Shown here: one piece after another, positions 1 through 64,000 of the stretch | How positions within the stretch are numbered: position 1 is the first letter of the stretch | How the letters are laid out: each line of letters starts with the position of its first letter | Assembly (NCBI GenBank): GCA_951406725.2 | Contig: OX597828.1 | Span: 72,168,001 to 72,232,000 of the forward strand | Source: Octopus vulgaris | Lineage: Eukaryota | Length of the DNA: 64,000 nt | Direction of reading: 5' to 3' | Program-made: the position numbers and the translations under genes | Notes under the pieces: generated by a model | Database searches by the model: none | Seen by the model: the letters and a program-made list of their open reading frames with translations, nothing else | What the model was told of the DNA's origin: nothing

Positions 1-146
1 ATCGAACTCACTCCCTCATGATCGTAAGCCCAACACTCTAACCATTGAGCCATGCTCCACCACTCCTAAAGCAGTAATTAATGTCAGATCTAATGCAGAT
101 AATGTAGCTTTATTTTCATTAATTAAAACTACATCCAGAAGGAAAA

Positions 147-526
147 GGTGTGGCCGTGTGGTAAGAAGTTTGTTTCCCAACCACCTAGTCTCAGGTTCAG
201 TTCCACCACGTGGCACCTTGGGCAAATGACTTCTACTATAGCCTTGGAGCCAACCAAAACCTTGCGAGTGGATTTCGTAGATGGAAACTGGAAGAAGCAG
301 ACTGCATTTAAGTGTGTGCGTTTACTGCCTCCATCGTTGTAAGGGACGTCCTTTGTTTGGAATCTTCTTGAATGTGTTTGGTCAAAGGGTAATATGACCA
401 CACCTGGAAACAGGCGAGGACTGGCAACAGGAAGGGCATCCAGCTGTAGAAGACTTGCCTCAACAAATTCTGTCAGACTCACGCAAGCATGGAAAAGCGG
501 ATGGTAAATGATGATGATGATGATGA
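147..526 (+). mobile_element. tRNA-derived SINE, family A head (CORE-like) with RTE-like tail ending in (GAT)n
   Basis: A box TGGCCGTGTGG, B-box-like GGTTCAGTTCC, CACCTTGGGCAA core, tail GGAAGGGCATCCAGCTGTAG...(GAT)n. Many related copies in the window. Confidence 0.8.
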
Positions 527-779
527 TCTTTGATGAGGAGAAGGAATTATCCGTCCACCAAATTTATTCAGAAGGCATGGTCAGTTAAGGGTTGGAGTAG
601 GAAACACTTGCCTAAGGTGTCATGAAGTGGGACTGAACTCAAAACCACGTGGCTGGGAACATTTTACCACACAGCCAGGCCTGCACTTCACTGTATGTTT
701 TTAATGCAGAGAATGTCCTAAGGTATTTTCCCACCACCATCACCATCATGTCAATTCACTGCTCTCCCCTCCCACCTTC

Positions 780-895
780 TCAACATCACCACCACTACCG
801 CCGCCACCATCATTATCACCATCATCATCACCATCACCATCATCATTATCATCATCATCATCATCATCACCATCACCACCACCACCACCACCACC
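780..895. repeat. (CAT/CAC)n microsatellite
   Basis: Direct reading; the source of the spurious poly-His ORF. Confidence 0.95.
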
Positions 896-1170
896 GCTTC
901 ATGCAGCAATATGTAGGAAGGGATTCTCCCATCAACCAACCTGTTCCTCGTGTGACAATATTGAACAGCATCCACCAACATGGCACAGAGTTGGGCAGCT
1001 TCTTGTTCTTCTCCACATTGTTGTCTCTGAAAAACAGTGTCAACAGATAATATACACTATGCATACAAACGTGTGTGTGTGTGTGTGTAGTTGAAATTTA
1101 CAGAAAAACAAAAGATGAAGACAGGTGTATAAACTTTATAAGAGTTTGACGCTTGGGAAAATGAGGAAGG

Positions 1171-1206
1171 CTTTTACGTTTCGAGCCTAGGCTCTTCAAC
1201 AGAAAG
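1171..1206 (-). ncRNA. Minimal type I hammerhead ribozyme motif (A6U variant)
   Basis: Minus strand CUUU-CUGUUGA-A-GAGC(CUAG)GCUC-GAA-ACGU-A/AAAG: stem I 4 bp, stem II 4 bp, palindromic stem III ACGU. Confidence 0.7.
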
Positions 1207-1257
1207 GAACACAAAGAAGTAAACAGAGAGAGAATAAAAAAAATTGTGGATACATCT

Positions 1258-1305
<48 letters not shown>

Positions 1306-1463
1306 TTACTTGTCCCATTTTCCATTTTTTTCTTGTTCACATATTTCACTTGTTTTTCCCTCGTTTGTTTTACGTATTTCATGTCATTTGCACTGCTGGT
1401 GATGTCCTGTATGCATATATGCATGTATATACATATATATATATATATATTTATTTTTATGCA

Positions 1464-1837
1464 CCCTTTTTAAGCCTAGCCAGGCTCATGGGTCTGGTTT
1501 CTATAGCGTATAGTTCCCCCACCAGCTGGACAATATGCCAGTCCATCGCAGAGTTACTCAAGAAACAGGAAGAAAGAGTGAGAGAAAGTTGGGGCGAAAG
1601 AGTACAACAGGGGTCACCACCACCCCCTGCCGGAGCCTCATGGAGCTTTTTTAGGTGTTTTCACACAATAAACACACACAACACCCGATCTAGGAATTGA
1701 AACCACGATCCTCTGACCGCGAGTCCGCTGCTCTAACCGCAAGTCCGCTGCTCTAACCGCGAGTCCGCTGCTCTAACCGCGAGTCCGCTGCTCTAACCGC
1801 GAGTCCGCTGCTCTAACAGCTGGGCCATTGTGCCTCC
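1464..1837 (-). mobile_element. tRNA(Arg)-like SINE with 5x tandem 20-bp amplification in its head
   Basis: Minus strand GGAGGCACAATGGCCCAGCTGTTAGAGCAGCGGACTCGCGG...GGTTTCAATTCC. Unit ACCGCGAGTCCGCTGCTCTA x5 at 1716-1815. Confidence 0.75.
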
Positions 1838-1874
1838 ACACAGACACACATATATATATATATGCATATATATA

Positions 1875-2336
<462 letters not shown>

Positions 2337-2341
2337 CACAT

Positions 2342-2384
<43 letters not shown>

Positions 2385-3091
2385 AGCACATCCGAGCGTG
2401 ATTGTTGCCAGGGCCACGGATTGGCTCCTGTGCCATTGGCATGTGAAAAGCACCATTTGAGTGTGATCATTGCCAGAGTCACTCTACCGGCACATGAAAA
2501 ACAACATTTGAGCATGTTTGTTGCCCATGCTGCCAGACTGGCTCCTGTGCAGGTAGCACGTAAATAACACCTTTTGAGCATGGTCGTTACCAGAACCGCC
2601 TGACTGGCCCTTGGGCCGGTGTCACATAAAAGTACCCACTACACTCTTGGAGTGGTTGGCATTAGGAAGGACATCCAGCTGTAGAAACTCTGCCAGATCA
2701 GATTGAGCCTGGTGCAGCCTCCTGGCTTCCTAGACCCTAGTCGAACTGTCCAACCAATGCCAGCATGGAAAGTGGATGTTAAAGGATGATGATATATATA
2801 TATATATATATATACATCTATATATCCATAATATAAATTGGACATAGGTGATTGTTGTATTCTTTCTTGTCTTGAGGTCACAGCCAAATGGCTGGGTGGA
2901 TTCGCGTGAAAAATGCTCACACAGCCGGCATATACCATTTTGCTAGCAACAAGGGGAGTACAGGATGACTCCCCTTGTTGCTAATTGTTAATAAAAAAAA
3001 GATGAAGAACAAACACAACAACAAAAAACAACAGCGTGAAGACATGGTACATGCAAAGTATTAAAAGACACTCAGGGAAGGAAAGAAAGGG

Positions 3092-3128
3092 TGTTTTACA
3101 TTTCGAGCAGAGCTCTTCTTCAGAAACA
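3092..3128 (-). ncRNA. Minimal type I hammerhead ribozyme motif with canonical core
   Basis: Minus strand UGUUU-CUGAAGA-A-GAGC(UCU)GCUC-GAA-AUGU-A/AAACA. Lies in a ~220-bp element (~2990-3207) with a second copy at ~42620-42840. Confidence 0.8.
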
Positions 3129-3207
3129 GGAGAGGGAGGAAAGTCGAAGTGAAAAGGAAGTTGCTGGAAAAAAACTGCCATTTTTCCACATATAGTTACA
3201 CTTTGAA

Positions 3208-3258
<51 letters not shown>

Positions 3259-4764
3259 CATCATCATCATCATTTAGCGTCCACTTTCCATGCTAGCATG
3301 GGTTGGACAGTTCAACTGGGGTCTGGGAAGCCAGAAGGCTGCACCAGGCCCAGTCTGATCTGGCAATGTTTCTATGGCTGGATGCCCTTCCTAACGCCAA
3401 CCACTCTGTGAGTGTAGTGGGTGCTTTTTATGTGCCACTGGCACAGGTGCCAGACGGGGCTGGCAAACGGCCACGGTCGGATGGTGCTTTTTACGTGCCA
3501 CCGGCACGGGGGCCAGGCGAGGCTATATATATATATTCCGTTGTGCTGAGGCCATGTCTACCTCATTTACCATTCTAGCACTGGTGTCATGAGAGACATT
3601 GTAAAGTGTAAGGTTGTGGAGAATTTTTAGTGCTGTTGAGATTAAGAATATGACACTGCTCCAGTGGTGATGGTATGAAAAAAACAAAAAGCTGTACCCA
3701 GTGGATTTTGGAAGGGTATCCAGCTGTAGAAACCAAGCCAAAATGAAACATGAATAAAATGAGGATTCTTGCCTCCCAATCTGCTTAAGTGAGCAGATCT
3801 CTCCAATCCATGGCCGCATCAATAATGGATATAAAATGATGATGACGATGATGATGGTAATGATGGAGATGATGATATATATATATTCACACATACATAT
3901 ATACATAAATATGTGTGCATATATGCACTCACATACACACCAACACATGTACATACACACACACACACACACACATACGCACAGAGTCTTCTCTGGCTAT
4001 TTATTTATGTTAGCAACGATGAACGGAAACATTATTGATGACTGACACTAACCTAACATGCTTTTGCACATTTCAAACAAAATGATAACAACATCAACAA
4101 CAACAACAACAACCTACGTTTAATCTCCACCCACGTGTTTTTTTTTATTTATTTCAAGCATTCATCGTCATTACATCTATAATTTATAACAACATTAGTC
4201 TTTAGTCTTTATTCATATTTCAGATGATGCATGTTAGGTTCGTTGCTTTTCGTTATGTCTTAGTCATCAGAAGTAGGAGTATAATTAGCGATCCCTTTTC
4301 AGGGTCCCTGTGACTGGGAGAAAAAGGGTGGGACATTTTATCCACAGACCCTTGACATACAAGAGCCAATTGGTGGCATTCGACCAAATGATTGATCAGC
4401 CCTTTCGATACCAGCCTGTCTGAAACTGCTCCTAGATTTATGGTATGAAGTTAGAGTTTTAAGTTGTCTAAATTCTGCTGAGGTCGACTTTGCTTCTCAT
4501 CCTTTCGGGGGTCAATAAATAAAGTACCAGTTTTGCACTGGGGTCGATGTAATCGACTTAATCCCTTTGTCTGTCCTTGTTTGTCCCCTCTATGTTTAGC
4601 CCCTTGTGGGCAATAAAGAAATATAAATTAAAATCTTCCATTGAAATTTCATGTTCCTTTCTATCCTGAAAACCAGCAGAATGACAGCAAAAGTTATTTG
4701 ACTGAGTTCTTTGTTAATTTTTAAATTAATTGAAATAAAGGTAATGAGATGTTTGAAGGGTTAT

Positions 4765-5280
4765 GGTTGGTGTGTCATGGATGGACAGGATGAGGAATGA
4801 GGAGGTGCGAAGGCGAGCAGGAATGAGAGAAAAACTAAACAACCAAAATGGATAGACGAATGTTGAGGAGATTTGGCCACGTGGAGAGGATGGATGAGGA
4901 GTGGATGGTAAGAGGGGGTGATGAAGACAGAAATGGTTGGCAGCAGAACCAGAGGCAGACCCCGGTTTGTGTGGATGGATGGAGTGAGGAAAGCTTTGGT
5001 GGTTAGAGGTGTTGGAGCGAGAGAGTTTATAAATGATAGGAAAGCTTGGAGAAGCTTATGAGTGAATTTGATGTTGTTCAAAGGGGTACGGAACCAGAAT
5101 GATGCAGAGGGGGTAAACCAGCATATGCCGTTGGGCCCTGCTGCTGATATTGGGGGTTGTATTCTATGCCTTGACCTGAGCATAGGACAGGGCTCGCCTC
5201 TTTGAGCTGGGAAATGAATGGTATGCCTGGTGTGTGTCGTGTTGTGGCTAACCACTCCTAAAAAAATAAGGGAATAGGCC
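4765..5280 (+). mobile_element. RTE-clade LINE 3' fragment (decayed)
   Basis: Translates with frameshifts to GVSWMDRMRNEEVRRR...RRFGHVERMDE...GRPRFVWMDGVRKAL, the typical RTE ORF C-terminus. Confidence 0.75.
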
Positions 5281-5602
5281 TGAGTATATATATATAAAAA
5301 AATGATACTAAAAGATTTAAAGTGAGCTAAAAAAAAAAGCCTTTTATCAATATTTTGGGTTAAATTATATCTCAAACACCAGATAAATAAGGACAAAGTT
5401 ATTTTACTGAATTCTTCACTATTTTCGGAATCAATTGAAACAAAGTCAGTGTATTTCAGCAGGAATATGGTAACAAAAGGGTTAAAGTGATCAAAATGAA
5501 AATTTTTAATCAAAATTTCCTGTTAATTGATGTTCCAAGCACAAACTTAATAATGACAAAGCTATTTTACAAAGTTCATTAATTTCAAAATTAGCTGAAA
5601 CA

Positions 5603-5702
5603 NNNNNNNNNNNNNNNNNNNNNNNNNNNNNNNNNNNNNNNNNNNNNNNNNNNNNNNNNNNNNNNNNNNNNNNNNNNNNNNNNNNNNNNNNNNNNNNNNN
5701 NN
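5603..5702. other. Assembly gap (100 N)
   Basis: Run of n characters. Confidence 1.
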
Positions 5703-6296
5703 AAATTCATTTGTAAAACGAGCAAATCGTAAGACGAGCTCGGTCATGGAACGGATTAAGAATTAACCTCATACTGTGAGGTATTCCTGTATTTACAGCT
5801 GTGAACGAGTGTTTCCTTTCGTGAGAACAATGAACTATTAACACTTAAATATTTGTCACTTCCATCATTCTTTGCTCTAAATTGCTCCAACATCCTTATT
5901 GTCAGGATTTCCCCTCTCTAAGATGTCAACAACTCTTTTTATGTTTACTTCTGCTGGTGACTCTAAAACTATTTCCATTTCATCATCTGTCTTTTACACG
6001 TTGCAGTCAATTAGCTACGGCCATGCTGGAGCACCACCTCGAAGGATTTCAGTTGAACAAACTGAACAAAGTACTTATTTTTTTAAAGTCTGGGACTTAT
6101 TCTGTTGGCCGCTTTTGCTAAATCGTGAAGTTACAGGTATGTAACCAAACCATCACCACTTGTCAAGTGGTGGTGATGGTGGCACAAACTCAATAACACA
6201 CATACATACATATATGTATATATAGACAATAGGTGAAGGGTAGGAAAGCTCAGTATAGAAATCCTCTCTCTCTATGTATATTTATATGTATATACA

Positions 6297-6346
<50 letters not shown>

Positions 6347-6734
6347 TATATATACATACAGGGTGTGATGGATAAATTGTAACCATTCTATATTCATAAT
6401 TTCGCGCATGTGCATTGTTTTTGATTTTGTCAATTACACAGTATGGTAGGGTCAGTTGGGCACCATCTGTGAGAAAAACATCACCAGAGATTGGTGGTTG
6501 CAAAGCAATCTACTTAACTGCACTTCCAGGTCTGTGCTTACACATTGTACGGTGTGAACAGTCACGCTACTTCTTCATTGTATGTTTATTTATCTTAAAA
6601 CTATCATTTTCTCTTAGTTTTTTAGTGTGTTTAAACTGGGAAGCTTGGTGGTAGTGAGACTGGGGTACTGTCTGAGCAGGGTTCTTGTCTTTAATGGTAT
6701 CACGAAAGACCTGATTAGAGGCCCAATCTTCTGA

Positions 6735-6882
6735 GTTTTTTTTTTACAGGGCTTGGGAAAATTAAAGGACCGCTGTAATAAGTGTGTGAATGTGAGGGGA
6801 ATATGTTGAATAAAATCATAATTAACTGATCCCCCTGCATTTCCTTTTACCCAAAGCCAGGAACTTTTCAGCAGCCCTCATA
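6735..6882 (+). mobile_element. Mariner-like transposon 3' end
   Basis: FFLQGLGKLKDRCNKCVNV..EYVE* resembles the mariner transposase C-terminus. TIR AAAGCCAGGAACTTTTCAGCAGCCCTCA followed by TA. Confidence 0.65.
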
Positions 6883-6899
6883 TACTGAGAATGTGTTAA

Positions 6900-7260
6900 G
6901 ACTGTAAAGGAATGATGCAGCCTTGCTTCACTGGGTGTGTGGCATTTATGTGCATGAGCGACCGAGAGGCACAGATGTACTGAGAGGAAAACTAGGTGCC
7001 GAGTGTAAGAGGAATTGGAGGTAGAGTATGAGAGAGAGGATTGCATTGTTTTGGAATGGTAATGAGTTGGGATGAGAACAGATGAGTGAAGGAGTGCCTG
7101 GAATGGAAGAGGAAGACCGAGGAAGCTATGGGAAGAAGTGGTGAGAGTTGATCTCAGAATGTTGAATCTTACAAAGGAGATGACTAAGAAATTCAACAAA
7201 TGGCAACTTGTCGTGATTGAGGAGGCTCAGCTAATGTCTAGCAGCATGGGAAAAAGGATG
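6900..7260 (+). mobile_element. RTE-clade LINE 3' fragment (decayed)
   Basis: GRGRPRKLWEEVVRVDLRMLNLTKEMT at ~7105-7185. Confidence 0.65.
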
Positions 7261-8547
7261 TGAAAAGGACAAATGACAATATTGTCATTACCAGTGACGT
7301 CACCGACGCCATTTAATGACTGCCAACCATTGTAAACCTTTTATAGGGGGTGCAGCTGTGTGTATTTACTAATAAGTGTCTATATTTTGTTAGTCATTTT
7401 TCTAAATGTGGTACTATGAGTTTTTAAGTAGTATATTTGGTGTTCTGTTGTTTCGCCGTCACACATGATACTCTGAGTGTTGCGTTTAGTTGTGAGGGAA
7501 ATGTTTTTTGTGAATGGGACTAACGTGACGTGTGTGTGTCTGTAGTCATAATTTGAACTTCTCCATCTGGAAATCTATTATGTCTATGCAGTGAGCTGTG
7601 ACACAACAATAGATAGGACTTTATGAAATAATTCAATTGTGGCAAGTGTGTAATTTATTCATAACTTCTACAAATGACACAAATTTTCTTTCATTTTTTT
7701 TTGTCAGAGAAACTTAACACCGATCAAGTCAAATATTAAGAAAAAAAGCGTTTTAAATCTTTTAATTTTAATGCAGCATGTCCATAAGAGATGTTATCTT
7801 GGGACAATTACTGCAGCAACAGGACGATCAAACTGTGTATATACATTAACCCTTTAGCATTCAGATGATTCTGCCAAATGTTAGCTTCATTTATTTATAT
7901 ATATAAAAATCTTGTATTGTTATGTAGCTTTGAGATTTCAAAGATATGATTGTTTATTATAAGAATGGCATTGCAAGGTAAGTGTGAGAGGCTGGATCTA
8001 CCCTGTTTGAACATAAAACAGATAGAATATTTGGGCCAGATATGGCTGGTTTAAAGGGCTGCAGAACTAGCACGATGCAATGTATAACAGGGCTGTATAT
8101 TTTGAACTGCAGTTACAATTCACCTAATGAGCCATCTACCCAATTTTAGTCACAGAGTATGGGTGAACCTGAGGCTACAGAAAATAAATAAACTACTTCT
8201 ACTACTACTACTACTACTACTGCTACTACCTATCTGTAAACATATTCTTTAAACTAACTTCAGATTCCATTGGAATTTTTTGCTATTTTTTTCACTTTTT
8301 TATTTTTAAATTGTCTTTCATTATTTTTATGAATATTTCGTCTTTATGAATATTTCAGAATTCTACGGACTTCACATGTGATTCACCTCAGTTCCATGTT
8401 AGCATCCTATCAAGATGCCAATCTCCAAGATGTCAATGATTTCAGATTTTAGTTTAAAGAAAACTCTTCAACCAGCCACACAGAATTTTGAGAATGAAAC
8501 AGTAAGCCACGGAAATGTTATCTTGAGACAGAACTCGCAAAACCAGT

Positions 8548-8763
8548 ATGCAGGACGAGAACTTCAGAAAACCTAAACTATTACCTTGTTTTCCTGTAAT
8601 ATCACCAGTATGGTTTGGTCAGGAACCCTCCCTAACAATGAGTGCTAGTTCTCCTTTAATCCCTTCCTTTCCAGCTCTTCGCTGTTGTTCCTCAATGTCC
8701 ATTTCTACCACTTCTGTTCCCGTTATTAGCTTCAGCTTCCCAAACCGGACTGTCACACTATGA
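8548..8763 (+). promoter_or_regulatory. Candidate upstream ORF (71 codons) whose TGA overlaps the DUSP ATG (ATGA)
   Basis: ORF-track ORF 8548-8763. Its stop TGA is 8761-8763 and the main ATG is 8760-8762. A likely acceptor tatttcag at 8351-8358 would place it in the 5' UTR. Confidence 0.45.
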
Positions 8764-8906
8764 GCGTTCTGCCATTGAAAGTTATGGACAGTGAACCTCC
8801 TGTCCAAGTCACTGACACTGACCAAAACTTAGTCACACAAGAGGTTCCATGGAAATTGATGGAACCCCATGGATTAGTAGAAATAATATCGAATCTTTTA
8901 GAGAAG
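8760..8906 (+). CDS. DUSP16: DUSP8/DUSP16-like dual-specificity MAPK phosphatase, coding exon 1 (MSVLPLKV...IISNLLEK)
   Basis: ATG at 8760, 49 codons, then donor AAG|GTAAGT at 8907 (phase 0). Joins in frame to the next exon to give LEK|VLIIDSR, matching the DUSP8/16 N-terminus (TEKVLLIDSR). Probably a single orthologue of both vertebrate paralogues. Confidence 0.85.
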
Positions 8907-9920
8907 GTAAGTTACAACAGCTTCTCTTTTATTTTTCGTTGTTGCCCTACAAAGTAAATTCCTGGCTTTTATTTATTCTCATTCACCACATTACTGAGCA
9001 ACCATTTAGCATAAAAGGGTTTTCTCTTTTTTTTTTTAAACAAGGTTAACCCTTTCATTGCCAACCCACTTAATATTCATCATCATCATCATCATCAGTG
9101 TTATCATATAATGTCCATGTTCCATCCTGGTATTGGCTGGATGGCTTGACAAGATCTGAAATGTCTAAGAACTGCATTGTACTTCAGCATCTCCGTTGGC
9201 ATGAGTTTTGCAGAGTGGACTGGGTACCTTTGTTTTGATGCTACCAACGCCAACGCCAATGAGGTTGCCATGCAGCTTGCAAGATTGCAAAGCCTGAGAG
9301 AGGCTGCTTTATGCTTGGAGATGAGGGCAAAAATATAAGAAAAGAGGTCAGAACAGAACTGGTCTCTTGGTGTAGAGGAACTATGTTCCTACTCAGGTTT
9401 TAGAGGAGAGAGTGGGAGCGATGATTTGGTGAAGCTGCAAAGAGATAAAAATACTGGCTTTAACATCATAGGTCAGATGAGACTTAGTTGAAGCAAAATT
9501 TTCTATGGCTGGATGTCCTTTCTGTTGCCAACCTTCATCTTAGTCTGTTGTACATTGAACAGCCTGGATATACTTGTTGCAAGTGACTTAGTCTTTCCTG
9601 TTGTTATTACCACAAAAAGTGCTCTGATGAACCTCCTCCCTGAGCGCCAGATCACTTTGTTCCACTTTGTGCCACTTTGTGCCACTTTGCCTGACTAAGA
9701 AACTCACATCCTCTTCATCCAAATGCCTTTGTGCTTCCATGAGTGAGGAAGGCTTTCTCTGGTCGTAGCTGACCGTCTTTGGAACTCTCTTCCACCTCAA
9801 TGCATTTGTCCTTCTCATGTTGTTTTAAAGTCTGGTACTTATTAAATCAATCTCCTTTGCTGGACTGCTATGTTATGGGTACGTAAACAAACCAACACAG
9901 GTAGTCAAAAGGTAGAGGGA

Positions 9921-9962
<42 letters not shown>

Positions 9963-10412
9963 GGGCTTCTGTATAGTTTCCATTTACCAAATTCACTCAA
10001 ATGTCATTGGTTGGCCCAGAGCTATACTTAGCAGATACTTCCTCAAGGTGCTGGGCAGTGGGTTTGAACCTGAAACAATGTGGGTACAAAGCAAGTTTCT
10101 AAACCACATAGTCATGCCAGCATCATGAAAAAACGAGGCAGTTTGTTTATCCTCATTATCAGTGTCATTAACATCTTAATTATCATCGTTTAAAATTCGT
10201 TTCTTTGACCTGACATTGATTGGTTGATGGAGTTTTAAGAGTAATTCCAATTTGCATGTTTCCATTTCAAAAAGAAAGCAGGTATTTTTTTACTTTATGA
10301 AAAATTTACATTTTCTGTTTCACATTCTATGTAATTACCATTCTCTGTGATTCCATATCGGCTAGAAATTGAATATCAATACAGCTTCTTTCTTCATGGC
10401 TCTCTTTTACAG

Positions 10413-10523
10413 GTACTTATTATCGACAGCCGCTCATTTCTGGAGTTTAACACCTGCCATATACGTCACTCAGTCAACGTCTGTTGCTCTAAGCTGGTGA
10501 AAAGACGTTTACAGCATGATAAG
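10413..10523 (+). CDS. DUSP16: DUSP8/16-like coding exon 2, rhodanese/CH2 domain with kinase-interaction motif (VLIIDSRSFLEFNTCHIRHSVNVCCSKLVKRRLQHDK)
   Basis: Acceptor tctcttttacag|G and donor AAG|gtgaga; 111 nt, phase 0/0. IDSR..F.E.N..HI..S.N..CSKL.KRRLQ.DK is the DUSP8/16 signature. Confidence 0.95.
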
Positions 10524-11269
10524 GTGAGATATTTCCCTCTCGTTGTTCTTGTTGTTATTATTGCTTTTGTTTAATATCAACAACTTTTGGGTTGAAAATA
10601 TTGCGTGTATTACTACACTCATGGAGTGGTTGGCGTTAGGAAGGGCATCCGGCTGTAGAAACACTGCAAGATCAGACTGGAGCCTGGTGCAGCCTCCTGG
10701 CTTCCCAGACCCCAGTCGAACTGTCCAACCCATGCTAGCATGGAAAGGGGACATTAAACGATGATGATGATGTTTCATGTCATAAAAATCGGTTGGCAAC
10801 AAAACTAACTGGAATCAAGACTGTGAGGGCACATGGTCTAGTGCATTAGTAATCAGGAGATTGAGGTTTCGATTCCCGAACTGGCTGTGTATTGTGTTCT
10901 TGAGCAAAACACTTCGTTTCATGTGACTCCAGCTCACACCGCTGTAAGATAGTTACTCCATGATGGATTGACAGTCAAGGGTGAGATAGCGACCCAGGAA
11001 AGTCATCCGAATGGTGGTCTTGCGAATCATGTGTCATATTCAGTGGTTGTAAGAATGAATAATACAACCCATCCTGTGAATTCCGACCGGTTGGGATTGG
11101 TTGTTCAACCGCATTCAAGGATGAAGGAATGGAACCAAGATATTCTTTTATGAGGTCAGCTTTGCCTTTCATCCTGTTGGGGTCAATGAAAGTACTGGGG
11201 TTGATGTATTCAAATAGCCCCTCCCCTCAAGATTTCTGGCCTTATCATCATCATCATTATCATCATTAT

Positions 11270-12145
11270 TTTGGTGTGAGAGAGCAGTGCATGGCATCAA
11301 AGTGATGCTGTGGTACAGATATACAAATCCTAATATAGCCATCATGTCTACCCGTCTGATAAGGGTACACCTGGCATGGGCATCACAACTATGTGTGCGT
11401 GACATGGTAACCTCATCAAGATAAACAGCGCATGATCTTGCAAGTTGGGGCCCAGTTAGAATTTTCTTCAGGTCAAGTAGCCCATCCTGCTCAAAAGGTC
11501 TCTGAATAAGGGTTGTTAGCAGATGATGAATGAAACACCCATGTTTCCAGGGTTGAATTATTCAAACCCTAAAGAATCCCCTCTCAACACATGGCTATGA
11601 TGCTCCTTCACCAATCCTTCTCGGGATCAGAAATGCACATGTCTTTGGCCAGCAAGGGACATGCTCAACTGGTTATGGTCAAGCAAGTGACCAGCAAATC
11701 TCTCTGGTATTGAGCAGAATATTTGCTGTAGTCCATCTTTTAAACCTGTGCCTTTCGACCATTTTTTGTCTATGGACCCTTTTTGATCCCTATTCTATTC
11801 TGCTGGACCCTCATAGCTATTTACTGTATATATAAAAAAAAAAAACCTTACTGTATTTTCATAATTGAATATTCTTAGGAACAGTATATATTCTTAGGAA
11901 CAGTATAAAAAGAATATTCTTAAAATATTCTTAAAAGAATATTTCCTGTATTGTAGAAGCATAACTAATTTATTGTGGATAAATTTTAACAATAAAACCT
12001 TATATGGACCCCCAAGGGACACAGGGACCCCGGTTGAGAATCGATGCTTCAGACCAAGACAAAACATAAACATGATAACACTTCCAATCAGTTAAGAGCA
12101 GAAGCTATGAGAGCCATTGCCTGGTGCCTACTACATCAGGGCATC
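11270..12145 (-). mobile_element. Unclassified ~580-bp non-coding interspersed element, split by a hAT-like MITE (~11746-12046)
   Basis: Its terminus GTGTGAGAGAGCAGTGCATGGCATCAAAGTGA recurs at ~12171-12230. Both copies abut (ATC/ATT)n. The inserted MITE resembles 55161-55408. Confidence 0.5.
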
Positions 12146-12477
12146 TATCATCATCATCATCGTCATTATTGTGTGAGAGAGCAATGCATGCCATCAAAGT
12201 GACAGTGGGATACAAATATATAAAACCCATATTATTATTATTATTATTATTTGTTGTTGTTGTTGTTGTTTACTACCAAGACCATTTTGTCTCATTTTTA
12301 CATTATAATTTACTACAAAATTTGATGTATCACTGTCACCAATTATACAACCAACAATTACTAAAGTAATTAACAATGAAACGAGCTAAATATCAAAGCA
12401 GACTGTCATCCAAGTCGGTGTGACTCATTAATGCCGCTATACACTCACTCTATACCCCCAGCCCCAACCCCCCACTG

Positions 12478-12508
<31 letters not shown>

Positions 12509-14085
12509 AACACAACAAACAGTCCTGTCCTTCTTCTTCTACTTCTTCTCCTCCTCCTCCTTCTCCCCTCTTACTAATCTGTTTAATAGTGGATCTATCT
12601 CTCTGTTCTCCACCAAATTACATTGTTTATTTATTAGCATTTGTCGAGAGGCCGGCTAACTGTATGTCGCAGAATGGATGGCTTGTTTAAGCTCGGCCGA
12701 TACTTATTCATTATCTCAATGCCAAATTACAGCCTTCAATTGTTTTATTACCAGTTAACACACCTTCAAATAATCACAGTACTACTACTACTACTACTAC
12801 TACTAATAATAATAATAACAACAGCAATAATAGTAATAATAATAATAATCTTTGCTATTGTTTAATTTTTGGTGTCGTTCAGAAGAGATGTCGTTTCGAA
12901 CGTGCTTCTTTTGCTTCTGTGTTTTTGTTGTTGATCAAAAGTGCTGGCCTTGTCGTGTGGTCAAGAAGTTGGCTTTGCGACCATGTGGGTTTGAGTTCAG
13001 TCCCCCACTCTGTTGTACCTTAGGCAGGTGTCTTCCATTATAGCCTAGGGCTAACCAGTGCTCTGTGAGTGAATCCGAGAGATGGAAAAAACTGTGTGGA
13101 AGCCTGCACTAGGTGCAGGTGTGACTGTGTCGTTCAGAACTTTGTTTCCCCAACTACATAGTTTAGGGTTCAATCTCACCCTGTGGCACCTGGGGCAGGT
13201 TTCTTCTTCTCTCACCCCAGGTTGACTAAAGACTTGTGGGATGATTTGGAAGAAGGAAACTAAAATAGGACTGTTGTGTGTATATATGTATGATAGTGTG
13301 TCTGTGTGTGAGTGTGTGTGTATGTTTGCATTTCCTTGTCTTGTAAACACGTGATAAGTTGTAAATGAGTATCATGCACAGTGCAATTAATTTCCAGCGT
13401 TCTGTGAAAACATGTCTGGCCATGGGAAGATTTTACATTGCTTTGAATACAGGGGAACATTGGCAGTTGGAAGGGCATCTGGCCATAGGAAGTCTGCATC
13501 TTAAAAAACACTGATTAACCTATGGGAGCATGATGACGATGATGATAATGATGAATATATATATCATAAACACAGGAGTGGCTGTGTGGTAAGAAGCTGA
13601 CCTCTCGACCACAGGATTACCGTTTCAGTCCCACTTCCTGGCACCTTAGGCAAGTGTCTTCTATTATAGCCTCAGGCTGACCAAAACCTTGTGAGTGGAT
13701 TTGGTAGACGGAAATTGAAAGAAGCCCGTCGTATGTATATATATATCATCATCATCATCATCATCATCATCATCGTTTAGCGTCCGTTTTCCATGCTAGC
13801 ATGGGTTAGACGGTTCTACTGGGGTCTGTGAAGCCAGAAGGCTTCATCAGGCCCAGTCAAATCTGGCAGTGTTTCTACGGCTGGATGCCCTTCTTAACGC
13901 CAACCACTCCGAGAGTGTAGTGGGTGCTTTTTACGTGCCACTCGCACAGGTGCCAGACAGAGCTGGCAAACGCCCACGAACGGATGGTGCTTTTTATGTG
14001 CCACCGGCACGAGGGCCAGGCGAGGCTGGCAACGGACACGAAACGGGGCGGTGCTGGCAACGGTTGCGAAACGGAAGGTTCTCTT

Positions 14086-14368
14086 ACATGCCACCGGCAC
14101 TGGTAACACATCTGCAATTTCCATTGATCGATTTCAATTCTGATCCTCACTTGCCTCAACAGGTCTTCATAGGTTTCGACATGCCACCGGCACTGGTAAC
14201 ACATCTGCAATTTCCATTGATCGATTTCCATTCTGATCCTCACTTGCCTCAACGGGTCTTCACAAGTAGAGTTTCGACATGCCACCGGCACTGGTAACAC
14301 ATCTGCAATTTCCATTGATCGATTTCGATTCTGATCCTCACTTGCCTCAACAGGTCTTCACAAGTAGT
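14086..14368. repeat. Three tandem ~93-98-bp units inside a family C element
   Basis: ACATGCCACCGGCACTGGTAACACATCTGCAATTTCCATTGATCG... starts at 14086, 14179 and 14277. Confidence 0.9.
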
Positions 14369-16648
14369 ACGTACCACCAGACCAGGGATCCTGGCTGGTT
14401 CAATTCGATTTCGATTTCGCTTGCCCCAACATGTCATCGCAAGCAAGGGGGTTGGCATGGGTGCCTGTTGTACGGTCAGATTGGTGTATTTTACGTGCCA
14501 CCGGCACGGAAGCCAGTGGAGGCGGCGCTGGCATCGGCCACGAGTCGGATAGTGCTTTTTACGTACCACCAGACCAGGGAACCTGGCTGGTTCAATTCGA
14601 TTTCGCTTGCCCCAACATGTCTTCGCAAGCAATATATATATATATGTATATGTATGTATGTATGTATTTGTGTTTCTGTATGTATATATGTATTTGTGCG
14701 TCTGTGTTTGTGCCCCCCCACCATTGCTTGACAACCATTGTTGGTGTGTTTACGTCCTCATAACTTAGTGGTTCAGCAAAAGAGACCACTAGAATAAGTA
14801 CTAGGCTTACAAAGAATAAGTCCTGGGATTGATTTGTTCAACTAAAGTCAATGCTCCAGCATGGCTGCAGTCAAATGACTGAAGCAAGTAAAAGAAATAG
14901 AAGAAATATGTGTATGTATATTTGTGTTGGCCCCTTACCATTTGACAACCATTGTTTGTTTGTTTACATCCCTATGACTTAGTGATTATCACCAAAAGAA
15001 ATCTTTAGTAGGAGCTGTGGGATCATCATCATCATCATCATACGTCCTCCTTCCATGCTGGCATGGGTTGGACGGTTTGACAGGAGCTGGCCAGACAGAA
15101 GCCTGCACCAGACTTCTGAGTCTCTTTTGGCAGCAGGGTTTTTACAGGCTGGATGCCCTTCCTAACACCAACCACCCAGCAGGGTGGACCAAATATATAC
15201 CATATCAGAAATAGAGTATTGAAGTATTGTATTAATAGATTATTAAAAATGTTATAGTAGAATAGTAGTACCACTAGAGATATGATTAAAGATATAGAAG
15301 AGTAGGTACTACGAGAGGTATCATTAATAAGATATATAGTACGGTAGGTTCTATAAAAGCTATTAAAACAGACATGGAATAGTAAGTGCGATTTGAGGTT
15401 ATCGTTAAAAGGATAGTATATTCTTGATAGTTATGAGAGATATTAAAAAAATGATATATTTTTAGATAAGAAAATCTATTCTGTTTGTTTATTGTTTTAA
15501 GAATATTTTTGCATTATTTTATTATCAATATAAATGGAATATGTTTATTAATAATATAGATTAAATGTGTTTTGTATCTTGATAATTTTTACAAATGTTT
15601 CATGAAGTGGGTTTTTTTTTTGTATTTATTAAAGAAATATTTGTCTTTGCATAATATTGGTTTGGTTCGGTTCTAAGAAATTGATTTATATTTTTTTCAC
15701 TTTTATTAATTCTCACCTTACCAAATGTTGTCTCACTAAAGTTGGAAGTTATTCTATGTAAAGGAATCTTAAATATGTTAAAATCAAGAATAAATATTCT
15801 TTTCCACTCCAGGTACAAGGCCTGAAATTTTGGGAGAGGGGGCCAGTCAATTAGATCGACCCCAGTATGCAACTGGTACTTAATTTATTGACCCCAAAAG
15901 GATGAAAGGCAAAGTCGACCTTGGCAAAATTTGAACTCAGAATGTAAAGACAGACGAAATACTGCTAAGCATTTTGTCTGGCGTGCTGATGTTTCTGCCA
16001 GCTCGCCACCTTAAAATACACTCTCCTACTCTAGGCCGAAGGCCTGAAATTTTTGGAGAGGGGGCTAGTTGATTACACCGACCCCAGTGCATAACTGGTA
16101 CTTAATTTATCGACTCTGAAAGGATGAAAGGCAAAGTCGACCTTAGTGGAATTTGAACTCAGAACATAAAGACTGACAAAATACCACTAAACATTTTGCC
16201 TGGTGTGCTAATGTTTCTGCCAGCTCGCTGCCTTCAAAATCAAGTATAAATATTGCAGTAATAATATACAAGATGGCAAGCTGGCAGGATTGTTATCATG
16301 CTGGGCAAAATGCTTGGCGGCATTTCATCTATCTTTACATTCTGAGTTCAAATTCCATCAAGGTTGACTTTGCCTTTCATCCTTTTGGGGTCAATAAAAT
16401 AAGCACCAGTTAGCCCTTTCGATACCAACCCGGCTGAAACCGGTTCTGGCTCTGTAGTTCGAATATCTTGTTTCAAAAGTTTTGAATTAAAGTCTTCCAC
16501 CAAACACCTTAGTCACAAATTATGTTTCTAGCACCAGCTGAATGATAACTAAGTTATTTCACTAAATTCTTTGAAAGAAAAACAGAGCATCTCAACAGAA
16601 ATATGATAACAAAATGGTTAAAATATATAATAGAGAAACAATTCTTAA

Positions 16649-16869
16649 CCCTTTTGATACCAACCTGGCTGAAACTGGCCCTGGCTCTGAGTACAAATGT
16701 CATGTTTCCAAAAGTTTTGAATTAAAATCTTCCACCAAACTTTAGTCACAATTTATGTTGCTAACACTAGCTGAATGATAACAAAGTTATTTTACTAAAT
16801 TCTTTGTTATATTTAAAATTAATTGAAAGAAACACAGAGCATCTCAACAGAAATACGGTAATGAAAGGG
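16649..16869 (+). mobile_element. piggyBac-like MITE (~220 bp, TTAA TSD)
   Basis: TTAA|CCCTTTTGATACC ... GGTAATGAAAGGG|TTAA. Further copies at ~16414-16620, 45325-45548, 45565-45790, 50283-50504, 59360-59586. Confidence 0.85.
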
Positions 16870-19667
16870 TTAAACACCGGTTTCAATAAAATTAGTACCA
16901 GTTAAGCACTGGAGTTGATCTAGTCAACTTACCCACCTCCTCAGGAATTGCTGGCCTTGTGCCAAATTTCAAACCAATATTACAATAATAAACGAGCATT
17001 GGATTGGTGGTAGAGTAACGAGCAAAATATCTTGTGGTATTTGATTTCTTATCTTGACACTGCGTTCATTCCCTGCTGGGACCTCACATCCGCGAGAGAA
17101 GGCGTCTGTACAATAATGCCATTGAGAAGAAAGTGCCAAAGTAGTGCACATTCTCTCCAGACGATCCCTTAAGTCTGCTAATATCTGGTATGTGGAATTT
17201 GTAACTAGTAGCATCAGCGCCTGAAAGTTGTTTGCATAGAAAACATGGTATTTTGGATTATTTTCTAGGATCTGAATCTTGAATTAAAATTTTTTAGTCA
17301 ACTCATTAACATAATTATGTTAATGTCATCATCATAGTTAAACGATTATCCTTTTTTAGTCGTTAGACTGCAGCTTTTCTGAAGAACTGCTTTGGAAAGT
17401 TTTTAGTTGAACTGTTCAACCCCAGTACATATTTAAAAGAATTTAAAACCTGGTATTTATTCTGTCAGTCTCTTTTGCTGAACCATCAAGTTACGAGGAC
17501 GTGAACGCATCAGTACCAGTTGTCAAATAATGGGGGGGGGGGGGGGGACAAATACACACACACACACACACAGAGGCTTTTTTCAGTTTCCATTTATCCA
17601 ATTCATTCACAAAGCTTTGGTTGGCCCGAGGCTATAGAAGAAGACACTTGCCCAAGGTGCCACACAGTGGGACTGAACCTAGAACCATGCAGTTGGGGGG
17701 CAAGCTTCTTACTACACACACGCACACACACACACATGTATATCTGGACTCACTTGACATCTCATTAATTTTCTTTCGGAACAAACTCTTCCCCAGTTGA
17801 TTATTATTATTATTATTATTATTATTAATATTAATATTGCAGATGTATTCTCTTTATTCAAAGTTCAAAGAGTATTTCATCACACCTGCACTCGTTGCCG
17901 ATCAATAAAAGACGGAATCGGGCTTCAATCAACAAAAATCTATCATAGGAATAAGACTCAAAGTTATCTATAGACAACCACTACAACATCAAAAGTAAAA
18001 TAAAATAACCCTGGTGACCCGACCTCCCTTATCCCCCCCCCACATCTTCAAATTAATTCCTATTTCAGTTTCGCTTGTTTTTATTTATTTCTTGTTTTCC
18101 TATTTTAATATTTCTGTCTGTTTTTTGAAAACTAGAAGAGAACTGAATGGTAATTATTGATCTCAGTTTGTTTACCTCATCTTTTGGGGGGTTCAATACC
18201 ATTACATCTCTCGGAATATTCTTCAACTACCATTCATTCTAGAATATTCCTTCATTTTTCTGACTGGTTTCAGCAATTGGATTGCTGCCAAACTGGAACA
18301 TCACCCTCCAGGGCTTTCAAGGATCATTTGGGCCCCGGTACTTGTTTCAGTATGCGAATGTGTGTGTGTGTGTAGAAATAATATATAGGGTGTGTGTGTG
18401 TGTGTAGAAATATATAGATGTATGTATGTGTAGGGTCTACAGGTGTGTGTGTGTGTGTAGAAATAATATATAGGGTGTGTGTGTGTAGGGTCTACAGGTG
18501 TGTGTGTGTCTCCCATCAGCTCTTGACAGCTGGTGTTGATTTGTTTACTTCTCTGTAACTTAGCAGTTTGACAAAAGGTGACCTCAGAATTAGTACCAGG
18601 TTTAGAAAAAAAGAAAGGAAACAAGTGCTGGGGTTGATTTGTTTGACTAAACCTTTCAAGGCAATGCCCCAGCATGGCCACAATTCAATTACTGAAAAAG
18701 AAAGTGGAAGCTGAAGGATGTTTCTGTTTGTGCAGTTGGTGTCAGTGTGTTTGCTGTGATTCTTTGAAAGCATGTCTGGACAAGGTGTAATGATATTGAA
18801 ACCCAAAAGCTGAGATCAATAGACGGAGATCAATAATTATCATTAGGCTCTCCTCTAGTCTTCAAAAAGCAGGGGGTGGGTGGAATCAGGGGCCGTCTCA
18901 GGAATTTTTCGAAGAGAGGCACAAGGTCAGAAGGGAATACAATTTCAGGAGGAAAGGGCATTAATAACATTATTTATCAGGGCATATTTCTTTTCTTGAG
19001 GAGGGCATGTGCCCCTCAGGATCTCCCCTCCTCCCTGGGTCTGCCACTGGAAATATTACTTTGCTTGGAAACAGGTGAGGCCTGGTGATAGGAAAGATGT
19101 CCAGCCATAGAAAATTCTGCTTCAACAACGTCTTGTATGATGCATGTAAGTAAAGGAAGAAAGTAAACATTAAGACAATGATGATGATGATGTTTCTGAA
19201 AAGAGCCATTATGGTAATGTTGATCACTGCTACCATGACAACCAACGTTATTTCGCCCATCGCGTTCTGAGTTCAAATTCCACTGAGGTCAACTTTTCCT
19301 GTCATCCTTTCGGGGTTGATAAAATAAGTACCAGTGAATCACTGGGGGTCAATGTAATTGATTAATCCCCTCCAACCAAATTTCGAGGCCTCGTGCCTTC
19401 AGTAGAAAGGATTATTATTGTTATTATTTTAGGGGGCAACCTGGCAGAATCGTTAGCATGGTGGGCGAAATGCTTGGCGGCACTTCGTCGTCCACCTTTA
19501 CGTTCTGAGTTCATATTCTGCTGAGATCAACTTTGCACAGGTGCCTTTATTCAGGCAACTTGTCTGGTTTGTTATTCATCAGAGTTGATAAACCCAGTTA
19601 TGTTTTAAAATTTGATCGCTTTCATGAATGTTACTGTGCAAATGATACTGAGAGAGAGAGAGAGAAT

Positions 19668-19717
<50 letters not shown>

Positions 19718-20000
19718 ATCATAGATTAAAGTTTGATACAAATCAGATAGAAAGAAGAAAGAAGAGTGTGAGGTGGAGACAACAGCGAGACAGAAAGGAA
19801 AAGAAGGAAAGAGAAAAAATGGGAAAGTAAGAGAGAGAGAGAGAATAATATTGAGAGAAGGAGCCATCAGTGTTTATGTAAGAAAAAGACAAAACAAAAG
19901 GTTATCTCTCTCTCTCTCTTTTTCTATCTCTCCATCCATCCATGTCTGTCTGTCTGTCTGTTTATCTAATTAGCAATATTGGTTTTTGTTAAAATTTTAG

Positions 20001-20175
20001 GTTCACATAAAAGATTTGCTGGCTCAAACATGCCACATTGATGCTGATGAGAATGCCGAAATTATCGTCTATGACCAATGCACTGAGGAACCAGCCTATT
20101 TGACGGGAGACAATTTCTTGGTTGTATTACTGCAAAAACTTTCTTCTGCCTACAAAAGTGTCACACTTCTAAAAG
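20001..20175 (+). CDS. DUSP16: DUSP8/16-like coding exon 3 (VHIKDLLAQTCHIDADENAEIIVYDQCTEEPAYLTGDNFLVVLLQKLSSAYKSVTLLKG)
   Basis: Acceptor aaaattttag|G and donor AAAG|gtaagt (phase 1). VYDQ...D.FL.VLL.KL....SV.LL.G matches the C-terminal half of the DUSP8/16 rhodanese domain. Confidence 0.95.
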
Positions 20176-20587
20176 GTAAGTGCAATCCTGAATTTGCCTC
20201 TCTCCCTCTTTTTTATATTTCCTACTTACAGGATTAATAATAATAATAATAATAATGATAATATTGTAATCCATTTATAAAAATGCTTTAAATAAATCTT
20301 TGATCCTTTAAATGGTATCTTGAAAATGATTTGCCTAATTAGATTACATATTAGCTAATGATTTTTATTATTATTTATGATTAATAATAATAATGATAAT
20401 AATAATAACGAGGATGATGTTAATGATAAAAATAATAATGCTTTCGTTATTAACCACAAGGGTTATTAACGAAAAGATTGGGAACTGTACAGAATGATAC
20501 AGAATGAGGAGATTATGTAAAATGTGAGGGAAAATAAAAGATGACAAAACTAAAACAAAAAGTTTGGAGTAGGAAGACCACCAAGGG

Positions 20588-20624
<37 letters not shown>

Positions 20625-22252
20625 GACTATATAGGACCGAGGTAACTCATCCAGAAGTTATACACAAATACACATGGTATGGCACTCTAATAATAATAAT
20701 AATAATTATAATAATGATAATAATAATAATAATTTTTTCTGCTGGAGCACAAGGTGTGAAATTTTAGGGAAAGGAGCTAATTGATTACATTGGCCCCTAC
20801 TACTCATCTGGTACTTATTCCATTGGCTTCAAAAGGATGAAACATCAGCGGCGTTTCAACTTGGAACGTGAAGGCAAATGAAATGCTGCCTAAGCCACCT
20901 TAATAATAATAATAATAATAGTAATAATAATAATAATAATAATAATGATAATAGAGCTGGCCAAATCATTAGCACACTGGACACAATGCTTGGCAGTGTT
21001 TTGTTTGTCCTTATGTTCTGAGTTCAAATGCTGCCAAAGGTTGATTTTGCCTTTCATCCTTTTGGGGGTTGATAAAATAAATATCAATTGAGCTCTGGGG
21101 TCAATGTAATTGACTCAGCCCTTCCCCCCAAATTTGCTGGCCCTTTGCCTAAATTTGAAGCCATTGGTAATATTGTTATTTAAATATCTTATTTGCTAGG
21201 AATGGCTGTGTGGTAAGTAGCTTGCTTACTAACCACATGGTTTTGGGTTCAGTCCCACTGCGTGACACCTTGGGCAAGTGTCTTCTACTATAGCCTCGGG
21301 TTGACCAAAGCCTTGTGAGTGGATTTGGTTGACAGAAACTGAAAGAAGCCTGTCGTGTATGTGTGTGTGTGTTTGTCCCCCCATTATCACTTGACAATCA
21401 ACGTTGGTGTGTCTACATCCTCGTAGCTTAGCAGTTTGGCAAAAAAGATCGATAGAATAAGTACTAAGCTTACAAAGAATTTTGTTGATTTGTTGATTTG
21501 TTTGACTACAAGGCGGTGCCCCAGCATGGCCCCAATCAAATGACTGAACTGAGTCAAAGAGTAATCATGAATGAGAGAGTAAATAAAGGTTGTTTACGAA
21601 CAGGAACTACAGAAGGTCTTTGTCTCTTGTTATTTTGTTCCTTGTAGTAAATACAGCTCGTCTCTCTCTCCATTGTTCGTTTACATTGAAACTAGTGGGT
21701 CAGTGTTTTGTAGGTGGCAGTAGTGAAGTGCACTTGTGGCATGGGCGAATAGCAGGCATGGTTGTGAGTAATTACTCAGGGTAGGCAGTTGATGACGTTT
21801 ATGTAGTAAAACACACACACAAAAAAAATAATAAGTGAAACACAGGCGTGCGACTGAGTTGAAGGCAGATTTACTTCTGCCTTTATAGTGTGTATAGAAA
21901 ACATTGTTGTAGGAGTGTACGCAGCATGTGTACTACAGTAGTACTATGCGTAGCTTTAATACTGAGATTGAAAAGCAGGGGTGAATTATGCCTACCTAAT
22001 CTACAAAAAAATGAAATATTTTGTATTTTATGCATAATAACCAGAGTAACCTTCATAATTTTATTGAATTCGGTGCATATTTTGTCATACAAGGAAAATG
22101 TTGCTATCGATCTATTTTATTCAAGGTAGGCACTGCCTACCTTGCCTACCCAGGTGGCACGACGTCCCTGGCAGGTAGTTAAGAAATTCACTTGACCACG
22201 ATTGGGGTTCGGTGTGAGTGTGTGCCATCTGAGAACCCAGTGTCTTTTAGCG

Positions 22253-22352
22253 AAGCCATGAGTCAGCCCAAGCCATGAGTCAGCCCAATGAGTCAGCCCA
22301 AGCCATGAGTCAGCCCAAGCCATGAGTCAGCCCAAGCCATGAGTCAGCCCAA
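22253..22352. repeat. 17-bp tandem repeat (GCCATGAGTCAGCCCAA) x6, each unit holding an AP-1/ARE motif
   Basis: TGAGTCA at 22259, 22276, 22289, 22306, 22323 and 22340. One unit is shortened to 13 bp. Confidence 0.95.
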
Positions 22353-22580
22353 GGTTTGGTGGGGGCTGTGTGAGATGGGTTGTACCTGTAATTCAATAGG
22401 TTATTGTCTTGTCACACACCACACTGAGTCAAGGTGAGTCATGCTTATTCTTCCTGAGAACTTCTCAGCCACATTGTTCTGGGTTCACTCTCATTGAATG
22501 GCACCCGAGGCAAGTCTCCTACTATAGCTCCAGGCTGACCAAGCCCTTGGGAGTGGATCTTGTTGACAGAAAGAAGCCTG

Positions 22581-22626
<46 letters not shown>

Positions 22627-24498
22627 ATTGCACACACATACACACAAATCACACACACACACATGTATGTATATATATATCTGTGTGTGTCTTTGTGTTT
22701 GTCCCCACCACTACATGGCAACAAGCGATGGGTTGTGTATGTTCCCTTAACTTAGCTGTTTGGCAAGAAGAGACTGATACAATAAGTACCAGACATATTT
22801 TAACTAACCTGCAATTCATTTATTGTATAGAGTTTTTGTTTAGCCCTGAGTTCGTCCTGATGGTGCAGATTGATGATTAACAGTTTTCCATCCATGGCCA
22901 TCCCGTATTTCATTAAGAAATACTGTCTTTAAGCCTACACTACCTGTTCTGTCCTACCTTCCGTTTTTTTGTTTTTTTTTAATTTCCTAAGGCAATAGGG
23001 TATATGATTTAATAGCTATTTGGCTGTGATTACTAGTAGATCTGGTGACCAGGTGAAGGAGACACTCTGTTTAGCTCTCAGTCAGTTAAAGTGATTAAGA
23101 ACACATCATTTGGAAATGTTAAATCATAATTGCTCGTTTTTCAACATCGAAATGTTTTGTTCTGAACTGCTGGAAAGTTAGTCGCAGAGCTGTCTTTAAA
23201 GGTTAAGAATTCTTACTATTGAGAAATGAGAAAAGAAAAGGAAAAACTCAAGGAAAGAGAAGATATTTCTCAAATGGATTTTGGATTATTTTTTAATTTT
23301 TTTTATTTGTGAAGCATAAGTTAACTAGAAATCTTAATTCCCAATTTTATTTCTCTTTTTATTTTGACATTCTTCCCTAATTTAGCCTGACTGATTTTAA
23401 TTAATTTTCTTAATAATTTTACTTTGAAAATGAAAATTAGTTTCTTTGCATTGTTAACCTCAGTATATAACTGGTAATTTAACAGATTACTGACCTGAGC
23501 ATAAAATAAAGGCTACGATGACTCAGACAGCATATGACCTTGACATTTATTATTGCCGCCATCTTATAGAAATTCTTCTCAAATCCTCATTAAATGGTTC
23601 CTGCCAAAGTAGTTTTTCTCTGTTTTTAGCGGAGAAGGACAAACATTGAGGATTCAATCAACTTTAAATATCGCTCGGAAAGTGATATTGATTTTTTCCT
23701 CCTACTTTGATTTTCTTCCAATCAGTTCACCATTATTTATTGGTTCTTTCATGTATTCCTCGTCTTTTATGCCTTCTCGTGCTACACTTTGTTTCCGATG
23801 CTATTTATTTACATAATTTTTCAAGACTTCTTTTTTCCCTTATTATTTCAAGTAATGCACGTGGAAAAAATAATTTGTCTTCTTTCTTTACTGAGCTGAA
23901 CGAAATCATGTAAATCTTTTAGTTTTTCTTCTTCTTTCCTTCCCAAGGCTACTGTACAGTTACTAACCTCATAGAACAAGTCTTAATTATTCTCATTCTA
24001 ATCACCAACAATTGTTGTGCATCACTTAATAATGGCAGACTTATTCTATTGTCTGGTTTGGCACCATCACCTGCTGCTAAACCAGGTACCTTTAGCATTT
24101 TTGTTGCAAATAGGCCTGAGCAGAGGGCAGTCTGGTTGATTCCGTTCTGACATGGTCATCTGCCCAAGTTAGTGGCACAGGGATGACTCTTTAGTAAAGA
24201 ATTCCCAATTTTATAAACCATTCGTATTCTTATATTCTGTTCCATTACTTACAAAACTTTATATACATTGCATGTGTGCATGCATGCATGAATGCACACC
24301 AGTAACCTGTACACGAATCACGTGTATTTAAATTTAACCCTGATTATTAAAATATAGAATGAATATTTAGAAACGGGGCCTAAATTTCACAGCTAGCCTG
24401 ATCCTGTTATCAGCTTTGAACAGGTTTTGTTGCACATACTGGGGCTAGATCTATCTCTGCAGTTGATTTCTCTCCATATATATGTGTGTATGTATGTA

Positions 24499-24534
<36 letters not shown>

Positions 24535-24539
<5 letters not shown>

Positions 24540-24902
24540 CTATATAAACGGCAGTTTGTCTGTGCGTTTTCTGTGTGTCTGTTTTCTCGTACCCTCACTC
24601 TGACCACGGCTTTCAACCGATTCTGATGAAACTTGACACACACATAGCCCAATGTCATAATTCAAAACTAAAGCAGCGAAAATTTTGAAAAGTTCCCCCA
24701 GTTCTGAAAAAATCGATAAATTCGACATGGGGTCAAGAATCAGAAACCCAAACCACAGACCGTCTAGGGGACGCAACTCCACCTTTTTTAACTCTGAAAA
24801 AAATTTACCATCATTTTTTTCTATTTTTTGGCTATAACTCTCTAAAAATGCTTTATAGTTATTTCCCTTACAAACCTGAGCAACGCCGGGCGATACTGCT
24901 AG
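24535..24902 (+). mobile_element. Non-autonomous Helitron
   Basis: 5' TC terminus (TCTCTCTATATAAACGGC), 3' GC-rich hairpin CCTGAGCAACGCCGGG followed by CTAG; inserted between A and T in a (TA)n tract. Confidence 0.8.
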
Positions 24903-24913
24903 TATATATATAA

Positions 24914-25125
24914 ATATACCAATTAAGGACTGAACACGAAAAGTGGACAGTCAACATGCTAGATATAGACGTCAAATCGTCATTCACCACAAAAGATTAT
25001 GTTCTCAGATCAAACTCAGTTGAGTTTGATCTGAGAACATAATCTTTTGTGGTGAATGACGATTTGACGTCTATATCTAGCATGTTGACTGTCCACTTTT
25101 CGTGTTCAGTCCTTAATTGGTATAT
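24914..25125. repeat. Perfect palindrome, 105-bp arms, 2-nt spacer
   Basis: 24914-25018 is the exact reverse complement of 25021-25125. Confidence 0.95.
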
Positions 25126-25769
25126 ATAAATATTTTAATCTTCGGATTCTTTTTTAATATGCTAGACCACTGGTCTTAATTGATAAATATCAATTTCTAC
25201 CCTTAATTAATTTTATATATATAAATATATAAGAAATCATCTATCTATCTAATTATAATATTATCATATTATAATTTATTATAATTTATACAACTTCTGT
25301 GCCCTGTCCACACCAGCCTGTCATGGCTCCATTCCTGTGGATACTCTTACAAAGATTTGGAGCCAAGTCTAAAATTCTAAACAAAGCATGAAATATATCT
25401 TTTACCTGTTTCACTTATCAGACTGTGCCCATGCTGAGGCAATATATATTTTTATTGCAGAAAATAAGGAAATCTCAAATTCAGGAAAATAAGGTATGAA
25501 AATAGCTTAGAAGATTGGGGGGAAAAATACCCTTATGAGGTGGGTGGTGAGGGGCTGGTTGGCTCAAAGCTGGAATTTGAGGGATAAAATTGAGGGGCTT
25601 ACTGGTCACTTTTTATCCATCTTAGAAGGGTTTTTTTTTACCTGATCTTTTAAGCTGTTTTCACAGCCATTTTCTTGCAATCGAGATTTCTGTAATTTCT
25701 AAATTAAAACTACTAACTTACTTGACACTTTGATGTTGGTTTATAAAACTCTCTCTCTGTGTATGTGTG

Positions 25770-25808
<39 letters not shown>

Positions 25809-25983
25809 CATATTGATAGATGAAGGTGCATGGCCTAGCAGTTAGGGCGTTGAGCTCATGATCATAAAGTCATAGGTTCAATTCCTGTATTGGGCAGTGT
25901 ACTGTATCTTTGGGTGGGGCACATCATTTCACTTTACAACTCAGACTATTCATAGGTCACACATTGATGACTGTTTTTCATGC

Positions 25984-26200
25984 ATTGATTGTATTGGGTA
26001 ATTGAGTAATGACTAAGGATTGATTGTATTGGTGGGTAATTGAGTTATGACTAAGGATTGATCGTATTAGGTAATTGACTAATGACTAATGGTTGTTTGT
26101 ATTGGGTAGTTGAGTAACAACTACTGATTGGTTGTACTTGGTTGTTGAGTAAAGACTAGTAATCATTCATATTTGGTAGTTAGGTAGTGACCAGTAATCA
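25984..26200. repeat. Degenerate ~35-38-bp minisatellite (GATTGATTGTATTGGGTAATTGAGTAATGACTAAG)
   Basis: About 5-6 progressively diverged units read directly. Confidence 0.75.
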
Positions 26201-26324
26201 TTGACCATCTGAAGGCTGACCAGTGGCATTGTGTCCGTGTACTGAGAGGCTGAGTACAATGTACTTTGACTGCACCTTTTCTGCCTATGTGTATCTCGGC
26301 ATATTTACTAGGCTGAAAATGTAT

Positions 26325-26743
26325 ACTCTTTACTCTTTTACTCTTTTACTTGTTTCAGTCATTTGACTGCGGCCATGCTGGAGCACCGCCTTTAGTCGAG
26401 CAAATCGACCCCGGGACCTATTCTTTGTAAGCCCAGTACTTATTCTATCGGTCTCTTTTGCCGAACCGCTAAGTGACGGGGACGTAAACACACCAGCATC
26501 GGTTGTCAAGCAATGCTAGGGGGACAAACACAGACACACAAACATATACACACACACTTATATATATATATATATATACATATATACAACAGGCTTCTTT
26601 CAGTTTCCATCTACCAAATCCACTCACAAAGCATTGGTCAGCCCGGGGCTATAGCAGAAGACACTTGCCCAAGATGCCACGCAGTGGGACTGAACCTGGA
26701 ACCATGTGGTTGGTTAGCAAGCTACTTACCACACAGCCACTCC
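26325..26743 (-). mobile_element. Full-length family A SINE (tRNA head, CORE-like domain, internal TA/TG tract, tail ending AGTAAAAG repeats)
   Basis: Near-identical to 21198-21562(+) and 28128-28550(+). A and B boxes present. Confidence 0.85.
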
Positions 26744-28127
26744 TGTGCCTATGTCTTCAGTTTGTTTTTTGGTTTTTTTTTCATGATGTTGGTCGGCTCA
26801 AAAAGAGCTAATTAGTGCTATTAAACAACATCAATCAACATTAGCAGCAATGGCACCACCACCACCACCACCACCACTTAATCCCGATTCAAGGTCTTTA
26901 TCAATAAAGATTTCGGCAACCATTCCTTTTTATGGGATTATTTCCTTCCAACAGGAAGCAATCGTCTGAAGAAACCAAAGAAAACATGAATCTGTTTTTC
27001 TTTTCATTTTGTGTTTGTTGTTTTGTTAACGATATTTTGTTCTTTTAATTAAAGCTAAATAAATGCTGCTATAAGTTTATAAAATTACTTGAAATAATGA
27101 ATTCTTTGTATGCTAAAAAAAAAAAAAAATGATGCAAAAAAATAGAATAAACTAAAACTGAGCAAGGATTATATCCGTGGATGGCTTTGTTAATCTCTCT
27201 GGATTAGCGAAGTCTTTACGTCAGCAAAACTGATTATTTGCTTGAAAAAACTTGCTTCTGGCATTAAATAGAAATTGAGAAATGTCGGCGCCTTTATTGC
27301 AGTTGAGGAACTGGTTAATCTGAAAAAGGCTAACAGATAGGTGAAGTAAGGGCCAAAAATGGAAGGGCTCTTGATTTTAAGGTCTGCAGCACACTTTAAA
27401 ATCCTTCCTCACCATCATCGTTGTAATGATATATCCTTGGGCTAGGCATTGGTATAGAGAGCTTTTGGTTTGGTTAAGCTGATGTCAAAGGTTCAACTCC
27501 ATGACTCATTCAAGAAAAAGACGATAAAGAAAACAACAAAAAGTGAACAAACAAAACCAAAAAAAATTACTGTTGCTAATTATAACTGGAGACATATTGT
27601 TTGGGGTTTGTATCAGATATTGTCTTCTGTGAGAACATTATGTCTCTTGTTTGTGCCACCACTACCACCACCACCACCATCACCACCAACACCACCATCA
27701 TAATCATCATCATCATAACTATATAGACCACCATTGCCCAGTTTATGAATTATAATTACTTCAATTATCAGGTTCTTAATGAAAACTTATAAATCAATGT
27801 GTTTCTCTGTCTTTCTTTTCTTCCATTCCTCTTGTAATCTTTCCTCCTTTCTTCCTTTTTCTACTTATGGTGACTCAACCACTTTTCCTGATCATTGAAA
27901 GAGATATATCTAACGTTCGCTGTTCAAATGAAATCTTTTATCTGCTCTCTGTATCATATTTACAGTTTTCCTACTTACAACTACCTCGCTTAGTTTCTTA
28001 AACAATTCGCTCTGAATATCTGGTTTCTGGCGGCCTCTTCTGAGTGTCCTAACTCACTGGACATGTATTTTGGACTTCTAATTGCTGGCGTCTTTAAATG
28101 AACGAGCTGACTGGACATCTAGCCACG

Positions 28128-28292
28128 GGCATGGCTGTGTGGTAAAAACTTTGCCTCCCAACCACATGGTTCTTGGTTCAGTCCCACTGCGTGGCGCCTT
28201 GGGCAAGTGTCTTCTACTATAGCTTCGGGCTTACCAAAGCCTTCTGAGTGGATTTGGTAGATGGAAACTGAAAGAAGTCCATCGTATATATG

Positions 28293-28349
<57 letters not shown>

Positions 28350-28541
28350 GTATGTGTCTGTATTTGTCCTCCCAACATCGGTTGACAACTAACGGTGGTG
28401 TGTTTACGTCCCCGTATCTTAGCGGTTCGGCAAAAGAGGCCGATAGAATAAATACTAAGCTTCCAAAGAATAAGTCCTGGGGTTGATTTGCTCGACTAAA
28501 GGTGGTGCTCCAGCATGGCTGCAGTCAAATGACTGAAACAA

Positions 28542-28550
<9 letters not shown>
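28128..28550 (+). mobile_element. Full-length family A SINE
   Basis: GGCATGGCTGTGTGGTAA...GGTTCAGTCCCACTGCGTGGCGCCTTGGGCAAGTGTC...GGCTGCAGTCAAATGACTGAAACAAGTAAAAGAG. Confidence 0.85.
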
Positions 28551-28577
<27 letters not shown>

Positions 28578-30978
28578 ATTAGCCAGAAAAATCTGCAGTG
28601 TACTGTGAGTGCACAATAGGTGAACCGCGACATGGCGAGGAATTACTGTATGGTTATGTTTTCTTTTTGAACAATTTGTAAATTTATAAACATTTATCAT
28701 TAGTTGTTTCTAAATAAAATGATTTGTCCTATATTTGACCTTATCTAACAGGTACTGACAAATCTAGCCACACTCACACACTCCCTCTCTCTCTCTCTCT
28801 CACTCAAAATTACAATATTTTCCTTTCTATACAAAATGGTTTGCTGTCCTGTGTCAATGTTCTAAATTTTGTCCAAAATATTTCCTACCTGCTGGACAAT
28901 ACACCAGCTACCTGTACATTACAACCTTTGTTATTTTTGCTTTGTATAGATTTTTATAATCTTAGTTTATATCTGAACTCTGTGTACACAGCCTAATTGT
29001 ATCGGTTAAACCACTTCTTCTAATGCTTGCCCCTTAATCTTTAGCATTGCCTGGATACAGTTTCTCAGAATTATATCAACAAAGTCGTTAACAGTGTTAA
29101 TTGCTACAAACCTATCAGCTTTGATGTATATCTCCATACCATCAAAGTGACTTCTGATAGCAGTGATTGTCATCCTCACTTCTTCGATGTGTTTCTAAAG
29201 GCAAGTGTTACCTGTGTATAGGCAGGTGTTGCCTATATATATATATATATATATATACATACATATATATACAGGTGTTATCTCTGTATAGGCAGGTATT
29301 ACCCATGTATAGGCAGGTATTGCCCTAGTACTCAAGCTTGATTTAATCAGGAGTGGTTAGAGTAATGATCTGCAAATTTCCGTACTGAACCCTGAATGAA
29401 AGCCCCCAACTCTCATATTGTGATAAGATTTTCCATTCATTAAAACCTTTCGACTAGTATGGATCATCATTTCTAAGAAATCTAATAAACCTTTTTTGCA
29501 TTTTACCGTCAGGTACTTAACATTCCTCTGTTTTATTATCGTTATAAAACTTTGTGATATTTGATATCATTTGTTTTGTTTTATTTTATGATTAAAAGTC
29601 TCCTGGGTCGGTGGCAGTTGGTGGTGGCTGTGGCGGCAGTGGTGGGGGTTTCTAATGCAGGTTAAAGTCAATAACTAGTTTAAGTTATTAAACTTTCCTT
29701 TAATTTCTCACTCTTTCCCATCCTGGTGTTGTAAAATATTCCCCCCAACAAACTGGCTTTTGTATTCCTTTCAATGTCTGTGACCCATCTTTGTATTTAG
29801 GTTCCGAATGCCTTTAAAATGGATGTTTGAAATTCCTGTTTTCCAAATTGTCAAAATGAACAGAACTATTAAATGTAATTTTCATGCCATTCTCTGATTG
29901 GTTAATTCTCAAATTGTCTTTGAATGATTATGATATTCTACACCTGACTGCTGTTGAGATTGAACTGATGAAATACGGTTGCATGCAGGCATTCATCTCT
30001 CATCTTTAGTTGTAATATACAAGGGTTCATGTGGACAATTGTATAACTGGGTCATTCTTAGGAAAATAAAACCAAAATAGATTTTCATATAATTTTTAGA
30101 ATGCTCAGAAAAGTGACTATATACTTGTAAAGGTATGTCAAAATGGTTCACTTCTTGACCTAGCATTGATATTAGGGAAGTTTCTTGGAAATCTACACTC
30201 TTTGGAAGATAGAGAAAACATTTGTCTTGAACGTGTATCTATCTTTGTTGCACACATCACACCAGGTGAATGAGAATTGTGACCACAGACTTTGATGTCC
30301 AGGAAATTCTTTAGCATATTTTTTGAGGTTCAAGGTCAATGTAAATAAACATCGTGGGACTTTTTATGCTGCTCTGAAGAAATTCAGAGAAGTTAGTGGA
30401 TATTTTCAGGTGAAAAATGTTATTTTGTGCAATGTCATGTATGCTACACTTTTTAGATGCTTTGTATATGAATCCATTATGTTTACATTGATGTATTCGT
30501 ATAGGAAATGTTGTAACTTTCAGGGCTGGCTCTAAATTTGGAAAATCTGTGGAGATATACTTATGGCTTAGATATTTCGTAATTTGTGGTTGACTGTCAC
30601 GTACGTCACGCAAGAATGATCCAAGTGTAATCTTGTTTGTGTGTGCGTGTGTGTGTGATAGACGATGTGGTTGATGTTGTTGTTTACCTGTGTCACCTTC
30701 GTTGGAGTACACCTGTGATCAAAGGCTTCCATCTATGACCATCCTAGCTTTCTTTCTCTCTCTCTCTTTTTTGCTTCGTTTTGTTGTGGGACTACATTAC
30801 GTATTGTGTGAGTCGTTCCCATTTTTAAGACAGTGGAGCCAGTTTGAGGGAGATTTGGCTGGTGTTTCTTGCAGGTCCTGTAGAGGCCTCGTAGCAGTTT
30901 CCTTTGGTTGACTCATGTGAAATGATAATTAGAGGAGAGTGTCATATAAGAAACAAATAGCAATTAATATTTAATTAT

Positions 30979-31013
<35 letters not shown>

Positions 31014-31019
31014 GATTGG

Positions 31020-31803
31020 TGTAGGTGGTAAATTGGAAGATCCAAAATGCTTAGTGGCATTTCTTCTGCTTTACGTTCTGGGTTCAAATTCTGCTGGGGT
31101 CCAGTTTTCCTTTCATCCTTTCAGGAGTCGTTACTATAAATACCTGTTGAATACTGGGGGGGGGGGTCGATATAATCAACTCATCTCCTTATTCTGAGAT
31201 TACTGGCCTTGTGCCAAAATGTGAAACCGATATTTCTTCCAGCTTTCTATGTTCTGATTTCAAACACTGCTGAGGTCAACAAAGTACTAGTTAAGTACTG
31301 GGGTCGACATTACGGAGTCACCCCTTTCCCTGAAAACTGCTCACCCTCTGCTTAAAAGTGAGACCCTTAATGGGTGAGACCCTTAATGGAATTTCATCTA
31401 TCTTTTTGTGCTGGGTTCAAATTCTACCAAGGTTGACATTGCCTTTCATCCTTTCAGGGTCAATAAAATAAGTACCAGTTAAACACTGGGGTTGATGTAC
31501 TCGACTTATCCCCTCCCCCAGAATTGCTGGCTTTGTGTCATAATTTGAAACCATTATTATTATTATTAATACTAATATTATTATTATCAAGGCAGCAAAC
31601 TGGCAGAATCGTTAGCACGCTGGATGAAATGCTTAGTGGTATTTCACCTGCTGCTACGTTCTGAGTTCAAATTCCACCGAGGTCAACTTTGCTTTTCATC
31701 CTTTTGGGGTCAATAAATTGAGTACGAGTGAAACACCGGGGTCAATGTAATCAACTAGTCCTCTCCTCCCAAATTTCAAGGCCTTGTGCCTATGATAGAA
31801 ATG

Positions 31804-31844
<41 letters not shown>

Positions 31845-32960
31845 GGTGGTGAGCTGGCAGAACTGTTAGCATGCCAGCTGAAATGCTTTGCGGTATTTCG
31901 TCTGTCTTTACATTCTGAGTTCAAATTCTGCCGGGGTCAACTTTGCCTTTCATCCTTTCGGGGTTGATAAATTAAGTATCAGTGAAACACTGGGGTCGAT
32001 GAAATTGACTTGTCCGCTCCCTCAAATTTTCAGGCCTTGTGCCTTTAGTAGAAAGGATTATTATTATTATTATTATTGAAAGCTCATGGCCTTAGTGATT
32101 AAGGTGTTGCACTCACGATCGCAATATCATGGTTTCATTTCCTGGACTGGGTGGTGCATTGTGCTCTTGAGCAAAACACTTCATTTCACGTCCCTCTGCA
32201 ATCACTTTGACACCTGACGACGCATGGCACACTGTGCATGTGTTCAGGTAATGTCGATTTGATGAAGCAAGTAAAAGCTGTTGTGCAACTCATAAGCAAA
32301 TTATTTGTGCAGATTGTTTGGCAAAAGAAGTTGAACACTCGTTATGTTGTCTTCAACAGGAGAGTCCATCGTTATTATTATTATTATTTTACTTGGCGAG
32401 CTGGCAGAGTTGTTAGTGTGCCAGGCAAAAAGCTTAGTGGCATGTTGTCCACCTTTACGTTCTGAGTTCAAATTCCACTGAGGTCCACTTTGCCTTTCAT
32501 CCTTTCAGGGTTGATAAAATAAGTACCAGTTACGCACTGGGGTCAATGTAATTGACTAGTCCCCCCACTTGAATTTCAGGCCTTGTCTACAGTAGAAAGG
32601 ATTATTATTATTATTACCTCTGCTTTAGTGAAGGTAAAGGTATTGTTTTCAGTTGTGTTTGTTTGTTTGTTTGTGGACAAGATATCCCAAGAACTGCTGG
32701 AGGGATTCTGATGAAACTTTCGGGGATGTTTGGCCTTGTGACTGGCACAAACTGATTAGATTTGGGGATTGATCTGGTACCAGGCAAGGGTTCTGGATTA
32801 TTTTTCTTGTTTTTTTTTTTTACTTAATTCTTGAGATTGGTCTGGTTCAATTTTAGTATTCTTGTTTGTGAGAGCAGATTTCAGATATTCTCATTTTAAA
32901 AATCCTCTCTGGCTAATCGTTGCTGTTGCTTTGCTGGAGATTTGTGCACTCTGAATGCTC

Positions 32961-32998
<38 letters not shown>

Positions 32999-33230
32999 GT
33001 AGGCTGCAAGCTGGCAGAATCGTTAGCACTCTTGCCAAAATGCTTAGCGGCATTTCATCCATCTTTACGTTCTGAGTTCAAATTCTATCTGAGGTTGACT
33101 TTGCCTTTTATCCTTTCAGGGTCAATAAATTAAGTACCAGTGAAACACTGGGGTCGATGTAATCAACCAGTCCCCCTCCCCACAAATTCCAAGCCTTGTG
33201 CTTCCAGTAGAAAGGATTATTATTATTATT
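31020..33230 (+). mobile_element. Head-to-tail cluster of about 7 family B SINEs (Meta-domain-like) separated by (ATT)n
   Basis: Repeated GGCGAGCTGGCAGAATCGTTAGCA...GAGTTCAAATTC...GCCTTTCATCCTTTCGGGGTCGATAAATTAAGTACCAG. The central segment resembles the MetaSINE domain. Confidence 0.8.
32614..32965 (+). mobile_element. Helentron-associated non-autonomous element (HINE/DINE-like)
   Basis: Starts TTACCTCTGC, has an internal (GTTT)n tract and ATTCTGATGAAACTT, and ends GCTGGAGATTTGTGCACTCTGAATGC (sub-TIR plus 3' hairpin) in a T-rich site. Confidence 0.6.
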
Positions 33231-34718
33231 ATTATTACAACGACCACTGTTGCTATAACCTATTGTTGAAAAGCTATGTTGGACTGGGGTTGATGCTAGA
33301 AGATCAATATGTATCAATAATATAATTCAGTGATCAGTAAAGGTAGGGAGTGGTCCAGTTATTGTTGAATTTATTGATTTTAACAATTTTAGATTTTCAG
33401 TTTAGAGAGAAAAATTTATAAGAAAATTATGTAAAATTTAAATATTTTTTCAGTTAAAAAATGTATATTAATCAGAAATTAAAAATGTATGTGGAGAGTA
33501 ATTTTTCTTAATTAATCAACAGGATGATTAATTAATTAATCCACAAATATTTATTATATTTTATAAAAAGTGGACTCCAAAATCAAATGCTGGCTCTCTC
33601 TCTCTCTCTCTCTCTCTACTTTGAAAGAAGCTTGTCACCTTAGTGTGTGCGTGTGTGTGTGTGTGTTTGTGTGTGTGTAAATGTGTCTGTTTGTGTGTTG
33701 GCTTGTAAGTATAAATGTGTCTTTGCATGAGTGTGTATGTGTTGGCGTGTGTGTGTGTGTGTGTGTGTAAATGTGTCTTTGAGTGTGTGTGTGTGTGTGT
33801 GTGCTGTGTGTTGAGATGAGTCATCCTCTGTTAACTGCTACTGTTCATTTTATAGTGCTGCTGCTGCTGCTGCTGGTGGTGGTGGTGGTATTGGTGGTGG
33901 TGGTGGCGGCATCAGCAGCAGCCAACTTGGGGTACCAGCTGTTTTGTTGTTAGTTGCTACTGAAAGCTTTTCAATCCATGTACATAGTCTTAATCATTTC
34001 CTTTTCCTCACCTTTCTCTCTACACCTCCCACCTCACCCCACCACTCTCTCTCTCTCTCTCTCTACTGCCTGCTCTCTTTCTCTGCACTCCCCCCCTCTC
34101 TTTCTACCATTTGCTTCTCTCACTCTTTCTACCTTTCGCCACCTCTTACCCTCCCTCCCTCCCTTTGTCAGCCTATAATCTCACATTTCTCTCCGCCTCA
34201 CTTCCTCTCTCTCTCCCTCTCCCCTTCTTCCCCTTCCTCTCCTCAATTCAGTCATTTTTCAAAAACTCTGATCAATGACATTTCAAAACTTCCAGTTCCA
34301 AGTGTTTTGTCATTTTTCTTTCTCCCCCTTTTCATTATTCCATCGAAATCTATAGAATGTTACCAAGTCTCTCCTGCCAAATACCTACCTCTGTGTACCT
34401 CAGAGATGCTGGCAAGAAGTGTATAGGCATCCGTCTGCCTCACATGCATCCAGACACCATCTACACTCTTTGTGTATACATCCATGTCTAAGCCTGTCAC
34501 ATACGCACATTTACAAATGATGTCCTGTATTTGTAAATTTGGAATTTTATTTTCTTACCAAACCGAGCAGATTCATAAGAAAATTTTAACGGATATTTTT
34601 AATGATTACATTTCGTTACACTAATTAGCAATAATAAATAGCCAGGTAAGTGTAATTAAAGCCCCCCAACTTTTTCTTTTTTTTTTTTTTGGAGGGGGAG
34701 TTATTATCATCATCATCA

Positions 34719-34762
<44 letters not shown>

Positions 34763-34927
34763 GTTGTTCTTATGTTGCGTACCGATTGCGTCTCCTTAGG
34801 TGTGAAATAGAAACTCTTTTTAAAAAGTCGATCACTTTGTTATTAGCGGTAATATTGCAATAAGGAATAGTTGGACACACAAGACTGTGCGTGTGTCTGT
34901 CTGTGTGCACACACACACACACAACTC

Positions 34928-34996
<69 letters not shown>

Positions 34997-35061
34997 GAAC
35001 CGATATATCAATTGATATATATATATTTATTTATATAACACAGATTTATCTCTATCTCTGT

Positions 35062-35101
<40 letters not shown>

Positions 35102-35145
35102 CAGATCTATCTATTTATTTGTGTTTGTGTGAGTATGTATATATG

Positions 35146-35187
<42 letters not shown>

Positions 35188-35465
35188 CATATATGTATAC
35201 ACACACACACACATGCACCCATACGTATGGCTGTTGTTATTTCTTGTCCTTTTCTCATCTCGCATTTGTCTCGTCCAGGTGTCTGCTGCTTCTTCTTCAC
35301 ATGCATGTGTATGCACATGCATGCATGCACACCTGCGTGCATTCTTACATACCTGCACGTCTGCATGTACACGTACTGGCACCTGAAACTTTTAATGCTG
35401 TCATGCGTTCGGTTTCACAAATACGTTTACATTACGTAAAGATTGATTTGTTGTGGTGGCATCTC

Positions 35466-35496
<31 letters not shown>

Positions 35497-35594
35497 CACA
35501 TGCTCTCCTGTATGTGTATGTATGTACATATGCACACACACACACGTATTTGTATATATGTATTTATGTATATTTATATATATATATATATATG

Positions 35595-35730
35595 TTATTC
35601 TTAAACAAGACCAGTGTGAACAGTGGCTTTGAAGTTTTGGCCAGTTAAGCCATCATCAAGCAGTCCGACAGTGGCTTACCTGGCCAAGACTTCAAAGTCA
35701 CTGTCAAAAATAGTCTTGTTTAAAGAATAA
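35595..35730. repeat. Imperfect inverted repeat (~60-bp arms) in (TA)n, with degenerate hammerhead-like cores
   Basis: TTATTCTTAAACAAGAC...GGCCAGTTAAGCCA pairs with TGGCTTACCTGGCC...GTCTTGTTTAAAGAATAA. Confidence 0.8.
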
Positions 35731-36016
35731 TGAATTATTATTCCATTCCAATTGTTTTTATTATGAATGAACATACAAACAACCATTAACATAATATATA
35801 TATATATATATATATATTTCTTTATTACCCACAGGGGGCTAAACACAGAGGGGACAAACGAAGGGATTAAGTCGATTACATCGACCCCTGGTACTTATTT
35901 AATCGACCCTGAAAGGATGGAAGGCAAAGCGGAATTTGAACTCAGAATGTAACGGCAGACAAAATACCGCTGAGTATTTTGCCTGGCGTGCTAACGATTC
36001 TGCCAGCTCACCACCT

Positions 36017-36066
<50 letters not shown>

Positions 36067-36307
36067 GTATGTATGTATGTATGTATGTATACACACACAC
36101 ACACATGCTGGCATCTCAAAAGTAGTTAGACCCTATTCATTATACGGGTTTATTTGTGTTAGAATCACTCCTTGATACAATGCCTAAACACGTTAAATGA
36201 TTAACAACAACACAAGGCTTCTCTACTAAATCCTAGATTAAGTATTTAAATACACCAAACAACATTATTTTGGTTCTAGAAATAAACCTTTCAAATATAT
36301 ACAAACA

Positions 36308-36339
<32 letters not shown>

Positions 36340-36340
<1 letters not shown>

Positions 36341-36554
36341 GAGAGGCTGCTGAAAAGTTCCTGGCTTTGGGTAAAAGAAAATACAGGAGGATCAGTTAGT
36401 TATGATTTTATTTAAAATATTCCCCTCTCACATTCACACACCTATTCAGTTTTTTTCTAAGCCCCCTAAAAAAAAAAAAGAAAACTTGGAAGGTTGGGTT
36501 TCCAACAAGGCCTTTCATGAAACCCTTAAAGCCGGGAACTTTGCAACATGCCCT

Positions 36555-36557
<3 letters not shown>
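36340..36557 (-). mobile_element. Non-autonomous mariner-like element
   Basis: TIRs TGAGAGGCTGCTGAAAAGTTCCTGGCTTT and AAAGCCGGGAACTTTGCAACATGCCCTTG, flanked by TA. Homologous to 6735-6882. Confidence 0.7.
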
Positions 36558-36625
<68 letters not shown>

Positions 36626-36630
36626 GTGTG

Positions 36631-36704
<74 letters not shown>

Positions 36705-36794
36705 CGGAGAAAACAATTGCAGCGTGGAAGGTGTTTGTAAGCCATTTAAGAAACAAACAAAACCGTTCGATTCACTTCAACATTTAAGTTTAAT

Positions 36795-36843
36795 TTGTCA
36801 AAATATTTTCGTCGCTTTGAAACCGCGACCTGTTCACTGACAA
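36795..36843 (-). ncRNA. Hammerhead ribozyme-like motif, G3-C8 core variant (left arm)
   Basis: UUGUCA-GUGAACA-G-GUCGC(GGUUUCAAA)GCGAC-GAA-AAUAUU-U/UGACAA. Confidence 0.7.
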
Positions 36844-36862
36844 AAATATGCAGCACGGATTA

Positions 36863-36910
36863 TTGTCAGTGAACAGGTCGCGGATTTTAGCGACGAAAAT
36901 ATTTTGACAA
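36863..36910 (+). ncRNA. Hammerhead ribozyme-like motif, G3-C8 core variant (right arm)
   Basis: UUGUCA-GUGAACA-G-GUCGC(GGAUUUUA)GCGAC-GAA-AAUAUU-U/UGACAA: stem I 6 bp, stem II 5 bp, palindromic stem III. Confidence 0.7.
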
Positions 36911-36990
36911 ATTAAACTTAAATGTTGAAGTGAATCGAACGGCTTTTGTGTGTTTCTTAAATGGCTTACAAACACCTTCCACGCTGCAAT

Positions 36991-37040
<50 letters not shown>

Positions 37041-37978
37041 GACTGACCCCAGGAGAGTCTCCAGTAGGGGCTTTGAAACTTGAACTAGCATGGAATCTAA
37101 ATCAAACTATTTTGAACAATATATGTGTGTGTGTGTATTTACACACACATGAATTGTTGATGCTATGAGAACTTAGAAACTTTGAGAGAAGATAAAATAA
37201 TTTTTTTGAGGAAAATGGTGTGTTGTATCTTGAAGCAGATAGAGCTATAAATAATAGCAATGTAGATGTTAGATTAAAAAAAACTGTTTGGATAGAAAAA
37301 GTTGAATGCTGGCTTTGGGACTTGAACCTACATCTCTTAGATGTGTGTACGTATGTATTTACTGCATGTAGATGCGTCTGTCTTGTGTAGATTAATTAGT
37401 TGGCAGACAAAGTTTTTAGAAAGTTATTTTCATCTAGTTTCAAATTCGTTAAAACTTCGTTTATTACAAAATATGTACAACAAATGTTTGCAAATAATTT
37501 TGGAGTGTTTAAATATTCTAAAGATGTGTAACTAATTCTACAAGGGATAAGATGCTACTCCCTTTTGGGTAACTTCCCTGGAAATATTTGAAATCTACTG
37601 AGTGAAAGAAAACATTTTAGAAAAATTCCTTATTTTATTAAATTTATTTTAAAATTATTAGAATCGTTGAAATATTTTGAAGTCAAAATATTTAATATTG
37701 ATCTTTCGTATTTTCTAGAAATCAAGACGAAATTATTATTGATAGAAATTTGTAATTAGGATTTAGGGTAGGGTGGGGTGGATTTGATAAGCTGTTACTT
37801 TTAATTGACATAATTTATAATTGTTAATGAGGCTTTCATTAGCCTAAATTTTGGGATTAGTCTCTCTCCTGTCTATAAACTATATTTTAATTTTGCTGCC
37901 AAACACACACACATACACCTGCACACACACACACACACATGCATACCCACATAAACATCTCTCTCTATCTCTCCCTCC

Positions 37979-38014
<36 letters not shown>

Positions 38015-38068
38015 ATGTATGTATATAGATATATATATATATATATGTATGTATATGTATGTATATAG

Positions 38069-38104
<36 letters not shown>

Positions 38105-38236
38105 ATGTATGTATATAGATATATATGTATGTATATGTATGTATATAGATATATATGTATGTATATGTATGTATATAGATATCTATATATGTATATATAT
38201 ATAGATATCTATGTATGGACAAGCACTTATATATAT

Positions 38237-38271
<35 letters not shown>

Positions 38272-39178
38272 TTCACCTAAACATACCCCGCATAGTGTAC
38301 AGAGAAGAAAAAATGTTTCAATTGAAACCAAGCCCCACCATATTGGTGACTGAGAGAGTATAAAACATTTCAAAGGTGTACCCCTATTTTAATTCAGTGC
38401 TGTTGTAATGACCCAGACCCTTACCAACCTGCTGACAATTAATGAGATCATCTGTCAGATACTAGATAATGTATATCTGTGTGTGTGTGTGTGTGCAGAG
38501 GGAGAGAGTGGACTGGCTTGAATTGTTGACTAGTCTTGCCTTTACACTGTGTTTCATGGGTTTTTCTTCTCTGTAAACAGATAGATGACAAGTTTCTTTT
38601 GGTACTAAAATACAGGCTTCTTTCACAACTAGAATGGGTAGAGATTCAGTTTTTATAATACTTATTTCTTTACTACCCACAAGGGGCTAAACATAGAGGG
38701 GACAAACAAGGACAGACAAAGGGATTAAGTCGATTACATCGATCCCGGTGTGTAACTGGTACTTACTTAATCGACCCCCCGAAAGGATGAAAGGTAGTCA
38801 ACCTTGGCGGAATTTGAACTCAGAACCTAACGGCAGACGAAATACCACTAAGCATTTTGCCCAGCATACTAATGATTCTGCCAGGTCACCGCCCAGTTTT
38901 TATAATACAATGTTAACTGTAGTTTGTTGTTATGTACTGTATAATGAGTTGTGGTACTGACTGTGTTTAGCTTGTGACACTGACTGTATAGTACACCAGT
39001 TTTCAAGAAGCATTGCCTGATACACACACACACGTATATATGGTTGAGCGGACAAATGAAATAAAAAAGCACTCAACACATTTATTTGGAGTTGCATATT
39101 TTATTATTTAAAGCAGTTTTGAAGTTTTAAGCCAGATGGAACTGGATCAAACTGCTTTAAAAGGTAATATTGATAAGA

Positions 39179-39209
<31 letters not shown>

Positions 39210-39229
39210 TATACATAAGCATAAGTTAA

Positions 39230-39304
39230 TAATACAGGTACAAACCATCAGTCTATGTTATTAATTTTTATAACTGGCAGTGTTTTGGTTTTAATTTTAT
39301 ATAT

Positions 39305-39350
<46 letters not shown>

Positions 39351-39936
39351 TCATCATCATCATCATCGTTTAGCGTCCGTTTTCCATACTAGCATGGGTT
39401 GGACGGTTCAACTGGGGGTCTGTGAAGCCGGAAGGCTTCATCAGGCCTAGTCAGATCTGGCAGTGTTTCTATGGCTGGATGCCCTTCCTAACGCCAACCA
39501 CTCCGTGAGTGTAGTGGGTGCTTTTTACGTGCCACCCGCACAGATGCCAGACAGAGCTGGCAAACGGCCACGAACGGATGGTGCTTTTTATGTGCCACCG
39601 GCATATATATTAATAAAAGGAATTCCAACCTTGTCTGATTTTGACGTTTTATTTACAATCTTATAATGATATATTATAAGATAATATATTATAATTGGAT
39701 AAAATGAAATGAAATAGTAGAATGTTAAATGTTCATTCTGATTGAACTAGTACTTTCATGCATTAAATTCTGCAATCTTCAAGTTCATGTAGTAGTGGTG
39801 ACAGTCATGCTTCACAATTTTTGACTGTGATATATATATATATATATATCATCATATATATATATATAAAATTAAAACCAAAACATTGTCAGTTATAAAA
39901 ATTAATAAAACAGACTGATGGTTTGTACTTGTATTA
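39230..39936. repeat. ~70-bp inverted arms (39230-39300 and 39867-39936) enclosing (TA)n tracts and a family C element
   Basis: TAATACAGGTACAAACCATCAGTCT...TTTTGGTTTTAATTTTA versus TAAAATTAAAACCAAAAC...AGACTGATGGTTTGTACTTGTATTA. Confidence 0.85.
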
Positions 39937-40499
39937 TATATATATATGTCGTATATATGTATATATATATATGTGTGTGTGTGTGTTTGTGTGTCTGTGT
40001 TTGTCCCCCTAGCATTGCTTGACAACCGATGCTGGTGTGTTTACGTCCCCATCACTTAGCGATTCTGCAAAAGAGACTGATAGAATAAGTCCCGGGGTTG
40101 ATTTGCTCGACTAAAGGCAGTGCTCCAGCATGGCCGCAGTCAAATGACTGAAACAAGTAAAAGAGAGCAAAGAGTATATATATATATTGTTGCCATAATG
40201 CTAAAGTGTCGAAAGTCGAAAATGTTGCTTTTTCAGAAAATGAAAAAAAATCATTTCACCATTCCATAGTACTACATTTTGTAGTACTACATTTTGACAA
40301 TTTTTGATATCTTGGCATTTGAAGCAGCTGGAGATACGATAGTTTGACTAAAAGAACTGGCTATTGCAAACAAAAATAAATATTGAAAATAACACATTTG
40401 CCCAAATTTGGATATACGACAGTTTAACATAATACCAATAATATATGTATATCTATATCTATCTATATATATATATAAAATATATATATCACACACATC

Positions 40500-40815
40500 A
40501 CTGCCATTCCCTAAGTTGCAACGACAAGGGTACCAGTTGACCCGATCAGTAGAGCAGTCTGCTCATGAATTTAATGTCAAGTGGCTGAGTCTCCACAGAC
40601 ATGCTCACCCTTAACATAGTTCTCGGGAAGATTCAGCATGACAGATCAAATATGGCAGAGCTGATCCTTTGAAACGCACCTCATTTTCGTCAGCTGATTG
40701 GACTGGAGCACCGTGAAATAAAGTGTCCAGCTCTAGGATGCAGTGTGGTGCCAGGAATCAAACTCGTGATCCTACAATTGTGAACTGAACACCCTAACCA
40801 TTAAACCATGTGCCT
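40500..40815 (-). mobile_element. tRNA-derived SINE (family D), uninterrupted copy
   Basis: Minus strand GGCACATGGTTTAATGGTTAGGGTG...GAGTTTGATTCC...GCTCCAGTCCAATCAGCTG. Homologous to 50068-50610. Confidence 0.7.
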
Positions 40816-41298
40816 TGGCTTTTGGTTTTGAAAGAAATTATCAAAGGCCCTGCTTGTAACACTGACTCTATATCAATAGTACAGATAAGGAATTACTGTG
40901 ATATTCACTTTTATGTAACTGTTGAGGTGGCAGTAAATTTATATAGTTAGTTGTGAGACTAACTGTATTTAGGACACTAAATATATATAGAACTGTAGTT
41001 GTAACACTAATTTTATAGAACTAGTTGTGACTCTATAACTGGAGTTGTGGCACAAACATATAATATATATATATAATATATTTATACAAATTGAGATAGG
41101 GGTTGTAAATGCAACCCTCCATGGGATAACATATATCCAATATACTGCTAGTGAAGTACCCAACAAAGTTAATACATAAATGTTAAGAACTGCGATGCAA
41201 TTAATTCATTTACTGTATTATAATGGGCAAAAGTAAAATGATTTACCACAAATTACTAATACAGGGGAGAGTCATTTTTTTTTGTGCCTTATAAAATG

Positions 41299-41329
<31 letters not shown>

Positions 41330-41579
41330 TTATAATAATAATAATATTAGGGAATAAATCCAAACTTACAGGGAAAAATTAGATTTAGGATTAAATCCAA
41401 TTTTATAGTATAAATATGTTATATTATATTATATTAAATTAGAGATAAAACCACTATTAGGCAAATCAAACAGTGAAAAACATAAGCCAATACATAAAAT
41501 TAATTTAAAAATATAAAAGTTAAAAGTAAAAAATTATTTAAATAATTTAAACTTATAAATTTTATATATATATACAAAT

Positions 41580-41830
41580 ATATATATATATATGTATGTA
41601 TGTATATTTTAATATTTATATATTATTTTATTAATTAATTAATTAATTTATTTATTTTTTAAATTTAAAAATTTTTTATTTATTTATTTTTTATATATCA
41701 AAAGTATTAAAAGTTTAAACTTTAAATACTTTTGATATATAAAAAAATAAATAAATAAATAAATAAATTAATTAATAAATGAAATATTATATAAATATAA
41801 AAATATACATACATACATATATATATATAT
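41580..41830. repeat. AT-rich imperfect palindrome centred on GTTTAAAC (41713-41720)
   Basis: Core TATATATCAAAAGTATTAAAAGTTTAAACTTTAAATACTTTTGATATATA, with mirrored (TTTA)n/(TAAA)n and (TATG)n/(CATA)n flanks. Confidence 0.8.
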
Positions 41831-42093
41831 GAATAAGCAAAAATTGTTTGAGCAGACAGCCATGTGGAAGTGGCTTTGAATATTGCTTATATACATAACC
41901 GTTATTATACACAGCAGTTTTTGCCACAACTACAACTTTACAAGTGACACATCCTGTGGACATTTGAAAGGTGAGGTTTTGTATCATGGAACTGGGATGG
42001 TCTCGGGTTAGTAGTGGAAGGGTTAATACAACAATCATCATCCTCATTATTATTATTATTACTATTATTATTATTATTAATATTATTATTTAC

Positions 42094-42130
<37 letters not shown>

Positions 42131-42725
42131 AAGGCAGTGAGCTGGCAAAATTGTTAGCACCCCGAGCAAAGTGCTTGGCAACATTTTGTCTGCCTTTACA
42201 TTCTGTGTTCAAATCTCGCCGAGGTTGACTTTGCCTTTCATCCTTTCAGTATTGATAAATTAAGTACCTGTTGCGTACTGGGGTCGATGTAATCAACCCG
42301 ATGTAATCAACCCCTCCCCCACAATTTCAATCCTTGTGCCTTTAGTAGAAAGGATTATTATTATTATCAATTTTTCTTTTTGCCATGCTTATGTTGAAAT
42401 ATATGATGGCCTTTGTTCCAGCTAATTTTGAAAATAGGGAAGAATTTAGGAAGAATTTTGTTGTTATGACGATGGTGTTCTGAACATTAACTAACATGAA
42501 GGTTTTAATGTAGCCCACTTTAAAGTAGGAAGTTTATATAACAGAACCAACAGCAGTTTCAGGCTAGTTGGTATGAAAAGAGTCAGCTATTCAGAATAAA
42601 CATATATATAATTAATACCCCAAAAAACGAAAGAAAAAAAAAACACAGCAAGAAAAAGAAAAAAACAATGCAAGGATATGGTACATGCAAAGTATTAAAA
42701 GACACTCTGGGAAGGAAAGAAAGGG

Positions 42726-42762
42726 TGTTTTACATTTTGAGCAGAGCTCTTCTTCAGAAAGA
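42726..42762 (-). ncRNA. Decayed hammerhead motif (G12A), paralogue of 3092-3128
   Basis: CUGAAGA-A-GAGC(UCU)GCUC-AAAA-UGUA/AAAC. Flanks align with 2990-3207. Confidence 0.65.
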
Positions 42763-45700
42763 GGAGACAGGGGAAAGTCCAAGAGGAAAGGAAGATGGGG
42801 GAAAAATATTGCCAACAATCCACATGTAGTTACATGCGAACACATGTATGTAATATCCAAATGATGCTCTTGAAATTAATTGTGAAAACTATTTTAAGAA
42901 TTCCTGTCCAGAGTTAGGAATTAGAATACAAAACAAGCAGTTGGTCCTCATATATTCCCAAATTTGACCAATAATTCCTGCAGAATATTCTGATGCTTTG
43001 TCTCATTATGACTAACGATTAAAACTTAAAATTCCTGATTCCTAAAACCATTTCCCCATCGCCTTTTCCTTCTGTATTCTAGCTGTTCAATTCCCACAAT
43101 TATTTATCCTCATCAATATTTTAATTTAGTTTTCAATTAATTTCATTAAACCCATTTCTCTGTGAAGATGTAATTATGGGATCCTGTTCGTTGTTTTTTT
43201 TCTTTTTTTCTAAATTATGGGAGAAATACTAATATGTCTACTGTTTGCTTCTTAAGGATTAAGGGAAACTAGAAGAGAGTTTAAGGGTCTGTCTCTTGTT
43301 TAAGGCTTTAGTTATGTACATCTTTTTTCTTTGACTTGTTTCAGCCATTAGACTGTGGCCATGCTGGGGCATCACCTTGAAGAATTTTTAGTCAAATGAA
43401 TCAATCTCAATATTTATTCTTTTAGTAATCCTGGCACTTATTCTGCCAATCTCATTTGCCAAACCACTAAGTAGTTAGGATGTAAACACACTAATACCAG
43501 CTGTCAAGTGGTGATGGGGGACAAAGACACACACACACACACACTGATATATGAAAGGCTTCTTTCAGTTTCCCTGTACCAAATCCACTCACAAGGCTTT
43601 GGTTGGCCTGAGGCCATAGTAGAAGGCATCTCGTTCAGAGATATATTATTATTATTATTATTATTAGGCATTGAGTGGGCAGAATGTTTAGCGGTATTTT
43701 GAAATGCTCAGTGACATTTTGTTTGCCTTTAGGTTCTGAGTTCAAATTCCCCACTGAGTTTGGCTTTGCCTTTCATCCTTTTGGGGTCAATAAAATAAGG
43801 ACCAGTGAAACGCTGGGGTTTGATGTAATCGATTAGTCCCCTCCCCCAAAATTGCTGCCCTTGTTGCAAAATTTGAAACCATCATTATTGCCACCACCAC
43901 TGCCACCACCACCACCACTAATAATAATTCCATTCGTAAACAGCACTTTTGGAATGGTAATTCCTAGTTTTTACATCCTGGTTAGATAAGTTACAACAGT
44001 GAAGTAGCATGGAGCTGCAACAGAAAGGGATTGTTAAGAAGAGTTCTTCAGACGTGAGGCTGGTGGGGGTGGATAGCTCTCAAGACGAAATTATTCCGGT
44101 TTGTGTCTTTCACACTGAGATAACTCAATAATAATAATGATGATGATGATGATGATACTCTTAATTTCATCTTTCAGTTTTGTTAAAATACATTGTTCTG
44201 GTTTACTTTCGTGTTTTTCCCTTTTTCATTTGTAGTTTTCTAAAAATATTGTGGTTTTATGAATCATATTGAACCGTTTGTTTATTTGTGCCCAAACGAT
44301 ATCACCTATTACTGATTGTTTGTTTTGACAATACGGATATGTGTGTGTGTGTGTATAAATATATATACGTACACAGACACATATCTTCATACATATATAT
44401 ATATATACATAGATGCAGGCGTGGCTGTGTGGTAAGAAGTTTGCTTCCCAACCACATGGGTCTGGGTTCAATTTCACTGTGTACACCTTGGGCTGACCAA
44501 TGCCTTGTGAGTGTATTTGGTGGATGGAGACTGAAAGAAGCCTGATGTATGTATGTATGTATGTATGTACGTTAATAGATTAGATCAGAGGCAGAAAATG
44601 GGATTCACAAGATTCTTTATTTATGGAAAACCAGACATTAAAATGATGATGATGATGATGATGTTAATTGTATTCACATGAAAATTGGGTTAATGCAAAA
44701 AATAAAATGGTAAAAATGAAGTCCTATTATGGGGCAGCTTCACCAAACACTTTTGTTAATTTTATTGGAATAAAGACTCCGCACCTATGTTTTACAGCCT
44801 TCATCATCATCATTGAATGTCAGTTTTCGATTCTGGTTCAACAGGAACTAAATGAGTCAGAGAACAGTGCCAAGCTCCAATGTCTGCTTTGGCAAGATTT
44901 CTACAGTTGGATGCCCCTCCTAAAACCAACCGCTTTCACAGAGTGTATTGGGTGCTTTTTGTTTTTTCTTTTGTGACACTGGCACTGGGGAGGTTGCCAA
45001 GTAATTTGCGATTCAAAGTAAAAGAAGGAAAAAGCTCCCTTCAGCTGAGTGGGAAAGCATTTGAAAGGCACAAGCGGCTCTTTGTGGGGTGTTGAGGGCT
45101 AACATGTGATAGAAGGGATAAGCACATATTCCATGTTATATGATGTTAGGTGTGAGTGGTTGGAAGGAAGATAAAGATGATGGTTGCAGAGTGTATTGGG
45201 TAGCTTTTTAGATGGCATCACCACCAGTGACTTACAAAATAGTTTTGTTTGTAAAAAGAAACAGAAAATATTAAAAAATTACCTGAATAAAAATTAAGTA
45301 GTTTATTAATCCAGTGTTTGGATCCCTTTTGATACCAGCCTGGCTGAAGACAGCTCTGGCTTTGTAGTACAAATATCTTGTTTTCATAAGTTCTGAATTA
45401 AAATGCTCCACCAAAACTTAGTCACAATTTATGTTCCTGACCCTGGCTTAATGATAACTAAGTTATTTTACTAAATTCTTTGTTATATTTATAATTAATT
45501 GAAAGAAACACAGAGCATCTCAACAGAAATATGGTAACAAAAGGGTTAACAAATGGTTAATTTAATCCTTTTGATATCAACCTGGCTGAAACCACCTCTG
45601 ACTCTGTAGTACAAATGTCTTGTTTTCTTAAGTTTTGAATTAAAATCTTCCACCAAACCTTAGTCACAATTTATGTTCCTAACACTAACTTAACAATAAC

Positions 45701-46103
45701 TAAGTTATTTTAATAAATTCTTTGTTATATTTAAAATTAATTGAAAGAAACACAGAGCATCTCAAAATATACAGTAACGAAAAGGGTTAATTTTGAGAAC
45801 CATTTTAATAATTTATTTTACATGTAACTATTTTCTTTTTTTTATATATTTAAAATAACACCGGGGCTGCAAATTTTTAGGATATATGTATAAAGAATAA
45901 TGCTTAAGTGAATTAAAGTGTTTTTTCTATCCATACATCTTATTTTATTGTAATTATTTCCACCTAATGACCTCATATACTTGTTTACAACATGTGGGGT
46001 TAATATGTTATCTCTGTCAATATGATCCCTGTGTAGTCAGATATAACATGTTATTTACATTATTTACATTTGACGGATATTTGTCCTCATCTTGTTTGTT
46101 GTT

Positions 46104-46149
46104 AACACAACCTTTCGGCTGATATACCCTTCAGCCTTCATCAGGTGTC
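46104..46149 (-). ncRNA. Type I hammerhead ribozyme motif in Penelope pseudo-LTR
   Basis: GACAC-CUGAUGA-A-GGCUGA(AGGGUAUA)UCAGCC-GAA-AGGU-U/GUGUU. Stem III reads AGGU instead of palindromic ACGU. Confidence 0.85.
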
Positions 46150-46227
46150 TTGGGGAAATTTCAAACCTGGGTTCTCATTCCTAAGGTATTTTTTGATGTT
46201 ATTATTATTATTATTATTATTGTTCAG

Positions 46228-46299
46228 GTCACTGCTTGGAATTGAACTCAGAATCTTGGGGTTAGTAGCCCGCGCTCTTAACCACTATGCCATATGTCC
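46228..46299 (-). promoter_or_regulatory. tRNA-like segment with Pol III A and B boxes
   Basis: GGACATATGGCATAGTGGTTAAGAGCGCGGGCTACTAACCCCAAGATTCTGAGTTCAATTCC: A box TGGCATAGTGG, B box GAGTTCAATTCC. Confidence 0.7.
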
Positions 46300-48572
46300 G
46301 TGGGCAATTATGGAGTGAATTTTATACCACAGCTGCACATGATGGAATACACGTCGTCTTTGGTCATACTCTCTTCTGTTGGTGGTTTTACTCGAAGGAG
46401 ATATTTGTGAAGTGTTTTAGGGTTTATAAATCTGATATTTTTCTATCCTTCCTTAATACCGGTTCCTATATGCTACTCATATCTGCACTCAGTCTGCTTA
46501 GGAGGTTGTTGTGTCCTAGCATATGTGCTGCTTCTTTTAGTTTTCGTATTTTCCATTGGTGTTCTCTGTCTATTATTTTAACATCATCCCACAAGGGGAG
46601 GTGGTCTCCATTTTTCCATACATGATCAGCAATACCTGATTTATCAATATCTCCTTGAGTCACAGCTTAGCGATGTTCATCTACCCTTATTTTAAGTGAG
46701 TGGCATGTTTCACCTTTGTATAACATATTGACATTTGATGTTGAAGACATTGAACAGAATTGTAAAAATCCAAGAGCTCCTACATATAAATTGGGACCAT
46801 TTTTAATGTAGATTCTATCCTTCTTGGACACTTTCTGTGATTAAATATTCGCTTGTATCAATCACATGAACTTTGGTACTTTTCTGCAGGATGTAAATGG
46901 AATAGGATTTTGGGTTTATTGGATATGTTTCTCATATAGCCTTCTCTTAGCTTTCTCAATCAGTGTATTTCAACAGAAATATGGTAACAAAAGGCTTAAA
47001 GTGATCTAAATGGAAACCTTTCTTATTTATGTTCCAAATACCAGTTTAATAATGACAAAGTTATTTTATTAAATTCTTCATTATTTTGAAAATTAATTGA
47101 AGCTAAGACTGTGTATTTCTGCAGAAGTATTGTAACAAAGAGTTAAATGTTTTTTCCTTTTTTAAAGATTCGATGTGCTGTAGTTTTGCATCTATTAAGC
47201 ACATATGATAAATATCTAATCAGATCTATTTAATTTAATGGAAGAAACATTAAATTTTTCAATAATTTGTGAATAGCCTTTCTTTTTTCTTCTTCATTTA
47301 CCATCTTTTTAAGCACTACCATTTACTCATAGATTGTCAGTTCTTTTTAAAGAATATTCTCTCTTCCATAATTGGGGAAACTGTGACAAGATGTACTTTA
47401 AATTCTTTTGAAGCTACAGTTATTGTACTAAGCATCAATTTACCATTTTTAGACTATTGTAAGGAACGCTGTAACAACACTTTAAGTGCCATTTGTCATT
47501 TTGGGTTTTGTCTTTGCTGTTCCAAAATTTCCATTCTTGTCTGATATTTTCTGCTAAAATATATAATCAGGTACAAGAATGAAAATTTCCAAATTTTTTT
47601 CTTTCATTTACTTTAAGACATCTCACATTATATGAGAAGAATTCTCTCTCAGAGTTAAACATAACACCGTGATGTTGTTGCTAAGAGATATAAGCTTAAT
47701 TCTGAAGAAGTGTTGCTACTAATCAAAAGGAAAATATGCAGATGTAATTAATATGATGGGATAGAGGGTGTGATTTCTTTTTCTAATTGAAATTTTAGGC
47801 ATTTTTAGAAAATGGTACGACAGCCAGAACCATTTAACTGATTTAATTCCTCTCTTGGTAGATATTTTGGTTAAATCACTTATTGATGATTCCTGTACTT
47901 AAAGAATTGTTAATGACAATATTCAAGCTTCCCACTAATTAACCAATATTTGTTAATTTGTGTAACTTTATGATTAATATTAATAGGTGTAAGCATGGCT
48001 GTGTGGTAAGAAGTTTGCTTCCCAACCACATGGTTCTGGGTTCAGTCCCACTGCGTGGCACTTTGAATAAGTGTCTTCTCCTGGAGCTCCTGGAGGGCTG
48101 TTGGATTATTTGACTTCATCCACACTTTGGCAGATTTTGCTGTTCATCCTGCAGAGTGTCCAGAAATGACCTCCACCAAAAAGCTTGATGGAGTTGCTGG
48201 GCTAGTTTGATATATAAATTGTGTTGCCCTCACTTGGTTATTGTGCACAGGTCTCTGGTTATTACACTTCTGGCCCAACATGCCTCTGTACATGTGTGTA
48301 AGTATATATGTATAATATGTATATATAAATATGTTTCAAAAAAAAAAATAGAAGCTACACGTGGAAAAGATATGGGGAAAGTAAGAAGAAAAAATGCAAA
48401 AATGCGCATTAAATATAAAAAAAATAATGGCTTTTTTATGAAGAGTAGCAATAAATAAATACAATTAGATGAACTGAGGTAGAATTAAGAGGAATAAAAG
48501 TCATTATTATGAACTGTTAAAGAGATTCAAAGTCAAACTGGTATCGCCATTGCTGTTCACTGGCTTTGAATG

Positions 48573-48609
<37 letters not shown>

Positions 48610-50282
48610 TATGTGTCTGTGAAATGTATGATGTGTTTCTGTAAAGCTTCTGTGTACCAAATTCCACTCTCAAAGGTTTTGGTCAACTCAAGGTTATTAG
48701 TGTAGAAGACATCCAAAATGCAATGCGGCTGGACCAAGCCTGAGCCCTGCCATAACAAAGCAGACCCTTTGACCATCCACCCAGCTACTTTGATTTTCAT
48801 GTCCATATTATAGTTTGTTATGATATTTTTAGATTCCTTTGTGGAGTTTCAATAAATCTCTTTTGTTTGAGCTGAATTGTGTAAGCTGTCCTTCGCAAAA
48901 GGACAACAAACCTCCTCTCTGACTAATGCACTTGTTACTCGTCAAGCTTTGTCATGTTCTCTTTTGTGTTGTGTCGGATATTTATTGCTGCAACTTTCAC
49001 ATATCAAATATTACTTAATGAACTTTCGATGTCCGCTTCTTAATTACTTCAACTCCCTCCTCACTGTATTTCTGTTGAAATACGCTGTCTTTGTTTTAAT
49101 TAATTTTGACAATCACTAAGAATTTATTGAAATAACTTTGTCATTACTAAGCTCGTGTTTGGAACATGAATTAACATGAAATTTTGATGGGACATTTTAG
49201 TTTAGATCACTTTAAGCCTTTTGTTACCATATCTCTTGAATTAGTTATGAAAATGATGAAAAACTTTGTAAAATAGCTGAAACAAGGAACTGATAAAAAA
49301 AGATTCATAGAAATAGTGTTGTTTGCTGGTAATTCTACCTGAAAGCATGTCCATCCTGTTTGTTGTTTGATAGACCAGGGGGGGAAATATTACCTTCCTT
49401 AAAAACAGGTGGGGGGGGAGGGATTACCAATGAGAAGAGTCTCTCCCACCCGAGGAAAACAGATGTCAACAAAGTTTCTTTTAACCTATTCAAGCAATGA
49501 AAAACAGACATTAAAAACGATGGTAACGATGATGCTGATGATGATGATGATGATGATCAATTAGTGCTTTGTTAATTAATTAGAAATGTTCAGTTTGCTC
49601 TCTGGTTTACTTTTTTTTGTTTTTTGTTTTTTTGTTTTTTTTCTTTCCCATAACAACTAGAGTCTGAGAACAAAACGGGTGGAAGTGAACATGAGTACTC
49701 AGAGTCACATGTGTGGCTTCGAAAAAACAACTTTGGATTAGAGAGTAGGAGGAGGAGGAGGGTGAGGGCAAGACAGTGAGGGGGAGGGGGAGTCATAAAA
49801 ATAAATATATTTACTGTTTCAATGCAATGGTGTGAATTCCAACTCTAAAAATAAACCAATAAATTCAGCTAACGACATTTGACGGCCATAAACTCTATGT
49901 TTCTTCAAAAGGTTCTTCCTTTGAGGAAATCTTGTTATTTTTCCCCCCAATACAGAAGCAATACCTGCATGCAAGATTCCTTGATCTGCTAGAAATACAA
50001 GCTAAATTTTTGAAAATGTAGCCTTCTATCTGGATATTCAAGCCCAAGTTGCAGCATTGTCAGTGAAGTCACATGGTTTAGTGGTTGAAGTATTCAGCTC
50101 CTGATTTTAAGGTCCTAAGTTTGGTCCCTGGTGGAACATTGTGTGCTTGAGCAAGGCACTTTGTTTCACATTGCTCCAGTCCACTCAGCTGGCAAAAAAT
50201 GAGTTGTACCTGTAATTCACTGGGGGGATCAGCCTTGTCACATTCCATGTGTTATGCTGAACTTCTTTGAGAATTACATTAA

Positions 50283-50504
50283 CCCTTTCGTTACCGTATT
50301 TCTTTTGAAATGCTCCATGTTTCTTTCAATCAATTTTAAATATAACAAAGAATTTAATAAAATAACTTCGTTATCATTAAGCTAGTGTTAGGAACATAAT
50401 TTGTGACTAAGGTTTGGTGGAAGATTCTAATTCAGAACTTATGAAAACAAAACATTCGTATTACAGAGCCAGAGGTGGTTTCAGCCAGGTTGATATCAAA
50501 AGGG
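50283..50504 (-). mobile_element. piggyBac-like MITE nested in a family D SINE (50068-50610)
   Basis: TTAA at 50279-50282 and 50505-50508, CCCTTT...AAAGGG termini. Confidence 0.85.
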
Positions 50505-53500
50505 TTAAGGGTATACATATCTGTGGAGTACTCAGTCATTTGCCCTTGAACTTCACAAGCAATTTGGATCAACCAGAACCTTTGTCATCCTAACCGATAG
50601 AGTACCTGTGAGTTATTCCCTTGTCTAAAAGATGGTCTGGTCATCACTTGAATTCCTTTCATCTGGGGCTTGACATGACTGATTAGATAAATGACATATT
50701 TAAAGGCGGTGAACTAGTAGAATTGGTACCTTGCCAGACACAATGGTTTCTGGTTCAGTATGTGCTAAGTTCAAATACCACTGGGGTCAGCTTTTGCCTT
50801 TCATCTCTTCAGAGTTCATAAAATAAAGTACCAGTTGAGTACTGGTGGTGAGAGGTGGTGTGACTAAGAAAATTTGCTGGTCTTGTTCCAAAATCTGAAA
50901 TTATTATTATTATTATTATTATTTGGAGGCATCCAACTGCAAGAATTGTGCCAAAGCAAACCTTACTGGCACTCAGTCCACTCTGTAAAGAGGGTTGGTG
51001 CCAGGAAGGGCATCCAGCCGTAGAAACCCTGCCAAAAACAGACAGTGAAGCGTGATACAGTCTTCTGGCTTGTCAGCTCTTGTCAAACCATCCAGCCTGT
51101 GCCAGCATGGAAAACGGATGTTAAACGATGATGATGATGATGATGATGGGAATATCTAAACCCTAAACCCTCAGCAGTTGTTCAATGTTACAATATAATT
51201 TTCCATTCAACTTCCATTTCGTCTAAACAGTGAATTTTCTTTATTGCTTTCGTCAGACTCCTCCTTAGTTTGACCTTGCTCTCTAGATAGCGTTACCATT
51301 TCCAGAGCCAGCCATTTCCTGTTGTGCAATAAAAGAACACAAATAGTCTATGAATTTCTTCGTATTTTGCTGCCCATCAGATTGTAGTAGTTAGCTTTGT
51401 AAAGTATTTCTCGTCTCATTTGCTATTCATCTAGCTAAATAATTTTATTGATTTAAAAAAAAAAAAATTATTATTTGTTGAATTATAATTACCTGGTCAT
51501 ATGTAGAGCTATTTAGGATAACTACCTAGATATGAGTTCAACGATGGCCTAGCTGGCTAAAACTTTGAAGTCCCTATCAATACTATCATCATCATCAGCA
51601 TCATCTCTTGTTAATAAATCTGTACCCTACAAAAGTGTAGAGTAACCCATCAGATTAAATGTAAATTTGTTTTTATTATAACTAAACATAAAAAACAAGC
51701 ATTAATTCAAATCCACTGACAAGGTTTTGGTTGGTCCAAAGCTATAGCAGAATACACTTGCCCAAGGTGCCAGGGAGTGGGACTGAACCAGGAACCATGT
51801 GGTTGGGAGGCAAGCCTCTTACCACACAGCCACACCTGTGTCTATATACTCTTTTACTTGTTTCAGTCATTTGACTGCGGCCATGCTGGAGCACCGCCTT
51901 TAATCGAGCAACTCGACCCCGGGACTTATTCTTTTGTAAGCCCAGTACTTATTCTATCGGTCTCTTTTGCCGAACCGCTAAGTGATATGTTCATTTTTAT
52001 TTCTATTTTTAAAATGGAATCTTATGGAATCATGTTTACTATAGTGCTGCTGCTGCTGTGTGTGTGTGTGTGTGTGTGTGTGTGATTCATCTTCATGTCT
52101 TGTACATGACGCCAATGTACAGACCTTTGTCATATTACCAAACTACTTTGTGTCTCATAAATGGCGACTATTCCTATGTGTCATAAGATTTTACTGTTTC
52201 ATCTCTCTCTCTCTCCCTCTCTCTTTCTTTCTTTCTCATTCATTACCTTAACTTGCCCTTTCTACTCTTATTGTGTACCTGATTACCTCTCAAAAAATAA
52301 CCTACTTTTCTATGTCAACTTTTCATTTTCATTACTTCGTTATCATTAAAAAAGACAACAACCACACAACAACAACAACAACAACCTGTTCCATAAGAAA
52401 GTACTTGTGATCTTTTGTGTCTCGTTAGCTGCTGTACATCCAGGCCAGACTAATCTAACCAGTTTGACCGTTTAGAATTAGTGTTTCCACTGGTTTCTTT
52501 AGTCTCTCTCTCTAAAACTCTCAAAAGCCAAAACTTTTTATTTGTTTATTTATTTATTCATTTATTGTTTACTCTCTTAATAATTAGCCGTAGTTTTATT
52601 AGTTTTTCAAAAATAATTCATAAATCTCGTTTGTTCTAGACGATGATGATGATGATGTTGATGATCTTGAAGGTGTTTAAAAAAAAATCGCAAATAAAAT
52701 TACCTCTGTCTTTTTACTAGTTTCATCATGTAGGCTGTGGCCATTCTGGAGTATTGTCATGTCAGGTGAGGGACGGAGGCATGTGCCATTGCCGTGTGTC
52801 ACTGCAACCATCGTTTGTTTGTTTTTGCTCAGGTTGTCCGAGGCAGCCATTTGAGTGTTGACCATGTCATTACCCGTCCTCATTTACTGCGACCATATGG
52901 CATGTGACTGACCAACATGAACGGCCATCTCAGCTGAATTCTCAGAAAAGAGAACCCAATATGCAGAATTGAACTTAGAAACTTAAGCAGCCTGACCCCA
53001 AAAGCAGTGTGATACTCTCAAATCATATAAGTAACAGGACAAATCATAGTTTCTGAGTATAGTTGTTGGTTGTATACAAAATCTGGCTAGTGGTAACCCA
53101 TAACCCTGTGGGGCTTCCTGATACCAAAGGAGTTCAGGTGGCCCCTAAGGGCCGAACAATGTCCAAGTCTCATAACTATATAGCAAAACAAGAAGGACCA
53201 GAGACCTGAAGATCTGAACCTTTGTCCCTTCTGCTCAGATATCGGCAGTGCCAAATATCCATGTCTATGATAAAATATTAAGATAATTTATTTTAAATTG
53301 TTTTAAATCAGCTTTGTTGTAATTAGTGGCTATTGTAAATAGTTTGTTGTTTTTGTTCTCCAACAGCTGCTGCGGAAGTTAATGAATAGTTCATTATATC
53401 TAAGTGACTTTAGCAATTTGACCAGTTGATACCAATGTTAACTTAAACTAAAACACAATTTTAACTTACCTGAGAAGCAGTGCCTTTGTTTTGACTAGGA

Positions 53501-55160
53501 ATGACTATCAGTACCATGGTTATTTACATTCTATTAAATGTTGGGTTGAGAAGTTTCCTTTAGTCTTGTCAAAGACCCGACAACCTCACTAGCTCCTGGC
53601 ACACTCTGTAAAGTGGTCAGTTTTAAGGAAGGGTAACCAGCTGCAGAAACAAAACCAAAAATTAAGCTGATGAGTGAAATGTGGTCCTCTGACCCATATT
53701 GGAGCTTGTCAGCAAGCCATCCTAACGCATACAGGCATTGGAAAATGGACATAAAATAATGATGATGACAAGCAGCTGTTGGTCCTTGACATTCATTAAT
53801 GATGTAAATTAATATTAAAATTTAAAACAGGGTTTTTCTCTCATCCAATCATTGTTGCATTTGTTTTTAGTAGCAAACAAAAAAAAAAGTATTCACAAAT
53901 ATTTTCTTTAATAAAATATTTACTGACATTTATTAATATTTTGTTTTAATAAGGCAGCCAACAGGTAGAACCATTTGGGCAAAATGCTTAGCGGCATTTT
54001 ATCTGTCTTTGCGTTCTGAGTTCAAATTCTGCCGAGGTTAACTCTGCCTTTTTGGAGTTAATAAAATTAGTACCAGTTGAACGCTGGGGGTCGATATAAT
54101 TGACTAGCCCTCACCTGCAAAATTGCCAAAAAATTCTGCCAAAATTTGATACCAGTTTTTTATTTTAATAAGATTTTTACTAACATTTATTAATATTAAC
54201 AAATATTTTATTTTTAATAAACTATTTACCAATATTCATTTGTGCGTCCTTTGCGTCATCAGTTCTCCATTTTCGAAATGCAAACACCCCCCACCCCACT
54301 ACATTGCAGAAATGTTGGAATTCCTCAGTGTGGAACATTTTTTTCATTGAAGTCAATGGCTAATATGTTCCATGTTACAGAATTTCATGTCATGGCATGG
54401 TTATCAGAAATGCCAGCCTTCTGTAACAAAGGATGGATGCCTCTACACTGTATCTTCATATATTTCACCTGTGAGTTCCATCTTTTCTCTACCGTTCTGT
54501 TGAGTCATTTCTGGGCAAATGGGATTCATCTCTTTCGTCAGGTGCCATATTTATGGCACTGTGCCTGTGTTAGATTTGAACTCATTAATATTTATTTCAT
54601 ACAGGCTTCCAACCCACTTAGCCCTTTTGATTCCAACTCACCTGAGACCATGGAGGTGCATCACTTAATGGTTAGGGTGTTGCAGTCATGATTGTAAGAT
54701 TGTGGTTTCAATTCCTGGACCGGGTGACACATTGTGTTCTTGAGTAAATCACTTCATTTCATGTTGCTCTAGTCCACTCAAAAAGGAGTGACCCGACACT
54801 GGACTCCTCACCTGTCCAGGTGAAGAGGAATTTATACTCCATGGAAACTGGGAAACCAGCCCTTATGAGTCTCTATGACTCAAGAAGGTAGCCTTTACCT
54901 TTTAACTACCTGAGGCCACACCTGGCTCTATGACACAGCATTCCTATTTCAGAAACGATCGAAATTAAAAACCTTCCTTCAAAATTCTGTTTTGATTTAT
55001 GTTCAAAACACCAGCTTAGTTATAATAAAGTTTTTTTACTAATTTTTCCATTAGTTTCAAAATCAATTAAAACAAAGGCAGTGAATTTCAACAAGACTCT
55101 GGTGACAAAAGGGTGAATCCACCCTGTTACGGGGCTGTAGGACAGATTTATCAAGCACAT

Positions 55161-55408
55161 CTGTAGTTCTCAGCTATTTTTTTGCTTATAGACCCCCCCC
55201 ACACCCATTTGGGTCTTATTTTACTGTACCGGATGCTCATAGTAATTCGTTGTATATAAAACAAATGCTATTTTATTTTTATAGTCAGATGTTATTAGGA
55301 ATTTTATAAAATATTTAAAATATTTTGTGTCTTGTAAGATTATAACCAGTTTATTGCATAAGAATTTTAACAACAAAATCTTACATGGACCCTGGCTGAG
55401 AACCACAA
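55161..55408. mobile_element. hAT-like MITE
   Basis: TIRs TGTAGTTCTCAGC / GCTGAGAACCACA; interior similar to 11746-12046. Confidence 0.6.
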
Positions 55409-56425
55409 AATTAAATCATCATCATCATCTTCATCATTTAATGGTGATAAAACGTATTTTAAGAAATGGCAATTATTGTGAGATAAACACTGCATCAAGC
55501 CAAAAGTGTCAATGGTGCTTACAAAAGACTATGACTTCTGTGGTAGTCACCCACCACACCACCTTATGCTTGCATCTATACTTCTAGGGATAAGACAGAC
55601 ATTTATTGTCAGTTTGCTGTGTTGGCAGAGAAGATCTAAAGTGTCTGTAGACAACGTAACTTCAGAACTGTGTTTCTGGGGTAACGTGACACCACATTTT
55701 CATCTCAGTCAAGAGATGAAAGATTAAAAGAGTGGTGTATGAAACATGCCAGCTCTGTATGCTTGCACAACAGTTTATGTAGAGAAGGGGGTACCTCTTA
55801 AAGATTAGAAGGGGGTACCTCTTAGTGATTTAGAGTTACAGAAGAGCATTCAGAAAACTCTGTTTAATCAGGGGTGAAACAACAAAATGAAGAATTTTAG
55901 AATACGGTTAGAGATTGTATGAGTGGAATAAAGAATCAGTGAAGACAATGGAAAAGAAAAGAGGCAGCACCAAGAATCAAGTGAGTAGGATTGGTGTCGG
56001 GTGGAGGGGACGGGGGTAGAAATATGGGTTTATTATCAAATAAAGGTTTAAAGGGGTGAGCTGGCGGAATCGTTAGCAGCATTTTGTCTGTCTTTATGTT
56101 CTGAGGTCAAATTTTGCCTTGCATCCTTTCAGGGTCGATAAAATAAGTACCAGTTGATCACTGGGTGGGAGATGGGGGTGGGGGTGTTTGTGTCAATGTA
56201 ATTAACTCCCCCTCCCCCCAAATTACTCATCTTGTGCCAAAATTTGAAACCATTATTAAGTATAGGTTTACATAGAATTGCATTTGACAAACATTTGTTC
56301 TACAGGGCACTTTGGTGTATCAGATAAATTCTTTGGAACCTTACATTAAGTAATTGCAGTATCAGATCCAACTTCTATACACAAACAGGGCAAATATGGC
56401 ACCTGACAAAAATGGTAATGGAATT

Positions 56426-56501
<76 letters not shown>

Positions 56502-57322
56502 ATAATATCTCTATGTAAATAATATCTCTACAATCTCTAGTATATTTTTATATGAAATATGTTATGTAAATATATCATCTTACTCATACATGTGTTTAAT
56601 ATTTCTCATCGACATCGACATATCTCTATACATAGATAAATAATATCGCTAATCAAATACTATTTTTTCTACATAAAACTGTGTATGAACAGTTTGATGG
56701 GACTGTTTAACATTCTTCCTTCATGTTTTCTGCTGAAACGGTCAACTGGCAGAATTGCTAGAATAGTGGCTATTTGCCTTGTGCCACATGTTCCTGCTCA
56801 TTGTATTTTGAGTTCAAATCCTGTCAAAGTCAACCGCACCTATGATCCTTTAGGAGTAAATGAATAAAAAAATAAAAAGGAAGAAGGGCAGGGGGCATTT
56901 CCTCCCCCCCTCTCTCTCTGTCACCTTTGCTCTTTCCCTCTCATAATCAGCTGATCTCTGCTTAGCCTTATTCATTCCAATAAGGATGCCAACTGGACCC
57001 ACTCTTGGGGGAAACTGGACTTAAGGGGCTGGCAAACTACCCTGCTACCTAGAAACAAATACAGTACACAAGGATGGGTTGGTGTGTGATGCAACCCAAG
57101 AGGGAGTTATGATCCTTGTGGATGGCTCAGGGTGTGACACAGTCCTCAAAGCAGGTATGGTGCATACCAATAAGCCAGTGTGTGACTCAGCACGACGAAG
57201 ACTAATGACTAAACATATTTACTTCCTTCATGTTTGATCTTACCGGTTCTTCACAACTTTAGGTTATCAATCAACTACCTCACCATCACTATTATCATTA
57301 TTATTTGTTTAACTTTTGCTTA

Positions 57323-57372
<50 letters not shown>

Positions 57373-58300
57373 TAGACATTGCACAGTATACAATATCGTG
57401 AGGTTGTTAATTGAAGGTATTGTCTAGGCGGCGAGCTGGCAGAAACGTTAGCACGCCGGGCGAAATGCGTAGCCGTATTCCGCCGAGGTCGACTTTGCCT
57501 TTCATCCTTTTGGGGTCGATAAATTAAGTACCAGTTACGCACTGGGATCGATGTAATCGACTTAATACCTATGTCTGTCCTTGTTTGTCCCCTCTGCCTT
57601 TAGCCCCTTGCGGGTTATAAAGAAATAGGTATTGTGTCTACCTGGGGTTTGTACTGTTTGTCAAGTCACAACAAGGACCTCAGACAGACAGTACTTTATG
57701 CAATATGCATGCAGTTCTGAGTAATGCTGACTTTTGCAATACACCTAGATTGTAGGGTATTTGTAAGGTTTTCAGACGTTCTATTCAGATTGGGTGATAT
57801 TGAACCCAATGCTCCGATGACAATAGGGACAACCTTTATGTTTGACTCTCGTACCTGCCACACCTTAGCAATCTCAATTCTCAGGTCCCCATATTTATCA
57901 ACTTTTCCTCTTTCTTCCATGATGATATGTTGATCTCCTGGCACAGCCACATCGATTATTTGACCCTCTTGTTTGTCCCTCCTAAAGGTTACTATATCCG
58001 GCCTTTGGTGCTCTGACACCTTGTCTGTCTGAAAGTCAAAGTCCCAGAGGATCTTTGCCTTCCCCTTTTCGTTCATTACCTTTTCCATGTTGGTACCAAG
58101 CACCTGTAACCTCACATCCATACTTATGGCATAGCAGCCAGTGGAGGTTTTGGGCTACCTTGTCATGTCTATGCGTCTACTCTTTCTGCGAAAGACTTCC
58201 ACAAGCACTGACAATGTGAGTCATGCTTTTGACCCTCTTCCGATGCACTTGTGTGGTTTATATGTTCTTTTTCACTGAGTTGGTATTCAATGCCTTGTCC
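57373..58300 (-). mobile_element. R4/Dong-clade non-LTR retrotransposon 3' fragment (restriction-like endonuclease)
   Basis: DKALNTNSVKKNI...HIVSAC...RHDKVA..LHW.LC...KILWDFDFQTD....HQRPDIV....IIDVAVPGD....KVDKY.DL..EI...W....VVPIVIGALG (PD-(D/E)xK type RLE), frameshifted; (TAA)n on both sides. Confidence 0.9.
57427..57626 (+). mobile_element. Family B SINE inserted in the Dong 3' UTR
   Basis: GGCGGCGAGCTGGCAGAAACG...TAAAGAAAT, flanked by AGGTATTGTCTA / AGGTATTGTGTCTA (near-TSD). Confidence 0.85.
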
Positions 58301-59973
58301 TATTATTATTATTGTTATTGTTATAGTCATTTTCCATGCTAACAATGTTAGTTGACAATCTCTTTCAGCTTTATATCTGTTTGTCATTTCCTCTTGTTGG
58401 CTCCACCTCTCTACACTCCATTGTTAAATACGCTTCATTTAGTAAACTTCCATTTTTTAAAACCTAAGCCAACTCATATCTTCAAATCATACTGTAACAT
58501 TGTCATGAAGTCCAAACAGACCACAGCAAACACAGTGTGAGGTTTGAAGTTTAAACCACATTAAAAATCTGAAGTGTTGTACTCCAAGATCTAAAACTCG
58601 TACTCCAAGATCTAAAACTCGTCCCTTTTTTGAGTATAACTCTTTATAACAAGTAGCACTCGTCCTACTCCAGAGTCCAGCTGTTGCCCTCAGGTAATAT
58701 AGAATAAAATTAGTGACTTATTTAATTTCTTTCGGAATATTTTGTTGCTAAATTTATATTATTTTGGTTTTTAATTTTAAAATTTTGCAATTTTTGTTTC
58801 ATCATCATCATCATCATCATCGTTTAACGTCCGTTTTCTGGACGTTTCTGAATTAATATGAAGATGTTAGATGTTTATCTGGCCAGGTTATTCTTTTTTT
58901 AAATATTGTTGAGGCTTGGATGGGTGGTTAAGAAACTAGCTTCCTAGTCACATGGTTTCAGGTTCAATCTCATTATGGGGGACTTTGGGCAAATGTTTTT
59001 TACTATAGCCCTGGGCAGACCAAAGTTTTGTGAGTAGATTTGGTTAATGGAAACTGAAAGAAGTCAACTCTACGTGTGTGTGTGTGTGTGTCTTGTCTTG
59101 TCTCAGAATCATGTGATAACTGTGTATGAGCATGACAGTGTGTCATACAAGTTTTGTCATTCGTATCCAGTATTCCATGAAAACATAACCATGATTGGCA
59201 ACAGGTGAGGGTTGGCAACAGGATGGGCATTCTGCTGTAGAAAATTTGCCTCAACAAAATCTCATCTGATCCATGCAAGCGGGGAAAAGTAGACTTTAAA
59301 ACAATGAAGATGATATAATTTTACAAACTTCAGGATAATATAGATATGTAAAAATGTTTAACTCTTTTGTTACCATATTTCTGTTGAGATGCTCTGTGTT
59401 TCTTTCAATTAATTTTAGATATAACAAAGAATTTAGTAAAATAACTTAGTTATCATTCAGCTAGGGTCAGGAACATAAATTGTGATTAAGGTTTGGTGGA
59501 AGATTTTAATTCAGAACTTTTGAAAACAAGACATTTGTACTACAGAGTCAGAGGTGGTTTCAGCCGGGTTGGTGCCAAAAGGGTTAAGAAATCAATATAT
59601 CCGATTATCTCCCTTCACATGTGAGACTCAAATGTTTTGCTGTTGAATGGTATTTTACATTCTCTGTCTTTGAGATTCCCATGCTGCTTTAAATCTTGAA
59701 TGTTCAAACTAGCCTGACCTGGCCTCTCACACTTACCCTAAAATGTTATTCTAAAATTCAACAATCACATCACCACACTCTCAAAGCTATTATGAGATAA
59801 TGCAGGATTAACTCTTTAGCATTTAAAATTAGCCACATCCAACCCAAATATTCTACTTGTTTTAATGTTCAAACCTATTAGATCTGACATCTCACACTTA
59901 CCCTACAATGTCATTCTAAGAATCAAACAATCACATCATTGAAATCTTGAAGCTACAAGATAGTAAATGCTTA

Positions 59974-60137
59974 CCGTATTTTAATGTGTATAAGGAACCC
60001 CTGTGTATAAGGAACCTCCTAATTTTTGGGACTTAAAATTCGGTAAAAAGGTCTTGTAAGGGATTTTATAAGAAACTTTCATATTCTTTGAACCTAATTT
60101 TAACAAAAAAGGCTTCCTTATACACCTTAAAATATGG
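59974..60137. mobile_element. Tc1/pogo-like MITE (TA TSD) nested in a second TTAA-type MITE (~59810-60203)
   Basis: TA|CCGTATTTTAATGTGTATAAGGAA ... TTCCTTATACACCTTAAAATATGG|TA. Confidence 0.75.
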
Positions 60138-63100
60138 TAATTCAAAACAATGTGAATAAATAAGCATCACATTTGACAGAGTAATCCGTATGCTAAATGG
60201 TTAATATACTGGCGCCGTGTCTAAAGTTGTGGTGTCATGTAGAACTCTGGTTTTTTAGATCTGTAACACATAATCAGAAAACTGCTGAAGACTGTGAGCA
60301 GACCTATTGATTAGTTGCTAGGTGTGCAATAGGTACCGACTAGGTTTTAATTTTAAATTATTGATTCTTCAGTTGTGTTTTTTTTTATATATATTTTGTG
60401 GGTTTTTTTAAAACTTTTTTACTGATTGATACAAGAAACAGTTTGACTGGAACAGGCTTCTCTGGAAACTGTGCAGTCAGCTGGTGCAGATTAATCGCAA
60501 TGGAAATTTAAGAAACCTGACATAGATTTGCTGCTTTAAGTGCTCCTCATTCTTTGATGAATGTGTGTGTGTGGAGGCAAAGGAAGAATATGGATTCTTT
60601 TAATGGAAAGTAGAAGATGATTCCTGTCGCTTCTTTAATGGCGGCAGAGTTTGGGGTAGAAAAAGGGTAGAAGACTATATAGAATTGTCAACGTAGATCA
60701 AGCAGGGCAATGATCAATGGCATTCCATCCATGAACATTCCATCTTGTTTCTTGTACATAGAAGTACATTTTCTGATGTCCCATTCTTACGTAAAATGAC
60801 AAGATGTGATTTGAAGGAAATTTGGCTGCTATTTCTAGCAGGTCAAGTGACTGTCTACTGCAGTCATGAACAAACTGTGGCCCATGGGACTTTCTGAATA
60901 GCACACCTAATGGAAAATTATCTTGAATTTCTTTTTAGTAGTGTAGCCCACTTGATGACAAACGCTGTCTCATGTGGCCCACCTGATGATGAAGCGTGTC
61001 TCATGCTGTCCACTTCTTGAAGAAGGTCATGAATGCCTGTGACCTGGTGTCTCCCTTCTTCATTTGCTTCTTTGAAAAATTGTTGTTTTGGTTATTGCCA
61101 GCCAACACATGTCTCGTCCTCATAGGATGATGTAAGGGGTGTGGGATGATAGGAACAAGGGTTGTACTTTGACTTCAGGTGAAAGAAACATAACGTTAGT
61201 AGTGGAAGTGACAACAGGGGAAGCTAAAGTCCAAGAGTGGACATTGGAAAGAACTTCAGTCTGTCGTTGATACAAGTGCCGTATATTGGTTTGGGTGGAA
61301 GGGATATAAACCCCAGAAAGTCTCTTGATTTATTCATGTTTTGGGTAAATTTACATTCTGTATAAATTTGGACCAATTTTTATCCAAAATACTAGAGGGA
61401 CCTCCATTGTAGCAGTTAGGCATGAAGAAGAGCAGCTCTGAAGTCCAACTCGCTAATTTACCATGAAACAGCAGAGGCAAAAAAAAACCTAAACAAAGTG
61501 AAAGGTAGTGCTCCAGCATGGCTCCAGCTTCTAGCTGAAACCAGTAAAATAAATAAAAGAAATATATGAAGTTAGCTGCTGTTTAGAGATGAAGAAATTT
61601 TCAGTTCTATAAATGAGAACCGTCATTCTCTGTGATACAAGTTTGGTTATGTGAAGAATGGTTGGCCTTCATGGTATGTCAAAGAGTTTGTGAGTGGTTG
61701 GTGCTGAGTAATTTCTTATGAGTAATATAAGCTGTGGTTTTAGCTTATGTGGCAGCAACACAACTGCAGGTAAACATTTGGGATGAGGGTTGGTCGTATG
61801 TGGGTTGGCCGTGTGCAGGATGTGTTGGGTGGGTGGATGGTTTATTTGGCAATCTTAGCTCAGCTGGAAATGAATAAACGTTTAGGCTGCCATGAATAAT
61901 CAACAAAGAATTAGTGAAAATATGGCTAATTAATCAAATTGTATCATTGCTGTGTGATATTTTAATAATATCACCATCACAGATTGTTTTGGTGGTAGTG
62001 GTCGTCGTGGTGGGGTTACCCTGTTGGTGGTGCAGATTCTGGAATGTCTGTAAAGCAGAGAAAAGGTTTGAGTGTGAGTAATGTCAAATGATCAAAGACT
62101 AAAGGTAGATGGATCGATTGATGTAGGAGGCTGTTACTTGTCCACCATGTTTAGTTCTAGTCACAGGTAGATACCAACCTGCATTCTATTACTCGTTAGA
62201 AGCTCACTTTTGGCATCTCTTGTTATATTTTCTATCTAAAAGTCTGTTACTGTGGTTAATTAACGATTAATTATTAATTTAGTCAATTGGAAGAGGTAAT
62301 TAGGATCATCAATAATTGTCTTTGTTTAAAATAATTTTCATGATTGAAAAAAATGCAATGTGATGGGCATGTCCCATCGAAATCCCTGGTTCTTTTCCAA
62401 TTCCTATGGTTAAGGAGTGTTAAGCTTAGCGCTCAACCCTTCCGTTACTATGTCTCTGCTGAAATATATTGCCTTCGTTTTAATTCATGTTGAAAATTAA
62501 TGAGAAATTTGTTAAAATAACTTTATCCAAGAAGCTCGCTTCACACCTGCATGGTTTCAGGTTCAATTTCTCTGCACAGCACCATGGGCAAGTGTCCTGG
62601 GTCAACCGATGCCTTGTTTGGTAGATGGAGACTGTGTGGAAGCCCACCATGTGTGTGTGTGTGTGTATTTTTGTTTGGCCTCCACTCACTACTTGCTGAT
62701 TGGTCTTGGTTTGTTTACGTCCCTGTAACTTAGCAGTTTGGCAAAAGGAAACCAATAGAATAAGCACCAGACTTTAGAACAAGTCCTGGGGTCATTTAGA
62801 TTGATTAAAACCTTCATGGCGGTGCCCCAGCATGGCCGTAGTCTAATGTCTGAAATGACTAAAGATAACCGAATAGTTTGTGGAATGAAAGTTGCTTCGT
62901 TAATTCTAACGAGAAGCCTCTTATTGATTTCTCTGCTGTTTTGGTAGATCTCTAAGTGTCCCTAACCATGTGGAAAAATTCCCTTACAATTTCCTTCTGT
63001 AGAGGCGTCTTTGAAATAAGAGTTTGAGGTAACGGCAGATAATAGGAACTTGTTTATTCTGCAGCATGTTTACCTCTCTACGCTTTTCACTCTGATTCCT

Positions 63101-64000
63101 GTTCTAAGTCTACCAACCAGCTCCGCTAACAAACACAGTAGACTACACCTTTCATTGTTTGTCTTTCTCTGTCTCTTCCCCTGCTACTCTGTCTCCCGTG
63201 TTGTACTTAGACTATTTGCATTTATTTATTTTCCTTTTGGGTTTTGTTTGTTTGTTTTTGTAAGAGTTTCCTTGTCTGTGACTTTTATTAAAAACATTTG
63301 CCTAATCTAAAATATTTATCCTTCTTTGATGAACAAACAGTGATTATTTGCTAAGCTGACTGAAGGTACATTTCAAACGAGTGAGCACATCTGACGTCTT
63401 TCCTCAGTCGTTAGTCTTATAGAATATCTCATGTTTTTCACTGGAACTAATAAACAGGACAAAAACCATTGTTTTCACACCGTAACATCAAAATTTATTA
63501 TGCTTTTCTTCCAATTTCTATTTGGACGTAAGAAAAATTTTAAAGATATTTTCTTTACTTCCTGTTTTGGTACCATTTTTCATTCCATCAAATGGATTTC
63601 CAGAGACTTGAGCAAGCTTCGGATAGAGATCTATAGGCTTGGGAACAGGGGATGCAGGGGGGTGAAAATGCACCCCTTAGAATTTGGGCAGGGGGCTTTG
63701 AAAAGGCTTTGAACATTCTCCTGCAAAACTGGGTTTTCACCCTTGAAGCAAATTTTGTTCTCATTCTTTTGTAAAGATCGGCACTAAAAAAAACACAAAA
63801 AAAACGCAGAATCCTGGCAGTCATCAGGGAACCAGAGCAGCTGACCATACACTGCCAAAAGGTCAAGTCGGTTCTGGTTGACAAGTTTAAATACATGAGC
63901 TCCGCTGTTGACCAAAGAGTGGACTGCAGCCTGGAAAGCAGAACTGGTCTTGGTGCAGTGAGGTCAGTTCTGAGCTTTGCAGTCACTTTGTGCAGTATGG

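Follow-up and report, generated by a model that had tools for sequence, protein, structure and literature searches.

Several described systems resemble the locus reported here. The human IFNB1 MRE VNTR and other MORC3-restricted repeats (PMC13373173) are minisatellites that multiply a single motif, AP-1-like clusters included, and this class was described with evidence from chromatin, reporters and populations (7-13 repeats) and with mammal-wide conservation of motif density. In Alu SINEs, CpG deamination creates binding sites (PMC3228489; PMC6060477), among them sites for p53, PAX6 and Myc in the first of these studies, which does not mention AP-1 (0 occurrences). In C. elegans, the induction of vhp-1 upon injury requires KGB-1 and JUN-1 (PMC7935884), and the Drosophila JNK target puckered encodes a phosphatase that acts in feedback (PMC5344978); the passages on feedback in these two papers name no cis-element or repeat. 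An internal tandem motif of ~20 bases, family-wide and degenerate, was reported for the CHRS SINE (PMC3531059).

The window analysed is a stretch of 64,000 nucleotides from Octopus vulgaris, and the locus within it is a real feature: a young AP-1 minisatellite in an old SINE-like remnant, in a gene where AP-1 control would make sense. As in the human repeats, a minisatellite multiplies one motif, but here it consists of six short units known from sequence alone. As in Alu, both ends of the motif, TG and CA, lie on CpG-decay positions of a SINE-like repeat; unlike the Alu sites, the octopus site needs at least one further transition, from an uncertain consensus, and then amplification by slippage. 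The host gene falls in the DUSP8/16/vhp-1 group. In contrast to the CHRS motif, the array is perfect and was seen in one copy only. Octopus tRNA-derived SINEs, OK among them, were reportedly described by Ohshima and Okada in 1994. The repeats of the window are likewise short, dispersed and high in copy number, with box-like heads and simple-repeat tracts, and are likened by description only to OK, OR1 and OR2 (as cited in PMC4824008 and PMC4758252). Titles and opening lines of abstracts on octopus repeats and chromatin, on DUSP genes with AP-1 and on AP-1 minisatellites contained nothing on this locus.

The array and its host gene

Eight perfect TGAGTCA heptamers start at positions 22259, 22276, 22289, 22306, 22323, 22340, 22425 and 22435 (motif scan of the window), with spacings of 17, 13, 17, 17, 17, 85 and 10 bases in that order. 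They span 183 bases without overlap, in agreement with the eight AP-1 sites in ~190 bp that a first-pass annotation had listed. The six tandem units of that annotation are five identical 17-mers and, in third place, one 13-mer, with TGAGTCA in each and no substitution in 98 bases; the reading common to all six is ATGAGTCAGC. Tandem Repeats Finder reports 22253-22353 with a period of 17 and 6.2 copies, and a 3-base microhomology, AAG, lies just 3' of the array at 22351-22353. The units run head to tail and are longer than those of a microsatellite, as is usual for minisatellites. The features are:

22253..22350, plus strand: minisatellite with units of 17, 17, 13, 17, 17 and 17 bases, one TGAGTCA each
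22425-22431, plus strand: AP-1 site 7, inside a 13-base insertion (22422..22434) absent from both family-B tails (see below)
22435..22441, plus strand: AP-1 site 8; the same position in either family-B tail is not an AP-1 site

Because six of the eight sites are duplicates of a single one, a count of eight overstates the independent events, of which there are two or three. In the 64-kb window 22 TGASTCA motifs were observed versus 10.7 ± 3.4 expected (100 shuffles, of which one reached 22). This excess is due to the array, since the remaining 14 motifs outside the locus fall within expectation.

The array begins 2,077 bases after the third coding exon of its host gene, close to the ~2 kb noted before. 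The exons were placed as follows:

8760..8906, plus strand: coding exon 1 of DUSP8/16 (vhp-1-like), by tblastn with the Octopus sinensis vhp-1-like protein
10413..10523, plus strand: coding exon 2, rhodanese-like MAPK-binding domain, by tblastn, PDB and Pfam Rhodanese
20001..20176, plus strand: coding exon 3, by tblastn, PDB and protein search
20177..64000, plus strand: intron after coding exon 3, which holds the array and runs off the window, by tblastn

The three coding exons are 98-100% identical to the O. sinensis vhp-1-like protein (1 of 145 residues differs). A protein search with exon 3 gave eight proteins from 20 candidates, the best being the same O. sinensis protein at 100%. The top PDB match for exons 2 and 3 is DUSP16 (E 5e-12 and 5e-6), exon 2 passes the Pfam Rhodanese cut-off, and the N-terminal rhodanese-like MAPK-binding domain is nearest to that of DUSP16/8. 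The dual-specificity catalytic domain is not encoded within the window (tblastn) and is present in the near-identical O. sinensis protein, where it matches DUSP16 at E 2e-60 and DUSP8 at E 2e-53, versus E 5e-36 for DUSP10. By domain and homologue matches the host, annotated earlier as a JNK phosphatase gene, is a DUSP8/16-type JNK/p38 phosphatase. AP-1-driven feedback in such phosphatases, for which puckered had been cited, is reported for nematode vhp-1 (PMC7935884), a nearer precedent, and by analogy the premise of AP-1 feedback on the host gene would be sound for the octopus. Exon 4 was not found in the window by tblastn with three cephalopod homologues, and the intron is longer than 43.8 kb, since no further exon lies in the window.

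A likely splice acceptor ~30 bases upstream of coding exon 1 suggests an earlier untranslated exon. An assembly gap of 100 N is present at 5603-5702, ~3 kb upstream of the first coding exon, and the promoter and any untranslated exon were not located. The only perfect CRE in the window (TGACGTCA) is at 7295-7302, ~1.5 kb upstream of the same exon. Positions 1-12420 are free of any perfect TGASTCA (motif scan), and the sampled 5' region thus has no competing TRE.

Several other readings of the array were rejected. Hairpin-driven expansion was discarded: although dinucleotide shuffles of the array fold less well than the array itself (z -4.0), equally good folding was obtained for 51% of 1000 shuffled units when each was repeated six times. 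Only chance reading frames overlap the array, which speaks against a protein-coding role, and no homologue was found for the 68-codon minus-strand frame over it. A structured RNA or tRNA gene at the array was dismissed after searches of the window with ARAGORN and Rfam, and bacterial or archaeal origin or contamination after no exact two-unit match was found in bacterial and archaeal genome contigs.

Repeat families and the origin of the array

Dispersed repeats make up ~30% of the window (self-BLAST). The commonest family, here called A, was represented by a profile of 17 copies (E <1e-3, at least 60 bases; 22100-22480 left out); it has 18 matches at E <1e-20 among the 25 matches listed for the 64 kb, and a density of 0.28 copies per kb. 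Family B is present as six heads and two tails. Both families are short, interspersed and multi-copy within 64 kb, as SINEBase describes for SINEs. SINEBase further places a SINE head by at least 60% identity to tRNA, 5S or 7SL RNA over at least 60 bases; no tRNA or structured RNA was detected in the window by ARAGORN or by Rfam at the gathering threshold. A-box and B-box patterns are found with one mismatch each in two family-A heads and with three mismatches in the head at the locus, and SINEBase counts such boxes as an indication only. Family-A copies lead into (TG)n/(TA)n tracts. The locus element is interrupted at both ends, and it showed no target-site duplication. Families A and B are called SINE-like for their shortness, their dispersal, their box-like heads and their tracts of simple repeats. 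A motif look-up in the part of the published supplements consulted for a named octopus SINE or CORE-SINE consensus gave no match. The repeat features around the array are:

22167..22378, plus strand: decayed SINE-like head and core related to family A, the array being an expansion within the core (profile, shuffles, register)
22373..22463, plus strand: family-B tail fragment (E 6e-4, two-copy profile)
22461..22790, plus strand: a further, distinct family-A copy, truncated at its 5' end and containing a (TA)n/(CA)n tract (E 2.3e-25)
50177-50605 and 40512-40705 (minus strand): family-B copies used for the tail comparison (profile)

A search of the whole window with the family-A profile matched 22174-22278 at E 1.6e-4. 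With the array collapsed to one unit, the locus is 62% identical to the family-A consensus, a score reached by 0 of 1000 shuffles; that of the left flank alone was reached by 1 of 1000, and the 35 bases right of the array, taken alone, are not significant (176 of 1000). An ungapped stretch of 59 bases across the unit matches family A at 36 positions (background 14.9 ± 3.4). Ungapped scores of at least 30 occur at 19 window positions, of which 16 are family copies, the best of the others being 31. Of the 17 positions of a single array unit, only 8 agree with the consensus. The segment 22373-22463 is identical to the family-B copy at 50 kb at 59 of 74 aligned bases (80%). All eight AP-1 sites lie in repeat-derived DNA, since the head and core match family A and the tail matches family B, and the repeat origin of 22167-22463 is well supported and very probably correct. 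Slippage within a repeat remnant, as proposed in the first-pass annotation, is upheld by the profile match, the shuffles and the in-register unit. That annotation had also held that the same array at many loci within a TE would count against its enhancer; the sequence is indeed TE-derived, but the array, or a perfect site at the corresponding position, is found in 0 of the 17 other copies in the window.

The course of events would have started from a region, 22167-22463, that is very probably repeat-derived throughout, with the 17-base unit in register within the element core. One AP-1 heptamer may then have arisen in that core. CpG deamination is the probable route, because the TG and CA ends of TGAGTCA coincide with the two CpG-decay positions of the family; among the 17 family-A copies the first of these columns reads CG in 4, TG in 7 and CA in 3, and the second reads TG in 7 and CA in 6. 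At the unit position 1 of the 17 copies is one mismatch, and 3 are two mismatches, away from TGAGTCA. The column frequencies give a chance of 0.35% per family-A copy, which at 0.28 copies per kb amounts by hand arithmetic to about one such site per megabase. Alternatively, the heptamer may have been inherited from an unsampled parent family. An A-type head with an excess of transversions (27 versus 22 transitions relative to the family-A consensus) joined to an 80% B-type tail indicates that the parent family is probably unsampled and leaves the CpG route uncertain. The head of the locus is the most divergent of its kind, at 62% versus 70-93% in other family-A copies. In a tree built from the collapsed locus, the adjacent copy and those family-A copies that exceed 125 bases, the longest branch was that of the locus, but its support was weak and the tree uninformative.

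The six copies would then stem from replication slippage, long after insertion of the element, between short direct repeats spaced by 17 bases. The motif AGCCT is present twice in the family-A consensus at a distance of 17 bases, equal to the array period; exact microhomology of at least 4 bases at that spacing is kept in only 2 of the 17 copies, and the locus keeps the 3-base AAG. Sites 7 and 8 may derive from a substitution and the 13-base insertion in the adjoining tail fragment. The divergence of the array has a 95% bound of ~3% versus 20-38% for the host pieces, and perfect units within older pieces imply that the array is recent or still being homogenised. Being far younger than its host element, it is not an ancestral JNK-feedback element; the cluster would be a recent passenger, and JNK feedback on the host gene, if present in the octopus, would be older than the array. 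Octopus CpG methylation is described as enriched in introns and exons and low on TEs overall (PMC9476566). The ratio of observed to expected CpG is 0.41 in the sampled gene body and 0.48 upstream, and 0.17, with 3 CpG, at the locus; gene body and upstream hardly differ, and thus give no independent sign of methylation. A second array on the minus strand at 1711-1817, used as a control, has a near-perfect 20-base unit in 5.3 copies within another SINE-like head and no AP-1 site; it is CpG-rich and lies between A-box-like and B-box-like motifs. The expansion of this AP-1-less array in a SINE-like head shows that the process is general in the window.

Clustering, binding potential and possible function

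The clustering of AP-1 sites was assessed by a multi-scale scan against a uniform null and by rank among comparable 7-mer classes. Two single neighbours of the array entered the scan:

21111..21117, no strand given: TGACTCA within a copy of another repeat family, absent from all 10 other aligned copies
21550..21556, no strand given: TGAGTCA within the tail of a family-A copy, absent from all 8 other aligned copies

Both are private changes in their own repeat copies. A further TGACTCA, outside the detected repeats, is found at 23519-23525, 1.08 kb downstream of the cluster. With the array counted once (16 events), the densest stretch, 21111-23519, holds five events versus 0.6 expected, an excess that is lost on correction for the scan (P 0.11; rank 170 among 777 7-mer classes). 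If array and doublet are merged (15 events), P is 0.56 and the rank 574 of 893; if the doublet is split (17 events), P is 0.023 and the rank 62 of 660. The excess of independent sites thus ranges from P 0.023 to 0.56 with the event count, the empirical rank from the top 9% to the top 64%, and clustering after collapse of the array is weak and unremarkable.

All eight sites have the canonical TRE core, TGA(C/G)TCA. A purine is reported to be preferred 5' of the AP-1 core (PMC9756947); it is present on one strand at the six array sites, on both at site 8 and on neither at site 7. The eight sites do not overlap, and several dimers could therefore bind together; the chances that Jun/Fos dimers would bind the cluster upon induction, as judged from sequence features, appear evenly balanced. 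Enhancer capacity is plausible and its class known, since human AP-1 tandem repeats and a repeat enhancer dependent on copy number have been described (PMC13373173). The original ARE consensus (RTGASnnnGC) is matched by 6 of the 8 sites. The high-information 11-base NRF2 motif has no full match among the eight; 6 sites fit 10 of its 11 positions, the array carrying C at the last one. Binding and output are reported to correlate with this longer motif (PMC5305174). The ARE reading of the first-pass annotation stands for the minimal consensus but not for the full NRF2 motif. The sole full high-information NRF2/Maf match in the window is at 57182-57192, within the intron that holds the array.

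The locus is probably, on its sequence features, a young unselected slippage minisatellite in an old SINE-like retroposon remnant and a neutral passenger of the gene, and any effect of the array on expression would be small or nil. The pairing of an AP-1 motif with this particular gene is apt and counts against neutrality. A random 17-base unit contains the heptamer with a chance of 0.37%; by hand arithmetic at window rates, and assuming one other such array per 64 kb, a given 55-kb gene would hold an AP-1 array ~0.3% of the time, and roughly 150 AP-1 arrays would be expected in a 2.7-Gb genome. The ~0.3% figure is the best argument for function, but carries less weight in that any fitting combination of motif and gene would be flagged by a scan of a genome. 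A recently exapted AP-1 enhancer, which would share the TE and slippage origin, be bound by Jun/Fos after JNK activation and modulate feedback by its copy number, is rather unlikely, as is its further element, a loop from the cluster to the DUSP8/16 promoter over a distance of more than 13 kb that would measurably strengthen negative feedback. It would account for eight perfect non-overlapping heptamers in so short a span and accords with the AP-1-dependent induction of vhp-1 (PMC7935884), the feedback by puckered (PMC5344978) and the lack of a competing TRE in the sampled 5' region, 1-12420. Human clusters of AP-1, ETS or SP/KLF repeats are predicted to drive accessibility, and the reporter activity of one human repeat grew with copy number, but the effect was modelled for large (35x) and not for small (5x) clusters (PMC13373173). 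Counting the doublet as two events gives P 0.023 under the uniform null, but this count ranks just 62nd of 660 among 7-mers. The youth of the array also argues against exaptation, as does octopus intronic methylation (PMC9476566); such methylation is atypical of open enhancers. The working enhancer with copy-number-tuned feedback of the first-pass annotation is not borne out: the clustering is weak, a parallel minisatellite has no AP-1 site and the array is recent. That such an enhancer is possible at all, if quite unlikely, follows from the AP-1 induction of the nematode homologue vhp-1. In the same quite unlikely range is a wider proposal in which the SINE-like core is a pre-enhancer, CpG decay supplying the AP-1 site and the built-in 17-base microhomology amplifying it, so that variable enhancers would be seeded genome-wide; the copy in the DUSP8/16 intron, with its added sites, would have been retained as a heritable dial of JNK feedback, for instance in arm injury or regeneration.

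An unsampled SINE family with an A-like head, a B-like tail and the AP-1 site in its consensus, possibly with a family-wide expansion of the 17-mer, would explain a head at 62% to family A, a tail at 80% to family B and the transversion excess, and SINEs with an internal tandem motif of ~20 bases are known (CHRS; PMC3531059). Similar arrays would then be expected at many unrelated loci, but in 64 kb there is no second array and no same-strand unit within 3 mismatches, the single extra match being on the minus strand with 3 mismatches at 44490; the B-type tail continuation is found in 0 of the 6 diverged family-A copies inspected, and the perfect units point to a local, recent expansion. This explanation, including its many arrays, is improbable. 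An antioxidant response array for CNC/small-Maf (Nrf2-type) factors in place of an AP-1 array is very improbable: 6 of the 8 sites conform to the ARE consensus as first defined and agree with the full motif at 10 of 11 positions, but none is a high-information match, the only one in the window being that at 57182, and the window has 20 further occurrences of the minimal pattern. Perfect repeats, and an assembly with at least one gap (the 100 N at 5603-5702), could mean that the number of units, or even the presence of the array, is an assembly error; with an array of only ~100 bases, flanks that are single-copy at high identity and an internal 13-base variant, such an artefact is extremely improbable.

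If the array is a neutral passenger, it offers a clean case of a designed-looking motif cluster produced by repeat decay and slippage, and a warning not to count tandem copies as independent sites. If it is functional, the JNK feedback loop of a regenerating mollusc would have a simple regulatory variant that can be genotyped, and the array would suggest a two-step route, CpG decay and then slippage, from a very abundant cephalopod repeat to stress-response enhancers.

Other features of the window

A 152-codon stop-free stretch on the minus strand at 57699-58154 has no Pfam hit and has eukaryotic look-alikes at 0.95-0.96 in Atlas; it resembles what we take to be the endonuclease end of a non-LTR retrotransposon. 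A 25-base likeness of sites 7-8 to 58206-58228 (E 0.05), beside a probable retrotransposon remnant, was taken as chance. The segment 21740-22170 is single-copy in the window, contains inverted GGTAGGCA motifs and a 23-base palindrome at 22122-22144, and is possibly a small DNA-transposon remnant abutting the SINE head. At 50284-50504 a member of a third abundant family, whose repeats are ~230 bases long with several copies at close to 90% identity, is inserted in the family-B copy. Longer tandem repeats lie amid dispersed repeats at 14086-14367 and 2042-2231 (98 bases x 2.9 at 95%, and 62 bases x 3).

Follow-up and report, generated by a model that had tools for sequence, protein, structure and literature searches.

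Head-to-head pseudo-LTR stubs of a Penelope-like element with hammerhead motifs and a natural G3-C8 core pair in the Octopus vulgaris genome

The 64-kb window, by which we mean the whole stretch of 64,000 nucleotides analysed here, contains a foldback of two inverted arms flanked by (TA)n, and the arms are identical in 124 of 130 alignment columns (Table 1). A sequence-only reading had described this layout, and its boundaries of 36715 to 36991 hold for the arms; the full element is slightly larger. The right-arm stub comprises a 5' leader, the hammerhead motif, the 5' UTR and codons 1-10 of an ORF, and the left arm is 5'-truncated ~12 nt further in than the right one. Loop II holds four of the six differences between the arms, as had been noticed; this pattern does not reflect local selection on stems, as the two arms match different subfamilies. 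The short segment beyond the left arm, at 36705..36714, likely consists of the first and last few bases of the tail, with the middle gone. Short elements that recur elsewhere in the window (15817-16240, 31411-32077, 35810-36015 and 38658-38893) presumably belong with the SINE-type repeats of octopus, which they resemble.

Table 1. Features of the foldback and its flanks, in window coordinates (pLTR, pseudo-LTR; PLE, Penelope-like element)
Feature	Position	Strand	Remarks
Left arm	36715-36843	-	aligned arm span
Right arm	36863-36991	+	aligned arm span
Whole foldback element	~36705-36991		junction 36847/36848
Right arm, untailed pLTR stub	36848..36991	+	loop II GGATTTTA (young type)
Left arm, pLTR stub of older subfamily	36705..36847	-	loop II GGTTTCAAA
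Hammerhead motif, right arm, minimal type I, G3-C8 core	36863..36910	+
Right stem I	36863-36868/36905-36910	+	TTGTCA/TGACAA
Right core GTGAACA	36869-36875	+	G3 36869, C8 36874
Right extra G	36876	+
Right stem II	36877-36881/36890-36894	+	GTCGC/GCGAC
Right GAA	36895-36897	+
Right stem III palindrome AATATT	36898-36903	+
Right U17, predicted cut site	after U36904	+
Hammerhead motif, left arm, G3-C8 core	36795..36843	-	G3 36837, C8 36832
Left U17, predicted cut site	after U36801	-
ORF start, right arm	36961..36991	+	continues into RT + GIY-YIG in full-length copies L067 and L193
ORF start, left arm	36715..36745	-	ATG 36745-36743
Likely PLE tail remnant	36705..36714	-	from comparison with tailed copies
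Left flanking microsatellite (TA)n/(CA)n/(TG)n	36557..36702		insertion target
Right flanking (TA)n microsatellite	36994..37040

Each arm has the make-up of a minimal type I hammerhead, with stems I and II, an extra base after position 9, a G10.1-C11.1 pair, GAAA, a UH site and a palindromic stem III. Positions 3 and 8 form a Watson-Crick pair (G3-C8), and the core reads GUGAACA rather than the literal CUGANGA. The MFE structure of each 58-61 nt monomer consists of stems I and II (z -2.9 and -2.6). A scanner that accepts any Watson-Crick 3-8 pair found exactly two matches in the window, one in each arm, and one match in total in 100 dinucleotide shuffles of the whole window. The type I assignment made from the letters and the position given for the predicted cut, after U36904, both agree with these results. 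An Rfam scan of the window motif gave no hammerhead match; it is uninformative, since a canonical-core relative gave no hammerhead match either.

A double hammerhead is predicted at -25.4 kcal/mol, ~2 kcal/mol less stable than two monomers (-27.6), and the best cofold at -29.5. The read-through transcript of the locus is predicted to form a hairpin of -206.8 kcal/mol, in which the opposite arm would sequester the ribozyme, as had been proposed. As this transcript would fold into one long hairpin, ribozyme activity of the window copy itself is unlikely.

The arm is a dispersed repeat with thousands of copies in (TA)n, and the flanks of the copies confirm the (TA)n targeting that the locus had suggested. 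By walking upstream from the copies, we traced a parent element with a 3' UTR of ~1 kb preceded by an ORF with reverse transcriptase (RT) motifs, a CQSNCAVC linker and a GIY-YIG domain. The arm lies ~1.0-1.6 kb after the ORF, at 96-99% identity, in 17 of 20 longer stretches fetched around ORF matches. A 985-aa open stretch has YVDD and matches GIY-YIG (PF01541) at 25.6 bits (Pfam cut-off 22.6). Pfam RVT_1 did not match the protein P0001 and matched homologue P0002 only below the cut-off; two homologues carry database names that say reverse transcriptase, and the best named homologue is a protein of Octopus vulgaris (54%). Two copies, L067 and L193, have an arm ahead of the ORF as well, whose internal ATG opens a frame that continues into the ORF. 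With the arm present before and after the ORF and supplying an in-frame start codon, we conclude that it is the pseudo-LTR (pLTR) of an autonomous element. The pLTR holds the first 10 codons, whereas the tail reaches ~codon 30. The stubs share 95-99% identity with the pLTR of copies that have the ORF, and L064 represents a long version of the same inverted structure. The arms are almost certainly pLTR stubs of a Penelope-like element (PLE), the origin that the sequence-only reading had assigned to them. That reading had further assumed a non-autonomous Penelope or retrozyme family; the element has full-length autonomous copies, and the foldback is an ordinary inverted-pLTR-plus-tail insertion. 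In one long F1 copy, the inverted arm is interrupted by what we take to be a mariner-like transposase insertion (L031:5960-7225).

The single ORF with RT and C-terminal GIY-YIG endonuclease, the pLTR with the first codons, the optional one-end tail and the inverted 5' copy place the element among EN+ PLEs, and its layout agrees with the published one (PMC3846280, PMC8557442). The Neptune/Nematis-type EN+ PLEs (Craig et al. 2021, PMC8557442; Arkhipova et al. 2013, PMC3846280) are reported to have the same ORF organization with a CX2-5CxxC linker, the same pLTR with TATA and Inr-like motifs, the same tail and inverted 5' copy, and microsatellite targets, whereas their tail is 30-40 nt long compared with ~55-60 nt in the octopus element. 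We apply the Neptune/Nematis-type label provisionally, from the linker (CQSNCAVC in P0001, under the definition of PMC8557442) and the (TA)n targets.

Three related families (F2, F3 and F4) were found in the 2.8-Gb genome through protein similarity or, for F4, through DNA similarity to such a match, and in all three a hammerhead-shaped motif occupies the corresponding position ahead of the ORF. Counted together with re-fetched loci, the motif matches contain C3-G8 in 45 of 46 cases in F2, canonical C3-G8 in 4 of 4 in F4, and U3-A8 in 17 of 18 in F3. C3-G8 is also the core pair of a metagenome relative (L304, 41% protein identity), in which stem III is palindromic and stem I is 5 bp long. Stem II covaries among the families as well (GTCGC/GCGAC, GTCAC/GTGAC, GTTGC/GCAAC). 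Among 10 aligned natural copies, the 3-8 pair is always Watson-Crick (CG in five, GC in four, UA in one). Two-sided changes affect 10 of 15 pairs in these copies, as against 1-4 in slid controls and with none of 500 shuffles as high; the 10 rows represent five lineages, copies inside one family not being independent, and in this alignment (A3) the L304 row and stem I of F3 are misregistered.

The covariation check proposed at the outset, made here across related families, supports the compensatory nature of the pair, and G3-C8 is very probably a true swap. Parsimony in this unrooted comparison suggests that G3-C8 is the derived state. Selection on source elements would have kept the 3-8 pair Watson-Crick while its identity changed. 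Core decay is nevertheless tolerated in the clade, as all 46 F2 matches carry C instead of A at position 9 of the core (L031:1968-2018 on the minus strand, L114-L143, L164-L173). F2 is young and abundant (open frames of ~1,310 aa; 9,380 first-look candidates), with an imperfect palindrome in stem III; F3 (L214-L233; 2,451 first-look candidates) has a 4-nt palindromic stem III and a stem I of just 3 bp. Other type I hammerhead-like motifs occur in unrelated repeats (L128, L132-L134, L047, L075, L089 and L101), where loop II is of the GCAATA type and the palindromes read ACCGGT or ACGCGT; the core pair is C3-G8 in some and U3-A8 in others.

Exact G3-C8 18-mers occur 6,616 times genome-wide (reversed control, 0). 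The same 18-base context holds other cores in 232 (G3-G8), 168 (G3-A/U8) and 236 (non-G3) copies. Among the first 100 non-G3 copies listed, one has a C3-G8 core and eight have C3, which gives a C/G transversion background of ~19; the G3-G8 copies, which are dispersed, lie ~12-fold above this estimate. Such an excess indicates that sources with a mismatched core still made copies. Older backgrounds carry 22 of 23 G8 copies and 15 of 29 C8 copies (p = 0.0005), the young marker being found in the remaining 1 of 23 and 14 of 29, and private changes are more numerous in G8 copies (p = 0.025). On a tree of 52 of 60 sampled copies (eight were too short and were dropped), clustering of G8 copies was not significant (14 changes; 40 of 500 shuffles as low), so neither a single G3-G8 lineage nor an ancestral order is supported. 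The G3-G8 copies could represent either a relic intermediate or dead sources that arose repeatedly. U3 with G8 was seen in nine of the first 100 non-G3 copies listed, which exceeds the expectation for independent mutations and possibly marks another older core state. Loose-end sequences of three sequencing runs under two organism labels (X1, X4 and X15) carry the same GTGAACAG core, and the variant is therefore likely not limited to one assembly.

The 20-mer past the predicted cut site is present in >10,000 copies (8,412 + 1,972 + 133). Copies that start at this site make up <1%, at most ~2 times the control position. A base other than T stands at position 17 in 133 copies, where 11-16 of 30 classed by hand are junctions; at the control position 5 nt upstream, the corresponding values are 129 copies and 6-9 of 30. 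No clear peak of genomic 5' ends was found at the predicted cut site relative to this control. At a second control, 3 nt downstream, the count was dominated by 1,972 copies of a subfamily variant in which a wobble keeps stem I. Contigs of four sequencing runs, which are unable to show ends, contained no end pile-up and no splice joint.

In the hammerhead, G8 is reported to be the general acid, and G8C costs ~10^5-fold unless partly rescued by C3G (PMC8495972). PLE pLTR minimal hammerheads, with an extra base and a palindromic stem III, are described as having low activity as dimers (PMC4209133). In the green anole's Poseidon element PAc (Frangieh et al. 2024, PMC11167929), which likewise has its hammerhead near the ORF start, the ribozyme needs protein, and engineered C3G/G8C partly restores its cleavage. 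For the octopus motif, we lean slightly towards measurable cleavage; the natural G3-C8 core is likely to be a weak cleaver, acting as a dimer or with protein help.

Alternatively, a motif of hammerhead descent may no longer cut, its fold and 3-8 pair being kept as a 5' UTR structure or a protein-binding site, or simply inherited. The amplification of G3-G8 copies, the lack of a clear peak of 5' ends and C9 in the sister family F2 would all fit this explanation, and the PAc ribozyme is reported to be dispensable for insertion in vitro and to leave no RNA-seq ends at its site (PMC11167929). However, the 3-8 pair is a tertiary contact of the catalytic core that has stayed Watson-Crick through two different double changes, and the youngest subfamily class is nearly without G8 (p = 0.0005), so we consider complete loss of cutting unlikely. 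A stronger version of the cleaving motif is possible, if doubtful: the G3-C8 motif would be a natural hammerhead that is active and has spread to thousands of copies, and the genome would preserve its route of origin from C3-G8 (sister families) through mismatched G3-G8 (older copies) to G3-C8 (fixed in the youngest).

We interpret the foldback, with a probability of roughly 0.7, as a dead head-to-head insertion of two pLTR stubs of an autonomous PLE, each with a minimal type I hammerhead homologue whose natural G3-C8 core likely cleaves weakly, as a dimer or with protein. The upstream limit of short copies, sampled by downstream words, is sharp, as just 1 of 60 runs further upstream. Their 5' ends accumulate 17-20 nt upstream, frequently together with an additional G, which suggests a start ~18 nt ahead of stem I. 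Directly in front of AGATGCAGCACGRA stands G in 1,039 copies, C in 870 and A/T in 615; these counts include 750 long copies, which have a C or T of their own there. Untemplated 5' G in L1 and SVA insertions has been attributed to cap copying (PMC3287187). TATATA stands at exactly -30 in 38 of 42 long copies, a match that could be due to chance because the 3' UTR is TA-rich. The putative start site resembles a splice acceptor too; with splicing in mind as a source of the extra G, we saw no GAG-GT donor by eye in the 3' UTR of L193.

A scheme of the insertion can be proposed from these features. The mRNA would begin with a cap at the A of AGATGC, ~18 nt ahead of stem I, and would likely be copied through the uncut ribozyme. 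The protein of the element may nick both (TA)n strands, and reverse transcription could start inside the ORF at ~codon 10 or ~codon 30. A pair of short cDNAs, each copied from its own uncut RNA, would then be end-joined, leaving one tailed and one untailed arm. In PAc, two RT start sites inside the ORF similarly give a tail, the target is AT-rich with both strands cut and extended, and uncut RNA is described as the main template; the octopus element differs in its CX3CxxC linker and in a hammerhead that lies wholly before the start codon (PMC11167929). At L009:1250-1500, an F1 5' piece with the extra G breaks off 3 nt beyond the predicted cut site; the unrelated sequence joined to it leads to a zinc-knuckle-like ORF, possibly through a template switch onto another retroelement.

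Exactly one tail is present in 33 of 37 doublets, which is the usual head-to-head form. Eleven doublets are informative as to which arm lacks the tail, and in 8 of 11 this is the arm whose 5' end is complete; 3 of 37 doublets, the window included, join different loop classes. The untailed complete-5' arms and the mixed loop classes favour two RNA templates over snap-back of a single cDNA; a later second insertion could also produce the doublet pattern. Snap-back priming on a single cDNA or on an antisense template would be consistent with the short microhomologies and small palindromes at many junctions and with the same loop class in both arms of 34 of 37 doublets, and self-priming on an antisense template has been proposed for such palindromes (PMC3846280). 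A tail absent from the template could not, however, be gained in this way, yet it is the complete-5' arm that lacks the tail in those eight doublets. The arms of the window come from different subfamilies, a mixing for which a later second insertion or gene conversion could also account. We therefore judge a single-template origin improbable.

It is very unlikely that the stubs form a separate non-autonomous, retrozyme-like family that spreads via its own short or circular RNA. Short copies do outnumber long ones (>10,000 vs 750), one array of 16 head-to-tail units exists (L032), and animal retrozymes are reported to derive from PLE pLTRs (bioRxiv 10.64898/2026.07.22.740005), but the stubs have no sequence of their own beyond that of the pLTR of ORF-bearing copies, they end at two tail positions with junctions that vary by locus, and the window copy is inverted, not tandem. 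Non-LTR retrozymes (PMC7229834; bioRxiv 10.64898/2026.07.22.740005) share with the octopus element the type I hammerhead, the palindromic stem III and the PLE pLTR origin; they are tandem arrays of hammerhead units without a coding parent of the same sequence, whereas the locus here is an inverted pair with an ORF-bearing, autonomous parent. The L032 array (6899-9589) is retrozyme-like in layout, its pLTR units of ~170 bp sharing one common junction, and was probably amplified as DNA; short arrays resembling it occur in L154 and L157. A MITE or foldback DNA transposon was rejected, as ends and junctions vary by locus, arms occur solo and a retroelement parent exists.

Among known hammerheads, those found in the pLTRs of metazoan PLEs (Cervera and de la Pena 2014, PMC4209133) are of the same minimal type I, from which the octopus motif differs by its GUGAACA core with G3-C8. 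All rows compared in their supplementary Fig. S3 (file 2 part 2 in full and a few rows of part 1) have C3 or U3, and none has G3. A natural U3-A8 core has been described (PMC4209133, PMC3088659), and the natural core variants of Perreault et al. 2011 (PMC3088659) thus share 3-8 covariation with the octopus families, while G3-C8 is not named in the accessible part of that paper. G3-C8 is in print as an engineered variant (PMC11167929, PMC3884650, PMC8495972), including the PAc mutant, whereas in the octopus element it is the natural state. We found no natural G3-C8 core in the literature covered, a scope that leaves aside the PLE variants of Lunse et al. 2017. The natural G3-C8 core appears to be new, in an insertion architecture that is ordinary for PLEs.

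Descriptors fixed on CUGANGA undercount ribozymes. If the G3-C8 hammerhead is active, surveys keyed to CUGANGA would have missed a whole hammerhead class, and swapped cores may be present in some Penelope-like clades that have been reported to lack hammerheads. The presence of G3-C8, C3-G8 and U3-A8 in one genome offers a test series for whether PLE hammerheads are kept for cutting or for their fold.
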